A program made the translations under genes and the position numbers. A stretch of 46,495 nucleotides of DNA, from positions 1-46,495 of the IMG/VR virus record IMGVR_UViG_3300045988_032792; one strand, 5' to 3'. Positions 1-46,495 of the stretch are shown piece by piece. This DNA comes from a virus. The notes beneath the pieces are model-generated. The model made no database searches, was not told where the DNA came from, and was given only the letters and a program-made list of their open reading frames with translations. How positions within the stretch are numbered: position 1 is the stretch's first letter; each line of letters opens with the position of its first letter.

Positions 1-77
1 GGAAACGGACCAATGCAGATGATACAGCAGTTTATGCAGTTTAAGGAGAATTTTAAGGGAGATCCGAAAGCAGAAGT
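1..77 (+). repeat. Terminal direct repeat, identical to 46419..46495 (circular closure or terminal redundancy)
   Basis: Base-by-base comparison: ggaaacggaccaatgcag...ccgaaagcagaagt occurs at both ends. Confidence 0.97.
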
Positions 78-177
78 GCAGAAAATGCTACAGTCTGGGC
101 AGATTTCCCAACAGCAGCTTAACCAAGTTCAGCAGATGGCAGGGCAGTTTCAAAATCTGCTGAAAAATATGAAATAG
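1..177 (+). CDS. 3' part of junction-spanning Gln-rich small protein (73 aa; starts at 46374)
   Basis: Frame 1 is open from position 1 to TAG 175-177. It is in frame with ATG 46374 through the 77-bp overlap. Product: MSNPLFNALGGGMPQGNGPMQMIQQFMQFKENF...QQMAGQFQNLLKNMK. Confidence 0.6.
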   Translation, partial: GNGPMQMIQQFMQFKENFKGDPKAEVQKMLQSGQISQQQLNQVQQMAGQFQNLLKNMK

Positions 178-229
178 TACATTACAATCTGGCCAGATTG
201 ATGTAAATACAAAAAAGGAGATTATAACT

Positions 230-1006
230 ATGGATGGAAATTTAACAGCATCAGACGTTGCTCTTTTAACCGGGAACAACAGAAATGATGGAATGTTTGG
301 CGGAGATGCCATATTGCCGCTTATCGTACTTTTCTTGCTCGTATTTTTCGGATGGGGAAACAACGGCTGGGGCAATAATGGCAACGGTGGTGGATATACA
401 GCCACGGCAGCTACTCAGGCAGACATTCAGAGAGGATTCGATAACTCCGCAGTAATCAGCAAGCTTGACGGAATCAATAACGGCCTCTGTGATGGATTCT
501 ATGCAGTGAACAACGGTATGCTTACCGGATTCAACGGAATTAACACCAACATCATGCAGACTGGCTTTGGAATCCAGCAGGCAATCAATGCTGACACTGT
601 AGCCAATATGCAGAATACAAATGCGCTCCAGGCACAGCTCGCAAACTGCTGCTGTGAAACCAGGGAAGCAATCCAGGGTGTAAACTACAACATGGCACAG
701 AATACCTGTGCATTGCAGAACACCATAAACAGCAACACAAGAGATATCATTGATAACCAGAATACAAACATGAGGGCTATCTTAGATTATCTTTGCAATG
801 AAAAGATTTCTAGCTTGCAAGCTGAAAACAATGACCTTAGACGCGCCGCTTCTCAGGATCGCCAGAGTGCACTGATTACAGCTGAGCTGTCCGCACAGAT
901 ACAGCGGTTAACCAATACGCTCAATCCGGCACCAATCCCGGCATATCAGGTTCCAAACCCGAACACATATTACGGATGCGGATGCAACACCGGATGCAAT
1001 TGCTGA
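230..1006 (+). CDS. Membrane-anchored Asn/Gln-rich coiled-coil protein with Cys-rich C-terminus, function unknown
   Basis: 258-aa ORF with RBS aaaggag upstream. Contains a hydrophobic segment ILPLIVLFLLVFFGW, a GWGNNGWGNNGNGGG linker and the tail YYGCGCNTGCNC. Ends TGA TAA. Confidence 0.75.
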   Translation: MDGNLTASDVALLTGNNRNDGMFGGDAILPLIVLFLLVFFGWGNNGWGNNGNGGGYTATAATQADIQRGFDNSAVISKLDGINNGLCDGFYAVNNGMLTGFNGINTNIMQTGFGIQQAINADTVANMQNTNALQAQLANCCCETREAIQGVNYNMAQNTCALQNTINSNTRDIIDNQNTNMRAILDYLCNEKISSLQAENNDLRRAASQDRQSALITAELSAQIQRLTNTLNPAPIPAYQVPNPNTYYGCGCNTGCNC

Positions 1007-1069
1007 TAACTTCATATCGAGAGTATCTTTCGATTGATTCGAATGTCGGCTTATGCCGTATTACACAGA

Positions 1070-1095
1070 GGGGCAGGCTGAGACCTGTCCTTTTG
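1070..1095 (+). terminator. Weak intrinsic terminator/attenuator hairpin
   Basis: GGGGCAGG-ctgaga-CCTGTCC stem (one G-T wobble) followed by TTTT, between two co-oriented genes. Confidence 0.45.
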
Positions 1096-1116
1096 TGATA
1101 TGAAAGGAGTATTTTT

Positions 1117-1539
1117 ATGGCAGAATTTACAAATGTAGCTGCTCAGACTGTAGCAGCAAATGGAAACGTAGTATTTTCAAACACAGCAGTTAAAGGTTCT
1201 AACTGCATTCAGCACAGAGAAGGAAGCGGAATCATCACTCTGAGAGGACTGACTAACCAGTGCAAAGCGAGATTCTTTGTGGATTTTTCTGGCAATATCG
1301 CAATTCCAACAGGCGGTACTGTCGGAGCTATTTCTCTGGCTATTGCAATCTCTGGCGAACCGGTTCTTTCTTCTCAGATGATTTCCACGCCGGCAGCAGT
1401 AGACCAGTACAACAATGTGTCCTCTGGCATCTATATTGATGTACCTCGTGGATGTTGTGTTAATATCGCAGTAGAAAACACAAGCGAACAGGCTGTTTCT
1501 GTTGCGAACGCAAATATTGTCGTGACTAGAGAAGCGTAG
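1117..1539 (+). CDS. Small beta-rich protein with BclA C-terminal / C1q-TNF-like sequence pattern (putative)
   Basis: 140-aa ORF with RBS gaaaggag. Alternating hydrophobic beta pattern: NGNVVFS, GIITLRG, FFVDFSGNIAI, ISLAIAISG, NANIVVTR. Family assignment is by eye only. Confidence 0.7.
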   Translation: MAEFTNVAAQTVAANGNVVFSNTAVKGSNCIQHREGSGIITLRGLTNQCKARFFVDFSGNIAIPTGGTVGAISLAIAISGEPVLSSQMISTPAAVDQYNNVSSGIYIDVPRGCCVNIAVENTSEQAVSVANANIVVTREA

Positions 1540-1550
1540 GAGGTGCAGTT

Positions 1551-2114
1551 ATGAGAGATATTAAGGATTTATGCACAAGAATAGAGGACGAGCTTTCAAA
1601 AATCGCAGACAGCGGGCTGACCACCGGAAATCTGGAAATGACTTATAAGCTCATTGATATGTACAAAGATATCAAGAATACCCAGTACTGGGATAAAAAG
1701 GTGGAGTATTACAACGCTGTCCTTGATGAGATGCGAGGCGGATACAATGATGATTACAGCGAACGCGGAAGAAAACGCGACAGCATGGGGAGATACAGTC
1801 GTGGTGATGGAAGGATGATGTACCCGGATTATGATCGTGGCAGCTCTTACGATGATGGAAATCATAACTATGGATCCGCAAGAGGAAGCTACATTCGATC
1901 TGATGGAAGAGACACATATAACGACTACATGACGCAGAAGCAGAGTTATCGCTCCGGTAAATCTGAAGAGTGCAAAAGAAAAATGCTTGCAGCACTGGAA
2001 GAACACCTGGATGAGCTTACCACAGAAATGAGTGATATGTCTAAGGATGCAGAGTGCCGGGAGGAACGTGATCTTGTTAAAAGATACGTTGAAAAACTGA
2101 GAAATATGCTTTGA
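1551..2114 (+). CDS. Hypothetical protein with Arg/Asp/Tyr/Gly/Ser low-complexity core
   Basis: 187-aa ORF with RBS taggaggtg. Helical ends flank RGRKRDSMGRYSRGDGRMMYPDYDRGSSYDDGNHNYGSARGSY. Confidence 0.75.
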   Translation: MRDIKDLCTRIEDELSKIADSGLTTGNLEMTYKLIDMYKDIKNTQYWDKKVEYYNAVLDEMRGGYNDDYSERGRKRDSMGRYSRGDGRMMYPDYDRGSSYDDGNHNYGSARGSYIRSDGRDTYNDYMTQKQSYRSGKSEECKRKMLAALEEHLDELTTEMSDMSKDAECREERDLVKRYVEKLRNML

Positions 2115-2120
2115 TTCTTG

Positions 2121-2163
2121 CAAATGTGGGGACAACTTTTTTAAAAGAATGTGATATTATAAT
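2121..2163 (+). promoter_or_regulatory. Putative late promoter (conserved motif AAATGTGGGGACAA-N-TTTTT plus TATAAT)
   Basis: The 14-mer is shared with 39222-39235. The distance from the motif to the -10 hexamer (TATAAT 2158-2163) is identical to the second copy. Confidence 0.55.
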
Positions 2164-2441
2164 CTTGCAAGGCGTGGTGAACCTTGTAGGGACTGCTGAT
2201 TAAAAGTTTTTGCTTTCTTTTACATTTCATGTCCTCCTTTCTTTTTTGTGGATGTGCCCTTAATAGAAACAGATTCGAGCGGAATCTGGAGGTTGAAAAG
2301 CGGATGCAATTTCCGGCACATTCATTTACCATCGTGACTGGTGGTAACACCTCCTCGTAAATTAAATAAAATTTCCGCGAAAGTCGGATAGTGGCAGGCA
2401 TAACACGATAAATACCTTGCTAACCCGGGAATCCGGGTTAA

Positions 2442-2513
2442 TGGAATGTAGCTCAGTGGTAGAGCAGTAGCCTTATAAGCTATGTGCCGCAGGTTCGATT
2501 CCTGCCATTCCGA
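2442..2513 (+). tRNA. tRNA-Ile (anticodon UAU)
   Basis: Cloverleaf by eye. Acceptor TGGAATG/CATTCCG (U1-G72 wobble). D arm GCTC-AGTGGTA-GAGC. Anticodon arm GTAGC-CTTATAA-GCTAT. T arm GCAGG-TTCGATT-CCTGC. No encoded CCA. Confidence 0.8.
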
Positions 2514-2578
2514 TTATAGGTTTATCCTTATCCTGTGGACTGGAATTTAATCCAAATAGTCCCGAAAAGGTGTCTTCT

Positions 2579-2668
2579 GGGAAAGTGGCAACTATTGGCA
2601 GTGTTGCGGCGGTCTGTAAAACCGTTCCCTCGTGGTAAACATTATAGGTTCAATTCCTATCTTTCCCA
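2579..2668 (+). tRNA. tRNA-Tyr (anticodon GUA), long variable arm
   Basis: Acceptor GGGAAAG/CTTTCCC. Anticodon arm GCGGT-CTGTAAA-ACCGT. Long extra arm. T arm ATAGG-TTCAATT-CCTAT. Confidence 0.85.
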
Positions 2669-2733
2669 TGATTCAACATGTTGAAAAGGTTAACGCTTAT
2701 CCTGTTAACTGTTGGGCAGTTCGAAAAGCGCAG

Positions 2734-2806
2734 TGAAATATAGCGCAGTTGGTAGAGCAACATCCGCATAGGGTGCGTGTCGGCGGTTCGATTCCGCCTA
2801 TTTCAT
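2734..2806 (+). tRNA. tRNA-like gene with CAU anticodon (Met/Ile2-type) and non-canonical G33
   Basis: Perfect acceptor TGAAATA/TATTTCA. D loop AGTTGGTA. T arm GGCGG-TTCGATT-CCGCC. The anticodon arm ACATC-CGCATAG-GGTGC has an A27-C43 mismatch and G at position 33. Confidence 0.6.
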
Positions 2807-2883
2807 TACCTTGCCAGTGGTCTAACTGGCTTAATCCATTTACCTGCGGCGGCAGGTCAATAAACACGACCAGGAGGATATAT

Positions 2884-3516
2884 ATGCAGAAACTTATTGA
2901 CACATTAAAATCATTTGGAATTGAAATCCCGGAGGATAAACAAGCAGATGTGAAAAAGGCGCTTTCTGAGCATTATAAGAACGCCAAGGAAGTTGCAAAA
3001 ACTCTGTTAAAAGTTGAGGGAGAACGAGATAACTGGAAAGAACGTGCCGAGACAGCAGAGGAAACCTTGAAAGGGTTTGACGGTATCGACCCGGCGAACA
3101 TTCAGACAGAGCTTGCTGGATGGAAGAAGAAGGCTGAGGACGCAGAGAAAGAATTCAATGCGAAGATCTATGACCGCGATTTCTCAGACGCACTTAAAAC
3201 AGCACTTGATGATGTTAAATTTTCCAGTGAGGCTGCAAAGAAGTCAGTCATGGCAGACATCAAGGAAGCAGGATTGAAGCTAAAAGAAGGTAAAATCCTT
3301 GGTCTGAATGACTTGATCGAGCAAATGAAACAGACTGACGCATCCGCTTTTGTAGATGAATCTCAGCAGCAGGCTCAGCAGAATCAGGCAAGATTTACCA
3401 CTCATGTTGGGCAGCAGCAGACACCGGGAAACATGACGAAGAAAGATATTGAAGCAATCAAAGACCCGTCCGAGAGACAGGCTGCAATTGCTCAGAATAT
3501 CCAGTTATTCCAGTGA
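2884..3516 (+). CDS. Phage scaffolding protein
   Basis: ATG 2884 is preceded by caggagga. The track ORF 2749.. reads through tRNA-3 and is rejected. The product is charged and helical (MQKLIDTLKSFGIEIPEDKQ...) and lies directly upstream of the capsid gene. Confidence 0.8.
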   Translation: MQKLIDTLKSFGIEIPEDKQADVKKALSEHYKNAKEVAKTLLKVEGERDNWKERAETAEETLKGFDGIDPANIQTELAGWKKKAEDAEKEFNAKIYDRDFSDALKTALDDVKFSSEAAKKSVMADIKEAGLKLKEGKILGLNDLIEQMKQTDASAFVDESQQQAQQNQARFTTHVGQQQTPGNMTKKDIEAIKDPSERQAAIAQNIQLFQ

Positions 3517-3526
3517 TTTTTTTACA

Positions 3527-3595
3527 CCGACTATACATCAGAGTATAGCCGCTAACCCAATACCTTAACAATTATGGGTAGAAAGGATTTTTTAT
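3527..3595 (+). promoter_or_regulatory. Conserved hairpin leader upstream of major capsid gene (copy A)
   Basis: Stem CGACTATAC/GTATAGCCG, then GCTAACC, then CCTT...AGAAAGGA RBS. Homologous to 7976-8046. Confidence 0.5.
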
Positions 3596-4762
3596 ATGGC
3601 AGCAAAAGCTAATCTTATTATGACAAATGATATCCAGGTCACGGCACGTGAGATTGATTTCGTCACCAGATTCGAAAGAAACTGGGAGCACTTACGTGAG
3701 ATTCTGGGTATCATGAGACCTATCAAAAAACAGCCGGGTGCTGTACTCAAGTCCAAATACGCAGAGGGTACATTACAGAACGGAAATGTTGGCGAGGGCG
3801 AGGAAATCCCTTACAGCAAATTCGTTGTAAAAGAAAAGCCCTATGCAGAAATGACTATTGAGAAGTACGCAAAGGCTGTATCTATCGAAGCAATCAAGGA
3901 TCACGGTTACGAGAACGCCGTTCAAATGACTGATGATGAATTCCTTTTCCAGCTTCAGACCAATGTTACCGAAAGATTTTACAATTATTTGAAAACCGGT
4001 ACCCTCACATTTACAGAGATTACTTTCCAGATGGCTCTGGCAATGGCCAAGGGTCGTGTAGAAAACAAATTCAAGCAGATGCACAGAAATGTGACTGGTG
4101 TCGTTGGATTTGTGAACATTCTGGACGTGTACGAGTATATCGGAGCAGCCGATATTACTATTCAGAACCAGTTCGGATTCCAGTACATGAAAGACTTCCT
4201 GGGATTCAATACAATCTTCCTGTTATCTGACAGCGAAATCCCAAGAGGACAGGTTATCGCTACACCTGTTGAGAACATCGTTCTGTACTATGTAGACCCG
4301 AACGAATCAGACTTTGCAAGAGCAGGACTGGTGTATACCGTTTCCGGCGAAACAAACCTGATTGGATTCCACACACAGGGTAACTACCACACAGCAGTAT
4401 CTGAAGCGTTCGCAATCATGGGACTTACCCTCTTTGCAGAGTACATTGACGCTATTGCTGTTGGAACTATCAACACAACTCAGACACTTGGAACTCTCAC
4501 TGTAAACTCCGCAGCAGGAAGTAAAAGCGGAGATACAAAAGTGACTGTTACTCCGGCAAAAGCAAGCGCAGGAAATGCATATAAGTACAAAGTTGCATCA
4601 TCTGAGACTGCCGTAGACTACGGACAGAATGTGAAGAACTGGAGCGCGTGGGATGGAGAAGCCGACATTACAGCAACAACAGGACAGGTAATCACAGTGG
4701 TTGAGTGTGACAGCACCTATAAAGCACTGAGTGCCGGGCATGCGACTGTAACAGCAAAATGA
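3596..4762 (+). CDS. Major capsid protein with C-terminal Ig-like domain
   Basis: 388-aa ORF after the scaffold gene. C-terminal TLGTLTVNSAAGSKSGDTKVTVTPAKA...GHATVTAK resembles Big_2-type capsid-display domains. Confidence 0.9.
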   Translation: MAAKANLIMTNDIQVTAREIDFVTRFERNWEHLREILGIMRPIKKQPGAVLKSKYAEGTLQNGNVGEGEEIPYSKFVVKEKPYAEMTIEKYAKAVSIEAIKDHGYENAVQMTDDEFLFQLQTNVTERFYNYLKTGTLTFTEITFQMALAMAKGRVENKFKQMHRNVTGVVGFVNILDVYEYIGAADITIQNQFGFQYMKDFLGFNTIFLLSDSEIPRGQVIATPVENIVLYYVDPNESDFARAGLVYTVSGETNLIGFHTQGNYHTAVSEAFAIMGLTLFAEYIDAIAVGTINTTQTLGTLTVNSAAGSKSGDTKVTVTPAKASAGNAYKYKVASSETAVDYGQNVKNWSAWDGEADITATTGQVITVVECDSTYKALSAGHATVTAK

Positions 4763-4774
4763 TAAGGAGCAGCT

Positions 4775-4930
4775 ATGGAAATCGATATGAAAGATTTTAA
4801 AGAAGCTATGGAAACAGCGGTTGAATGGTTTAAGAAAAACTGCAATCCGCACCAGAAAATCATTATTTCTGATGATGGTGTAGAACTGGTTTCAGGAGAA
4901 ATGGGTTTTCCTGTAGAACCAGTAGACTGA
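4775..4930 (+). CDS. Small hypothetical protein (51 aa)
   Basis: ATG after aaggagc. Product MEIDMKDFKEAMETAVEWFKKNCNPHQKIIISDDGVELVSGEMGFPVEPVD. Fills the gap between capsid and connector genes. Below the ORF-track size cutoff. Confidence 0.45.
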   Translation: MEIDMKDFKEAMETAVEWFKKNCNPHQKIIISDDGVELVSGEMGFPVEPVD

Positions 4931-4946
4931 TCAGGAGGTAGCTGGC

Positions 4947-5444
4947 ATGGCTTATGCAGATTATGATTTTTACACAGAATCCTATTATGGCAATGTCGTG
5001 CCAGAAGCTGACTTTGATCGTCTGGCAGCCAGAGCCAGCGATTTTATTGATACATTGACATTTGATAATTTGGTGGACGGACTGCCAGCTGATAAGCGCT
5101 CACAGAAACGCATCAAAAAGGCGGTCTGTTCATTGGCTGAATTAATGTATCAGATTGAGCTTGCTGAAAAGAATGCTGCCAATGCCGCCGCTAGTGGAGC
5201 ATCAACCACAATCGGGTCCGGTGGTAGCGCTACAGGCGTTGTAACATCTGTATCATCTGGCAGTGAATCCATCTCTTATGCAACACCACAGCAGATTGGG
5301 GCAAGTGCAAAGGAATGGAGTGCGGTGTATGCCGCCGCCGGAGATGTACAGAAAACGAATGACTTACTTCTTAAGACAGCTTTGCCGCTGTTGATGGGAG
5401 TAAGGACGGATGATGGAATACCAGTTCTTTATGCGGGGGTGTGA
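4947..5444 (+). CDS. Putative head-tail connector/adaptor protein
   Basis: 165-aa ORF with RBS caggaggt. N-terminus YADYDFYTESYYGNVVPEADFDRLAARASDFID is typical of connector proteins downstream of capsid genes in Firmicute siphoviruses. Confidence 0.55.
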   Translation: MAYADYDFYTESYYGNVVPEADFDRLAARASDFIDTLTFDNLVDGLPADKRSQKRIKKAVCSLAELMYQIELAEKNAANAAASGASTTIGSGGSATGVVTSVSSGSESISYATPQQIGASAKEWSAVYAAAGDVQKTNDLLLKTALPLLMGVRTDDGIPVLYAGV

Positions 5445-5674
5445 ATATGAAATGCAGACAATGCGGGAAAGAACTTAAACCACATTGGAGCACAGATATT
5501 TGTATTGAGTGCTCAAGAGAAAATATGAAAAAGATATTTAGAAAAAACCCAGAAGTGAAACAGGCATTCCGTGAAACTATTGAAGAACTTAAAAAGCCTG
5601 AAAACATTGCGAAAATGGCTAAAAATACTGCCGGCTTTATGAGTGCTATTCAGGCATTAAGGAGTGATAAATAA
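5441..5674 (+). CDS. Small Zn-ribbon protein
   Basis: 77-aa ORF with CRQCG...CIEC motif. Start overlaps the upstream stop (ATGA). Confidence 0.6.
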   Translation: MNMKCRQCGKELKPHWSTDICIECSRENMKKIFRKNPEVKQAFRETIEELKKPENIAKMAKNTAGFMSAIQALRSDK

Positions 5675-5943
5675 TGGACATTTCAACATTAGGCTCATGT
5701 ATCGCAATCGTTATGATTTGCTACATCGTAGGAATGGGCTGTAAAGCATCAAAAAGAATCTCTGATGAATGGATTCCAGTAATCATGGCGGTTACTGGCG
5801 GGATTCTCGGAGCAGTCGGAATGGGAATTATCCCGGATTTCCCGGCAACGGATTATATCACGGCGGTTGCAGTCGGTATGTTTAATGGATTGTCAGCTAC
5901 CGGCGTGAATCAGATTATTAAGCAAAGTATTATGAAAGAGTGA
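5674..5943 (+). CDS. Holin-like membrane protein (Hol44 / LL-H-type pattern)
   Basis: 89 aa with 2-3 TM segments. Contains WIPVIMAVTGGILG and GLSATGVNQIIKQ, which resemble the phage holin superfamily V signature. Located in the head-tail module, not next to the lysin. Confidence 0.6.
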   Translation: MDISTLGSCIAIVMICYIVGMGCKASKRISDEWIPVIMAVTGGILGAVGMGIIPDFPATDYITAVAVGMFNGLSATGVNQIIKQSIMKE

Positions 5944-5947
5944 TCTT

Positions 5948-6322
5948 ATGGGTGGACGTGGTGGAAGTAGTGGGATGGCAAAAACGCAATCTCTTGAAGA
6001 GTATTTAGGAGAGCGTGGATTGTCTTCTCCTATTAGCGACTATATGGTAGACAAGATGCGTATTCCTCACGGAATGACAGCAAGGCAGAATAAACAGTTT
6101 CTTAAAGATGCTGAAAAGGCAAGAACTGATTATTCCAACAAGAGAAACGCCGCTATAAAAGAATATAATTCAAAGGTCGAATCCGGAAAAATCAAATCAC
6201 CCGGGAAATATGATAAGTTATTGAAAACTGCCAGAGGGCACGAAGATAATCCATCAGTTCAAGCTGCAAGAAGAACCCTGAAAAAGCGTGGAATAAATTG
6301 GAGAACTGGAAAGAAGTTGTAG
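5948..6322 (+). CDS. Basic hypothetical protein
   Basis: 124-aa Lys/Arg-rich ORF starting MGGRGGSSGMAK. Confidence 0.6.
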   Translation: MGGRGGSSGMAKTQSLEEYLGERGLSSPISDYMVDKMRIPHGMTARQNKQFLKDAEKARTDYSNKRNAAIKEYNSKVESGKIKSPGKYDKLLKTARGHEDNPSVQAARRTLKKRGINWRTGKKL

Positions 6323-6325
6323 TCT

Positions 6326-6967
6326 ATGGCGAATAAAACAACCAGTATAGCCTACGAAAATCTAAACCGCCGTATCTTTGAAGGAGTTGGCGAATACGGT
6401 ATACCACAGATAGAACCAGAGACATTCGAAGGAAACTGCGAATTTGTTGGTTTCAATTACGCCAGAGGAAAATGTAGTAATCCAGAAGAAAAAGCAGTTC
6501 ATTTCTTCTTAGATGATTATCAATTCGATGCACTATGGAGAAATCCAGACAGGTATGCGGATAAGCTGAGCAAATTCCGGTACATTCTAACACCAGATTT
6601 CAGCACTTACACTGACTTCCCTAAAGCTATCCAGATATACAACCATTACCGCAAGCACTGGATAGGTGCATATCTGCAAGAATATGGTTGCCGTGTGATT
6701 CCAACAATCTCATGGAGTACACCGGATTCTTACGAATGGTGTTTTGACGGCGAGCCAGAGAGTGGAACGGTTGCGATTAGTTCAGTTGGATGTATGAACA
6801 GTTTAGGCAAAAAACGCCTATTCTTATCTGGCTATAATGCTATGATTGAACGATTGCATCCAGAAAGTATTATTTTCTACGGAAAAGTACCGGAAGAGTG
6901 CAAAGGTAATATTGTTAGAATTAAAGCGTTCCACGATAGATTTTCAAAAGCAACATGTGAAGGATAG
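6326..6967 (+). CDS. DUF4417 domain protein
   Basis: HFFLDDYQFDALWRNPDRY...LTPDFSTYTDFPKAIQIYNHYRKHWIGAYLQEYGCRVIPTISW matches the remembered DUF4417 consensus. Confidence 0.75.
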   Translation: MANKTTSIAYENLNRRIFEGVGEYGIPQIEPETFEGNCEFVGFNYARGKCSNPEEKAVHFFLDDYQFDALWRNPDRYADKLSKFRYILTPDFSTYTDFPKAIQIYNHYRKHWIGAYLQEYGCRVIPTISWSTPDSYEWCFDGEPESGTVAISSVGCMNSLGKKRLFLSGYNAMIERLHPESIIFYGKVPEECKGNIVRIKAFHDRFSKATCEG

Positions 6968-6978
6968 GAGAGGGTATC

Positions 6979-7440
6979 ATGTACGAAAAAACAGTGACGA
7001 TTTTTGATTATTACGAATCAGCCACGACAGGAGATGCGTACTGGTACCCTCATGTTTTATCCGACGTCGACCTCATTGCGGACAAGGGAGCAATCCTCAA
7101 AAAGTATGGACCAGACGCAACTGACAACGCACAGTTACACGTTCGATATACCGTCCAGAACGGCGATATAACCATTACTGATAAAGACGGCAAGATTCTC
7201 CCATATGTGCCGCCTAAAGAGTGGAAACATCAGATTAACAACGCTCTGGAAGATACTATCACATTCTCGGACGAATCATTCTTCTGGGAGGGTGAATGGA
7301 CTGGCGGAACGGTAATTGACAGTGATTACCGGAATGGATTCTATCAGTACATGAACGAGAACAAGGACAATGTATTTAAAATCACCAGTGTGGGCGGACC
7401 GTATACACTGATACCACATTTTGAAATATTAGGAAAGTAG
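6979..7440 (+). CDS. Putative head-closure / head-tail joining protein
   Basis: 153-aa ORF. Call rests on its position between the connector and tail genes. No family motif recognised. Confidence 0.5.
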   Translation: MYEKTVTIFDYYESATTGDAYWYPHVLSDVDLIADKGAILKKYGPDATDNAQLHVRYTVQNGDITITDKDGKILPYVPPKEWKHQINNALEDTITFSDESFFWEGEWTGGTVIDSDYRNGFYQYMNENKDNVFKITSVGGPYTLIPHFEILGK

Positions 7441-7448
7441 GATGCAAT

Positions 7449-7949
7449 ATGGCAGATAAACCGATCGGCAAGGACGCAGAGGGATATGAGATTCTAACAG
7501 AAGCCATGAAAGCACTTCTGAATCAGTATCCTGGGTTGTATGAAAATGAAACAATCAAATACGAAGAACTGGGAACTGATAGCGGTATCTCATTCTTTGC
7601 GGATACAGGAGCATTAATCTATTCAGAAAAAGAGGATGTATGCGGAATGATGCATCAGGTGTGCCAGTATCCGTTTATCGTGGTATATCGCACAGCTTCC
7701 GAAAAGGAGCGCCAGAAGCTATCTGTTCAGAAGTTTCTGGACAACCTTGGCAAGTGGATTTGCCGGGAACCAGTCACAGTAGATGGCACTGAGACGCGCT
7801 TATCCGCGTTTCCAGAGCTTTCCAGAGGACGAGTGATAAAACGCATCACCAGGGATAATTCCTACGGTACAGAGCCACAGGAGAACGGTGTACAGGACTG
7901 GTTACTTCCGATCACAGTCAAATATGAATATGACTGGGAAAAATGGTGA
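7449..7949 (+). CDS. Putative tail-completion / neck protein
   Basis: 166-aa ORF immediately upstream of the major tail gene. Positional call. Confidence 0.5.
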   Translation: MADKPIGKDAEGYEILTEAMKALLNQYPGLYENETIKYEELGTDSGISFFADTGALIYSEKEDVCGMMHQVCQYPFIVVYRTASEKERQKLSVQKFLDNLGKWICREPVTVDGTETRLSAFPELSRGRVIKRITRDNSYGTEPQENGVQDWLLPITVKYEYDWEKW

Positions 7950-7975
7950 TTGCATCACTTAAATATAACAATTAA

Positions 7976-8046
7976 CCGGCTATCAATCGGAGATAGTCGC
8001 TAACCTACACAGCCTTTTAAAAGTTATAGGCAGAAAGGACATTTCT
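7976..8046 (+). promoter_or_regulatory. Conserved hairpin leader upstream of major tail gene (copy B)
   Basis: Stem CGGCTATC/GATAGTCG, then GCTAACC, then CCTTT...AGAAAGGA RBS. Homologous to 3527-3595, with compensatory stem changes. Confidence 0.5.
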
Positions 8047-8550
8047 ATGGCAGCAGTTACAGGAAAGATTGATCGTAAATACATGGCTCATTTTATCGAT
8101 GCGGGTTCCCTTTGTGGAGGACTGACACCGAAATATGAACGTCTTGGAAAAGATCTGGAAGAGTACAATATAGAACTTAATCCAGATACTGAAACTTCTA
8201 AAAATATTCTTGGAGAATCCACATTTAAACATAATGGCTACGAAGTTTCTTCTGACGCTGATCCGTTCTATGCAGACACTACTTCTGATCTGTTTGGAGC
8301 ATTGCAGAAGATCGTAGACAACAGATACAAAGACGACAACCTAAAGACAAAAGCAGTTGAGGTCCATCTCTGGACAGAAGCCACAGCAGGCAAGTACGAA
8401 GCATACCAGCAGGACTGCTACGTTGTACCGACTTCCTATGGCGGTGATACATCCGGCTATCAGATTCCGTTTACTGTGAACTACGTTGGTGAGCGCGTAA
8501 AAGGAAAATTTGATATCAGTTCTGGCACATTCACAGCTGACAGCGAATAA
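8047..8550 (+). CDS. Major tail (tube) protein
   Basis: 167-aa ORF. Size, position upstream of chaperones and tape measure, and the N-terminus AAVTGKIDRKYMAHFID...YERLGKDLEEY resemble siphovirus tail-tube proteins. Confidence 0.8.
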   Translation: MAAVTGKIDRKYMAHFIDAGSLCGGLTPKYERLGKDLEEYNIELNPDTETSKNILGESTFKHNGYEVSSDADPFYADTTSDLFGALQKIVDNRYKDDNLKTKAVEVHLWTEATAGKYEAYQQDCYVVPTSYGGDTSGYQIPFTVNYVGERVKGKFDISSGTFTADSE

Positions 8551-8576
8551 GCACATATACAAGGAGGACATGCTAA

Positions 8577-9002
8577 ATGGCAAAAGTAATTAATACCAAA
8601 ATTGATGATGGAGTTCTCATTTTTACATTTACCAACAACGAAGACGAAGTTTTTTCTTCTTTCAAACTGAACCCGACGGATATCAATGTAGCAGCACGCG
8701 CAGAAGAACTGACAGAATATTTTGAGCAGCTCAAAGATTCCATTCAGAAAGTCACTTCCGGTAAAGAGATGGCTGAACTCAATAAACAGATTGAAGACAA
8801 AATCAACTATCTGCTTGGATATGAAGCATCAAAAGACCTGTTCAAAGAGCCGATCACAGCAACCACTGTATTCGGAAATGGTAAGGTATTCGCTTACATT
8901 GTTCTGGATAAGATCGCAGAAGCAATCGCACCGGAAATTGAAAAGAGAAAGAAGAAAATGCAGGCAGCAGTCAATAAGTATACGGAGAAGTATACAAAAT
9001 GA
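8577..9002 (+). CDS. Tail assembly chaperone
   Basis: 141-aa acidic ORF between the tube and tape-measure genes. Confidence 0.65.
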   Translation: MAKVINTKIDDGVLIFTFTNNEDEVFSSFKLNPTDINVAARAEELTEYFEQLKDSIQKVTSGKEMAELNKQIEDKINYLLGYEASKDLFKEPITATTVFGNGKVFAYIVLDKIAEAIAPEIEKRKKKMQAAVNKYTEKYTK

Positions 9003-9571
9003 CCGCCTATGAGCTCCCCACCTCACTAAACATAAGTGGGGTGGATTTTTCTATTAGAACCGATTTTCGCGCAATCATTGATATACTTATTGCTCAGAAC
9101 GATCCAGAGCTGGATGAACAGGCAAAAGCTATTGTTATGCTGAAAATTCTGTATATAGACTGGCAAGATTTACCAGAGAAACATCTTGCAGAAGCGTGTC
9201 AAAAAGCTTGTGAGTTTATCGACTGTGGACAAGCTGACAGTGATCCGAATCGCCCAAAACCACGATTAATGGACTGGGAGCAGGATGGCGATATGGTGAT
9301 CCCTGCTGTCAATAAGGTAGCTCATAAAGAGGTCCGGGCAGTGGAATATATGCACTGGTGGACGTTTTTCGGATACTTTATGGAATCTGGTGAATGCCTT
9401 TTTAATACAGTGGTTGGAATCAGGTCAAAAAAGGCAAAAGGAGAACGTCTGGATAAATGGGAAAAAAAATTCTATCAAGAAAACAAGAACATTATTGATA
9501 TAAAAACACGTCTCAGCGATGAAGAGCAAGCTTATAAAGATAAGCTGAATGAGATGTTGAACCTCAAATAG
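8999..9571 (+). CDS. Gp15-family tail assembly protein
   Basis: 190 aa. LPTSLNISGVDFSIRTDFRAIIDILIA resembles the Phage_Gp15 family. Start overlaps the upstream stop (ATGA). Confidence 0.7.
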   Translation: MTAYELPTSLNISGVDFSIRTDFRAIIDILIAQNDPELDEQAKAIVMLKILYIDWQDLPEKHLAEACQKACEFIDCGQADSDPNRPKPRLMDWEQDGDMVIPAVNKVAHKEVRAVEYMHWWTFFGYFMESGECLFNTVVGIRSKKAKGERLDKWEKKFYQENKNIIDIKTRLSDEEQAYKDKLNEMLNLK

Positions 9572-9586
9572 TTAGGAGGTGGACAC

Positions 9587-12415
9587 ATGGCTGCCGATGG
9601 CTCAATTATTATTGATACCAAGCTTGATACATCTGGAATTGATAATGGAGTATCGAGAATTAAGCAGTCATTTAACAGCCTTGGTAGTGCTGTAAAGAAA
9701 ATCGGTCTGTTAATTGGTGGGGCTTTTGCTGTTGGTAAATTGGTACAGTTCGGCAAAGAGTGCGTTGCCCTTGGTTCCGACCTCGCAGAAGTTCAGAATG
9801 TGGTCGATGTTACATTTACCACCATGTCGGATAAGGTCAATGAATTTGCAAAGAATGCAATGGCCTCAGCCGGGCTGTCTGAAACTATGGCAAAACAGTA
9901 TGTTGGTACGTTTGGAGCAATGTCCAAGTCGTTCGGATTCTCAGAAGCACAGGCTTACGATATGTCAACAGCTCTGACACAGCTGACCGGTGATGTCGCA
10001 TCATTCTATAACATTAGTCAGGACTTGGCTTACATCAAGCTGAAATCCGTGTTTACGGGTGAAACGGAAACACTCAAGGACCTCGGTGTAGTAATGACCC
10101 AGTCAGCACTTGATCAGTATGCACTTGCAAATGGATACGGCAAGACCACATCTGCAATGACCGAACAGGAGAAAGTTGCCCTCCGTCTGGCTTTTGTGCA
10201 GAAAAAGTTATCAGCTGCATCTGGCGACTTCATTCGTACTTCAGACAGCTGGGCAAACCAAGTGCGAGTAATGCAGTTACAGATGCAATCTCTAAAAGCA
10301 ACAATCGGGCAGGGATTAATTAATATATTCACTCCGGTTATTAAAGCTATTAACATCTTGCTTGGAAAACTGGCAACATTGGCAAATGCTTTTAAATCTT
10401 TTACAGAGCTGATTACTGGAAAAAAATCATCTGGAGCAACTAGTGCCGGAATTGCTGGAGCTAACATTGCGGAAACCGCCGATGGATACGAAGACGCAGC
10501 GAATAATGCTGAAAAACTTGCTGATGCTACCAAAGATACTGCGAAAGAAACAAAAAAAGCAAAGAAGGAATCAAAAGATTATCTTTCTACTCTTGATGAA
10601 ATTCATAAAGTTTCTGCAGATGATGAAAGTACTTCCTCTTCTCCTTCTGGTGGTACCTCATCAGGAGCTGGCATTCCAAATGTCGGAAGTGTGGATTATG
10701 GAAATTTAGCAGATGGAGAAAATGCACTGGATAAAATCAGTGAATCAGCTAAAAAACTTGCAGATCTTCTCAAAAAGCTCTGGAAACCTTTTCAGGAAGC
10801 TTGGAAGAAAGAGGGCAAGAAAACCATTGATGCCGCAAAGTTTGCTTTTTCCAGCCTTGGAACACTTGCCAAGAGTGTAAGCAAAAGCATCGTTGAGGTT
10901 TGGACGAATGGAACAGGCACAAAGATGCTTGAGACTATGCTGCGGATTGCCCAGAATGTGCTTAAAACGATCGGGAATATTGCATCAGGATTCGCAGATG
11001 CCTGGAACAAGAATAATGTCGGAACACAAATTATTCAAAACATTGCAAACGCACTTCTGACAGTGATGCAGTTCGTTGAAAAGATTGCAGCGGATACAGC
11101 AACATGGGCGGCGGACCTTGACTTTTATCCGTTGTTGGAATCTATCAGCAATCTTACAACTGCATTTGCACCAATTATAGAATCCATTGGAAATGTACTG
11201 GAATGGATTTACAGGAACATTGTTCTTCCAATGCTTAAATGGGTAATCGAAACAGGTATTCCCACAATAATTAACCTGGTTTCTACTATGGTCAATTTCT
11301 TTGCGGAAAATCAGCCTATAATAGAAGCTTTTGGTGAAATTCTTGTCGGAGCTTTTGCGGCAACAAAAATATCATCATTGATAAGCGTTATAACTACAAG
11401 CATATCAGGACTTATAGGATTCATAACAGGAGCAGGTGGATTAATTCCGGCATTAAAATCCATTGTTCTTATGCTGGGGGGACCAGTAACAATTGCTATT
11501 GCTGCTGTTATAGCTGCAGGAATATTATTATGGAAAAACTGGGACACCGTAAAAAAAGCTGCTAAAAAATTAGCTGATTATGTTGTTGATAGAACAAAAG
11601 CTATGGCAGAAGGTGCCGTTGAAAAAATCAAGGATTTAAAGGAAAAAGGAATTAGATTCCTCGGAATTCTTAGAGATGAAGTAAAAAAAATATGGGAAAA
11701 AATGTTAACTACGACAGGAGAATTTACTGGAAAAATAAGAGATGGTGCTGTACTAGCATATAAAGGATTGAAGGAAAAAGCTCTTTCTGTTCTTGAAAAC
11801 GCTAGAGATAAAATGTACGGAGTATGGGAGAGTATTAAATCTACTGCGCAGGATGTGTGGGAAAATTTGTATTCTTTTGTTCCGAATAAAGTTGAAGAAA
11901 TCAGGGCAGCTATTGTAGATAAATTCGTGAATGCGAAAAATACGGTTGTAGATGCATTTTATGGAATCAGAGATACAATTCGTGAAATTTTAAACAAAGT
12001 AATTGGAATTGCGAACCGTGCCATAGGAACCGTAAATGGTGCAATAGGTGGAATTGAATCAGCATTTACTTTTGGCCCGTGGGAAGTGCCTACTCCTTTT
12101 GGAAAAAAGCGAATTGGATTTAAGGCAACCTTTCCTCGTGTATCCACCATTCCATATCTTGCAAAAGGAGCCGTTATTCCGCCTAGATCCGAATTTCTGG
12201 CCGTGCTTGGAGATCAGAAAAATGGAAAGAACCTGGAAGCTCCGGAAGACCTGTTAAGACAGATCGTGAGAGAGGAAGCTGGAGGAAATCAAATCGGTGG
12301 CGGAACATTTCAATTTATTGCACAAGTTGATCGCAGAACATTGTTTGACAAGGTTATTGAAGAAGCAAAATTAAGACGAGATACAAGCGGCAAAAACCCA
12401 TTTGATTTGGCATAG
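9587..12415 (+). CDS. Tape measure protein
   Basis: 942-aa ORF with helical repeats and hydrophobic Gly/Ala-rich TM-like segments. Canonical position. Confidence 0.9.
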   Translation: MAADGSIIIDTKLDTSGIDNGVSRIKQSFNSLGSAVKKIGLLIGGAFAVGKLVQFGKECVALGSDLAEVQNVVDVTFTTMSDKVNEFAKNAMASAGLSETMAKQYVGTFGAMSKSFGFSEAQAYDMSTALTQLTGDVASFYNISQDLAYIKLKSVFTGETETLKDLGVVMTQSALDQYALANGYGKTTSAMTEQEKVALRLAFVQKKLSAASGDFIRTSDSWANQVRVMQLQMQSLKATIGQGLINIFTPVIKAINILLGKLATLANAFKSFTELITGKKSSGATSAGIAGANIAETADGYEDAANNAEKLADATKDTAKETKKAKKESKDYLSTLDEIHKVSADDESTSSSPSGGTSSGAGIPNVGSVDYGNLADGENALDKISESAKKLADLLKKLWKPFQEAWKKEGKKTIDAAKFAFSSLGTLAKSVSKSIVEVWTNGTGTKMLETMLRIAQNVLKTIGNIASGFADAWNKNNVGTQIIQNIANALLTVMQFVEKIAADTATWAADLDFYPLLESISNLTTAFAPIIESIGNVLEWIYRNIVLPMLKWVIETGIPTIINLVSTMVNFFAENQPIIEAFGEILVGAFAATKISSLISVITTSISGLIGFITGAGGLIPALKSIVLMLGGPVTIAIAAVIAAGILLWKNWDTVKKAAKKLADYVVDRTKAMAEGAVEKIKDLKEKGIRFLGILRDEVKKIWEKMLTTTGEFTGKIRDGAVLAYKGLKEKALSVLENARDKMYGVWESIKSTAQDVWENLYSFVPNKVEEIRAAIVDKFVNAKNTVVDAFYGIRDTIREILNKVIGIANRAIGTVNGAIGGIESAFTFGPWEVPTPFGKKRIGFKATFPRVSTIPYLAKGAVIPPRSEFLAVLGDQKNGKNLEAPEDLLRQIVREEAGGNQIGGGTFQFIAQVDRRTLFDKVIEEAKLRRDTSGKNPFDLA

Positions 12416-12426
12416 GAGGTGGAAAC

Positions 12427-12825
12427 GTGGCAACCATCAGTAAAAGCATTAAAGAACGATACAAGATGAACAACGTTTCCATTTATCAGCCAGACAAGGA
12501 CATGGGATATAACTTTGAAACAACCTATTCAGAAGGAAGCAATCGTACCCAATATGGAAAAGCAATACTAGTTCCGTTGTTTACGGTAGAGCAATATTCA
12601 TACAAAGCGACTCACGTTCCTTTAGTAGAAGTCACTAAGATTTTACAGATTATTGCAAAGGGGAAAAATTTCACATTGCATCACTATTCCTTATATTACG
12701 GTGCATGGAGAGATGATTTATTTTACGTCGGAAAATCCGGAAATCTAACTATTGGAAACATTTCTGATGATGGGTATGTATCAGAATTATCATTTAACAT
12801 GACGGGGGTGAATCCAATTGATTAA
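12427..12825 (+). CDS. Putative distal tail protein (short)
   Basis: GTG start after taggaggtgg. 132 aa, directly after the tape measure gene. Confidence 0.5.
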   Translation: MATISKSIKERYKMNNVSIYQPDKDMGYNFETTYSEGSNRTQYGKAILVPLFTVEQYSYKATHVPLVEVTKILQIIAKGKNFTLHHYSLYYGAWRDDLFYVGKSGNLTIGNISDDGYVSELSFNMTGVNPID

Positions 12826-15800
12826 TGTTTCAAAAGCGTTCAAAGATGCGCTTGCAGAAGGAGAAAAATTATATGAAGTAGTGGATATCACCTTCGCCGA
12901 TGGAAGAAAAAAGACCTTGGACAGTGAGATCCTGGTAGGCGGCGGGACCTTTACGGACTGTGCTGAAAGCAGCAGCTTTCCCATTGGAATCACCGTGTGT
13001 AAGTCCATGACTCTCAGCCTGGACAACACAGAGGACCAGTGGAAGGACTATTACTTTTATAAGGCAAAATTAACCGCCTACTTGAAAATGCAAGTCACCG
13101 ACACCGTAGTAGAAACCATCAAAAAAGGAACCTACACCATCACAACCCCGGAACAGTACGGTGAAGTCCTTGAATTCACGGCCCTGGACGATATGTATAA
13201 AGCCAATGCACCTTACACAAGCAACCTGGTTCTTCCGCAGTCAGCTTTTACGCTGCTTCGGGATGCCTGCGCCACAATCGGAATCACCATGGGCTTTTCT
13301 TCCATGGAGCATGGGAATGTAATAATCAACAGCATTCCAGAAGGAATCACTTTCCGACAACTGATCGGATGGGTGGCTATGCTGGATTCTGCCAATGCAA
13401 GAGTGGATGTGGATGGAAAGCTGCAGTTGATCAAATGGGACTTCGAGTCAGTTGCAGTAGACTATGGAGCAACATTGGACTCCGCTGGATACCTCATTTT
13501 TGGCGGCGGAGCCAGTGCGGACTCCGAAGGATTCATATCCCCAAATGCGGGAAACTGGTACTTGGATAGTGAGGGCTTTCTGACGCTCCGTGAAGGCGTT
13601 GGAAACCCTCAAAGGTTAATGGATTACACATCCTTCCCTACACTTTCCAGTGATGATATTGTGATCACCGGAATCAAGGTAAAAAACACAGAATCCGAAG
13701 CCATGTACGGCAAGGACGGATACGTCCTTGAACTTGAAAACGATCTATTAAGTGATGTAGATCTTGGAACTGTAGCCGGCTGGATCGGGGACAACCTGAT
13801 TGGAAAGGCATTCAGAAGCCTGGAAGGAGATCTCGCCTATAACCCAATATCTGAATTTGGTGATATGGCCTTCACTTACGATCGAAGGGAGAACAAATAT
13901 ATCACTCCCATAACCGATATAACAAGCAACCTTAATTCCACAACCACGGTGAAAACCCAGGCAGATGATCCTATCCGAGGAGAAAGTAAATTTATTTCCA
14001 ACACCGAAAAAACAATCCAGATTGCCAAAAAACTTGTTAACACAGAAAAAAACGAACGGCAGCAGGCAGTAGAACAGCTGGAGAAAACGCTGCAACAGGC
14101 TTCTGGCTTATATGAAACTAATGTAAAGCTTGAAGATGGAAGCACTATAACATATCTGCATGATAAGCCACTTTTGGCAGAATCCAAAAATGTAATAAAA
14201 TTTACAGCTGAAGGAATTGGAGTATCCAATGACGGCGGAAAAACCTATCCATATGGATTTATTTTGGACGGAACAACGATAACCAGGCTTTTATATGCAG
14301 AAGGCATTAACGCTGATTATGTAAATTCTGGATGCTTTAAAGTAGTGGATGCTGATGGAAAAATAATCTTCCAAGCAGATATGGACACCAAAAAAGTATA
14401 TATGGACGGTTCCGTTCAGATTGGCGGTGGCAAAACAATTAAAGAGATTCAGGAAACCGCCGAAAATGCTATGAAAGCAGCAGCCCTGGCAAAAAATATG
14501 ACTCTGCAGTTGAGCAACGAATATCAGGGGATTTCCGTAGATTCTAATGGAAATTATGGAGCCTTCCCCTCCGGAATAACCACACAGGCAGCAGTAATGT
14601 ACGGCACCCAGGACATAACCTCAGAGTGTACCTATACCATATCCACCTCCGACAGTATAACCGGTTCCTGGAATTCCTCCACAAAAACCTACACCGTAAC
14701 CGGTTTAACAGCCGACTCCGGATGGATAGATATCAAAGCCACATATATAAGCACCCTCTCCGTAACCAAGCGTTTTTCCCTCTCCAAGCTCTACGCTGGA
14801 GAACAGGGGGAAGCAGGAAGGACGTACTTCATCGAGCTTTCCGCAAACGTTCTGAAGCGCGGGCAGAATAAGATTGTATCCCCCACGACAGTAGAGGGCC
14901 GTGCATATTACAGAGACGGATCCAGCGCAGAGAGAACTGCATATGCCGGACGATGGAAGATTGAAACATCAACTAACGGAACTGATTTCAAATCCCTCAG
15001 TTACTCTACTGAAGATGAAACAAAAAGGAGTTGCCTGGTAAGCCTCCTGGGAGAAAGCATCATTTCGGTACGCTTCACCTTATATGCAGCCGGCGGCACC
15101 ACTACCCCATTAGATACCCAAACCATCCCGATCCTGATTGATGTAGCCGCCCTCACACATGAGCAGATCTTCAATCTTCTCACGGATGATGGAGCAATTA
15201 AAGGAATCTACAAAGAAGGAAATCAGTTATATATATCCTTTACATACGCAAAAGGTGGCATACTGAAGCTTGGAGGCCCGAATAATGGATATGGAATCTT
15301 TGAAGTGTACGATGCCAGCGGAAATCTTATTACACAAATTAATAACTCTGTTGGATTCAAAAATATAAAAGGAGAAGAATGGTTTCAAATAAAGGAGTCC
15401 GTAGCAACTGCAGGATATGGAGAAGAAACAGATGGATTGCTTGATCTATCGGCACAGTATGAAGATGGAAGAAATGTGGTTTTGGAAGCCATAACAGGGG
15501 ACTTGGTGCTGAAAATGAAAAATTCTTTTCGACTTGTTGGAATGAAGGCACTTACGGGTGGAAACACGGTGATGTTCAACCCGTATAGTACATTTACGGG
15601 ATATGCTTCATCTTCATCAAGCCGATATAAGGTTGTTGGAAATCCAGTTGAAGAAAAGGATATAGAAGATCTATATGATATTAAGGTAGTCTGGGCAAAA
15701 TATAAAGACGAATATCTATCAGAAAAAGATGAGCGTTACGGAAAAGAAATGCCAATGTTCTTGGCCGAAGATATCGATAACAAGTTTTCAATCGCAGCGG

Positions 15801-15970
15801 ACCATGACGATCAAGGCCGCGCCGAAAACTGGAACTACCGAATCATGATTCCATGCATGTTTTCCATGATCAAAAACGATCATAAAAAAATATCATCCAT
15901 CCAGGCCGAGCTGAAGAATCTGAAATCTGAACTGCAAGATCTGAAGAAGCTAATATTGAAAGGAGAATAA
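12818..15970 (+). CDS. Tail-associated (Tal-like) minor structural protein with C-terminal intramolecular-chaperone (S74-like) domain
   Basis: TTG start after gggggtg. 1050 aa. The N-terminus resembles prophage tail endopeptidase-type Tal proteins. The C-terminus SSSSRYKVVGNPVEEKDIEDLYDIKVVWAKYKD...coiled coil is typical of autocleaving chaperone domains. Confidence 0.8.
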   Translation: MINVSKAFKDALAEGEKLYEVVDITFADGRKKTLDSEILVGGGTFTDCAESSSFPIGITVCKSMTLSLDNTEDQWKDYYFYKAKLTAYLKMQVTDTVVETIKKGTYTITTPEQYGEVLEFTALDDMYKANAPYTSNLVLPQSAFTLLRDACATIGITMGFSSMEHGNVIINSIPEGITFRQLIGWVAMLDSANARVDVDGKLQLIKWDFESVAVDYGATLDSAGYLIFGGGASADSEGFISPNAGNWYLDSEGFLTLREGVGNPQRLMDYTSFPTLSSDDIVITGIKVKNTESEAMYGKDGYVLELENDLLSDVDLGTVAGWIGDNLIGKAFRSLEGDLAYNPISEFGDMAFTYDRRENKYITPITDITSNLNSTTTVKTQADDPIRGESKFISNTEKTIQIAKKLVNTEKNERQQAVEQLEKTLQQASGLYETNVKLEDGSTITYLHDKPLLAESKNVIKFTAEGIGVSNDGGKTYPYGFILDGTTITRLLYAEGINADYVNSGCFKVVDADGKIIFQADMDTKKVYMDGSVQIGGGKTIKEIQETAENAMKAAALAKNMTLQLSNEYQGISVDSNGNYGAFPSGITTQAAVMYGTQDITSECTYTISTSDSITGSWNSSTKTYTVTGLTADSGWIDIKATYISTLSVTKRFSLSKLYAGEQGEAGRTYFIELSANVLKRGQNKIVSPTTVEGRAYYRDGSSAERTAYAGRWKIETSTNGTDFKSLSYSTEDETKRSCLVSLLGESIISVRFTLYAAGGTTTPLDTQTIPILIDVAALTHEQIFNLLTDDGAIKGIYKEGNQLYISFTYAKGGILKLGGPNNGYGIFEVYDASGNLITQINNSVGFKNIKGEEWFQIKESVATAGYGEETDGLLDLSAQYEDGRNVVLEAITGDLVLKMKNSFRLVGMKALTGGNTVMFNPYSTFTGYASSSSSRYKVVGNPVEEKDIEDLYDIKVVWAKYKDEYLSEKDERYGKEMPMFLAEDIDNKFSIAADHDDQGRAENWNYRIMIPCMFSMIKNDHKKISSIQAELKNLKSELQDLKKLILKGE

Positions 15971-15973
15971 AAA

Positions 15974-17659
15974 ATGGCTGATACATTTAAAGGAATTGTA
16001 ACCGCAGACGGAAAAAAAAGACAGCTGCCATATGGAAGTATCTTAGATTTACCAAGCTCAGATCCAAGTTTAACCGTTGAAGGTGGCTTCGCTGATGCCG
16101 CCGTAGTTGGCAAAAAAAACAAAAAAACGGATGAAGCAATTGCTTCGCTAAAGGAAGATTTAGATAATAAATCAAAATATGTTCCAGTTGATAAAAAACG
16201 TATTGACATTTTTGATTTTCCGAATTTGCAAGATGATTCTCTACTTTTAAAAAGAAGTTGGATATATAGTAGTGGTATAATTGAATCATATGACAAAACA
16301 GACGTGTCAGATTATTTGGCTGTTCCACCACATAAATCTATTTACTTATGTTCACTATATGATAGCACAGGAAAATATATAAACAGGTCGGTAAGAGAAA
16401 GTTGTATTTTCGATAAAGATTTTAAGCCTATAGATAAAACAGCAGACAATATCTGGAAATATGATAATACAACTGATAATATTCAGGATTTAAGAGTTAA
16501 TTTTAATACTAATAATTCAAATTTTGCAACAATAATTCCAACAGACTATAAGGATTCGCCACCATTCAACAAGGGATACATTAAAGAAGAACTCATTCCT
16601 ACAATTCCATATGAAAAAATATCGCAGGATGGTGTTCCGAGCTATTATGAAAATGAAATAAATAAAACGATTTCAGATGCAAGTAGCTATATCTGGAATA
16701 ACGACAACCAATGTAATGATTGTAATGTTTTGGTGTTTGTAACTGACCATCACATTGAACAGTCTTCTTGTATTCATGGAGAATTAATTAAACGTATTGA
16801 TAGCGTTATGCATTTAGACAGTGTGGTAAATGGTGGGGATAATTATACAAAAAATGAATCTCAACATATTTTTTATGAAGAACAGCGAAAAGCAATAAAT
16901 TTATTAAATTGTGTAGAAGATAAATTGTATAACGTCATGGGAAACCATGATGCAACAAATATTGCTTATGGTTACGGATATACAGCTTTTCATAAAAATG
17001 TTTTAATTAGTAATGCAATGAAAAAAGAATGCACTTTCATGGGAGAGCAAGTGGGAAACCCATCAAGATGGTTAGCCTACTACCGTGATGATAATGTTTC
17101 AAAAATCAGATATCTATATCTTGACAACTGTTATGATATGGAAAATAGATTTAATCAGAATGACTTTGATTGGATTGTTAATACGCTAATCACAACTCCA
17201 AAAGATTATCATGTAGCCATTTTTATGCATAATCCCGGAGCTTTTGAGGATTACCCTCTAACAATACCTGATAATGTAAAAATAAACGGGCAAACACTGT
17301 TTTATAAAATGTTAAGGGCTTATAATGATAAGAAAAATTTTGAATATACCGATAGTAGTGGAAAATCAACTGTTACAGTTACTCAAGATTTTTCGGAAAG
17401 TGGACGTGCAATTATAGGGGTTTTTGCAGGTCATATGCATTACGACATGCTATTTAAACAAGAAGGTATAAATGTATCTATAACAACATGCTCAATGCTC
17501 AATGGATACCATGTAGTAGATGGGGGGTTAATGTCAGATAACAGAATAAATGGTACTGCGAATGATACTGCACTTGATTTAATTGTTATAAATAAAAACA
17601 AAAAGGAAGTTAAAATGTTTAGATGTGGTTACGGTGATGATAGAACGTTTATGTATTAA
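15974..17659 (+). CDS. Tail fibre-like protein with calcineurin-type metallophosphoesterase domain
   Basis: All five MPE motifs are visible: VFVTDHH, GGDNY, GNHD, FMHNP, GHMHYD. The N-terminal 60 aa look like a tail-fibre adaptor (LTVEGGFADAAVVG). Confidence 0.8.
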   Translation: MADTFKGIVTADGKKRQLPYGSILDLPSSDPSLTVEGGFADAAVVGKKNKKTDEAIASLKEDLDNKSKYVPVDKKRIDIFDFPNLQDDSLLLKRSWIYSSGIIESYDKTDVSDYLAVPPHKSIYLCSLYDSTGKYINRSVRESCIFDKDFKPIDKTADNIWKYDNTTDNIQDLRVNFNTNNSNFATIIPTDYKDSPPFNKGYIKEELIPTIPYEKISQDGVPSYYENEINKTISDASSYIWNNDNQCNDCNVLVFVTDHHIEQSSCIHGELIKRIDSVMHLDSVVNGGDNYTKNESQHIFYEEQRKAINLLNCVEDKLYNVMGNHDATNIAYGYGYTAFHKNVLISNAMKKECTFMGEQVGNPSRWLAYYRDDNVSKIRYLYLDNCYDMENRFNQNDFDWIVNTLITTPKDYHVAIFMHNPGAFEDYPLTIPDNVKINGQTLFYKMLRAYNDKKNFEYTDSSGKSTVTVTQDFSESGRAIIGVFAGHMHYDMLFKQEGINVSITTCSMLNGYHVVDGGLMSDNRINGTANDTALDLIVINKNKKEVKMFRCGYGDDRTFMY

Positions 17660-17698
17660 TTAACTAAAGGGGACTTTAGTGAATTAAGTAAAAAAAGT

Positions 17699-17725
17699 GG
17701 AGCACATCATTTTCTGCTGTGCTCC
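17699..17725. terminator. Hairpin between convergent genes (putative bidirectional terminator)
   Basis: GGAGCACA-11 nt-TGTGCTCC, preceded by an A run. Lies between the + gene ending 17659 and the - gene ending 17742. Confidence 0.5.
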
Positions 17726-17741
17726 CTATAACAGAATTAAG

Positions 17742-18017
17742 TTATTTGTGATTCTTCGCCCAAAAATCAGCTACAGACGGAGGTACATAAGTATCATTCT
17801 CAGATATTACAACTTCCGTCCGAATTTTTGAATTATGGGGCAAAACAGGGTCACCACCGTCACTAATCTCATCTGCTATTTTAAGCATTTTAATAGCTTC
17901 TTCGGAGTACGGATATTCAACACCGCAGTTCGGGCAGATAATTCTGTCTACAGCAATTTTTTCGCTGATGTAATAGCAGCATCCGCAAGTGCAATGGACT
18001 TTTAATTTTAAAAACAT
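17742..18017 (-). CDS. Zn-ribbon protein on opposite strand
   Basis: 91 aa with CTCGCC...CPNCG. Strong RBS aaggaggtg on the minus strand. An extended -10 (TGCTATAAT) lies further upstream on the minus strand. Confidence 0.65.
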   Translation of the reverse strand: MFLKLKVHCTCGCCYYISEKIAVDRIICPNCGVEYPYSEEAIKMLKIADEISDGGDPVLPHNSKIRTEVVISENDTYVPPSVADFWAKNHK

Positions 18018-18138
18018 TTTACAACACCTCCTTAATAGGTTGATTATAGCATATTTTTAAAACATGTACCACGACTTTAACGAAGAATTACGCTCCTTAA
18101 TTTTGAGGGGCGCATCAAAACATGAAAGGAATGATATA

Positions 18139-19140
18139 ATGAGCAAATTACAGGAATTTTTAAACCTTGGTGATTATTACGCATCAAACGGCGGGTACCT
18201 TGAAAAGAAGAGTAACGCATATCTGGATGATTTTAAAAAGAATGCAGGATACAACAACTATACCAAATTTGCAAGAGATGTAAATAGTTGGGAACAGCCA
18301 GGATGCCAGGGGCAGCCGTGGTGTGCGGAGTACCAGTTTTGGAAATTGGTAAAAGTTCTTGGAATCACCAAAGCATTAAAGATCATGGGCGGAGGTTTTT
18401 ACAACTGCGTATCAATCACTAATCATGCTAAAACAAACGGAACTTGGCACAGCAAGCCAAAAGTCGGAGCACTTGTAATCTTTCGCAATGGCTCTCATGT
18501 TGGAAGTGTGCAGAGTTTTGACAGCTCAAAAATCTATACAAACGAAGGAAATACTTCTAGTGCAGCTGGCGTGGTGGCGAATGGTGGGGCAGTCCGAAAT
18601 AAGTCCTATTTAATCAGCGATTCTTCCATTGATGGATATGTTTGGATTGACTGGGACGAAACAGTACAGGAGACTTGGAAAAAGAAAGGAACCAGAGTAG
18701 CAACAGTAAATGATTTGTACGTCCGTGAAACACCGAATGGTTACGTTATTGGCTCAATCAATAAAGGAACCGTTGTTGAAACTGACGGAAAAACAAACGG
18801 AAAATGGACGCATATTAAAGTTTCCGGAATTGGTATCGGTTGGATCTGGACTGGATATCTTTCCAATAAATTCACTTCTGCTGCAGCTGCAATCACGAAC
18901 AAACAGGACAAGTCCCGGGTATTATTTTCCGGAAAAGTCACAGCTTCCGTTCTCAATGTCCGAACCTGGGCAGGAACGGAATACCCTCAGATAAAAAAAT
19001 ATCCTACTCTTAACAAATGGAATGAAGTAGAGATAATGAATTACACACAGAAAGCAAAGGACGGCACAAGCTGGTATTATATCCGAATTGCTGGAAAATA
19101 TTACGGATTTGTGTCCGCAAAATACATCCAGAAAATGTAA
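18139..19140 (+). CDS. Endolysin: CHAP peptidase/amidase domain plus two SH3-like wall-binding domains
   Basis: Catalytic-type motifs QPWCAEYQFW (Cys), GSHVG (His) and NEGNTS. Two C-terminal SH3_3-like repeats. The track start 18064 is possible, but ATG 18139 has the RBS aaagga. Confidence 0.85.
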   Translation: MSKLQEFLNLGDYYASNGGYLEKKSNAYLDDFKKNAGYNNYTKFARDVNSWEQPGCQGQPWCAEYQFWKLVKVLGITKALKIMGGGFYNCVSITNHAKTNGTWHSKPKVGALVIFRNGSHVGSVQSFDSSKIYTNEGNTSSAAGVVANGGAVRNKSYLISDSSIDGYVWIDWDETVQETWKKKGTRVATVNDLYVRETPNGYVIGSINKGTVVETDGKTNGKWTHIKVSGIGIGWIWTGYLSNKFTSAAAAITNKQDKSRVLFSGKVTASVLNVRTWAGTEYPQIKKYPTLNKWNEVEIMNYTQKAKDGTSWYYIRIAGKYYGFVSAKYIQKM

Positions 19141-19148
19141 AAATAAAA

Positions 19149-19176
19149 CTCCCGGGGTGTACCCGGGAGATCTTTC
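19149..19176 (+). terminator. Rho-independent terminator after endolysin
   Basis: CTCCCGGG-gtgta-CCCGGGAG perfect 8-bp stem followed by a T-rich tract. Confidence 0.75.
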
Positions 19177-19230
19177 TACATGAAGAAATATTGTATTATC
19201 TTTTATTTTATACCATTTTAGATTAATTTG

Positions 19231-19472
19231 ATTAGTCACATATTAGTCACAATATATAATCTTACAAACTTGCAAAAACCTTATAAATTCAGTATAATAG
19301 CCGCATGGACAAAAAAATTAGGATCAACAAATATTTAAGCAATATCAAATTTGTAAAACAGTTGATAAATCTTGTTTTTTCAGTATTTATGCGGGTTTCG
19401 AGATATTTCTTATTCCATTTTATTGTGACTAATTGCATATTATAATATTCTGATTAGTCACAATTAGTCACA
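19231..19472. repeat. attP region with five copies of ATTAGTCACA (putative integrase arm-type sites)
   Basis: Direct copies at 19231-40, 19242-51, 19453-62 and 19463-72. Inverted copy at 19424-33. AT-rich non-coding stretch next to int. Confidence 0.7.
19270..19298 (+). promoter_or_regulatory. Near-consensus sigma-70-type promoter reading antisense into int
   Basis: TTGCAA, 17 bp, TATAAT. An ATG lies 7 nt after the -10 (19305). Confidence 0.5.
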
Positions 19473-20629
19473 AACGGAACTTTTATTTTCTCAATCTCTG
19501 CGCAGAGTTCTTTCAATGTCCGGTGACCGTAAACAGAGTTTGTAACATCGCCGCCGAATGAATGCCCAAGCATTCTCTTACGGTCATTTTCCATGACTCC
19601 ATATTTTTCGCACAACATCGAAAACGTGTGCCTGCAATCATGCGGTGTATGCTTTGGATTCCCGATCATTCCTAACTTTTCTAAAGTTGGACAAAAGTAG
19701 CTTGCTCTGTAATGGTTTGTAGTGTAAGGAATCAAACATCCATAATGTTCGATCCTTGCTTTTACAAATTCATAAATGCATGAATGGATTGGCACAATTC
19801 TATTTTTTCCAAAATTTGTTTTTGATCCACCTCGAAAATATTTTTCTTTTAGATTTATTTCTAAATTTACCAATTCATTAATGCGCCAGCCGCTATAACA
19901 CATTATCAAAATCATCTGAACTTCTGGATCCGAAGAATGTTCCCAGAGTGTTTTAAGATTTTCTTCAGTAAAAGGGACTCCATGCTGATCGTCCTCACTT
20001 GCGGTAATTCGCAAATACTGGGATTTGTTGTCAGATACGATTTCCGCAAAAATTGCGTACTTGTACATCTGCTTGAATAAATTTAGGATTAATTCAATGC
20101 TTGCGTGCTTTAGGGGACAGTTGTCAAGAATTTCCTGCATTTCAGGGGCTTTCAAATCTTCAAAAATTCGTTCGTGGATTTTTTTACAATTTTTAAAGGC
20201 AGCAGCGTAATTTTGTTTTGAAGAGTTTGAAAGTTTTCCGTTTGAAAACTTCCAGTCCCAGAATTGTTCATATACCTCTGAAAACGTCAATTTCTTGATT
20301 TCCGGGTGTTTATCTTCTACACCCTTAATTGTATTGTAGTCTGCCAATATGCGGCTTAAAATGGTATCTGCGTCCGTTGTGGGGGCAATCTCCAATTCTC
20401 GCTCCATTCCAGGTTGATACGTTCCGGCTTTGTAAGCTGTGAGGACTGCAAAGCCCTTTACATAGTCGTCTACGTAGCAGATCGCAGGTGAACGGACAGT
20501 TTTGCCAAGCTCATTGACCTTCGCTGGTGGATGTACGGCATAGCAGTTCCTTCTTCCGGGACCTAAATATCTGATTGTACCGAAGCCTGCTGGTAGATTT
20601 GGGTATTTCTTTCTTTTCTTCTTCGCCAT
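19454..20629 (-). CDS. int: Tyrosine integrase
   Basis: C-terminal catalytic motifs HDCRHTF, LGH and VYGHRT. Start taken at MAKKKRKK (RBS gaagga) rather than the track start 20722. Confidence 0.9.
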   Translation of the reverse strand: MAKKKRKKYPNLPAGFGTIRYLGPGRRNCYAVHPPAKVNELGKTVRSPAICYVDDYVKGFAVLTAYKAGTYQPGMERELEIAPTTDADTILSRILADYNTIKGVEDKHPEIKKLTFSEVYEQFWDWKFSNGKLSNSSKQNYAAAFKNCKKIHERIFEDLKAPEMQEILDNCPLKHASIELILNLFKQMYKYAIFAEIVSDNKSQYLRITASEDDQHGVPFTEENLKTLWEHSSDPEVQMILIMCYSGWRINELVNLEINLKEKYFRGGSKTNFGKNRIVPIHSCIYEFVKARIEHYGCLIPYTTNHYRASYFCPTLEKLGMIGNPKHTPHDCRHTFSMLCEKYGVMENDRKRMLGHSFGGDVTNSVYGHRTLKELCAEIEKIKVPFVTNCD

Positions 20630-20762
20630 TTTATTCCTTCTTTCTTTTTGGTGAGAGTGTAGGTATAAAATAACAGTCGAACAAACTTTCCGGCTTGTAC
20701 GACTGTCCCGAAGATGATACAATATTCTTCGTCAAAAGATGATATCTCTTCAGAGGTATTCG

Positions 20763-20797
20763 CCGTCTCTGTGTTGGTAGCACAGGGGCGGTTTTTT
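20763..20797 (+). terminator. Plus-strand-oriented intrinsic terminator just beyond the int start
   Basis: 11-bp stem CCGTCTCTGTG/CACAGGGGCGG (two G-T pairs) followed by TTTTTT on the + strand only. Confidence 0.6.
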
Positions 20798-20798
20798 A

Positions 20799-21149
20799 TT
20801 ATGCGTTTTTATTTTTTACGAGTGCAATGACTGCCAAAACAACATTGATAAGGCACCAAGTTGCCCAAATATTTAAATCGGAAAAACTGCCGGCTAAAGT
20901 GTAACCGAATAGTGTTGCTATTCCAAACAATACTATTAATGCAATGTTTCCACCTTTTCCGCCGTTCCTAGTTGCGATAGAAACAATTCCTCCAGATAAA
21001 AGCATGATCGCCACAATGATTCCAGCGGATCCGCTTGCTTCTCCTGATTCACTTAATGTATTTCCAATTCCTACTGCACATGATTGAAAGGAAACCATAA
21101 AAAACAAAATAATAGATAAAATACCGGATACCAGTTTCCAAGTTTTCAT
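20799..21149 (-). CDS. Small integral membrane protein (about 4 TM)
   Basis: 116-aa hydrophobic ORF in the lysogeny module. Confidence 0.7.
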   Translation of the reverse strand: MKTWKLVSGILSIILFFMVSFQSCAVGIGNTLSESGEASGSAGIIVAIMLLSGGIVSIATRNGGKGGNIALIVLFGIATLFGYTLAGSFSDLNIWATWCLINVVLAVIALVKNKNA

Positions 21150-21169
21150 ATTCTCATTACCTTTCCAAA

Positions 21170-21763
21170 TTAAACTTCAATTTCAAAAACAGCTGACTGC
21201 TTTTCGCTATTTCCATCATAAGTGGAAAAATTAATTTTAAAATTTCCAGGATTATCAACACCTATGCACGCCTGGGCCTGACAAGATGCTCCTACAGGTG
21301 TTTCTTGTGGATACATCGAAACATCGCCAGGATAAGAATATCCCATTTTTCCAGTACTATCAACAATTCCATCTTCCAGATTTATATATAACCCATCCAA
21401 ATAGTCATCTTCATATCCTATATTTTCATAGGTATATGTAACTATGTACACTGCGCCTGGAGTTTTATCACTATATTCGTTACGATCATCAGTAGATGCT
21501 ACTGAATTAACAGTGATTTTCCATTGTCCCTCAACAATATAAGTTTCTCCAATTTTGTAAGTTTCCTGAGAGGTTGATTTTGTGGATGCCAACGCTTCAT
21601 TCAATTGTTTCTGAAGCTCATCAATAGTGTCCTGCAGTTCAACAACCTGGTTCTCAAGATATGCGATTTTATCATCTTTTTCATCAGCATAGACGGTTAC
21701 ATAAGATGATGCCGCAAAAGCGACTGATAATAACACAGCAAAAAATTTCTTTTTCATATTCAT
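21170..21763 (-). CDS. Secreted protein with coiled coil and DUF4352-like Ig-type domain
   Basis: Signal peptide MNMKKKFFAVLLSVAFAASSYVTVYA. C-terminal beta-rich region WKITVNSV...VYIVTYTYENIG. Confidence 0.7.
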   Translation of the reverse strand: MNMKKKFFAVLLSVAFAASSYVTVYADEKDDKIAYLENQVVELQDTIDELQKQLNEALASTKSTSQETYKIGETYIVEGQWKITVNSVASTDDRNEYSDKTPGAVYIVTYTYENIGYEDDYLDGLYINLEDGIVDSTGKMGYSYPGDVSMYPQETPVGASCQAQACIGVDNPGNFKINFSTYDGNSEKQSAVFEIEV

Positions 21764-21769
21764 TTCTCC

Positions 21770-21958
21770 TTAAAGTTTCACTTCAAATATTCTTCCACAC
21801 TTTCTGCAGCGGAATTTTTGCTTTCCCTTTGGTTTTGTATTTACCAGCGTAAAAGGGTGCAGAGGATTGAGATCAATTGTAGTTTTTTGGTTTCCGCTCA
21901 AATACTCCACATCCGTACTACCGCAAAGAAACCTTGGACATTTAATTTTCTTTGCCAT
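21770..21958 (-). CDS. Zn-ribbon protein
   Basis: 62 aa with CPRFLCG...CRKCG. RBS aaggaggga on the minus strand. Confidence 0.6.
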   Translation of the reverse strand: MAKKIKCPRFLCGSTDVEYLSGNQKTTIDLNPLHPFTLVNTKPKGKQKFRCRKCGRIFEVKL

Positions 21959-22171
21959 TTAAATCCCTCCTTACATAGTTTATTTTATCTGATTGTACCA
22001 CAGAGTAAAACAAAATAAAACATAATATTTCTAAATAAGATATAATAAGCGTGTCGAATTTTCTCGATTTTCGTCTAATATCGTATTAATGTAAGAAAAT
22101 TTGTGCAAGATTGCGATATTGTATAATTGTTATATTGAGAGTATAATATAAACTACTTTGGGAGGAATTTT

Positions 22172-22498
22172 ATGAAAGGAATAAAAAAGCTGGTTATATT
22201 TTTTCTGTTTGGAATAATGCTTCTTACATTTCTTGTAAGTGCGCCACTGTGCGATAGCATTGATCCGACAGATTACGAAGTGATTATTAAGGCAAGTGCC
22301 AACAATCAATATGTGATACATAATTATACACAGGAGACCATATCTGAAGAAGAAAAGCAGCCATTTGTTGTGAATAAAAGCAACAATATTTCTGCGGAAT
22401 GTACACGCCATTTCTTTTTCAATCGTTCAAGGCAAAAGGAGGGCACACTGTTCAAGCAGAGGGCGAGAAGTATGATCCAGTCCGTTCTATATCGCTGA
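22172..22498 (+). CDS. Hypothetical secreted/membrane protein (C-terminus doubtful)
   Basis: RBS gggagg. Signal-like N-terminus KKLVIFFLFGIMLLTFLVSA. An overlapping ORF 22399-22596 in another frame suggests a possible frameshift. Confidence 0.4.
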   Translation: MKGIKKLVIFFLFGIMLLTFLVSAPLCDSIDPTDYEVIIKASANNQYVIHNYTQETISEEEKQPFVVNKSNNISAECTRHFFFNRSRQKEGTLFKQRARSMIQSVLYR

Positions 22499-22565
22499 GA
22501 AGAGGGTATAATGCAATAAAAGAGAACGAATGTTCTTATTGTGCGATATTGGGAGGGACGGATAT

Positions 22566-22664
22566 ATGGATTATAAAAAAGAGATTATTGAACTAATAGA
22601 AAGCTGTGATAATATTCACTGGCTAAAAACGATATACGCATACATAAAAAGATTAATAGGATAG
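22566..22664 (+). CDS. Very small ORF (32 aa)
   Basis: RBS gggaggga. Product MDYKKEIIELIESCDNIHWLKTIYAYIKRLIG. Followed by a terminator. Confidence 0.3.
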   Translation: MDYKKEIIELIESCDNIHWLKTIYAYIKRLIG

Positions 22665-22672
22665 TAAAGAAA

Positions 22673-22709
22673 AAGACAAGGGTTTGCGCATTGCCCTTGT
22701 CTTTCTTTT
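22673..22709. terminator. Bidirectional terminator between convergent units
   Basis: AAGACAAGGG-11 nt-CCCTTGTCTT perfect 10-bp stem, flanked by an A run and a T run. Confidence 0.7.
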
Positions 22710-23069
22710 TTACTTGTTTGAAATCATGTCAATCAGTTCTTCAAGCTTATCCCATCCATCGTCGTCCAATCTGGCTAATGCAGATACAAGACGGTGTCTG
22801 AATGAATCTTCGCCAGCTTTTTGGATGTCTGCAAACATTTCTGCAATTTCTTCATCTTTGCTCTTTGGAACGAACATGCTTCCTTTTCCTGTTCTGAGCC
22901 ATTCTTCATTTACTCCATTATTTGCCAACATTATTACATGCTGGTCTGTTACTTTTCTGCGACCTGATTCAATATCAGAAACACCAGACTTTGTAATTCC
23001 AAGAAGTTCTCCGAATTTCTCTTGACTAAGATTCATTGCTTTGCGCAGTTCCTTTATTCTGTCGTTCAT
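22710..23069 (-). CDS. CI-like XRE-family repressor
   Basis: HTH LSQEKFGELLGITKSGVSDIESGRRK. Divergent from the early genes. RBS aaaggaggg. Confidence 0.9.
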   Translation of the reverse strand: MNDRIKELRKAMNLSQEKFGELLGITKSGVSDIESGRRKVTDQHVIMLANNGVNEEWLRTGKGSMFVPKSKDEEIAEMFADIQKAGEDSFRHRLVSALARLDDDGWDKLEELIDMISNK

Positions 23070-23090
23070 AATGCCCTCCTTTCATTTAAT

Positions 23091-23119
23091 ACTATACCAC
23101 CTCTGTGCGGAAATGTAAA
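23091..23119 (-). promoter_or_regulatory. Repressor promoter (PRM-like)
   Basis: Minus strand reads TTTACA, 17 bp, TGgTATAGT (extended -10), about 20 nt upstream of the cI-like RBS. Confidence 0.55.
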
Positions 23120-23127
23120 GAAGAAAA

Positions 23128-23197
23128 GTTCGCAAACCGAACAAAAAACTGTTGACAAGGTTCTTTATGCGTGATACTATATACGCATACCGAACAA
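23128..23197. promoter_or_regulatory. Operator-like repeats in the switch region
   Basis: Palindrome GTTCGcaaacCGAAC (23128-42). Inverted repeat TATGCGT-10 nt-ACGCATA (23166-89) encloses the + strand -10. Direct repeat ACCGAACAA at 23136-44 and 23189-97. Confidence 0.45.
23152..23180 (+). promoter_or_regulatory. Early rightward promoter (PR-like)
   Basis: TTGACA, 17 bp, TACTAT. Back-to-back with the repressor promoter. Confidence 0.6.
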
Positions 23198-23280
23198 GGA
23201 AGGAGTGAAAACAACGAGCCAAATAAAAAAGTTTTTCCACTGGTACTTTTTCGCACGAAGAAAAACATTACTGGAATGGT

Positions 23281-23634
23281 TTATGGGAAAATACCCAAAC
23301 TTTCCATTACATGTATCAATAGTATCTTTACTGTTGATAATACTTCGTCCAGAAGTGGAATCTTGTATACGTCATATCCAGCAAATAGGGCAACGATTGA
23401 TACTACTGTTGGGATTATAAATCTAATTCGTTCTTTACGCTTGATACGAAAATACATTTTGCAATTTCGGTTTACGGCATAAACTCCGTGTTCTCGATCA
23501 AGCAGACCTAGGCGGTTTAAATAGTCCAATGTCTGGTATTTAAAGAAACGATTAGATTTGATAATCGGCAATAAGTGGAGAGTTATTCGCTCACTAAGGG
23601 ATAACTCAATGTTTGAAAAGTCAATATTTTTCAT
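23281..23634 (-). CDS. Hypothetical membrane protein upstream of repressor (same strand)
   Basis: 117-aa ORF with RBS gaggaga. One TM segment FIIPTVVSIVALFAGY after the basic stretch RIKRKERIR. More protein-like than the overlapping + strand ORFs. Confidence 0.6.
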   Translation of the reverse strand: MKNIDFSNIELSLSERITLHLLPIIKSNRFFKYQTLDYLNRLGLLDREHGVYAVNRNCKMYFRIKRKERIRFIIPTVVSIVALFAGYDVYKIPLLDEVLSTVKILLIHVMESLGIFP

Positions 23635-23655
23635 TTTAGTCTCCTCTCATAGGAG

Positions 23656-23664
23656 AGTATATCA
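23656..23664 (-). promoter_or_regulatory. Possible extended -10 promoter for 23634..23281
   Basis: Minus strand reads TGATATACT about 15 nt upstream of the RBS. Confidence 0.35.
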
Positions 23665-23682
23665 CAAGAAAGGAGTGAACGC

Positions 23683-23841
23683 ATGTCTGAAAAAGAAAAA
23701 AGAATCGTTGAAAAGCTGAAAAACGCGATTCCTAATATGTCAGAATTTGACAAGGGATACATTCTTGGTAAGACAGAAAGTTTTTCCGAGAATAAGCCAG
23801 ATGATTCTGACCAGAAAGAAGAGACCAAGAAAGGAGCGTAA
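23683..23841 (+). CDS. Small acidic early protein (52 aa)
   Basis: RBS aaaggagtg. Product MSEKEKRIVEKLKNAIPNMSEFDKGYILGKTESF... Its stop abuts the next ATG (TAAATG). Below the ORF-track cutoff. Confidence 0.55.
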   Translation: MSEKEKRIVEKLKNAIPNMSEFDKGYILGKTESFSENKPDDSDQKEETKKGA

Positions 23842-24162
23842 ATGGACGCATTACAATTTAATAAAGCCGTCAGTCAGCACTGCAAAGAATCTGGAGGAGA
23901 CTGTTGCAAATGTGATCTACGGCTTTACTGTTACCTATCGCCCAGTGAGCGACCGGATGAGTTAGTGAGTTTGGTTATTGATTTTTTGCATAACCACATT
24001 GAAAACCATGATCATTATACCCATCACAGTGCGGCTTCATTTCCATGTATTGATGATATGGACATGAGCACCGCAGTAGGCGGCGGCTGTTACCAGAAAC
24101 CTCATACTCTTCATAAACATTCACGTGCTTGTGAATCTTGTGGCAGTGATACAGTCGAGTGA
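23842..24162 (+). CDS. Cys/His-rich early protein
   Basis: 106 aa. N-terminal CKESGGDCCKCDLRLYC motif. The 3' half overlaps a promoter-equipped antisense ORF. Confidence 0.5.
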   Translation: MDALQFNKAVSQHCKESGGDCCKCDLRLYCYLSPSERPDELVSLVIDFLHNHIENHDHYTHHSAASFPCIDDMDMSTAVGGGCYQKPHTLHKHSRACESCGSDTVE

Positions 24163-24175
24163 TTGTTTCAATCAT
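23975..24175 (-). CDS. Antisense small Cys/His-rich ORF (66 aa) with own promoter and RBS
   Basis: Minus-strand RBS aaaggagaa, 6 nt, ATG. Product MIETITRLYHCHKIHKHVN... Promoter at 24222-24251. May be a non-coding antisense RNA instead. Confidence 0.4.
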   Translation of the reverse strand: MIETITRLYHCHKIHKHVNVYEEYEVSGNSRRLLRCSCPYHQYMEMKPHCDGYNDHGFQCGYAKNQ

Positions 24176-24221
24176 ATAGTTCTCCTTTCTCAATACTCGG
24201 CATGGCGATGCCTGTAAATGC

Positions 24222-24251
24222 ATTATAGGTAGAGAAGAAAGGAAACGTCAA
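24222..24251 (-). promoter_or_regulatory. Near-consensus leftward promoter inside early region
   Basis: Minus strand reads TTGACG, 18 bp, TATAAT. Confidence 0.55.
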
Positions 24252-24268
24252 TAGAAAGGAAATCATCA

Positions 24269-24652
24269 ATGAAAAGAAAATTAACAGCAGTTTTATTAGC
24301 CGGAATCATGGCAACAGGCGTTACTGCTTGCTCAACAGCAAGTACAGTAAATTACAATCTCAACAAAGAAGCGGATGAGTTCAATGTGTACCGAAAAATC
24401 ACCGTAACTAATGCCAGAACCGACACTATCATGTTGCAGGCAGAAGGGTATATGTCTCTTAGCAATAACAGTAGCAATGAGCTTGTAATGACTGTCAAGA
24501 CAGGTGAGGATACATACTTCAAGGATTACATCTACTTGAACGACTGGACATGTTATGTAATGGAGCAAACAGAGCCAAACACGGTAGACAAATACCATTA
24601 TGAATTAGTTTTCTATCCGGAAAGAATTATTCCAAATGTAGAAATCAAATAA
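24269..24652 (+). CDS. Lipoprotein (beta-sandwich type, putative)
   Basis: Signal peptide plus lipobox LLAGIMATGVTAC. Confidence 0.8.
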   Translation: MKRKLTAVLLAGIMATGVTACSTASTVNYNLNKEADEFNVYRKITVTNARTDTIMLQAEGYMSLSNNSSNELVMTVKTGEDTYFKDYIYLNDWTCYVMEQTEPNTVDKYHYELVFYPERIIPNVEIK

Positions 24653-24677
24653 AAATTCCAGAAGAAAAGGAGAGTGA

Positions 24678-25007
24678 ATGGATATGGAAGCCGAAAACTA
24701 TGTAGCTGCTACGGCTCAGGTACATGATTTTGCTTATGAAGTAGCAAGGATCCTGGCAGATACTGTAGTTCCGGAGTTTTCCAGCGAGCCGATCAATGTC
24801 GAGGACGCTGCTAAACTGATCGGAATGAAGCCGGCTCAGGTCCGTGCAGGAATCCAGTATGGATGGCTGCCAATCGGTATTGCTACAAACAATGGGAAAA
24901 TAATCAAGGGTAAATCTAACCTGAGATTAAACTTTACAATCTTTCCAAGGAAGATCTGGGAAATTACTGGACATATATGGAAAGGAAAGGAAGCATTAGA
25001 AAAGTGA
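24678..25007 (+). CDS. Putative DNA-binding (HTH-like) protein
   Basis: 109 aa. INVEDAAKLIGMKPAQVRAGIQYGWLP resembles excisionase/MerR-type HTHs. Confidence 0.55.
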   Translation: MDMEAENYVAATAQVHDFAYEVARILADTVVPEFSSEPINVEDAAKLIGMKPAQVRAGIQYGWLPIGIATNNGKIIKGKSNLRLNFTIFPRKIWEITGHIWKGKEALEK

Positions 25008-25137
25008 AGTGCCCCGGGCGGAGGTGGATCTCCAACCCAGAGCAATGAACCCACTAACCATCACTTAGTGGATACGGTTATATTATAATCCTCTGTCCGC
25101 TAAATATCAATATTAAGAGAGGAAAAAATATAACAAA

Positions 25138-25323
25138 ATGAAAGAAAATATGACAAAACAGAATAATGAAAAGATTACATGGGAAGATATCGAGGTTTCC
25201 TTGGCGTCTGAAATTGTAAGAAAAGCGAAAAGAGAGACAAAAAAGTGGTTCAGTGCATGGCTTTTGACTGCCGCGCTGTTAATCATTACTAATATCTTTT
25301 GGTATATTGCTTACAATCTGTAA
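25138..25323 (+). CDS. Small membrane protein
   Basis: 61 aa with a C-terminal TM segment WLLTAALLIITNIFWYIAY. Confidence 0.5.
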   Translation: MKENMTKQNNEKITWEDIEVSLASEIVRKAKRETKKWFSAWLLTAALLIITNIFWYIAYNL

Positions 25324-25348
25324 TCTTTTTCTTTTTGGAGGGAAAAGA

Positions 25349-25504
25349 ATGAAATCACCTAGACAGAACAGAAAGGATATCGTAGTCAGTTCGATTATTG
25401 GGATTCTGTTTACTTTTCTACCCTGTTGGATATGGGGAGATGTTGCATCTCAGGTCCTGGGATGCGTAGTATTCGCACTGTTTACGTATCTGGCTTTACT
25501 TTGA
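25349..25504 (+). CDS. Small membrane protein
   Basis: ATG after ggaggga, chosen over the track start 25307. Two hydrophobic segments. Confidence 0.5.
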   Translation: MKSPRQNRKDIVVSSIIGILFTFLPCWIWGDVASQVLGCVVFALFTYLALL

Positions 25505-25519
25505 GAAAGGAGCAGAAAC

Positions 25520-25783
25520 ATGAAGGAGGAACAGATCAGAGAGCTTTTTGAGCTTACAATGAGGGTCGCAAATGAAACTAACCATCATGTACACTATGAG
25601 CTTTCCGCAATGGGGAGCGGGACGATGCTTATACTATGCCATGTAAATAGAGTTTCTGGAAAAATCATCAAAAGATTTGAAGTATATCTAAATTACAACC
25701 TTCTTTCTGAACAGAAGAGAGGATACCAGGCGGCGAAAGAGTATATTTCTGGTCTTTTGGAAGATGGGAGGTGCCCTAAATGA
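25520..25783 (+). CDS. Hypothetical protein
   Basis: 87-aa ORF with RBS aaaggag. Confidence 0.6.
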   Translation: MKEEQIRELFELTMRVANETNHHVHYELSAMGSGTMLILCHVNRVSGKIIKRFEVYLNYNLLSEQKRGYQAAKEYISGLLEDGRCPK

Positions 25784-25903
25784 ACTTCACTGGCAACGGA
25801 GATATAAAGGATGAATACCTGGAAATCATTACGCATAGACATTACGGGCCAATAAAAAGACAAGCAAACAACTATAGATTAGCAGAAAGAGAGGAAAATA
25901 AGA

Positions 25904-26365
25904 ATGAATCTGTACGAAATCGAAAATGAAATTCTTAATTGCGTAGATATGGAAACAGGGGAAATCGTAGATATTGAAAAGCTTGAATCTCTGCAGATGG
26001 AAAGAGATCAGAAAATCGAGAACATCGGTTGCTGGATCAAGAACCTTCTGGCAGATGCAAAAGCATTAAAAGAAGAAAAAGATAACCTTGCAGCACGTCA
26101 AAAAGTTGCTGAGAACAAAGCAGCTTCATTAAAAGAATTTCTTTCAAAATATCTGGACGGTGAGAAATTTAAGACTGCAAAGGTATCAATTTCTTACAGA
26201 AAAAGTGATTCTGTAGATATTTCAGCGAATGCAACTGTTCCTGAGGAGTTCCTTAAATATGCAGAGCCTACACCTGACAAAATCGGATTGAAAGTGGCAT
26301 TGAAAGCTGGAAAAGAGTTTCCGGGAATTTTACTGAAAACTTCTCGGACTATTCAGATTAAGTAG
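25904..26365 (+). CDS. Siphovirus Gp157-family protein
   Basis: MNLYEIENEILNCVDMETGEI...coiled coil...ISYRKS pattern. Typical position upstream of a recombinase gene. Confidence 0.8.
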   Translation: MNLYEIENEILNCVDMETGEIVDIEKLESLQMERDQKIENIGCWIKNLLADAKALKEEKDNLAARQKVAENKAASLKEFLSKYLDGEKFKTAKVSISYRKSDSVDISANATVPEEFLKYAEPTPDKIGLKVALKAGKEFPGILLKTSRTIQIK

Positions 26366-26374
26366 GAGGACGCA

Positions 26375-26575
26375 ATGAGTAATTTTGAAATCCGTATTCC
26401 AGCGAGAAAGAAACAGCCTGCAACTGATAAGGATAACCCGGTTGTGAAAGTATCACCGGAAGCGTACAACGCACTGGTTGAGATTTATAACGAATCAACT
26501 ATATCTATGAAAGACATTGCAAGTTTACTGATTGTAGAAGCCAGTAAGTGCGTGGTCTATGACAAGGGGGATTGA
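26375..26575 (+). CDS. Hypothetical protein
   Basis: 66-aa ORF with RBS taggagga. Confidence 0.55.
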   Translation: MSNFEIRIPARKKQPATDKDNPVVKVSPEAYNALVEIYNESTISMKDIASLLIVEASKCVVYDKGD

Positions 26576-27210
26576 AATTGAATATCTATGAAAAATTAGG
26601 AGTTATCCAGTCAAAGCTGAAAGCCCCAAAAGGGCAGTATAACTCATTTGGGAAATATAAATACAGAAGTTGTGAGGACATTCTTGAAGCAGTAAAGCCG
26701 CTTCTGGCAGAAACAAAGACAGTATTATGTATCACTGATCAGATGGAAGTGGTCGGGGACAGAATCTATGTAAGAGCAGAAACGCATTTAAAAGATGCAG
26801 AGGATTCTTCTTCTGAAATCGTAACAGTTGCTTATGCAAGGGAAGAAGAGTCAAAAAAAGGCATGGATTCTTCCCAGGTTACAGGCGCAGCGTCATCTTA
26901 TGCAAGAAAGTATGCACTGAATGGTTTGTTCTGCATTGATGATAACAAAGACAGTGATTCTACTAATACGGGCAGCAGCGGAAAAACAGCAGCTAAAAAG
27001 CCAGAATCAAAAGAACCTGTTGAGATGATTACTTCAGAAAATGTAATGAGCATCCAGAACATCATTGACAAATATCCGAATTCTAACTTGTTTGAACAGA
27101 TTAAAACTCGTTTCAAGGTAGACGATGTGAAAGGACTCACAAAAGAAAAAGGGCAAAAATGTCTCAAAATGTTGATTGAGTACGATAAACAGCATAGTGG
27201 AAAGGAATAA
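26572..27210 (+). CDS. ERF-family single-strand annealing recombinase
   Basis: TTG start overlapping the upstream stop. IYEKLGVIQSKLKAPKGQYNSFGKYKYRSCEDILEAVKPLL and SYARKYALNGLF are ERF hallmarks. Confidence 0.85.
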   Translation: MKLNIYEKLGVIQSKLKAPKGQYNSFGKYKYRSCEDILEAVKPLLAETKTVLCITDQMEVVGDRIYVRAETHLKDAEDSSSEIVTVAYAREEESKKGMDSSQVTGAASSYARKYALNGLFCIDDNKDSDSTNTGSSGKTAAKKPESKEPVEMITSENVMSIQNIIDKYPNSNLFEQIKTRFKVDDVKGLTKEKGQKCLKMLIEYDKQHSGKE

Positions 27211-27213
27211 AAA

Positions 27214-27636
27214 ATGAACAAAGTTATTCTTACAGGACGATTTACAAGAGATCCAGAAGTCAGATATACAAATGATGGAGCATCAATCGCAAGATTTTCC
27301 ATTGCAGTCAATAGAAGATTTGTAAAAGAGGGTTCTGATCAGAAAGCGGACTTCCTTAATTGTGTTGCATTTGGAAAGTCTGCGGAGTTTATTGAAAAAT
27401 ACTTCACAAAAGGAATGAAAGCAGATTTATCTGGAAGAATCCAGACGGGATCCTATACAAATAAAGACGGCGTGAAGATATATACAACAGATATTGTTGT
27501 AGAGGAAATCGAATTCGGCGAAAGTAAAGGTTCTTCACAGGCACAGACATCATCGCCTACACCGAATCCAGAAGCCGACCCGGACGGCTTTATGAGCATT
27601 CCTGATGGTATCGACGAGGAGATGCCATTTAATTGA
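27214..27636 (+). CDS. ssb: Single-stranded DNA-binding protein
   Basis: MNKVILTGRFTRDPEVRYT OB-fold N-terminus and acidic tail DEEMPF. Confidence 0.92.
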   Translation: MNKVILTGRFTRDPEVRYTNDGASIARFSIAVNRRFVKEGSDQKADFLNCVAFGKSAEFIEKYFTKGMKADLSGRIQTGSYTNKDGVKIYTTDIVVEEIEFGESKGSSQAQTSSPTPNPEADPDGFMSIPDGIDEEMPFN

Positions 27637-28133
27637 TACAGATTGATAGCAGAGAACATCAGAAAGTTATTGATGGCATTAAAAAGGCATTTGACGAGGC
27701 AGGGGAAAAATGGTTCGTGTCAAAGCTGTATGTGGGTGATTACATGAATTATGATAACCCGCGTTTAGTAGTTGATAGAAAGCAGAACCTTGCAGAGTTA
27801 TGCGGAAATGTATGCCAGCAGCATGAAAGATTCCGATCTGAAATTATCCGGGCAAATGAAGCAGGAATAAAACTTGTCTTCTTATGTGAACACGGGAAAG
27901 GAATCGAAAAGCTGGACGATGTTCTCTGGTGGGAGAATCCCAGGGCGAAGAAGCGGGTTAAGAAAAATGGTATCTGGATTGAGCAAGAACAGAAAGTTAT
28001 GCACGGCGATACGCTGTACAAAATTCTATGCACAATGCAGAGAAAATATGGCGTTGAGTTCCTATTTTGTGACAAGAAAAATACTGGAAAACGAATAATA
28101 GAGATTCTGTCGGATGGACAAAGAAACAATTAA
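27633..28133 (+). CDS. ERCC4/Mus81-like PD-(D/E)xK nuclease (putative resolvase)
   Basis: IDSREH...GDYM...VVDRK...AEL pattern. TTG start overlapping the ssb stop. Confidence 0.65.
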   Translation: MIQIDSREHQKVIDGIKKAFDEAGEKWFVSKLYVGDYMNYDNPRLVVDRKQNLAELCGNVCQQHERFRSEIIRANEAGIKLVFLCEHGKGIEKLDDVLWWENPRAKKRVKKNGIWIEQEQKVMHGDTLYKILCTMQRKYGVEFLFCDKKNTGKRIIEILSDGQRNN

Positions 28134-28605
28134 ACAGCAGAACAGTATGAGAGATGTTCTTTCCAGATACGCAATGATTCCGAACAGAGCTGGTTTCATC
28201 AGTTGCCCATTTCATTCCGGTGACCGTACTGCTTCAATGAAAATTTACAAAGACAGCTACTATTGCTTCGGATGTGGCGCGACAGGAGATATTTTTACTT
28301 TTGTCCAGAACATGGATAATTGCGATTTTAAGACAGCCTTTCAGATTCTTGGCGGAACATACCATAAACCTGATTTTTCGTCCAGAATGGCAATATATCA
28401 CGCTCAGAAGCAAAAAGAAATGAGAGAGAAAGCAGAGCGGAAGAAAAGCGAAGAATTGCAGGAATGTTTGTCCGATATTGATTTTTACAGGTCTATTCTT
28501 GGCAGAGTAAGGCCATTATCAGATGGCTGGTGTGAAGCATGGAACAAATTACAGCTTGCATTATATAAGCATGGATTCATAACAGGATTGGAAGAAGGTG
28601 ATTAA
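28114..28605 (+). CDS. CHC2 zinc-finger (DnaG-type primase finger) protein
   Basis: CPFHSGDRTASMKIY...YYCFGCGATGDIFTF. Confidence 0.8.
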   Translation: MDKETIKQQNSMRDVLSRYAMIPNRAGFISCPFHSGDRTASMKIYKDSYYCFGCGATGDIFTFVQNMDNCDFKTAFQILGGTYHKPDFSSRMAIYHAQKQKEMREKAERKKSEELQECLSDIDFYRSILGRVRPLSDGWCEAWNKLQLALYKHGFITGLEEGD

Positions 28606-28608
28606 TAC

Positions 28609-30510
28609 GTGGAAATGATAAACAAGCTCACGAAGGATTCTATTCTGGACGAAGAAGTGTTTGACGAGATATTCAGCCAGGAAGACGAGATATACAAGGC
28701 ACGTCTTACACTGACTCTTCTGGATAGGGCCAAGGAGCTTGGCGTAAAGAAAAAATTCGAAGATTTGCTTAAAGCATACACTAAAGTACAGAAGCAGATG
28801 ATCGAGAAAGAGAAAAGCAATAGGACGTTGTCTATGCTGGACCAGTGGACTAATTTCTCTGATTGTGAATATGACAGAATGAAGTGCCTTAACTGGGTGG
28901 CGGACGATGATGGGATTAGAATATCAAACACAAATCCAGGATCTCCGGACATTATAGCTTGTTATCACCCTATACTTCCAATAGAGCGAATGAAGAATCT
29001 GGAGACTGGAGAAGAACAGATAAAGCTAATCTATAAGAGAAATAATAAATGGTCCGAGGTTATTGTACCGAAAACTATGGTTGCATCAGCCAGTAAAATT
29101 GTTGGTTTATCCGCGCTTGGTATTTCAGTGACTTCTGAGAATGCGAAGTTCCTTGTCCGGTATCTGTCAGACGTAGAAAATGCCAATGATGATTATATCA
29201 ACATCCAATATTCCTCTAGTAAAATCGGGTGGATTCGAGATTATTTCTTACCCTATGACAAGGATATCGTATTTGATGGCGATATGAGATTTCGGCAGTT
29301 ATACGAAAGTATCAGTGTAGGTGGTAGCAGAGCAGAGTGGTATGAACATGTAAAAAGGGTTCGCGCTACTGGAAGAATCGAACCGAAAATCATGCTAGCT
29401 GCAAGTTTTGCAAGCATTCTAATTAAACTTGTCGGTGCCCTTCCGTTCTTTGTGGACTTATGGGGTGAAACCGAGGGTGGTAAGACTGTAACACTTATGC
29501 TAGGAGCTTCTGTCTGGGCGAACCCTGGCGAATCCAGATACATAGGAGATTTTAAAACAACCGATGTGGCCCTGGAAGCAAAGTCCGATATGCTTAACAA
29601 TCTTCCATTAATTCTGGATGATACTTCAAAGGTGTCGGCTAAAATCCGAGATAATTTCGAAGGAATTGTATATGACCTGTGTTCTGGAAAAGGAAAGAGC
29701 CGTTCCAACAAGGAGCTGGGTGTTAACCGGGAGAATCGCTGGCAGAATTGTATCCTTACTAACGGTGAACGTCCACTGGCCGGGTATGTCAGCCAGGGCG
29801 GAGCGATTAACCGAATTATTGAGGTTGAGTGCTCTGAAAAGATATTTGATGATCCGCAGCTTACCGCAGATACCCTTAAAAAGAATTACGGGTACGCAGG
29901 AATTGATTTTGTGAATGCAGTTAAGAAAATGTCCGTTGATGATATAAAATCCCTTCAAAAGCACTATCAAGGGCTTATACAGGACGATGATAAGATGCAG
30001 AAGCAAAGCATATCAATGAGCATTATCCTGGCAGCAGATAAGATTGCAACAGATCAGCTATTCCATGATGGTCAATACATTGACATCGAGACAGCAAAGA
30101 ACCTCCTGATAGAGAAAGAAATGGTTTCCGAAAACGAACGCGCTTACTGGTTCGTGGTTGATAAGATCGCTATGAACGGAATTAAATTCGATGATAACCC
30201 GGATGTTAAGACAGAAAAATGGGGAGTTATTGACAATGATCCGGTAGAGAAGACATCAACTGCAATAATCTATAGCGCAGCGTTTGATGATCTGTGTAAA
30301 ATTGGAAGATTCTCCAGAAAGGCATTCTTGTCATGGGCTGTTAAGAAAGGGCTTGTGGAAACCGACAGCAGGGGTTATCCGACCAAAGCGAAGAAGTTGG
30401 ACGGAATTGTCACCAAATGTGTGTTCTTGAAAATTGTAGATGAAATTCCGAAAGGATTCGTGAATTGCAATGATAATTTTGAGATTACGGACGATATTGT
30501 GTTTGATTGA
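28609..30510 (+). CDS. DUF927-type P-loop replicative helicase/primase-associated protein
   Basis: 633 aa. Walker A WGETEGGKT, then GASVWANPG...TDVALE...LILDD, as in DUF927 proteins. Confidence 0.75.
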   Translation: MEMINKLTKDSILDEEVFDEIFSQEDEIYKARLTLTLLDRAKELGVKKKFEDLLKAYTKVQKQMIEKEKSNRTLSMLDQWTNFSDCEYDRMKCLNWVADDDGIRISNTNPGSPDIIACYHPILPIERMKNLETGEEQIKLIYKRNNKWSEVIVPKTMVASASKIVGLSALGISVTSENAKFLVRYLSDVENANDDYINIQYSSSKIGWIRDYFLPYDKDIVFDGDMRFRQLYESISVGGSRAEWYEHVKRVRATGRIEPKIMLAASFASILIKLVGALPFFVDLWGETEGGKTVTLMLGASVWANPGESRYIGDFKTTDVALEAKSDMLNNLPLILDDTSKVSAKIRDNFEGIVYDLCSGKGKSRSNKELGVNRENRWQNCILTNGERPLAGYVSQGGAINRIIEVECSEKIFDDPQLTADTLKKNYGYAGIDFVNAVKKMSVDDIKSLQKHYQGLIQDDDKMQKQSISMSIILAADKIATDQLFHDGQYIDIETAKNLLIEKEMVSENERAYWFVVDKIAMNGIKFDDNPDVKTEKWGVIDNDPVEKTSTAIIYSAAFDDLCKIGRFSRKAFLSWAVKKGLVETDSRGYPTKAKKLDGIVTKCVFLKIVDEIPKGFVNCNDNFEITDDIVFD

Positions 30511-30528
30511 TAGACAATTCGTCCAAAA

Positions 30529-30714
30529 GGTAACCGGGTAACCTAGGTAACCTTTGATTCTGCATATATATATTTGAGTATTTATATGCACATATTGAGT
30601 ATAAAAGTTTCCACATATGAGAAAGTCAGGGTTACTCGGTTACTCGGTTACCTACCAGTAAAATCAAGGGTTTGCGGATTTTTGAACGGTTACGTTTCGG
30701 TTACGGACGGTTAC
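30529..30714. other. Putative origin of replication: inverted GGTTAC(C) iterons flanking an AT-rich core
   Basis: Three GGTAACC copies at 30529-35, 30537-43 and 30546-52. AT-rich core with TTGAGTAT twice. Six (C)GGTTAC copies at 30630, 30638, 30646, 30688, 30699 and 30709. Confidence 0.65.
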
Positions 30715-30733
30715 TCAATAAAGAAGGTGGAAA

Positions 30734-30985
30734 ATGAAAGTAGAAGCAAAAGATATTCCTATCATACAAAGATTCATGACGGAATATTGGAAAGCTATAA
30801 AAGAATTCTACTCAGTAGAGATTACAGATGAATATTCTAAGCAAGCTTCTGATAAATTAATTTGGCTTGGAGAGATTAGTGGTATCTGTACAAATAAGCA
30901 TGATAAAGAGTTTATCCAAGACTGCATAAATGCCTTGGAAAAGCTCCTGGATTTTAAGCAGAGAGAAATGAGGATAAACCAATGA
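30734..30985 (+). CDS. Hypothetical protein
   Basis: 83-aa ORF with RBS gaaggtgg. Confidence 0.6.
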   Translation: MKVEAKDIPIIQRFMTEYWKAIKEFYSVEITDEYSKQASDKLIWLGEISGICTNKHDKEFIQDCINALEKLLDFKQREMRINQ

Positions 30986-31365
30986 ACAAAATGAAGGAGT
31001 ATGAGCGAGGAAGAGAAGACGGTCTTGATCTGGTACTCAGAATTGTTAGAGATGGCGGTATAGAAGCACTTGAGAGGGAAATAAAATTTAGAGGCATTAC
31101 AGGAGTACATACCTCTTTAGCCAGTAAAGACCTGGATAAGGCAGCACAGAAAATCAAAAAAATGACACTTGATACATTTACAATCCTTGGAATTGCAGTG
31201 CTGCATGATTGCTTTGGCTTCGGTCAGATACGCTGTCAGAGATTTATGGATGGCATGGACATGGGAGCTGAGTACCTTGCAGAAGATCTGGTAACATGGC
31301 CGGACTATATCAACAGTATCAAGGAGCAGATCGGAATTGATCTGGAGATTAGATGGAATAATTAA
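30982..31365 (+). CDS. Hypothetical protein
   Basis: 127-aa ORF. Start overlaps the upstream stop. Confidence 0.6.
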   Translation: MNKMKEYERGREDGLDLVLRIVRDGGIEALEREIKFRGITGVHTSLASKDLDKAAQKIKKMTLDTFTILGIAVLHDCFGFGQIRCQRFMDGMDMGAEYLAEDLVTWPDYINSIKEQIGIDLEIRWNN

Positions 31366-31419
31366 GAGAAAGGAGCCAGCCTCCGGCCGGGGTAAGGGTA
31401 TACCGGGCTTCTTGAAAAG

Positions 31420-32226
31420 ATGAAACAGGTTTTGAAATATCCGGGAGCGAAATGCCGATTGGCTCGATGGATTGTTAATAATATGCCGAAACATAGTGTG
31501 TACCTAGAACCATATGCAGGCAGCCTATCAGTTTTATTAAATAAACCTCGTTCCCACATAGAAACGGTAAATGATCTGCATGGCGAGGTAGTAAATTTTT
31601 TCCGGGTGCTGAGAGATAAGCCCTATGAATTAAAGCGACTGCTAGAGTTTACCCCGTATAGCAGAGAAGAGTATGATTTGGCTTATCAAGAATCGGAAAA
31701 TGAAATTGAAAGAGCCAGACGATTTTGTGTAAGATGCTGGCAGGGATTCGGTTGCGCGAATTTGTACCACAATGGATTTAAGAGCGGGCAACAATCAAAC
31801 AGCCCGAACCCAGCAAAAGCATGGGCAGAGTATCCAGATATTATCATCCCGGCAGCAGAGCGGATGAAAGGCGTTCAGATTGAGAACCTTCCTGCGATTG
31901 AGCTTATTAAAAGATATAACACATCAGATGTATTCATCTATGCAGATCCTCCATATTTGCACAGCACCAGAAAGAAATATTTGTACAAATATGAAATGAC
32001 AGACAACGATCACTTGGAGATGCTGGATGTGTTGATGCGTCATCCTGGCCCGGTAATGATAAGCGGTTATGAAAATGATTTATATAATTCCGCGCTTAAA
32101 GGCTGGATCAAAATAAAAAAGGATGCACAGGCAGAGGGCGGAACTAAAAGAGAAGAGTGCTTGTGGATGAATTACGCTGATACGCAGTTATCGTTCGAAG
32201 TAAATTTCCCGGAGATAATGCCATGA
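31420..32226 (+). CDS. N6-adenine DNA methyltransferase (D12/Dam-like), orphan
   Basis: KYPGAK, EPYAGSLSV and DPPY motifs. No adjacent endonuclease gene. Confidence 0.9.
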   Translation: MKQVLKYPGAKCRLARWIVNNMPKHSVYLEPYAGSLSVLLNKPRSHIETVNDLHGEVVNFFRVLRDKPYELKRLLEFTPYSREEYDLAYQESENEIERARRFCVRCWQGFGCANLYHNGFKSGQQSNSPNPAKAWAEYPDIIIPAAERMKGVQIENLPAIELIKRYNTSDVFIYADPPYLHSTRKKYLYKYEMTDNDHLEMLDVLMRHPGPVMISGYENDLYNSALKGWIKIKKDAQAEGGTKREECLWMNYADTQLSFEVNFPEIMP

Positions 32227-33734
32227 TACACGGAGAATTAATCGTTGATAATTTTGCAGGCGGGGGCGGTGCATCTACAGGTATTGAGCTGGCAACGGGA
32301 TATAGCGTTGACATAGCAATCAACCATGATCCTGAAGCTATACGGATGCACAAAACCAACCATCCTAACACGAAGCATTACTGCGAGGATGTATGGCAGG
32401 TGGATCCAATAGAAGCCTGCAACGGGCACCCAGTAGGACTTGCGTGGTTTTCCCCGGATTGCAAACATTTTTCAAAAGCAAAAGGCGGAAAACCAAAGGA
32501 TAAATTCATCCGGGGCCTTGCCTGGGTAGCCTGCCGATGGGCGGGGCTTGTAAGACCCAGAGTGATAATGTTGGAAAATGTAGAAGAATTTAAAACCTGG
32601 GGGCCACTTAACAGAGGGCATCATCCCATTAAGAGCAAACAGGGGAAAACATTTGAAAAATTTGTGCAGCAATTAACTGATCTTGGGTATACAGTACAGT
32701 TCAGAGAGCTTGTAGCTGCTGATTACGGCGCTCCTACAATGAGAAAGAGATTCTTTATGATTGCCAGATGCGATGGGAAGCCTATTGCATGGCCGCAACC
32801 GACACATGGACCGATAGACAGCGAAGCAGTAAGAACCGGAAAACTCAAACCTTATGTTGGAGCATATACACAGATTGATTTCTCCAAGCCTTGTCCGTCT
32901 ATATTTGATACATCAGAGGAAATCAAAGAGAAATATGGTATCCGGGCAGTAAGACCATTAGCTCCCAAGACAATGGCGAGAATTGCACGGGGATTGAAAA
33001 AATTTGTGCTGGATAATCCAGAGCCATTTATTGTGCCAATCGGGCACGGAGAAAAGAAAGACCAACTTCCACGGGTACACGATATCAGACAGCCATTGCC
33101 GACGATAGTGGGAAATGGAAAACATTATCTTGCAAGCCCGCTCCTTATTCAATATCATTCTGAAACTACAAAAGATGAAGTAAGGGGGCAAACCATTATT
33201 GATCCAGTTATGACAGTGGACAGCTCAAATAGATATGGACTGGTAACTTCTTTCCTGAGTAAATTTTACAAATCAGGTACGGGACAAGATATCAGGGAAC
33301 CTTTACACACGATTACAACATCACCGGGACATTTTGGAGAGGTACGAGCTTTTCTTATCAAATATTATGGATGCGGCACCGGACAGGATATAAAAGAACC
33401 TCTTGATACAGTTACCGCACAAGACAGATTTGGCCTGGTAGAAATCAACGGGGCGGAATATCAAATTGCAGACATAGGGTTAAGAATGCTGGAACCCAGC
33501 GAACTATACGGCTGTCAGGGCTTCCCGGAAGACTACATAATCGACCATGATTATACAGGGAAGACATATAGCAGAACTGAGCAGGTGCGGAGATGTGGAA
33601 ACGCTGTATGCCCACCAATACCAGCAGCCATGGTAAAAAGCAATCTGCCAGATCTATGTGTAGCAACCAGAAATCCTATTTGCAGAAATGACAGGATGAA
33701 GGAAGAGACTACAGGACAATTGAGATTTGCATAG
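32223..33734 (+). CDS. C5-cytosine DNA methyltransferase with long repeat-containing variable region, orphan
   Basis: Motifs DNFAGGGGAS (I), SPDCKHFS (IV), MLENVEEF (VI), TMRKRFF (VIII), CGNAVCPP (X). About 250 aa lie between motif VIII and the C-terminal motifs. Confidence 0.92.
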   Translation: MIHGELIVDNFAGGGGASTGIELATGYSVDIAINHDPEAIRMHKTNHPNTKHYCEDVWQVDPIEACNGHPVGLAWFSPDCKHFSKAKGGKPKDKFIRGLAWVACRWAGLVRPRVIMLENVEEFKTWGPLNRGHHPIKSKQGKTFEKFVQQLTDLGYTVQFRELVAADYGAPTMRKRFFMIARCDGKPIAWPQPTHGPIDSEAVRTGKLKPYVGAYTQIDFSKPCPSIFDTSEEIKEKYGIRAVRPLAPKTMARIARGLKKFVLDNPEPFIVPIGHGEKKDQLPRVHDIRQPLPTIVGNGKHYLASPLLIQYHSETTKDEVRGQTIIDPVMTVDSSNRYGLVTSFLSKFYKSGTGQDIREPLHTITTSPGHFGEVRAFLIKYYGCGTGQDIKEPLDTVTAQDRFGLVEINGAEYQIADIGLRMLEPSELYGCQGFPEDYIIDHDYTGKTYSRTEQVRRCGNAVCPPIPAAMVKSNLPDLCVATRNPICRNDRMKEETTGQLRFA

Positions 33735-33746
33735 AGGTGAGAAAAA

Positions 33747-34085
33747 ATGGATGAAAAATTAAGATTTCACGTCCTGGTTATGTTATTAGCAGAAACTTAT
33801 GATTTAGAAGATTCTTTATTCGAGAATGAAATTGATAAGTTTGAAGAATTAATTTCCGAAGCAGGTGGAAAAGCATGGTTTCAGGCCGCAAAATCTGATT
33901 ACAATGATATTGAAATTACAACATACAAAGATATGGAGCGCCTTCATTATTATGCGGAATATTACGATGGATACCAAGCGCCATTTGTTGTATGCGACTG
34001 GGATAAACCTATTAAAGAATTAGAAGAATTATTAAAACTAGCATCACCGATTTTATATAAAGAATATATTGTGAGGCTAAAATAA
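33747..34085 (+). CDS. Hypothetical acidic protein
   Basis: 112-aa ORF with RBS gaggtgag. Confidence 0.6.
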   Translation: MDEKLRFHVLVMLLAETYDLEDSLFENEIDKFEELISEAGGKAWFQAAKSDYNDIEITTYKDMERLHYYAEYYDGYQAPFVVCDWDKPIKELEELLKLASPILYKEYIVRLK

Positions 34086-34131
34086 GCGGAGTATTTGTCT
34101 TTCAAATGCCTGCTGATTCGGAGGAAACAGA

Positions 34132-34397
34132 ATGAAATATCCAGAAGATTTATATATTGATTCCCAAATTTTCGCAGCTAATATGGATGGTTCGGAATCT
34201 AATTTTACAGAAAAATTGTAAAAACACGAACACCTCATTTGTGCTGCGTATGTGAAAACCAGATACCTAAAGGTTCAAAGATGCTGAGACAGAAAGCTAT
34301 AGTAGAAGGCGAGGGATGGAAAAGTTGTTATGTATGCCTACCTTGCATAGAAAAGTGGCTAGAAGAGTCGGGACAAGTAGAAGAAAAAGAATATTGA
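34132..34397 (+). pseudogene. Frameshift-interrupted Cys4 zinc-ribbon gene
   Basis: ATG 34132 (RBS ggagga) runs 29 codons to TAA 34219. The -1 frame continues ...KIVKTRTPHLCCVCENQIPKG...CYVCLPCIEKW to TGA 34395-97. The junction is at the A5 run 34211-15. Confidence 0.5.
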
Positions 34398-34423
34398 GAG
34401 CATTTTTACATAGGAGGTCAGAA

Positions 34424-34972
34424 ATGACAAGAGCAGAGGTGACGAAATTTCTTAGCCAGTTGCTCATAGATACACGCTTTGCTGGTGCAGGGAAACACTG
34501 GGCCAGCGAAGTTAGTGTTGATCCATGGGGAACTGAAGCTAAAAGAATTGATTATATGCAGTTTTCTCCGGCAAATCAGTGTTCTGTATCAGGAATTGAA
34601 AAGGGCATATTTACCTGCTACGAGATTAAAAGCTGCAAAGAGGATGTATACAGCGGGAACGGACTAAATTTCCTTGGCGAAAAAAATTACCTGGTAACAA
34701 CGATGGAGTGCTATAAAGAAATTTTACCAGATTTCCGCAGCGGGAAATTTGCCAAACACATGAAAGAGCTGTTCCCGGAATCCTCCAACTACTTTGGTGT
34801 TATGGTTGCGATACCAGGCTGGGCAGAGGTAACAGATGAATTTGAAAATCCTACGCCACTGGACACAGAGGTAAAGCGGTGGAAACTGGCGTGTATATTA
34901 CCTTGCCATGAAGGACCAAGAAAGAGATCCATGACGGAATTATTGTTTTGCATGGTGAGAAGCGGGCATTGA
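34424..34972 (+). CDS. PD-(D/E)xK nuclease-like protein (MmcB-like, tentative)
   Basis: ATG after taggaggt, chosen over the track start 34316. RIDYM...CYEIKSCKED resembles a D...ExK motif. Confidence 0.6.
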   Translation: MTRAEVTKFLSQLLIDTRFAGAGKHWASEVSVDPWGTEAKRIDYMQFSPANQCSVSGIEKGIFTCYEIKSCKEDVYSGNGLNFLGEKNYLVTTMECYKEILPDFRSGKFAKHMKELFPESSNYFGVMVAIPGWAEVTDEFENPTPLDTEVKRWKLACILPCHEGPRKRSMTELLFCMVRSGH

Positions 34973-35014
34973 GAAAGGATGGGATAATATGATCTATATA
35001 AGGAGGATTGGAGA

Positions 35015-35357
35015 ATGAGAGATGAAATGACACTTGTACAGAACGAAGATGGCACATTTAGCGCATACGATGATACATACGATGTTGTAATACATTGTGA
35101 AACGGAAGAGGAACGGGAGAAAGCTATTGAGCGTTTAAAATCTACTAATTGAATTCCAATAGACGAGAGATTGCCAGAAACAGATGATTATATCTTGGTT
35201 TCATTTAGCAACTATATACTACCAGATATTGGACGATACGAAGCTGATAAGGATGGAGGAGGTGCTTTTTCCGGGAAATGAAGAAAGAAGCTATGCGTCT
35301 TTTGGATTGTTCATCAATGCTTGGATGCCACTTCCAGAACCATATAAGGAGGACTGA
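35015..35357 (+). pseudogene. DUF551-like gene interrupted by in-frame TGA and a +1 frameshift
   Basis: TGA 35150-52 sits where the DUF551 Trp is expected (N-[TGA]-IPIDERLPE). Reading then stops at TGA 35279. The +1 frame after the T5 run 35266-70 gives ...SFGLFINAWMPLPEPYKED*. Confidence 0.5.
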
Positions 35358-35359
35358 AC

Positions 35360-35527
35360 ATGATTGAATACACTGAAAAAGACAGTAAAGAGCTCGTAGA
35401 AGCCTTGAACACATTAATTTCAAAATGCGCAAAGGCAAAAAGTTACGAACTCAATTGCATCGTATCTTACGGAGAGAATCTGGAACTTGATTGTCATTTC
35501 GGCTTCAAAATGCACAAGGAGGACTAA
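35360..35527 (+). CDS. Small hypothetical protein (55 aa)
   Basis: ATG after aaggagga. Below the track cutoff. Confidence 0.5.
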   Translation: MIEYTEKDSKELVEALNTLISKCAKAKSYELNCIVSYGENLELDCHFGFKMHKED

Positions 35528-35680
35528 ATTGGATATTGTAAATTATACTGCCCGGACGGTGAAACACAGTGCTGCATCTGCTGCGAGAAGCAAGGCGGTT
35601 GCGATAACCGGTGCGACATGATGGATAGCTATGAATATGCAGAGGAATGCGAAAATTATGTTAAGGAGGAAGAGACATGA
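35528..35680 (+). CDS. Cys-rich small ORF lacking a canonical start (possible ATT start or TAA read-through)
   Basis: IGYCKLYCPDGETQCCICCEKQGGCDNRCD... follows TAA 35525 in frame. GGAGG lies 5 nt upstream of ATT 35528. The stop overlaps the next ATG (ATGA). Confidence 0.35.
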   Translation: MGYCKLYCPDGETQCCICCEKQGGCDNRCDMMDSYEYAEECENYVKEEET

Positions 35681-35778
35681 TTACGTTCTTATTAGGACTT
35701 GCACTTGGAATCATAGTCGGAGTGGCTGGCCTTGTATGTGTAGCGATCATGTACGACAAGCACCACCCAGACGAATAG
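35677..35778 (+). CDS. Small single-TM peptide (33 aa)
   Basis: RBS aaggagga. Product MITFLLGLALGIIVGVAGLVCVAIMYDKHHPDE. Confidence 0.4.
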   Translation: MITFLLGLALGIIVGVAGLVCVAIMYDKHHPDE

Positions 35779-35791
35779 AAAGGAGAACGGT

Positions 35792-36106
35792 ATGCTGACA
35801 AGGAATAAGAAGCTGAAAGACTACGGTATTCCGGCAGAGGATATTGAAAAACTGAACACGATGCTGAAAGACTTTCCGACAGAGTACGGATACCTGCTTA
35901 CCAGTGCTGCCTTGTCAGCTTGCCCGAAAAACACGGTGATAGCGGATATGGTTATTGAGAATATCCTGCACCGGAAAAGTTACAGGAAAATCAGCAAAGA
36001 AAGATATATCCCGATGAACCCGAAGGACTTTTATGGATACAGGCGTAAGACCGTCGCTGTACTGTATGAGAGAATGCGGTTATTGGGAGTGTGGGAGGAA
36101 AAATAA
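35792..36106 (+). CDS. Paralog of the late-regulator-like protein (ArpU/RinA-like position and size, tentative)
   Basis: 104 aa. Shares M.TR.K.L.D(Y/F)G..EDI..L...S.CP...KSY..I...YIP...DFY.Y.RK...Y with 38905-39204. Confidence 0.65.
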   Translation: MLTRNKKLKDYGIPAEDIEKLNTMLKDFPTEYGYLLTSAALSACPKNTVIADMVIENILHRKSYRKISKERYIPMNPKDFYGYRRKTVAVLYERMRLLGVWEEK

Positions 36107-36487
36107 ATGAAAGAATATAAATGTCCAAAGTGCAATAGTAAAAACCTTTTTGTCAAGAAAGTTGGGAATAATACGGGATTGTATTGCGGGGATTGCGGTG
36201 CATGGATTAAATGGGTCGGGAAAAATGAGCTGAGAGCGTTTGAATATTTAACTAAGCAGAAACACGTAGACGATGCTAATAGCAAACAAGACGATATTGC
36301 AAGCATCATTTATAGCACTCTCGATCATATGTATTGCGATAATTGCAGATTCAATAGCGAAATTAAAGAAAGTGATAATGGTGAATGGAACTGTGATGAA
36401 TGCCACAGAAAATATAATGGATGGGGAATTTCCATGCAGGAAAGTAATAAAATTGCAAAAGAAATTTTAAAACAGTTAGGAGAATAG
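36107..36487 (+). CDS. Double Zn-ribbon protein
   Basis: CPKCNS...CGDCG and CDNC...CDEC motifs. Confidence 0.65.
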   Translation: MKEYKCPKCNSKNLFVKKVGNNTGLYCGDCGAWIKWVGKNELRAFEYLTKQKHVDDANSKQDDIASIIYSTLDHMYCDNCRFNSEIKESDNGEWNCDECHRKYNGWGISMQESNKIAKEILKQLGE

Positions 36488-36490
36488 AAT

Positions 36491-36730
36491 ATGAGCAGAC
36501 TGATTGATGCAGACAAAATAATTGACTCTCTTGGAAATTCGGATATGGATTTTGCAATAGGTGCAGTTATTGACGAACAGCCGACAGTTTTTGATGTGGA
36601 CAAGGTTATTAGTGAATTGAAAAGAGATAAATTCGTTGAATCCGAATGTATCTTATCTGATGTACATCAAGGATACAATGCTGGACTGAACAGAGCAATC
36701 GAAATCGTGAAAGGCGGTGGAGTTGAATGA
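36491..36730 (+). CDS. Hypothetical protein
   Basis: 79-aa ORF with RBS taggaga. Confidence 0.6.
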   Translation: MSRLIDADKIIDSLGNSDMDFAIGAVIDEQPTVFDVDKVISELKRDKFVESECILSDVHQGYNAGLNRAIEIVKGGGVE

Positions 36731-37209
36731 GAGAAATTCTTTTCAAGGCAAAGCGGATTGATAATGGCGAGTGGGTCGAGGGATATTACCTAAGAGATCA
36801 ATATCACATAGGGGGAAAGGACATTATTTTTTATCGAAAGGATTCAGATCGGTTTACAGTATATACCAATATAATTGATATAGAAACCCTCTGCCAGTTC
36901 ACAGGACTTTGCGACAAGAACGGTAAGAGAATCTGGGAAAATGACATCCTGATGTGCCGTGGAAACTCAGAAGATCTTGTAAAAGTGGCATTTGGAGAAT
37001 TTGGCGTAAGAAATATTGAAACCGGATCCATAGTAGATAAAGTTATCGGATGGCATTATGAAGTTGTTCCGACAGATACAATCAGCAGATGCGAACCATT
37101 CTGCTGGACAATGCCATTGACAGAATATTATATCGACAGATGCGAAATGGAAGTAGTTAGCAATATTTTCGACAATCCAGAATTGTTACAGGAGGAATCA
37201 GATGAGTAA
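36727..37209 (+). CDS. YopX-family protein
   Basis: MREILFKAKRIDNGEWVEGYY...QFTGLCDKNGKRIWENDI...GNIFDNPELL. Confidence 0.85.
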   Translation: MREILFKAKRIDNGEWVEGYYLRDQYHIGGKDIIFYRKDSDRFTVYTNIIDIETLCQFTGLCDKNGKRIWENDILMCRGNSEDLVKVAFGEFGVRNIETGSIVDKVIGWHYEVVPTDTISRCEPFCWTMPLTEYYIDRCEMEVVSNIFDNPELLQEESDE

Positions 37210-37357
37210 AGGCAAAGACATTTCAACCATGTTTACGAGGGAAGAAAACAAAAAGAATGGAATAGTTGGATATTATCGGGCTGACAGTAGAAAAATTGAT
37301 GTTATCAGTCCTGCACAGTACGGAGTATTCTTGCAGAAAAGAGGTAGGAGAAAATGA
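37202..37357 (+). CDS. Small basic ORF (51 aa)
   Basis: Start overlaps the YopX stop, and its own stop overlaps the next ATG. Below the track cutoff. Confidence 0.4.
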   Translation: MSKGKDISTMFTREENKKNGIVGYYRADSRKIDVISPAQYGVFLQKRGRRK

Positions 37358-37626
37358 GCAAATCAGTATTAGTGATAAATACGCCAAAATATTGTGCTTT
37401 ATGCGTTTTACGCAGCGGAGTGCTTCACCCGTTCTGTAGAGTAAACAATAGAGATATTACAGATTTGAGTATTAGACCAGATTGGTGTCCATTGAAGCCA
37501 TTGCCAGAGAAAATGAAAGTAACTGGGCTTTATAACGGCGAATATTTCAAAGCAGGAGGTAAACTACCGAGCTATAAAATCGGATGGAATAAATGTATTG
37601 ATGAGATCACAGGAAAGGCGAAGTAA
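37354..37626 (+). CDS. Cys-containing hypothetical protein
   Basis: 90-aa ORF with RBS taggaga. Confidence 0.55.
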   Translation: MSKSVLVINTPKYCALCVLRSGVLHPFCRVNNRDITDLSIRPDWCPLKPLPEKMKVTGLYNGEYFKAGGKLPSYKIGWNKCIDEITGKAK

Positions 37627-37628
37627 TC

Positions 37629-37814
37629 ATGTGGTTTTTGTGTCAAGAGCCGTGCAAAACATTAGAAGAAGCACGGAAAAGAGCAATGGAAATTGGACGA
37701 GAGAATTTTGATTCTATTCATAAAGAACGCTATGGATTGTTTTTTAAAAAAACTGTATATGTGGTTCTCTGGTGGAAATGGATTGAGAAAGGAGAGGTAA
37801 ATGGCAAGAAATAG
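37629..37814 (+). CDS. Hypothetical protein
   Basis: 61-aa ORF. Confidence 0.45.
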   Translation: MWFLCQEPCKTLEEARKRAMEIGRENFDSIHKERYGLFFKKTVYVVLWWKWIEKGEVNGKK

Positions 37815-37992
37815 GTATCCAGGAACTTGTTATTGTTGCGGTAAAAAAGTTCCAACAGGTTATGGACATTTCGAAAGATATAAAGGTGGTTGGAGAATCA
37901 AATGCGTAAAATGCGCAAGTGGTAGAGTTGTCAGAGATTCTGATAAAGAGGTAAAGCGAGCAATAAGATTAAGGGAGGAAAAATATGATTGA
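37801..37992 (+). CDS. Zn-ribbon protein
   Basis: CYCCGKK...CVKC motif. RBS aaaggagaggt. Confidence 0.55.
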   Translation: MARNRYPGTCYCCGKKVPTGYGHFERYKGGWRIKCVKCASGRVVRDSDKEVKRAIRLREEKYD

Positions 37993-38350
37993 TTTAACAG
38001 GAAAAAGTGTATTTGTAAGAACGCAGGAAGAATATTTGAGTGTTTTGAAAATGGCGAGGCTTCAGTGATTCACATGGGCGAGAGGAAGCCATTTAAACCC
38101 TATTGAAATTCCACTTCCAAACATGTTGAATTTTTACAGCAGCAAGATTGCTACTTACAGAACCGGTGAAAAAAAGACATTGTATGAAGCATCCGAAATC
38201 GTCGAAGATGAAGAAAAAATCAAGGATGCAGTAAACCTTGTCAGAACATTTGCTAAAAGCCCAGACAGAACAGCATTGACGGACTCATTTATTGAGTCCT
38301 TGAAGTTACTTGCAGATAATGTAGAAAGTCAGATGGAAGAGGTGAAGTAG
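37985..38350 (+). pseudogene. Gene interrupted by a single in-frame TGA (38066-68)
   Basis: ATG 37985 after gggagga. Product MIDLTGKSVFVRTQEEYLSVLKMARLQ-[TGA]-FTWARGSHLNP... is in the same frame as track ORF 38123-38350, which itself has no RBS. Confidence 0.45.
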
Positions 38351-38797
38351 ATGGAGAGATTAACAAAGATAACTGAGATTGGAAACGCTTACTTTCCTAA
38401 ATGCTTTGAAGAGCCATGCTGCGGAATGGGAGAATGCATTGATGATAGATGCAGTCTTATGCTTGACGCTTGCAAAAAGCTGGCAGAATATGAGCAGTTA
38501 GAAGAACAGGGCTTGCTTGTGAGATTGCCGTGCAAGGTTGGAGATATGGTTTGGGTGGTAACATCGCCAATTAATGTGTTTGGTTATGATGAATATGATG
38601 GAGATGCGGAATATGAAGTATATGAATCTTTTTTATCAAGCGTATCTTATTATGCGTCTGGAGAACAATTCAGAATTTACGCAAAAGTAACGAATAGTTT
38701 TATTGTGGCATACTTTAGAGAATGTGATTTTGGAGAATCTATATTCCTCACCCGTGAAGATGCTGAGAAGAAGTTGGAGGAGATGAAGAATGATTGA
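38351..38797 (+). CDS. Hypothetical protein with N-terminal Cys cluster
   Basis: 148-aa ORF with CFEEPCCGMGECIDDRC. Confidence 0.65.
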   Translation: MERLTKITEIGNAYFPKCFEEPCCGMGECIDDRCSLMLDACKKLAEYEQLEEQGLLVRLPCKVGDMVWVVTSPINVFGYDEYDGDAEYEVYESFLSSVSYYASGEQFRIYAKVTNSFIVAYFRECDFGESIFLTREDAEKKLEEMKND

Positions 38798-38885
38798 TAG
38801 TTTAATAGCATTTACATTTGGAATAATATTCGGATCATTTGGCACTATTTACTTGATTGCACATTTTGTCGGCAAGCGTAAATAG
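38790..38885 (+). CDS. Small TM peptide (31 aa)
   Basis: RBS ggaggag. Product MIDSLIAFTFGIIFGSFGTIYLIAHFVGKRK. Confidence 0.35.
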   Translation: MIDSLIAFTFGIIFGSFGTIYLIAHFVGKRK

Positions 38886-38904
38886 CAATAAAAGGAGTGA
38901 TGAT

Positions 38905-39204
38905 ATGCGAACCAGGCAAAAGTCGCTTGTTGATTTTGGCGTATATCCAGAAGACATTAATCGTTTAAAGGATATATGTCAAAAAGCTACACCAGAGCAG
39001 AGACACGATATTTTACATTGCTGCATAAGTTCTTGTCCTCCGGGGATTGAGCTTCTGGTGTACGAATCTATTGTAACAAACAAATCCTATGACCGTATCA
39101 TGAAAACGAAATACATACCGGCAAAGCGAGACGATTTCTACGCATACAAGCGCAAGGCAATGGCTATGTTTTATGATACTTTAAGAAAACTAAGAGAAAT
39201 ATAA
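38905..39204 (+). CDS. Putative late-gene transcriptional regulator (ArpU/RinA-like position)
   Basis: ATG after aaaggagtg, chosen over the track start 38857. 99 aa. It is the last gene before the late promoter motif and the packaging genes. Paralog of 35792-36106. Confidence 0.6.
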   Translation: MRTRQKSLVDFGVYPEDINRLKDICQKATPEQRHDILHCCISSCPPGIELLVYESIVTNKSYDRIMKTKYIPAKRDDFYAYKRKAMAMFYDTLRKLREI

Positions 39205-39220
39205 TATTACAATTAATATT

Positions 39221-39263
39221 AAAATGTGGGGACAAATTTTTCTGCCATGTATGGTAATATAGT
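39221..39263 (+). promoter_or_regulatory. Putative late promoter (second copy of AAATGTGGGGACAA-N-TTTTT plus TATAGT)
   Basis: Same 14-mer and the same 22-nt gap to the -10-like hexamer (39258-63) as at 2121-2163. Confidence 0.55.
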
Positions 39264-39315
39264 ATATATCTATGACTATGTGCCGTATGTGGCAGTTTTT
39301 TTGCGAGGTGATAAT

Positions 39316-39573
39316 GTGGCGAACTTAAAAGCAGTTACGAGAAAACTTCAAAAAGCTATATTATCTACTGGATTAATTATAAAAATCGGAACATCACAAT
39401 TCTACAGCCATGAGCAGGAACGATTGATAACAGTAACAATTATATCAACGCCAGTATTCAGACCAACGAAACATGGAAACTGGAAAGATTGTGATTATGA
39501 AATATTACGAACTGCATCCCAGTATGATGTAGTCATGTGTTTAAAAGAAATATGGGAGGCGGTCAGAAAATGA
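39316..39573 (+). CDS. Hypothetical protein
   Basis: GTG after gaggtga. The track start 39226 lies inside the promoter motif and is rejected. Confidence 0.5.
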   Translation: MANLKAVTRKLQKAILSTGLIIKIGTSQFYSHEQERLITVTIISTPVFRPTKHGNWKDCDYEILRTASQYDVVMCLKEIWEAVRK

Positions 39574-39803
39574 TGGTGGGAGATAAGTATATATTAAGTG
39601 GAGCAAGTCAACTCGGAGTAACAAGAGAAGGAAAGGAAGTAAAAATACCTCCGCTTTCTGTTATAGAAAAAATAAGGGATAACTTTGCAGACAAGCTTAA
39701 ATTTAGAAATATGTTTGTATTATGCAAAACTGGACAAGAAATAGATATTAGTCAGAGTATTATCGAAAGATATTTTATTCCGAATACAAAGGACGGTGGG
39801 TAA
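39570..39803 (+). CDS. Hypothetical protein
   Basis: ATG after gggaggcgg, overlapping the upstream stop. Confidence 0.5.
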   Translation: MMVGDKYILSGASQLGVTREGKEVKIPPLSVIEKIRDNFADKLKFRNMFVLCKTGQEIDISQSIIERYFIPNTKDGG

Positions 39804-41435
39804 ATGAATCTCACTCCTAAACAGAAAACGTTTGCAGATGAATATATAAAAAACGGTGGGAATGCATCTGACGCCGCAAGGAAAGCTGGATATAAAAATT
39901 ATGAAGTGGAAGGCTATAGATTGATAAGAAATGATAAGGTTTTATCTTATATAGCCGAAAAGCAGGATAAAATCGAGAAACAAAAATGTACCGATATCAT
40001 GTCTCTGGCAGAAATCCAACAGCGCCGTTCCATGATTGCAAGAGGTGAGCTAACGGATTCATTTGGCTTTGCTCCGGACTTCTCCGATCAGCTCAAATCC
40101 ATGAATGATCTGGAAAAGACACTTTCTATAAAAGAAGCCAGAGAAGAGCAGCGGAAAGCAGAAGAAAAAGCCAGATTACAAAGCGAATATCATATTGATC
40201 TGGATATTGTCCCGGACGTATTTCATAAAATGATTAGAGATATCCGGAAAAAGAAACATAGCGAATACATTCTCCCCGGCGGGCGTGGATCCATGAAGTC
40301 ATCGACAATATCATTGATTATACCGGAACTGCTGAAGAATAATTCGAACATGCACGCTCTGATTCTGCGAAAAGTCGGAAACACTATCAAAGATTCTGTT
40401 TATGCTCAGATGAAATGGGCTATTGATAAATTAAATCTAAATGAGGAATTTACGTGCAAGGTATCTCCTATGGAGATTACATATAAGCCTACTGGACAGA
40501 AGATATACTTTCGTGGTGCTGATGATCCATTAAAGATTAAATCCATAAAGCCGGAGTTTGGTTATATCGGCATCGTCTGGTTCGAGGAGCTTGACCAGTT
40601 CGCCGGGCCAGAAGAAATCCGTAATATCCAGCAATCTGCTATCCGAGGTGGAAATGAAGCATATAAGTTCAAATCGTTCAACCCGCCTAGGAGTAAGAAT
40701 AACTGGGCGAATGAATATACGGCAGAAGCAGAAGAAAAGGACGATAGCGCACTGGTTGTACATAGTACATATCTTGATCTTGACATTGAGCAGGAATGGC
40801 TCGGAGATATATTCCTTGCAGATGCTGAACATCTAAAAGAAGTAAATCCAGACGCTTATGACAACGAGTATTTAGGACACGCCAACGGAAATGGTGGAAA
40901 TATCTTTGAATACATCGAAGAAAGAACTATCACAGACGAAGAAATTAGTCACTTTGATAGAATTTATCAAGGTAATGACTGGGGATGGTTCCCGGACCCG
41001 TATGGATTTATCAGACTATATTATGATTCTGCCAGAGAAACGATATATTTCATTGACGAAATATATGAGAACAAGAGATCAAACGAATGGACCGCAAAAG
41101 AAATTAAACGGCGTGGCTACGATGATTACGCGATCACAAGTGATAGTGCAGAACCTAAGTCAGTAAATGATTACAGAGATTTCGGATTGCCTGCTAGACC
41201 AGCAATCAAAGGACCGGGAAGCATCGAATACTCTATGAAGTGGCTGCAAAGAAGAAAGCTTGTGTTTGACCCTGCTAGAACTCCGAACGCAAGGAAAGAG
41301 TTTAAGAAGTATGAATACGAGCGAGACAAAGACGGAAATATCATCAGTGGCTATCCGGATAAGGATAATCATCTGATTGACGCGACCAGATATGCTACAG
41401 AGTCAATGTGGATCAGAAGAGGTAATAGTGCATAA
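39804..41435 (+). CDS. Terminase: small-subunit-like DNA-binding N-terminus fused to PBSX-type large subunit
   Basis: Residues 1-125 are LTPKQKTFADEYIKNGGNASDAARKAGY (TerS-type HTH). They are followed by Walker A GGRGSMKSS, Walker B IVWFEELD, and nuclease motifs GNDWGWFPDP and DNHLIDATRY in one ORF. Confidence 0.88.
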   Translation: MNLTPKQKTFADEYIKNGGNASDAARKAGYKNYEVEGYRLIRNDKVLSYIAEKQDKIEKQKCTDIMSLAEIQQRRSMIARGELTDSFGFAPDFSDQLKSMNDLEKTLSIKEAREEQRKAEEKARLQSEYHIDLDIVPDVFHKMIRDIRKKKHSEYILPGGRGSMKSSTISLIIPELLKNNSNMHALILRKVGNTIKDSVYAQMKWAIDKLNLNEEFTCKVSPMEITYKPTGQKIYFRGADDPLKIKSIKPEFGYIGIVWFEELDQFAGPEEIRNIQQSAIRGGNEAYKFKSFNPPRSKNNWANEYTAEAEEKDDSALVVHSTYLDLDIEQEWLGDIFLADAEHLKEVNPDAYDNEYLGHANGNGGNIFEYIEERTITDEEISHFDRIYQGNDWGWFPDPYGFIRLYYDSARETIYFIDEIYENKRSNEWTAKEIKRRGYDDYAITSDSAEPKSVNDYRDFGLPARPAIKGPGSIEYSMKWLQRRKLVFDPARTPNARKEFKKYEYERDKDGNIISGYPDKDNHLIDATRYATESMWIRRGNSA

Positions 41436-41764
41436 TGAGTAAAATAGGAATAGAACTACCGAAAGAGTATTCGGACAGATTTGACAAATTACGACAGAAT
41501 CGAGTGGAAGTCAGCTTTTATAAATATGGCACAGCAGCAGACAACTTTGGAATGAAATTAGTAGATGCACTTGAATCACATGATATGTGCATTAAAAAAT
41601 ATAAAGAAACTGGAAACACAGAATATCTTTGCGATGCAGCAAATTATCTCATGTTTGAATTTATGTATCCACAGATTCCGAATGCATTTTTCAAAGCAAC
41701 AGATAGCGGAGAGAGTGCCGGAGTTGCCGGAACACCAATAAATCAGCTAAAAGAAAAATGGTGA
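41435..41764 (+). CDS. Hypothetical helical protein between terminase and portal
   Basis: 109-aa ORF. Start overlaps the terminase stop. Confidence 0.6.
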   Translation: MSKIGIELPKEYSDRFDKLRQNRVEVSFYKYGTAADNFGMKLVDALESHDMCIKKYKETGNTEYLCDAANYLMFEFMYPQIPNAFFKATDSGESAGVAGTPINQLKEKW

Positions 41765-41768
41765 CTAA

Positions 41769-43220
41769 ATGGGACTTATAACAACACTAAAAAGGTGGTT
41801 TAACATGATATTCAAAAAACAAGCCGAAGAGGACTTTAACATCCAGGCGGCAGAATTTCCAGAAATGGAATCACTGATTAACCGGTGCGCGAACATCTAT
41901 AGGGGAGTACCGGAATGGCTAGATGACAAGAATAACATCAAGACGATTAATTTTGCGAAATCTGTGTGTTCTGAGACTGCCAGACTTGCAACACTGGCGA
42001 TCGGCATTCAGATAGACGGTTCTGCAAGGGCAACATGGTTGCAGGAGCAGATTGACAAGGTGTATTTCCAAATACGTCACTGGGTAGAATATGGATGTGC
42101 TTATGGAACGGTATTCATTAAGCCGAACGGCGAGAGCCTTGACGTATTTACTCCGGCAGATGTGATGATTGTGGATTATGACAATCAGGAAATCAAAGGG
42201 ATTATATTCAAAGATTCTTATACTGTTGGACGGAAATACTACACAAGGCTTGAATATCACAGGTTTGTTGAGACAACAGTGGACGGAGTGACAACCTATC
42301 CGTATTATGTTTCAAACAGAGCCTATGTATCAAAATCTCCTCAAAACATCGGAGACAAGATTGACCTTAAACAGACCAAATGGGCTGACCTTATGGCAGA
42401 TACACCACCGATTCTTAAAGCAAACGGTGAGAAGCTGGACGGAGCTTTATACGGAGTACTTCGGACACCACAGGCAAATAATGTGGATATCAGTACACCA
42501 CTGGGGCTTCCAATATTTGCAGAAGCAATTGAAGAGTTGAAAGACCTGGACATTGCATACAGCCGTAATGCAAAAGAAATCCTTGATTCTAAGAGAACCG
42601 TTCTGGCGGATGATAGAATACTCATGCCGAGTGGATCACCAGTAGCAGCTATGACACCGCAGGCCATGGAGCACAGATGCAAAGAAATGAGTTTGCCGGA
42701 TTATGTGAAAAATGTATTCGGACAGGATGAAAAAGAGTTTTATCAGGAAATCAATCCGATTTTAAACACAGATACCCGTATAAGCGGCATAAATGCCCTT
42801 TTAAGCCAGTTGGGGTACAAGATTGGATTCTCCAATGGGTATTTTGTTTTTAACGAATCTAGCGGCATTCAGACAGCCACAGGAGTAGAAGCGGAACAGC
42901 AGAGGACAGTGCAGTTCGTCAAGGATGTAAGGGATAAGTTAGAGTCTTGCCTAGATGAAGTTATTTACGCATTGAACGTTTACGCTGACCTGTACGGGCT
43001 TGCACCGGTTGGGGCTTATGAAGTCAATTATGATTTCGGAGACATCCTATATGTGCGTGAAAATGACCGCGCAAGATGGTGGCAGTATGTGGCCACTGGC
43101 AAGATTCCGTTCTGGTACTATCTGGTAAAATTTGAAGGATTTAGCGAAGAGGACGCGAAAGCTCTCGCAGAAGAAGCGAATAAGGAAAACAAAGCAAGTG
43201 GATTATTTGGGGATGAATAG
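41769..43220 (+). CDS. Portal protein
   Basis: 483-aa ORF after the terminase gene and before the MuF-like gene. Size and position fit an SPP1-type portal. Confidence 0.85.
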   Translation: MGLITTLKRWFNMIFKKQAEEDFNIQAAEFPEMESLINRCANIYRGVPEWLDDKNNIKTINFAKSVCSETARLATLAIGIQIDGSARATWLQEQIDKVYFQIRHWVEYGCAYGTVFIKPNGESLDVFTPADVMIVDYDNQEIKGIIFKDSYTVGRKYYTRLEYHRFVETTVDGVTTYPYYVSNRAYVSKSPQNIGDKIDLKQTKWADLMADTPPILKANGEKLDGALYGVLRTPQANNVDISTPLGLPIFAEAIEELKDLDIAYSRNAKEILDSKRTVLADDRILMPSGSPVAAMTPQAMEHRCKEMSLPDYVKNVFGQDEKEFYQEINPILNTDTRISGINALLSQLGYKIGFSNGYFVFNESSGIQTATGVEAEQQRTVQFVKDVRDKLESCLDEVIYALNVYADLYGLAPVGAYEVNYDFGDILYVRENDRARWWQYVATGKIPFWYYLVKFEGFSEEDAKALAEEANKENKASGLFGDE

Positions 43221-43223
43221 CCT

Positions 43224-43655
43224 ATGAAGATTAATAATCATGTTGGAAATGTACATATCAAATTCGATACAAAGCGGATTGATGGCAATTTGAAAGAAGC
43301 GCAAACGAAACTGAATATGCAGATTGTAGCGGACTGCGAGCCTTATGTACCTTTCCAGCAAGGAGCATTGAGAAGTAGCGTAAGATACCCGCAGGGAATT
43401 GATGGTGGCGAGATTGAATATAATACTCCTTACGCTCATTATCTGTACACGGGCGAGGTATATGGTCCGAATATTCCGCTCAAGGATGCACAAGGCAATA
43501 TTATCGGATGGACATCTCCACCTAAAAAATCACCCACAGGGAGAAGATTACAATACCATACACCAGGAACGTCCGATCACTGGTTTGATCGTGCTAAGCA
43601 GGAACATCTATCTGATTGGGTGCGGCTTGTAAAAGAAACGGCAGGTGGTAAATAA
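43224..43655 (+). CDS. Minor capsid / HK97 gp10-like protein (putative)
   Basis: 143 aa. PYVPFQQGALRSSV...IEYNTPYAHYLYTGE pattern. Confidence 0.6.
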   Translation: MKINNHVGNVHIKFDTKRIDGNLKEAQTKLNMQIVADCEPYVPFQQGALRSSVRYPQGIDGGEIEYNTPYAHYLYTGEVYGPNIPLKDAQGNIIGWTSPPKKSPTGRRLQYHTPGTSDHWFDRAKQEHLSDWVRLVKETAGGK

Positions 43656-44905
43656 TGCTTCCACCAGAGTATTTCCACGGAAAAGAAAAAAGGATCCTTT
43701 CGATCTATCAGAAATTGGAAGATTTTATAATGACGGATATTTCCAGGCGTATTCTCCAGACTGGCAAAATGACTGCCACAGCTGATCGGCTTATCTGGAA
43801 ACTCACGCAAATGGGAGAAAGCAGAGCTGCCATTGAACAGAAACTGCAGAAGCTTACAAAAATGACACAGCCAGAACTTAGACGGATCCTGCAAAATGCT
43901 GTGATGACATCTTGGGATAATGATAAAGATATCCTTTTAGGGATTGATGAGAATATAAGTCCGCCGTTGGAAAATCCAGAAGTTATAGCGGTGATGGATG
44001 CAGAGTTTAAAAAGACATTGGGAGAGCTTAGTAACCTGAGTAGGACTACCATAAATCAATCTCAGCGTGATCTGATTAATCTGCTGGACAAAGCTGAAAT
44101 TCGTGTTACTTCCGGTGTGCAATCTTACACCTCTGCAATTTGTGATGTGTTGGACAACTATGCCAAAAAAGGAATTATGGTGGATTATCCAACAAGCGGT
44201 GCAAAAAGAACCCTTGAAGCAGCTGTGAGGTGCTGCGTGGTAACAAGTATGAACCAGACAGCGGCGCAGATCACTAATCAGTACATTGTGCAGGCAAAGA
44301 CAAATTACGTCCTCGTATCAGCCCATCTGGGAGCCAGAACAGCACAGAAAGGACAGCCGCCTTGCGGAGATCATTCATCCTGGCAGGGAAAGCCTTACTC
44401 AATAGTTGGATCGGAACCGGGATATCCTAATCTTTTGGAAAGCACTGGATATGATATAAGTCCGAAGACCGGACAGGGAACCGTTGTGGATCTGCATGGA
44501 CTGCATGGATATAACTGCCGTCACTCTCACCAACCATGGGCGAAAGGATTACGGAATCCCTGGGCGGATGAACACAAGATGGATTCTGAAGAAAATAAAA
44601 AGATCTATGAAGATACCCAGAAGCAGCGAGCAATGGAGCGTTCTATTAGAGCGACTAAAAGAAAGTTGATAATGAAGAATGAAGAAATCAACTCAGACGA
44701 TGTACCAGAATCTGAAAAAGAAAAACTAAGATCGGAATATGATCGAATGGCTTTTAAACTGACTGAACAGAATAAGGAGTATAATAAATTCTGCGAGGAA
44801 AACAATCTTGCAGCACAATATTACCGAAATAAGGTGGCAGACTTTGGATATAAGCAGCAGTCCAGGGCAAATGCCGGGGCAAAAAGATTTATGAGAGCAA
44901 AGTGA
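43655..44905 (+). CDS. Head morphogenesis protein (SPP1 gp7 / Mu F-like minor capsid protein)
   Basis: 416 aa. The GYNCRHSHQPW motif is typical of this family. Basic coiled-coil C-terminal extension. Confidence 0.85.
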   Translation: MLPPEYFHGKEKRILSIYQKLEDFIMTDISRRILQTGKMTATADRLIWKLTQMGESRAAIEQKLQKLTKMTQPELRRILQNAVMTSWDNDKDILLGIDENISPPLENPEVIAVMDAEFKKTLGELSNLSRTTINQSQRDLINLLDKAEIRVTSGVQSYTSAICDVLDNYAKKGIMVDYPTSGAKRTLEAAVRCCVVTSMNQTAAQITNQYIVQAKTNYVLVSAHLGARTAQKGQPPCGDHSSWQGKPYSIVGSEPGYPNLLESTGYDISPKTGQGTVVDLHGLHGYNCRHSHQPWAKGLRNPWADEHKMDSEENKKIYEDTQKQRAMERSIRATKRKLIMKNEEINSDDVPESEKEKLRSEYDRMAFKLTEQNKEYNKFCEENNLAAQYYRNKVADFGYKQQSRANAGAKRFMRAK

Positions 44906-44912
44906 GGTAACT

Positions 44913-45299
44913 ATGGACAGATGGGTGTGTTTCAATCCAAATCCGGTAAGAGGACAGCGTGTAGGAGACTGTGCTGTCCGGGCGATATGTAAGGCTTTAG
45001 ACCTTGACTGGGAAACGGTGTTTACCGGATTGATGGTACAAGCGTGTGCCTTATCCGATATGCCAAGTGCAAATTACGTATGGGGTTCATACCTGGCAAA
45101 GCAAGGATTCCATAGAAAGCTAGTGGAGCAGTCGGAGCGGTATATCTATACGGTGAATGACTTCTGTGCAGATCATCCGATCGGCACGTACATTCTCTGC
45201 ATAGATGGCCATGTGGTGACGGTACAAGACGGAAAATATTATGATACATGGGATTCCGGAAATGAAGTCCCGGTATATTACTGGGAAAGGAGCTTATAA
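44913..45299 (+). CDS. Putative papain-like / NlpC-P60-like cysteine hydrolase
   Basis: 128 aa. GDCAVRAI (Cys), IDGHVVTV (His) and YYDTWDSG (Asp) are spaced like a C-H-D triad. Confidence 0.5.
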   Translation: MDRWVCFNPNPVRGQRVGDCAVRAICKALDLDWETVFTGLMVQACALSDMPSANYVWGSYLAKQGFHRKLVEQSERYIYTVNDFCADHPIGTYILCIDGHVVTVQDGKYYDTWDSGNEVPVYYWERSL

Positions 45300-45301
45300 A
45301 A

Positions 45302-45607
45302 ATGAGCATACAGGAATTTATTCAATTTTTTCTTTCAGTCTGCGGAGGAATATCAATTTTTGGAGGGGCAGCAGCTGTAATCCTTAAGTGGATTGCTCCG
45401 GCATTCCGACTCAACAAGCGAGTTGAGACACTGGAAGAACATGATAAGCGAGACTATGAAAGTCTTCAAAGGATTGCTGAGAGAGATTCCCTTATCCTGG
45501 AAGTCCTATCAACCATGCTGGACAGTCAGATCAGCGGCAACAATGTGGAAGAATTAAAAAAAACAAAACAGAAGCTTACAAATTATCTTGCACAGAATCA
45601 GCGTTAA
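45302..45607 (+). CDS. Membrane-anchored coiled-coil protein
   Basis: 101 aa. N-terminal TM FIQFFLSVCGGISIFGGAAAVILKWIA. Confidence 0.6.
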   Translation: MSIQEFIQFFLSVCGGISIFGGAAAVILKWIAPAFRLNKRVETLEEHDKRDYESLQRIAERDSLILEVLSTMLDSQISGNNVEELKKTKQKLTNYLAQNQR

Positions 45608-45624
45608 TTGCATTAATAAGAGGT

Positions 45625-45831
45625 ATGCTCATGAAATTATATGTGTTCACAAAGAAAGATATAGACAGATTCTTAGTAGAGTGTAATTTCACACCGGATG
45701 AAGAAAGATTGTTTCGGCTGAGATGCAAGGAATATACACTCGAATACTGTGCTGAACAGATGAACGTGAGTATATCCACGGCGAAACGATTGAGCCGGAG
45801 AGTAAACAATAAAATAATTAAAGTGTGCTGA
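45625..45831 (+). CDS. Small sigma-70 region-4 / LuxR-type HTH protein
   Basis: TPDEERLFRLRCKEYTLEYCAEQMNVSISTAKRLSRRVNNKI. The alternative start ATG 45631 has better RBS spacing. Confidence 0.65.
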   Translation: MLMKLYVFTKKDIDRFLVECNFTPDEERLFRLRCKEYTLEYCAEQMNVSISTAKRLSRRVNNKIIKVC

Positions 45832-45850
45832 TACTTTTTAGACACTAATT

Positions 45851-45886
45851 AGAGCCAGAAACGACCTGTTTCCGGTTCTTTTTTTA
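45851..45886 (+). terminator. Rho-independent terminator
   Basis: AGAGCCAGAAAC-gacct-GTTTCCGGTTCT stem (12 bp, one mismatch) followed by a T run. Confidence 0.7.
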
Positions 45887-45919
45887 TGCAAAAATATAAT
45901 CAGAAAGGCGGTGTATAAA

Positions 45920-46381
45920 ATGGCATTATATAACAATCCTTATCAATATAGTTTCGGCGTTCCAGGACAGATGAACCAGTTCCAACAGCAACCTGTCCAG
46001 ATGCCAGCTCAACCAGTACAGCAGAATAATAATGGAATCCTGTGGGTATCTGGCGAAGTAGGCGCAAAATCTTATCTGGTAGCACCTGGAACAAGTGTTT
46101 TGCTGATGGACAGTGAAAGCGAAAAGTTCTACATAAAATCCACAGACGTTTCCGGTATGCCACAACCATTACGGACGTTTGAGTATCATGAAGTAGGCTC
46201 TCAGATGCCGCCTAAACAGCCTGTTCAGAACATGGAGAGTAAATACGTCACCAGACAGGAATACGACGATTTAAAGGGCAAATACGAAGCTATTATAAAC
46301 CGGTTAAATTCTTTTTCTGAACCTGTTAGGGCTAATACCGCGCAGGAATCAGCAGTCAAGGGAGGAAATGCAGATGAGTAA
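45920..46381 (+). CDS. Hypothetical protein with Gln/Pro-rich N-terminus and beta-rich core
   Basis: ATG 45920 after gaaaggcgg (track GTG 45911 is possible). Product MALYNNPYQYSFGVPGQMNQFQQQPVQMPAQPVQQNNNGILWVSGEVGAKSY... Confidence 0.7.
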   Translation: MALYNNPYQYSFGVPGQMNQFQQQPVQMPAQPVQQNNNGILWVSGEVGAKSYLVAPGTSVLLMDSESEKFYIKSTDVSGMPQPLRTFEYHEVGSQMPPKQPVQNMESKYVTRQEYDDLKGKYEAIINRLNSFSEPVRANTAQESAVKGGNADE

Positions 46382-46495
46382 TCCATTATTTAACGCACTT
46401 GGCGGTGGGATGCCGCAGGGAAACGGACCAATGCAGATGATACAGCAGTTTATGCAGTTTAAGGAGAATTTTAAGGGAGATCCGAAAGCAGAAGT
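46374..46495 (+). CDS. 5' part of junction-spanning Gln-rich small protein (continues at 1..177)
   Basis: ATG overlaps the upstream stop (ATGAGTAA). The ORF is open to the window end and in frame with position 1. Confidence 0.6.
   Translation, partial: MSNPLFNALGGGMPQGNGPMQMIQQFMQFKENFKGDPKAE
46419..46495 (+). repeat. Terminal direct repeat, identical to 1..77
   Basis: Base-by-base identity with the window start. Confidence 0.97.

Follow-up and report, generated by a model that had tools for sequence, protein, structure and literature searches.

A six-to-eight-gene accessory operon of tailed phages with a predicted stand-alone BclA_C/TNF-C1q jelly-roll protein

Three open reading frames, at positions 230-1006, 1117-1539 and 1551-2114 of a virus genome (IMG/VR record IMGVR_UViG_3300045988_032792), lie between a MuF-like gene and the scaffold gene and encode proteins reminiscent of spore-coat and exosporium components. 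The question raised by this locus is whether they form a cassette of the head-morphogenesis module, with products that decorate or fill the capsid, or a phage-carried module that acts on the spore or surface of the host. The window, that is the whole stretch of 46,495 nucleotides analysed, is a circular assembly with a terminal overlap of 77 nt, the last 77 nt repeating the first 77.

The three ORFs, here called P1, P2 and P3, are genuine conserved genes and constitute neither a self-contained cassette nor a fixed component of head morphogenesis. All are well initiated on the + strand, each with an AGGAG-type ribosome-binding site, and the products match PHROG families over their full length with E values from 1e-54 to 1e-61. 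P1-P2-P3 makes up the distal (3') half of an accessory operon of tailed phages that has six to eight genes. Five genes are found between the MuF gene (43655-44905) and P1 when the sequence is read through the circular junction, and four of these accompany P1-P2-P3 in other phages. The features listed in the initial annotation were recovered at their coordinates and the trio does occur together elsewhere, but the unit is larger than the three-gene cassette that had been proposed. Between P3 and the scaffold gene there are a RAGATH-21 RNA and three tRNAs. The operon in the window has the following features.

44913-45299, + strand: M0, 128 aa, first of the conserved module genes; Cys-His-Asp signature of papain-like type
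45302-45607, + strand: protein of 101 aa, a TM segment at the N-terminus and then a coiled coil; between M0 and SIG
45631-45831, + strand: SIG, 66 aa, putative sigma-70 region-4 / LuxR-GerE-type HTH
45853-45885, + strand: terminator-like GC hairpin followed by T7, from sequence and fold; separates SIG from M1
45920-46381, + strand: M1, with a Q/P/Y-rich N-terminus, a small beta domain and a C-terminal helix
46374-46495 (N-terminal part) and 1-177 (C-terminal part), + strand: M2, a gene spanning the circular junction
230-1006, + strand: P1, 258 aa; phrog_16490 at E 1.5e-54
1057-1102, + strand: RNA hairpin between P1 and P2, -24.9 kcal/mol, z = -4.57
1117-1539, + strand: P2, 140 aa, predicted stand-alone jelly roll with a conserved GCC doublet and no signal peptide
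1551-2114, + strand: P3, 187 aa; phrog_28802 at E 1e-56

An HMM scan of 184 loci gave (SIG) M0 M1 M2 P1 P2 P3 (G7), on a single strand, as the commonest gene order. The operon was recovered in 73 distinct P2 lineages, a lineage being a P2 cluster at 90% identity, and a seventh gene (G7) is frequent after P3. Among these 73 lineages P1 is present in 72, P3 or the longer P3L in 69, M1 or the variant M1b in 69, M0 in 65, M2 in 63 and SIG in 49. The genes are tightly packed, with median intergenic gaps from -8 to +64 nt across lineages, and P1 is immediately upstream of P2 in 72 of the 73. Homologous clusters number at least 7954 for P1 and at least 7998 for P2 (8000 candidates scored for each, from a database of 5.8 billion proteins); at 50% identity P2 comprises 699 representative clusters. 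Hundreds of viral contigs from the human gut and the rumen encode these proteins, and a profile search of genome contigs gave 4 loci. The hosts include Lachnospiraceae and Clostridia, and the whole module is found in Butyrivibrio virus Ceridwen.

Every family of the operon carries the annotation 'unknown function', and no paper on these protein families was found in the literature. Scans of the module proteins with Pfam, NCBIfam and PADLOC gave nothing significant, nor did PDB sequence-profile searches with P1, P2, P3, M0 and M1. The only PADLOC match was a 13-bit GajB coiled-coil for P1, and a defence-system identity was therefore dropped. In window positions 1-3000 a scan for promoters and terminators gave nothing above chance. 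The hairpin between P1 and P2, which had been called weak and placed at 1070-1095, is in fact strong, and none of 200 shuffled sequences folded as stably. It is not a canonical terminator, because the U-run is paired within the 3' arm. Elsewhere the gap between P1 and P2 has a median of 19 nt, too short for such a hairpin in most lineages.

The clearest structural result was obtained for P2, which according to its predicted structure is a stand-alone BclA_C / TNF-C1q jelly-roll domain. The AlphaFold2 model has a pLDDT of 97.9 and a pTM of 0.90, and a Foldseek search against the PDB gave 110 matches at E <= 1e-3, the leading ones with TM scores of 0.68-0.77. The best match was the C-terminal domain (CTD) of F-BclA (9h38, E 5e-8, TM 0.72-0.76), and other leading matches were the BclA CTD (1wck), BxpB (8d02), ExsFA (7r1m and 9h3d, TM 0.75-0.77), EDA and C1q; the entry 1rj7 was also among the top. 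The phage fibre tips 8ke9 and 9k09 were matched as well, and matches in BFVD included stand-alone gut-phage proteins of 130-143 aa, one of them named BclA. The Pfam family PF18573 (BclA_C) was matched by 9 of 76 aligned members of the P2 family (best E 2.3e-10); P2 of the window itself has no Pfam match at E <= 1, and its membership of PF18573 is therefore by transitive homology. The initial guess of a BclA C-terminal or C1q-TNF jelly roll was hence correct, and the beta motifs on which it was based are all present. The leading structural matches are all trimers; P2 was modelled as a monomer.

The BclA and F-BclA CTDs are the knobs of collagen-like filaments on the Bacillus exosporium and of F-ENA fibres. 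P2 resembles them in fold and size (TM 0.68-0.76 over about 140 residues) and in the lack of a signal peptide, but it has neither an exosporium leader nor a collagen GXY stalk, carries the conserved GCC doublet, and is encoded by phages, including a phage of a non-spore-former. Sequence identity to solved structures is just 10-14%. A BclA-type filament protein was considered for P2 and rejected: the jelly roll begins at residue 2, and there is no match to TIGR03720 or to collagen.

ExsFA/BxpB, a trimer with a TNF-like fold in the basal layer of the exosporium, docks the Pro-rich leaders of BclA and F-Anchor. It is, like P2, a stand-alone TNF-like protein of similar length (7r1m, 9h3d and 8d02 at TM 0.72-0.77), but no sequence homology between the two is detectable. 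The ExsF trimer binds the Pro-rich leader ...LPPIYIPTG in clefts between its subunits (PMC12357932). The invariant PxPIPAY tail of P1 resembles this ligand, and docking of P1 to P2 is putative, by analogy. P1 differs from the collagen-like filament partner of ExsF in being helical with a hydrophobic anchor.

Members of the P1 family have a hydrophobic anchor at the N-terminus and long helices, and their Cys and Pro motifs are invariant. In the window the hydrophobic segment covers residues 27-43, is flanked by Gly, Trp and Asn and is followed by a Gly-rich linker. Long helices extend over approximately residues 73-127 and 144-231, with an invariant CCC (140-142) in the intervening break, and the C-terminus consists of PxPIPAY (235-239) and a GCGC Cys tail. 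The motifs quoted earlier (GGDAILPLIVLFLLVFFGWG, GWGNNGWGNNGNGGG, CCC and the YYGCGCNTGCNC tail) were all found in place. The AlphaFold2 model, from an alignment of 25 sequences, has a pLDDT of 41.8 and is usable for secondary structure only. The hydrophobic segment is similar to a TM helix, and its uncharged flanks give no topology signal. P1 also has homologues in phages of Bacteroides and C. perfringens and in crAss-like phages, those of the crAss-like phages being annotated as 'outer capsid protein/viral fiber' and 'spike protein/glycoprotein'. The proposed likeness to YjcZ-type sporulation peptides is compositional only, with no Pfam or NCBIfam match, YjcZ models included, at E <= 1. Identity as a tiny-TM peptide of this type was rejected on size and profile, P1 being 258 aa long with a conserved helical domain of 200 residues.

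P3 is a helix-disorder-helix protein, with helical regions at both ends of a disordered R/G/Y/D/S-rich core. The Arg/Asp/Tyr/Gly/Ser core is as first described and holds a motif of the RRDSMGRYSR type; three Cys are shared with the homologue in Dulem virus 35. Other homologues are found in Ceridwen, Dulem viruses 33 and 39 and the loci L010 and L093-L095. The resemblance to CotG did not extend beyond composition (no Pfam or NCBIfam match at E <= 1, coat-protein models included, and no tandem repeats). A CotG/ExsB-type coat protein was rejected for P3, the pI of the whole protein being 5.3, tandem repeats being absent and a homologue being present in Ceridwen.

M0 matches phrog_3754 (E 1e-35), and in an alignment of 7 homologues NPNP, D19-C20, H100 and D111-W113 are invariant; no Pfam, NCBIfam or PDB sequence match was found. 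The triad residues C20, H100 and D111 are thus conserved without a profile match to a papain-like or transglutaminase fold, and M0 is a putative papain-like enzyme whose catalytic role is read solely from the order of these motifs. The 101-aa protein is about 91% identical across window-like loci, is absent from the widely conserved core and is specific to the lineage of the window. SIG matches phrog_1190, 'RNA polymerase sigma factor', at E 1.9e-6; in 49 of the 73 lineages the module is preceded by an HMM match to SIG, and SIG is a candidate dedicated regulator of the module. The listed ORF of M1 begins with GTG at 45911, while the ribosome-binding site belongs to the ATG at 45920. M1 matches phrog_21718 (E 4e-38) and has no PDB match; its beta domain contains the motifs WV.GE.GAK.Y.V and Y.KS.D.SGMP. 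M2 is a Gln/Met-rich helical protein of 73 aa (translation of 46374-46418 plus 1-177) that matches phrog_22984 over its full length (E 8e-27).

P2 is not the only partner of P1. In other phages, P1 and M1 occur together without P2 and are paired with unrelated beta-rich second genes. Second genes from crAss, Bacteroides and C. perfringens phages showed no similarity to the P2 profile in hhalign, and these alternative partners have no Pfam match. Every one of them bears a Cys doublet, and motifs such as CNRRCNCC stand at their N-termini. The PxPIPAY and Cys tail of P1 is unchanged across the partner types and therefore cannot account for partner specificity.

Conserved Cys clusters are present in P1, P2, P3 and M0. 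The module resembles the ENA fibres and the ExsY/CotY lattice in the lack of signal peptides and in beta-sandwich subunits with Cys-Cys motifs, but its hosts include non-spore-formers and the disulfides are putative. Profiles of Enas, DUF4183 and CotY gave no significant match to the P2 family or to the alternative partners. In anaerobes, the conserved Cys of cytoplasmic proteins might serve to bind metal instead of forming disulfides, a possibility that counts against a cysteine-linked complex.

The best working model for these products is a putative cytoplasmically assembled, cysteine-linked complex of anchor, stalk and knob ('nap-like'). Assembly in the cytoplasm is proposed because the module products have no signal peptides, and a function in the lytic cycle because Ceridwen, which has the full module, is apparently virulent. 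P1 would be the helical stalk, an oligomer and by assumption probably a trimer, with its hydrophobic N-terminus anchoring the stalk in a membrane or particle, and the CCC and GCGC clusters would lock P1 chains to each other or to a partner protein. P2 would be a trimeric knob, likely a binder of glycan or protein, which may dock on the Pro-rich tail of P1 as ExsF does on the exosporium leader peptide. P3, M1 and M2 might be low-complexity cement or chaperone components and M0 an enzyme of papain-like type for processing or cross-linking. An accessory structure, for adhesion or as a fibre, on the virion or released with it, is favoured over a spore-coat function. This model is proposed jointly with the view that the operon is autonomous and horizontally mobile among tailed phages of gut and rumen Firmicutes, and the joint account is held tentatively, with somewhat less than even confidence.

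The proposed layout of P1 and P2 is comparable to that of reovirus sigma1, the PRD1 P5 spike and the adenovirus fibre. Such viral fibres likewise run from an anchor at the N-terminus through a long stalk, helical or trimeric, to a knob with a TNF-like beta-sandwich, and TNF-like domains of phage tail-fibre tips (e.g. 8ke9) are among the Foldseek matches of P2. In P1-P2, however, the putative stalk and the putative knob are encoded as two polypeptides, the segment at the N-terminus is TM-like, and the gene position is independent of tail and head genes. In four close GenBank records, picked by nucleotide search, P2 is 98-99% identical, P1 76-89% and P3 87-90%. P2 is thus more conserved than P1 and P3, unlike a fast-evolving receptor-binding tip. 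In 80 IMG/VR loci P2 also looked more conserved, but these loci had been chosen by P2 identity and the comparison was set aside as biased.

The position of the module varies widely. In one arrangement it is convergent to the tail genes, and in C. perfringens phage XP41-N3 and a Bacteroides phage it is found amid early or DNA-metabolism genes. It adjoins an integrase or int/attP in some phages, and in Eubacterium ramulus it is at the edge of a prophage, next to ArdA. The early-region and prophage-edge positions are unusual for virion genes and count against a virion structure.

Independence of the structural genes also speaks for a module that acts on the infected cell, in which P1 would be a true membrane protein with cytoplasmic partners, working at the membrane late in infection as an accessory or timer of lysis, in membrane remodelling, or in blocking superinfection or the loss of progeny on debris; P2 would be freed at lysis and bind cell-wall glycan. 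The TM-like segment of P1 agrees with this, as do the further TM and coiled-coil genes adjoining the module (45302-45607 in the window, 8193-8501 in locus L093). In Ceridwen, Dulem virus 33 and Bajarodcaudo virus 5 the module follows the endolysin; in these three, and in cr109_1, cr53_1 and L010, holin or endolysin genes are within a few kb, and the order holin, LysB/FtsL-like, ..., P1 is kept in crAss-like phages. The holin of the window is a separate Hol44 gene (5674-5943). Adjacency to lysis genes is, however, weak evidence, since the end of the late operon commonly hosts unrelated accessory genes. Neither PADLOC nor the profiles of lysis families match the module, and seven low-complexity, Cys-rich proteins far exceed what known lysis-accessory or exclusion systems contain. 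P1 does resemble spanins and LysB/FtsL-like proteins in its N-terminal TM, long helices, conserved Cys, Pro-rich end and proximity to holin genes, but the host clade of the window is monoderm, where a spanin is not needed, and the module is far larger. Spanin and holin profiles gave no match in the module, and P2 and P3 lack a lipobox. The spanin reading was set aside on account of the monoderm host and the missing lipoprotein partner. An action on the infected cell is, on balance, a serious but rather unlikely explanation.

Lysogenic conversion, with the module expressed from a prophage under the GerE- or sigma-like regulator and its products entering the spore exosporium, coat or another surface layer, we regard as improbable. 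The structures nearest to P2 are those of the exosporium proteins BclA, F-BclA, ExsFA and BxpB, and the absence of signal peptides is shared with proteins assembled by the mother cell. The Cys-, Q- and R/Y/S-rich compositions and the putative papain-like enzyme recall ExsY/CotY, GerQ/Tgl and CotG/ExsB, in composition only. The small region-4/GerE-type HTH upstream, the neighbouring int/attP or prophage edge, which are classic sites of conversion genes, and the Lachnospiraceae and Clostridia hosts are further points in its favour. Against these, TNF/C1q folds are frequent in viral fibres unrelated to spores, no profile of YjcZ, CotG, ExsY or the exosporium leader is matched, and in the window the module is placed within the late region. 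P1 is also present in crAss-like and Bacteroides phages that are virulent, where it has M1-like and other partners. Butyrivibrio is, moreover, a non-spore-former, and the complete module is present in Ceridwen on Butyrivibrio fibrisolvens. Ceridwen has been observed in the lytic cycle only and was judged virulent (PMC7372960). The action on the host spore considered in the initial annotation is therefore unlikely; of its interpretation, the fold of P2 has held, the YjcZ and CotG likenesses have not, and a role in spores is disfavoured.

The strict reading of P1-P3 as stoichiometric decoration, cement or internal proteins of the head module derives from the arrangement in the window and in Dulem virus 35, where the module is 3' of MuF and the genes lie between MuF and the scaffold and major capsid protein (MCP) genes. 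There is a mosaic breakpoint between MuF and M0, and in window-like phages MuF has been swapped out while the module is still linked to scaffold and MCP. One locus has the module beside a giant polyvalent protein, a kind that is packaged in heads. In most other lineages, however, the capsid genes are at a distance from the module or even on the other strand; such separation is seen in Ceridwen, Dulem viruses 33 and 39 and the loci L095, L097, L098 and L264. The linkage to capsid genes that decoration, cement or internal proteins would lead one to expect is hence lacking, no known family of such proteins is matched, and the module appears to have its own regulator and terminator-like hairpin. 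Since its position is not tied to head genes, 'inside the head-morphogenesis module' is too narrow a description and partly incidental, and this reading is considered quite improbable.

A bacteriocin-like system, in which M0 would be a C39-type double-glycine peptidase freeing membrane-active Gly-rich peptides from M2 and/or P1, is the least credible alternative and very improbable: the Cys/His surroundings of M0 can be read as C39-like, FGG precedes the hydrophobic segment of P1, LGGG occurs near the N-terminus of M2, and the Gly-rich segment of P1 presumably resembles class II bacteriocins, but there is no C39 or bacteriocin profile match for M0 or P1 (E <= 1) or M2 (E <= 0.1), an immunity gene is absent, the conserved 200-residue helical domain of P1 is left unexplained, and the C39 and double-glycine-leader reading was set aside because the putative leaders misfit the consensus at -4, -7 and -12 and there is no ABC exporter.

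The anchor-stalk-knob model can be extended to a portable kit, shared from Lachnospiraceae siphophages to crAss-like viruses, for a SIG-controlled, secretion-free and covalently cross-linked exosporium-like 'nap' built in the cytoplasm. In such a kit, which would be of a new kind, P1 would supply a Cys-knotted helical stalk and its hydrophobic anchor, P2 or another partner an exchangeable knob (a jelly roll in the case of P2), P3, M1 and M2 the low-complexity cement, and M0 a papain-like cross-linker. This extension is speculative and on present evidence unlikely. If true, the nap would coat virions or lysis debris and alter phage persistence or adhesion in the gut, and spore-surface filaments and phage appendages would be linked in evolution.

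If the anchor-stalk-knob model itself is right, the operon encodes a new accessory structure of gut phages with ties to BclA and ExsF. If it fails, the operon would still be among the more widespread unexplained modules of gut phages. The anonymous ORFs are now a defined unit, an operon of 6-8 genes with P1 as its core, P2 as a predicted folded knob and an apparent regulator, and with Ceridwen on B. fibrisolvens DSM 3071 there is a cultivable model phage for it.

The analyses show that the window carries a portable operon encoding a BclA_C-type knob, a hydrophobically anchored helical protein with Cys and Pro motifs, and several low-complexity proteins. The three reading frames P1, P2 and P3 were found as the initial annotation had described them, each preceded by an AGGAG-type ribosome-binding site and with all the quoted motifs present. 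They match three PHROG families of unknown function over their full length (phrog_16490, phrog_20016 and phrog_28802; E 1e-54 to 1e-61), and protein searches with 8000 candidates gave at least 7998 matches for P1 and at least 7954 for P2. By these sequence criteria they are not chance reading frames.

The unit is however larger than the three-gene cassette first proposed. The trio recurs in other phages, both in tblastn searches with the window proteins and in an HMM scan of 184 loci, and upstream reading frames accompany it in unrelated phages. Reading the frames in the loci found by tblastn defined four upstream families, M0, SIG, M1 and M2.

Members of the module in the window and their occurrence among 73 lineages (loci collapsed to P2 clusters at 90% identity); the loci come from a few phage groups and the HMMs were partly built on the same loci, and the figures describe this sample, not all phages
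44913-45299: M0, with invariant NPNP, D-C, H and D.W and a papain-like Cys-His-Asp order; 65 lineages
45631-45831: SIG, 66 aa, matching phrog_1190 sigma factor (E 1.9e-6); 49 lineages
45853-45885: hairpin plus T7 after SIG
45920-46381: M1, with a Q/P-rich N-terminus, a small beta domain and a C-terminal helix; M1 or its variant M1b in 69 lineages
46374..177: M2, 73 aa, 22% Gln and 11% Met, across the window junction; 63 lineages
230-1006, plus strand: P1, 258 aa; 72 lineages
1117-1539, plus strand: P2, 140 aa
1551-2114, plus strand: P3, 187 aa; P3 or its long form P3L in 69 lineages
A seventh gene, G7; 30 lineages

According to per-family HMMs in the 184 loci, the dominant order is (SIG) M0 M1 M2 P1 P2 P3 (G7) on a single strand, with median intergenic gaps of -8 to +64 nt, and many of the absent members fall at contig ends. 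Two loci have the halves exchanged (P1 P2 P3 ... M0 M1 M2). The hairpin between P1 and P2, previously called weak, is in fact strong (1057-1102, -24.9 kcal/mol, z = -4.57); its U-run is paired within the stem and it is therefore no canonical terminator. Where P3 is of the long form, the product of the next gene, about 105-110 aa long, has a zinc-protease-like HELCH (HExxH) motif (retrieved loci L007 7118-7450, L008 7361-7684, L097 11130-11450 and L002, Dulem virus 39, 7241-7558). A "PolyVal metallopeptidase" gene lies a few genes downstream of P1 in a Bacteroides phage. L009 (ONYG01000072.1), a 3.3-kb contig with P1-P2-P3L, was assigned to the bin "uncultured Methanobrevibacter sp."; it is most likely a phage fragment placed there in error.

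The window is the genome of a temperate siphophage. The last 77 nt (46419-46495) are identical to the first 77 (1-77), which indicates a circular assembly; M2 spans the junction and looks truncated in a linear list of reading frames.

Other features of the window
39804-41435, plus strand: TerL
41769-43220: portal
43655-44905: MuF-type minor capsid protein
2249-2324, plus strand: RAGATH-21 RNA (Rfam RF03097), scoring 93.3 bits (gathering score 70.3)
2442-2513, 2578-2669 and 2733-2807, plus strand: tRNA genes for Ile (anticodon TAT), Tyr and Met
2884-3516: scaffold
3596-4762, plus strand: major capsid protein (MCP)
5674-5943, plus strand: Hol44 holin
18064-19140, plus strand: CHAP/SH3 endolysin
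19454-20722, minus strand: integrase

Five further genes lie between MuF and P1. The three tRNA genes are positioned between the module and the scaffold gene, and the RAGATH-21 RNA lies downstream of the P3 stop codon, ahead of these tRNAs; no ribozyme family reached its threshold in any part of the window. Of the Ile codons in ten large phage genes 25% are ATA, against 11% in the cassette. The MCP ends in an Ig-like S-layer SbsC_C domain (residues 307-387, PF18316, E 8.8e-14), which may be a built-in surface decoration. The holin gene has head-tail connector genes as neighbours and is separated by about 12 kb from the endolysin gene; Dulem virus 35 has it in the same place. The 543-aa terminase frame matches Terminase_2 (small subunit, residues 3-107) as well as Terminase_3 and Terminase_3C (large subunit), which suggests that TerS and TerL are fused or that a gene boundary was missed.

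The location of the module is not constant. The cassette had been assigned to the head-morphogenesis module, but its position varies among phages and it is no fixed component of head morphogenesis.

Positions of the module
After MuF and before the scaffold gene: the window, Dulem virus 35
After endolysin or holin: Ceridwen, Dulem virus 33, Bajarodcaudo virus 5
Directly before the reverse-strand integrase and repressor: Dulem virus 33, locus L264
After the integrase: Dulem virus 39
At the extreme prophage edge, adjoining host genes, upstream of ArdA: a Eubacterium ramulus prophage and a related contig
Convergent to the tail genes: locus L095
After tail proteins: locus L093
Before a giant polyvalent protein: locus L094

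In 80 closely related viral contigs (L011-L090) the median identity of MuF is about 34%, compared with 82-98% from M0 through MCP, which places a mosaic breakpoint at the boundary between MuF and M0 (44913 onward). This breakpoint and the varied positions together characterize the module as a portable accessory unit. Some relatives have mobile or selfish genes inserted within the module: Ceridwen has an HNH-like gene separating P2 from P3 (L001 6518-7312), L098 an AntA-domain gene separating P1 from P2 (9134-9922), and Dulem virus 39 an integrase separating SIG from M1b (L002 2518-3861).

P2 forms a new subfamily, of stand-alone proteins, within a known fold. The AlphaFold2 model, built on a 76-sequence alignment, is all beta (pLDDT 97.9, pTM 0.90), and the earlier guess of a BclA C-terminal or C1q-TNF jelly roll was borne out when this model was compared with the PDB by Foldseek. 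The top matches were the C-terminal domains of F-BclA (9h38, E 5e-8, TM 0.72-0.76) and BclA (1wck, 2z5w, 3twi; TM about 0.7), BxpB (8d02, TM 0.72) and ExsFA (7r1m, 9h3d; TM 0.75-0.77). EDA, C1q, cerebellin, 4-1BBL and two cyanophage fibre or tail entries (8ke9, 9k09) ranked lower. The best matches in BFVD (TM 0.8-0.9) were stand-alone proteins of 130-143 aa encoded by sipho-, myo- and podoviruses of the gut, all uncultured; one bears the name "BclA protein". Collagen/C1q proteins of giant viruses came next. Sequence searches of Pfam, NCBIfam and the PDB gave no match to the window P2; 9 of the 76 family members match Pfam BclA_C (best E 2.3e-10). The structural and BclA_C matches together identify P2 as a divergent stand-alone member of the BclA_C/TNF-C1q fold. 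It has no leader, collagen stalk or signal peptide, and nearly all of its 699 representative clusters at 50% identity are stand-alone proteins of about 135-160 aa.

The architecture of P1 is constant in the aligned homologues from Firmicutes phages, Bacteroides phage C3_41T2LP, C. perfringens phage XP41-N3 and crAss-like cr109_1 and cr53_1. A hydrophobic segment with Gly/Trp/Asn on either side is followed by a linker rich in Gly and a helical region rich in Asn and Gln; then come two invariant motifs, Q...CCC(E/D) and PxP(I/V)P(A/S)(Y/F/W), and a terminal GCGC-type Cys cluster. The AlphaFold2 model (pLDDT 41.8) can be read for secondary structure only; it has helices at 28-40, 73-127 and 144-231, the CCC at a helix break and a disordered tail. 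P1 is the only module product with an N-terminal hydrophobic segment, and the flanks of this segment are nearly uncharged, so that the positive-inside rule is uninformative on topology. PDB and profile searches gave no match to P1. The annotations of crAss-like homologues as "outer capsid protein/viral fiber" or "spike protein/glycoprotein" are taken as coiled-coil resemblance and not as functional evidence.

P3 homologues, part of which were undetected by tblastn, are present in Dulem viruses 35, 33 and 39, Ceridwen and loci L010 and L093-L095. They share N- and C-terminal helical regions around an R/G/Y/D/S-rich core with an RRDSMGRYSR-type motif; the 75 core residues in the window include 12 R, 11 G, 11 Y, 11 D and 10 S. 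P3 contains no tandem repeats and had no profile or PDB match. Upstream of P1 in cr53_1, gp67 (L262 3000-3635) is annotated "sigma factor/ubiquitin-like" and has a C-terminal half rich in R/G/Y/D/E, similar in composition to the disordered core of P3; the SIG and P3 HMMs did not match it.

P1 also occurs with other partners. In phages lacking P2 it is accompanied by M1 and at times by SIG, and the proteins encoded after it are beta-rich and unrelated to P2. One partner family, common to Bajarodcaudo virus 5 and XP41-N3, carries a Cys-rich motif of the CNRRCNCC kind at the N-terminus, and a second belongs to Bacteroides and crAss-like phages. Neither resembled P2 in profile comparison or matched Pfam. 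Every partner contains a Cys doublet (GCC, NCC, GCGGC or KCC), and P1 has CCC and GCGC. Neighbouring Cys residues are able to form interchain knots, as in collagen III, and those of P1 and its partners may link the proteins.

The working model is a complex of anchor, stalk and knob that the module products would form in the cytoplasm. Among solved structures, those closest to P2 are trimeric and serve as knobs or docking platforms, and the swapping of partners between lineages fits a modular distal element. ExsF holds a Pro-rich leader peptide (...LPPIYIPTG) in its inter-subunit clefts (PMC12357932), of which the invariant PxPIPAY tail of P1 would be a plausible counterpart. Two observations weaken the model: the P1 tail is constant whichever type of partner is present, and identity in four close relatives from GenBank is 98-99% for P2, against 76-89% for P1 and 87-90% for P3. 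The system resembles the stalk-and-knob filaments of BclA, C1q and viral fibres, but unlike them it is made of separate polypeptides, and its anchor is TM-like.

The main uncertainty is where the complex acts. The preferred reading, held tentatively, is an accessory adhesion structure that may be carried on the virion or released at lysis. A membrane-associated function in the infected cell, in lysis or exclusion, is rather unlikely. Conversion of the spore or cell surface, also proposed initially, is improbable. Butyrivibrio fibrisolvens, the host of Ceridwen, is regarded as non-sporulating. Ceridwen carries the complete module, with products QHJ73765-67 (M0-M2), QHJ73768.1 (P1), QHJ73769.1 (P2) and QHJ73771.1 (P3-like), and this phage was observed only lytically and judged virulent by its authors (PMC7372960). 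Bacteroides and crAss-like phages, moreover, carry P1 alongside M1-like and other partners. These points disfavour a role in the spore; in temperate Clostridia phages, where the module adjoins attP downstream of a GerE/sigma-like gene, such a role keeps some probability. Strict head decoration or an internal-protein role, given the shifting position of the module, has little probability, and a bacteriocin-like function is very improbable indeed.

No description of the operon was found in a literature search of incomplete coverage, and P1, P3, M0, M1 and M2 are without characterised relatives. The module, whose function is inferred, is widespread, well defined and experimentally tractable.

Follow-up and report, generated by a model that had tools for sequence, protein, structure and literature searches.

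The leaders upstream of the major head protein gene and of the putative tube protein gene of this phage are copies of one conserved RNA element, which is predicted to fold into two hairpins and is fused to the ribosome-binding site. By its sequence and pairing matches, the element reaches beyond this phage and beyond its capsid and tube genes. As a structured cis-acting leader or intercistronic signal, it is well supported as a family, with a mechanism that we propose below, and it probably sets the output of abundant virion proteins. How tailed phages derive, from one late transcript, capsid and tube subunits by the hundred but few of the neighbouring products is mostly unexplained beyond a few model phages. 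A compact, covariation-supported module exactly before the high-copy genes makes this stoichiometry question testable. It also adds an RNA family missing from Rfam, gives annotators of metagenomic phages a way to recognise the genes for major capsid, tube and tape-measure proteins, and is a possible portable expression insulator or booster for the engineering of Clostridia.

The two leaders and their common structure

The window, i.e. the whole stretch of 46,495 nt that was analysed, has a siphovirus-like genome of ~46.5 kb from the human gut. The records nearest to it, at 85-87% identity, are "Bacteriophage sp." contigs of human faecal origin that carry no annotation, and its capsid protein is encoded on more than 599 IMG/VR stretches. 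Homologues carry the names Dorea, Anaerostipes, Blautia and Lachnospiraceae, and we infer that the hosts of element-carrying phages are Clostridia. The Rfam 15 scan at gathering threshold returned RAGATH-21 and tRNAs as the sole matches in the window. The true start of the scaffold gene is the ATG at 2885, preceded by a Shine-Dalgarno (SD) sequence; the alternative TTG at 2749 overlaps tRNA-Met. Around copy B, the gene order is tail completion, a 167-aa ORF, Gp15-like chaperones and a 942-aa tape measure. From this synteny and from the source name of a 79%-identical homologue ('Phage major tail', UniRef), the ORF at 8047-8550 is assigned as the major tail protein. The features used below are as follows.

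2885..3516, + strand, scaffold gene (PF06810/phrog_194); stop 11 nt 5' of P1 of copy A
3526-3587 (to 3595 before the ATG at 3596), + strand, copy A leader, between the scaffold and major head protein genes
3526..3527, + strand, unpaired AC of copy A, directly 5' of P1
3528..3551, + strand, hairpin P1 of copy A, 3528-3536 with 3543-3551, loop 3537-3542 (predicted with RNAalifold, covariation)
3552..3581, + strand, CUA and P2 of copy A, predicted pairs C3552-G3581, U3553-A3580 and ACCCA 3555-3559 with UGGGU 3575-3579
3580..3587, + strand, SD of copy A, AGAAAGGA, 8 nt before the ATG at 3596
3596..4762, + strand, major head protein gene downstream of copy A (phrog_544, E 1.3e-44)
7449..7949, + strand, tail-completion gene (phrog_3266); stop 27 nt 5' of P1 of copy B
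7975-8039 (to 8046 before the ATG at 8047), + strand, copy B leader, between the tail-completion and 167-aa tube genes
7975..7976, + strand, unpaired AC of copy B, 5' of P1
7977..7999, + strand, hairpin P1 of copy B, 7977-7984 with 7992-7999, loop 7985-7991
8000..8033, + strand, CUA and P2 of copy B, predicted pairs C8000-G8033, U8001-A8032 and CCUA 8004-8007 with UAGG 8027-8030
8032..8039, + strand, SD of copy B, AGAAAGGA, 7 nt before the ATG at 8047
8047..8550, + strand, putative major tail (tube) protein gene downstream of copy B (167 aa, phrog_3099)

The preliminary description had given the leader sequences, with GCTAACC 45 nt (copy A) and 48 nt (copy B) before the ATG, correctly, and its claim that the two leaders are homologous is borne out. 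The pair reaches a local alignment score of 45, compared to 13.5 ± 2.2 (maximum 24) for dinucleotide shuffles (n=2000) and a maximum of 22 for other stretches of the phage (n=3853). The MAFFT alignment of copies A and B has ~80% identity across ~75 nt. The same description had the first stem paired in both copies. This pairing stands, and the helix covaries; the extent that had been drawn does not, as the real stem is longer, with 9 pairs in copy A including one A·C (pair 3) and 8 pairs in copy B including one G·U (pair 3). The full layout of the element is AC, hairpin P1, linker CUR, helix P2, the SD AGAAAGGA, 6-9 nt and AUG. Both leaders are present in 76 of the 80 loci of the window lineage, whose capsid proteins are 95-98% identical, and the other 4 are truncated contigs. 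No third copy was found within the 46.5-kb phage using nhmmer, the covariance model R1 and a structural scan. We rejected positions 2416-2445 as a third copy; CUA and a P2-like hairpin are found there 5' of tRNA-Ile, with an unconvincing P1.

In a MAFFT alignment of 45 distinct cores, 89% of the cells are paired in the P1 register versus 19-50% in slid registers. Double changes occur at 7 of the 9 pairs, and none of 500 shuffles was equally good. Close relatives of the window phage include a compensatory change from CTATAC/GTATAG to CTATGC/GCGTAG in 3 variants, and the intermediate variant CTATGC/GTATAG has a G·U pair. Among these relatives, the base of the stem is CGR...YCG and the loop is free to change (ATCAGA, ACCAGA, GCTAGA, GACAGA and others). 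CsrA- or PyrR-type loop recognition was rejected, since the loops are not conserved. Distant lineages, which were reached via tube-protein homologues, have unlike stems in the same place, namely CGGCGGTAC/GTACCGTTG, CGACTGCC/GGCAGCCG, CGACTCAC/GTGAGCCG, TGGTCTGC/GCAGATCA, CGGCCCGC/GCAGGCCG and CGACTTGC/GCAAGCCG. Among 157 non-redundant members, a set whose counts are biased by collection because many loci came from patterns requiring GGYAGAAAGGA, pairs 1 and 2 are C-G and G-C, and in the AC 5' of P1 the A (-2) is kept in 145 members and the C (-1) in 153. An R·Y combination occupies pair 3 and takes wobble geometry in 37 of 62 distinct stems; A·C is hardly tolerated at any other pair. Apart from this base of C-G, G-C and R·Y, the stem sequence varies freely.

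Helix P2 is formed by ACCNN with NNGGY, and its 3' strand lies immediately 5' of the SD. The linker CUR after P1, where R is A, G or rarely U, contains one bulged purine; the outer pairs C-G and U-A of P2 (CU with the AG of YAG) close the helix around it. The GCTAACC box is indeed conserved and fixed in position, as had been proposed, but it is not a free single-stranded box: it corresponds to CUR plus the 5' strand of P2. Pairing of GCUAACC with a phage RNA was rejected, as GGTTAG shows no enrichment and does not occur in RAGATH-21. Examples of P2 are ACCCA/UGGGU (copy A), CCUA/UAGG (copy B), ACCUA/UAGGU, ACCCC/GGGGU and ACCGC/GCGGU, together with the variant pair CCUG/CGGG versus CCUA/UGGG. 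Pairing is also kept in the copy B variants CUAACU (U·G) and UGGG (U·G). In loop-collapsed alignments, which were anchored by our own rule (GG before RGA), the two inner pairs take all four Watson-Crick types plus wobbles. Under this anchoring, the first set has UA16 CG7 UG3 GC1 GU1 and AU18 UA4 CG3 GC1; the broad set has GC46 CG8 UA6 AU5 UG2 GU1 at inner pair one and CG48 UA8 AU5 GC4 UG1 at inner pair two, with 97.9% of the broad set paired versus 21-52% when slid. When RNAalifold was run on natural sequences, copies A and B among them, that MAFFT had aligned unguided, it predicted the same P1 and P2, with 8 of 15 pairs compensatory.

The P2 loop is 8-22 nt long and ends in RUUA. It has 15 nt in copy A, where it holds a dispensable CCUUAAC, and 19 nt in copy B. 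Because the loop tolerates indels, the distance from the box to the SD (GCTAACC to TTATRGG) ranges from 8 to 18 nt inside one lineage, and a natural deletion of CCTTAAC is tolerated; the two deletion variants (L049 and L040) keep P2. The pairing of CCTT with AAGG as an anti-SD, which the preliminary description had suggested, is not conserved, given these two deletions and the absence of CCTTAAC from all short-loop lineages.

The SD AGAAAGGA is the usual one of the window phage, with 14 occurrences on the + strand and 2 on the - strand. The predicted unpaired probability of the SD does not differ between native leaders and leaders with a shuffled motif (0.634 versus 0.620, n=60, p=0.47), and single-leader folding energies are unremarkable (z -0.7 to -1.5). 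The leader as an insulator that exposes the SD was rejected, because predicted accessibility equals that of the shuffled leaders. The equal accessibility and the ordinary fold energies count against the intercistronic module proposed below.

The variation in both helices also bears on whether RNA or DNA is under selection. With symmetric scoring, G·U was counted 85 times versus 37 for A·C, and where just one side of a pair has changed in close relatives, the result is almost always compatible with a wobble on the + strand. All copies with a recognisable downstream gene are sense to that gene. The G·U excess, the covariation of both helices and the sense orientation together argue for selection acting on RNA and not on a DNA palindrome.

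Spread of the element and the genes it precedes

Matches to its sequence and pairing place the element in many uncultured phages of unrelated lineages, a reach that the preliminary description had not foreseen. IMG/VR was scanned with two patterns built to avoid the lineage of the window, which gave 66 loci and at least 120 loci. The patterns required neither the P1 hairpin nor full P2 pairing, and 150 of the 205 pattern matches have a P1 of at least 6 bp exactly before CUR plus a fully paired P2. A laxer structural scan, where the SD was not required, gave 608 real matches versus 67 in the block-shuffle control. The covariance model R1, trained solely on the window lineage and near relatives, had 56 matches at E ≤ 0.01 in 65 independent loci, including copies missed by the patterns. 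Metagenomes from human gut, rumen, fermenter and other samples gave 125 matches, 80 of them with P1. The metagenome matches place the element solely in mobile elements, and no host housekeeping gene was identifiable after the 80 P1-bearing copies; among all 125 matches, no use by a host gene was found.

The genes downstream of the element belong to different families. Major head proteins are of at least five families (phrog_544, 422, 1328 and two further types) and major tail proteins of at least three (phrog_3099, 158 and 88). Tape measures and GH25 endolysins are also found, as is an accessory gene, flanked by lysin and integrase genes, whose product is a Gly/Cys-rich membrane protein (phrog_16490). 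Two copies per locus are typical, e.g. in 75 of 80 loci of the L089 lineage (155 matches). Three copies were found in L265, before the capsid, tube and tape-measure genes, and tube plus tape-measure copies in L240, L312, L314 and L384. The upstream stop codon is at most 20 nt from P1 in 96 of 116 and adjoins it as UAAC in 18, and the start codon lies 15-17 nt past the end of P2 in 140 of the 157 members, a set with the collection bias given above. In the same set, the second codon after the element is Ala in 104 members.

Relatives of the window phage with 69-88% identical capsid proteins have no leader; the scaffold and capsid genes abut, and the SD is inside the scaffold gene. These are prophages in metagenome-assembled genomes of Dorea, Lachnospiraceae and other Clostridia. 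Abutting genes and no leader are likewise seen in three lineages whose tube proteins are 70% identical, and the same is true for the homologous tube gene of the cultured Blautia phage Montmirail. A consensus-leader search found no cultured carrier in GenBank phages. The absence from the 69-88% capsid relatives suggests that the element is an add-on that changes ratios and not an essential signal. A link to RAGATH-21 was rejected, as this RNA is present in a motif-negative relative (L084) and absent from motif-positive loci (L086 and L089).

Some copies depart from the common form. The copies at L191:3199-3290 and L097:520-620 lack an SD; a strong intrinsic terminator comes next, upstream of tRNA genes. 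In L293, another copy that lacks an SD precedes a tandem second copy. Downstream of P2, the L089-type capsid leader has an SD-like AGAUGGGAC, then an anti-SD GUCCUUAUCU and then the true SD, with a predicted fold of -34 kcal/mol (z -2.7). In the tube leader of this type, the 3' strand of P2 itself is the SD, AAGGAG.

Proposed function and alternative readings

The roles suggested in the preliminary description, namely RNA processing or stabilisation, translational gating, or protein binding that sets stoichiometry, are all still candidates. The reading that we favour, to which we give somewhat less than an even chance, is that of an intercistronic RNA module which, by selective processing or stabilisation together with independent strong initiation, sets subunit stoichiometry. 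It builds on what is established at the leaders, namely that the copies are homologous, that both helices are supported, that selection acts on the sense-strand RNA, that the SD is attached at a fixed place, and that the element lies between cistrons, recurs before unrelated genes and is missing from close relatives. The leader would be transcribed within the late polycistronic mRNA and fold into a compact module, with P2 leading directly to a host-optimal SD, that uncouples translation from the low-copy upstream gene. An endonuclease would cut beside or between the hairpins, and P1 and/or P2 would cap the new ends against exonucleases, while the strong ribosome-binding site would be loaded independently. 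As an outcome, the capsid and tube segments of the mRNA, and in other phages the tape-measure segment, would be longer-lived and more translated than their neighbours, giving the stoichiometry of virion subunits. Cleavage, stabilisation and the effect on yield are inferred, as is every step of this scheme beyond the fold itself.

Several observations fit such a module poorly. The conserved AC, CUR, R·Y at pair 3 and RUUA point to a specific factor and not to a plain protective hairpin. The copies without an SD (L191, L097 and L293) are unexplained by a role in translation. The lack of use by host housekeeping genes is unexpected if solely host RNases and ribosomes are involved.

The main rival, a translational operator, is a tentative but real possibility. 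Here, P1-CUR-P2 would bind a trans-acting factor, either a protein of the phage or host or the 30S platform itself, and this factor, seated beside the SD, would coordinately repress or activate the synthesis of capsid, tube and tape measure, with the copies without an SD acting as decoys or titrators. What keeps this operator alive is the set of junction nucleotides together with the wobble pair, the copies without an SD and the L089-type capsid leader. The conserved nucleotides outside the helices (AC, CUR, RUUA and YAG) and the wobble geometry of pair 3 in 37 of 62 distinct stems are what a binding factor could read, and P2 adjoins the SD. The copies in L191 and L097, together with their terminators, resemble an sRNA-like unit, and those in L293 are in tandem. 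In the L089-type capsid leader, the true SD is preceded, 3' of P2, by an SD-like decoy and an anti-SD, and the restriction to mobile elements also agrees with an operator. Against it, there is no candidate protein: Pfam and PHROG searches gave no RNA-binding domain in the window ORFs at 33.7-41.4 kb, the regulatory region. A shared phage-encoded factor is not obvious given how diverse the carrier phages are, and the loops, where proteins commonly make contact, are free to vary.

A broader form of the operator would be a post-transcriptional "late regulon" common to many Clostridia phages, read via the junction of AC, C-G, G-C, R·Y and CUR. We consider this form doubtful while still worth holding. 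The capsid, tube and tape-measure messages would be gated together in their translation and/or processing, either by an RNA-binding factor or via a specialised contact to the 30S platform, and the sRNA-like copies without an SD would serve as decoys.

Processive antitermination or anti-polarity, in which the nascent two-hairpin RNA would modify RNA polymerase for read-through of terminators or Rho sites in the late operon, in the way of HK022 put RNAs, Bacillus EAR or rrn boxB-boxA, is improbable. It would account for the 2-3 similar copies per genome spaced along one operon and for the position of the motif directly 5' of a strong intrinsic terminator in L191 and L097; a weak terminator-like hairpin and a U-rich tract also follow the motif in the L089-type capsid leader. 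The motif CGCUAACC presumably bears a loose resemblance to boxA, which we counted in favour of antitermination; we also take CGCUAACC to fail the boxA consensus, which we counted against it. However, an RNA that modifies the polymerase has no need of a fixed-spacing fusion to the SD, the element is not located after promoters, and terminators are not enriched downstream in the window. The terminator scan listed no + strand site at either leader, and P1 is followed by CUAACC with no U tract.

We consider it similarly improbable that the element acts at the DNA level, whether as a late promoter or operator, as a recombination linker at module boundaries, or as a REP/MITE-like mobile palindrome that has no RNA function. 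A DNA-level role would agree with presence and absence differing among close relatives, with the same B leader standing before a divergent tube allele in L030, with capsid-to-tube gene distances of 3.2-5.9 kb around conserved leaders, and with TAAC-like sequences on both sides of P1 in some variants. As for promoters, -10-like hexamers are found just 5' of P1 in 49 of 157 members versus 3-8 in coding controls, in a stretch that is A/T-rich and holds a stop codon. Neither leader has a promoter-like site on the + strand, and matches to -35/-10 5' of P1 are not clearly enriched (at least 9/12 in 9 of 157 versus 2-5 in controls, and none at 10 or above). A two-box promoter was rejected, as the spacing of the boxes varies and -35/-10 pairs are not enriched. 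A subset of members may have an internal promoter. Against all DNA-level versions, the variation in two helices is compensatory and G·U-biased, and the element has a strict sense orientation and a fixed register to the SD and start codon.

Finally, a small riboswitch, in which P1/P2 would be an aptamer for a metabolite or second messenger attached to varied platforms (an adjacent SD, the SD in P2 as in the AAGGAG of the L089-type tube leader, or the terminator of L191), is highly improbable: the same core does occur with these different platforms, but very few conserved unpaired nucleotides are available for a pocket, the P2 loop can have anything between 8 and 22 nt, the common form does not sequester the SD, and no functional logic ties capsid, tube, tape measure and lysin to a ligand.

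Comparison with known systems

The logic of selective RNA processing and stabilisation (SRPS) is known from cggR-gapA and RNase Y in Bacillus, papBA in E. coli and the RNase III sites of phage T7. The same logic was experimentally shown in the cip-cel operon of Ruminiclostridium cellulolyticum, where intercistronic stem-loops set subunit stoichiometry via processing and stabilisation (PMC10311766). The phage element has the same setting, its stem-loops being intergenic in one long polycistronic operon, with same-strand genes on both sides that are needed in very different amounts. The organisms are also of Clostridia type, and the hairpins are proposed as cleavage signals and end-protecting caps. 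Cleavage is a feature of SRPS, whereas for the phage element it is a proposal. In addition, SRPS stem-loops are locus-specific with no common sequence family, whereas the phage element follows a single conserved two-helix plan in which the junction nucleotides are fixed, is joined to the SD and is reused before many unrelated genes and across many phages.

The 5' stabilisers of Firmicutes, such as the aprE leader hairpin, cryIIIA STAB-SD and the polypurine stabiliser of phage SP82, have a hairpin and/or strong SD near the 5' end which blocks 5'-to-3' decay and raises the expression of abundant proteins. They act at primary 5' ends and have no common conserved fold, whereas the phage element is internal and a 5' end there is hypothetical. 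In comparison to the boxB-boxA order of nut and rrn sites, the order of hairpin then box is like that of rrn; the P1 loop is not conserved, and there is no upstream promoter.

The closest system in form is the SAS of Cluster K mycobacteriophages, a 13-bp GGGATAGGAGCCC located 3-7 bp before the starts of non-structural genes (PMC3203893). SAS and ESAS are found in the right arm in 11-19 copies, in one orientation; they are phage-specific, and their function is unknown (PMC3203893). The changes within ESAS, an inverted repeat of 17 bp, fail to keep RNA pairing intact, and its authors favoured DNA-binding proteins (PMC3203893). The likeness lies in an RBS-containing repeat a few nt before the starts of genes of different families, with a variable-spacer inverted repeat just upstream in about half of SAS. 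In contrast, the phage element has an unrelated consensus, helices that covary as RNA, 2-3 copies and virion genes downstream, so that consensus, gene class and pairing all place it outside the Cluster K family.

Among catalogued phage leaders, the nearest are the motifs GP20-a and GP20-b (RF02991 and RF03003), alongside other candidate cis-regulatory RNAs that have been predicted 5' of phage structural genes (PMC10690425). A large IMG/VR screen gave 10,006 candidate RNAs, five of them upstream of one capsid family (PMC10690425). The GP20 motifs and the present element are alike as candidate structured leaders of head-morphogenesis genes in uncultured Caudoviricetes. They differ in structure; copy A is downstream of the GP20/scaffold (PF06810) gene and copy B is unrelated to scaffold, so that the position is wrong for a GP20 motif, and neither GP20 model matches. 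More generally, a permissive Rfam 15 scan (E ≤ 10) of 300 nt around each copy gave no family, only noise of 11-15 bits. No published description of the element was found, and it may be one of the 10,006 uncurated candidates of PMC10690425. The GP20-b model does score in L084, the motif-negative relative.

Variant copies of the leader

Some of the loci of other uncultured phages that were compared with the window (L numbers) carry the leader in one of two modified forms.
L089-L091, L093, L101-L180 (e.g. L090:2981-3110): capsid leaders with an insertion
L191:3199-3290; L097:520-620; L293 about 2027-2130 (L293 on the minus strand): copies of the element without a Shine-Dalgarno (SD) sequence or start codon

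In the capsid leaders of the first form, P2 is separated from the true SD by an insertion of ~45 nt, which contains an SD-like AGAUGGGAC, the anti-SD GUCCUUAUCU and a duplication of GGGUAGAAAGGAC. The insertion is predicted to take up the SD into a long hairpin that sequesters it (-34 kcal/mol, z -2.7). As for the second form, the copies of L191 and L097 lie upstream of tRNA genes as sRNA-like units in which P1-CUA-P2 is directly followed by a hairpin of 9-13 bp and a U tract, and in L293 a complete copy of the element and an SD-less copy are arranged in tandem.

RNA features of the window

Three RNA features were noted on the plus strand of the window.
2249-2324, 2442-2807 (+): RNA island of a RAGATH-21 RNA and three tRNA genes
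2416-2445 (+): CUA-ACCCGG-GAAU-CCGGGU, immediately 5' of tRNA-Ile
9018-9044 (+): G+C-rich hairpin of 10 bp, then ATTTTTCT

The island, with its RAGATH-21 RNA (Rfam RF03097, 93 bits) and tRNA genes for Ile-TAT, Tyr-GTA and Met-CAT, separates the head-morphogenesis genes from the scaffold gene. The same genomic place is also occupied by tRNA islands in relatives, and in L084 by RAGATH-21 together with a GP20-b RNA. The site at 2416-2445 is similar to the linker and P2 of the leader; it lacks both an SD and a convincing P1 and gets no score from covariance model R1, and its homologous site in L007 was detected in the structural scan. The hairpin at 9018-9044 is a possible attenuator or recoding signal; it lies shortly 3' of the point where two chaperone-like ORFs (8577-9002 and 8999-9571) overlap.

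Other genes and repeats

L086:6370-6430; L094:880-960; L095:970-1010: ACTCGAA(A/T), repeated five to six times in tandem
L086:4512-4715: anti-defence-like ORF (Acb2/Tad1 hairpin, PF24729)
L089:766-1446: anti-defence-like ORF (Tad2-like, PF11195)
Window 5674-5943 (+): holin-family ORF (Hol44, PF16079, E 4.5e-23)
Window 6326-6967 (+): DUF4417/nuclease-like ORF (phrog_940)
Window 39804-41435 (+): terminase ORF of 543 aa

In L030 (9145-9725) a divergent tube allele (MIERKYLAHYLD...) stands behind the conserved tube leader in place of the usual MAVTGKID... gene, which suggests recombination at or adjoining the leader. The ACTCGAA(A/T) repeats, found in one lineage, come after the stop codon of the tail-completion gene and before the tube leader. 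Among the commonest genes behind the leader is that of the phrog_16490 protein (L238:3417-4244 and 27 other loci), which is Gly/Cys-rich, about 280 aa long, with one predicted membrane segment and no assigned function; in L238 it is flanked by an endolysin-like gene on one side and an integrase on the other.

In the relatives L086 and L089 the anti-defence-like ORFs are found as insertions within the structural modules. The holin-family and phrog_940 ORFs of the window both lie between its capsid and tube genes, within the block of head-tail connector genes. The major head protein (3596-4762) has a C-terminal match (aa 307-387) to PF18316, the S-layer SbsC C-terminal (Ig-like) domain, which may represent a fused decoration domain. 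In the terminase ORF, the ATPase and nuclease domains of the large subunit are joined to a small-subunit domain (PF03592) at aa 1-107.
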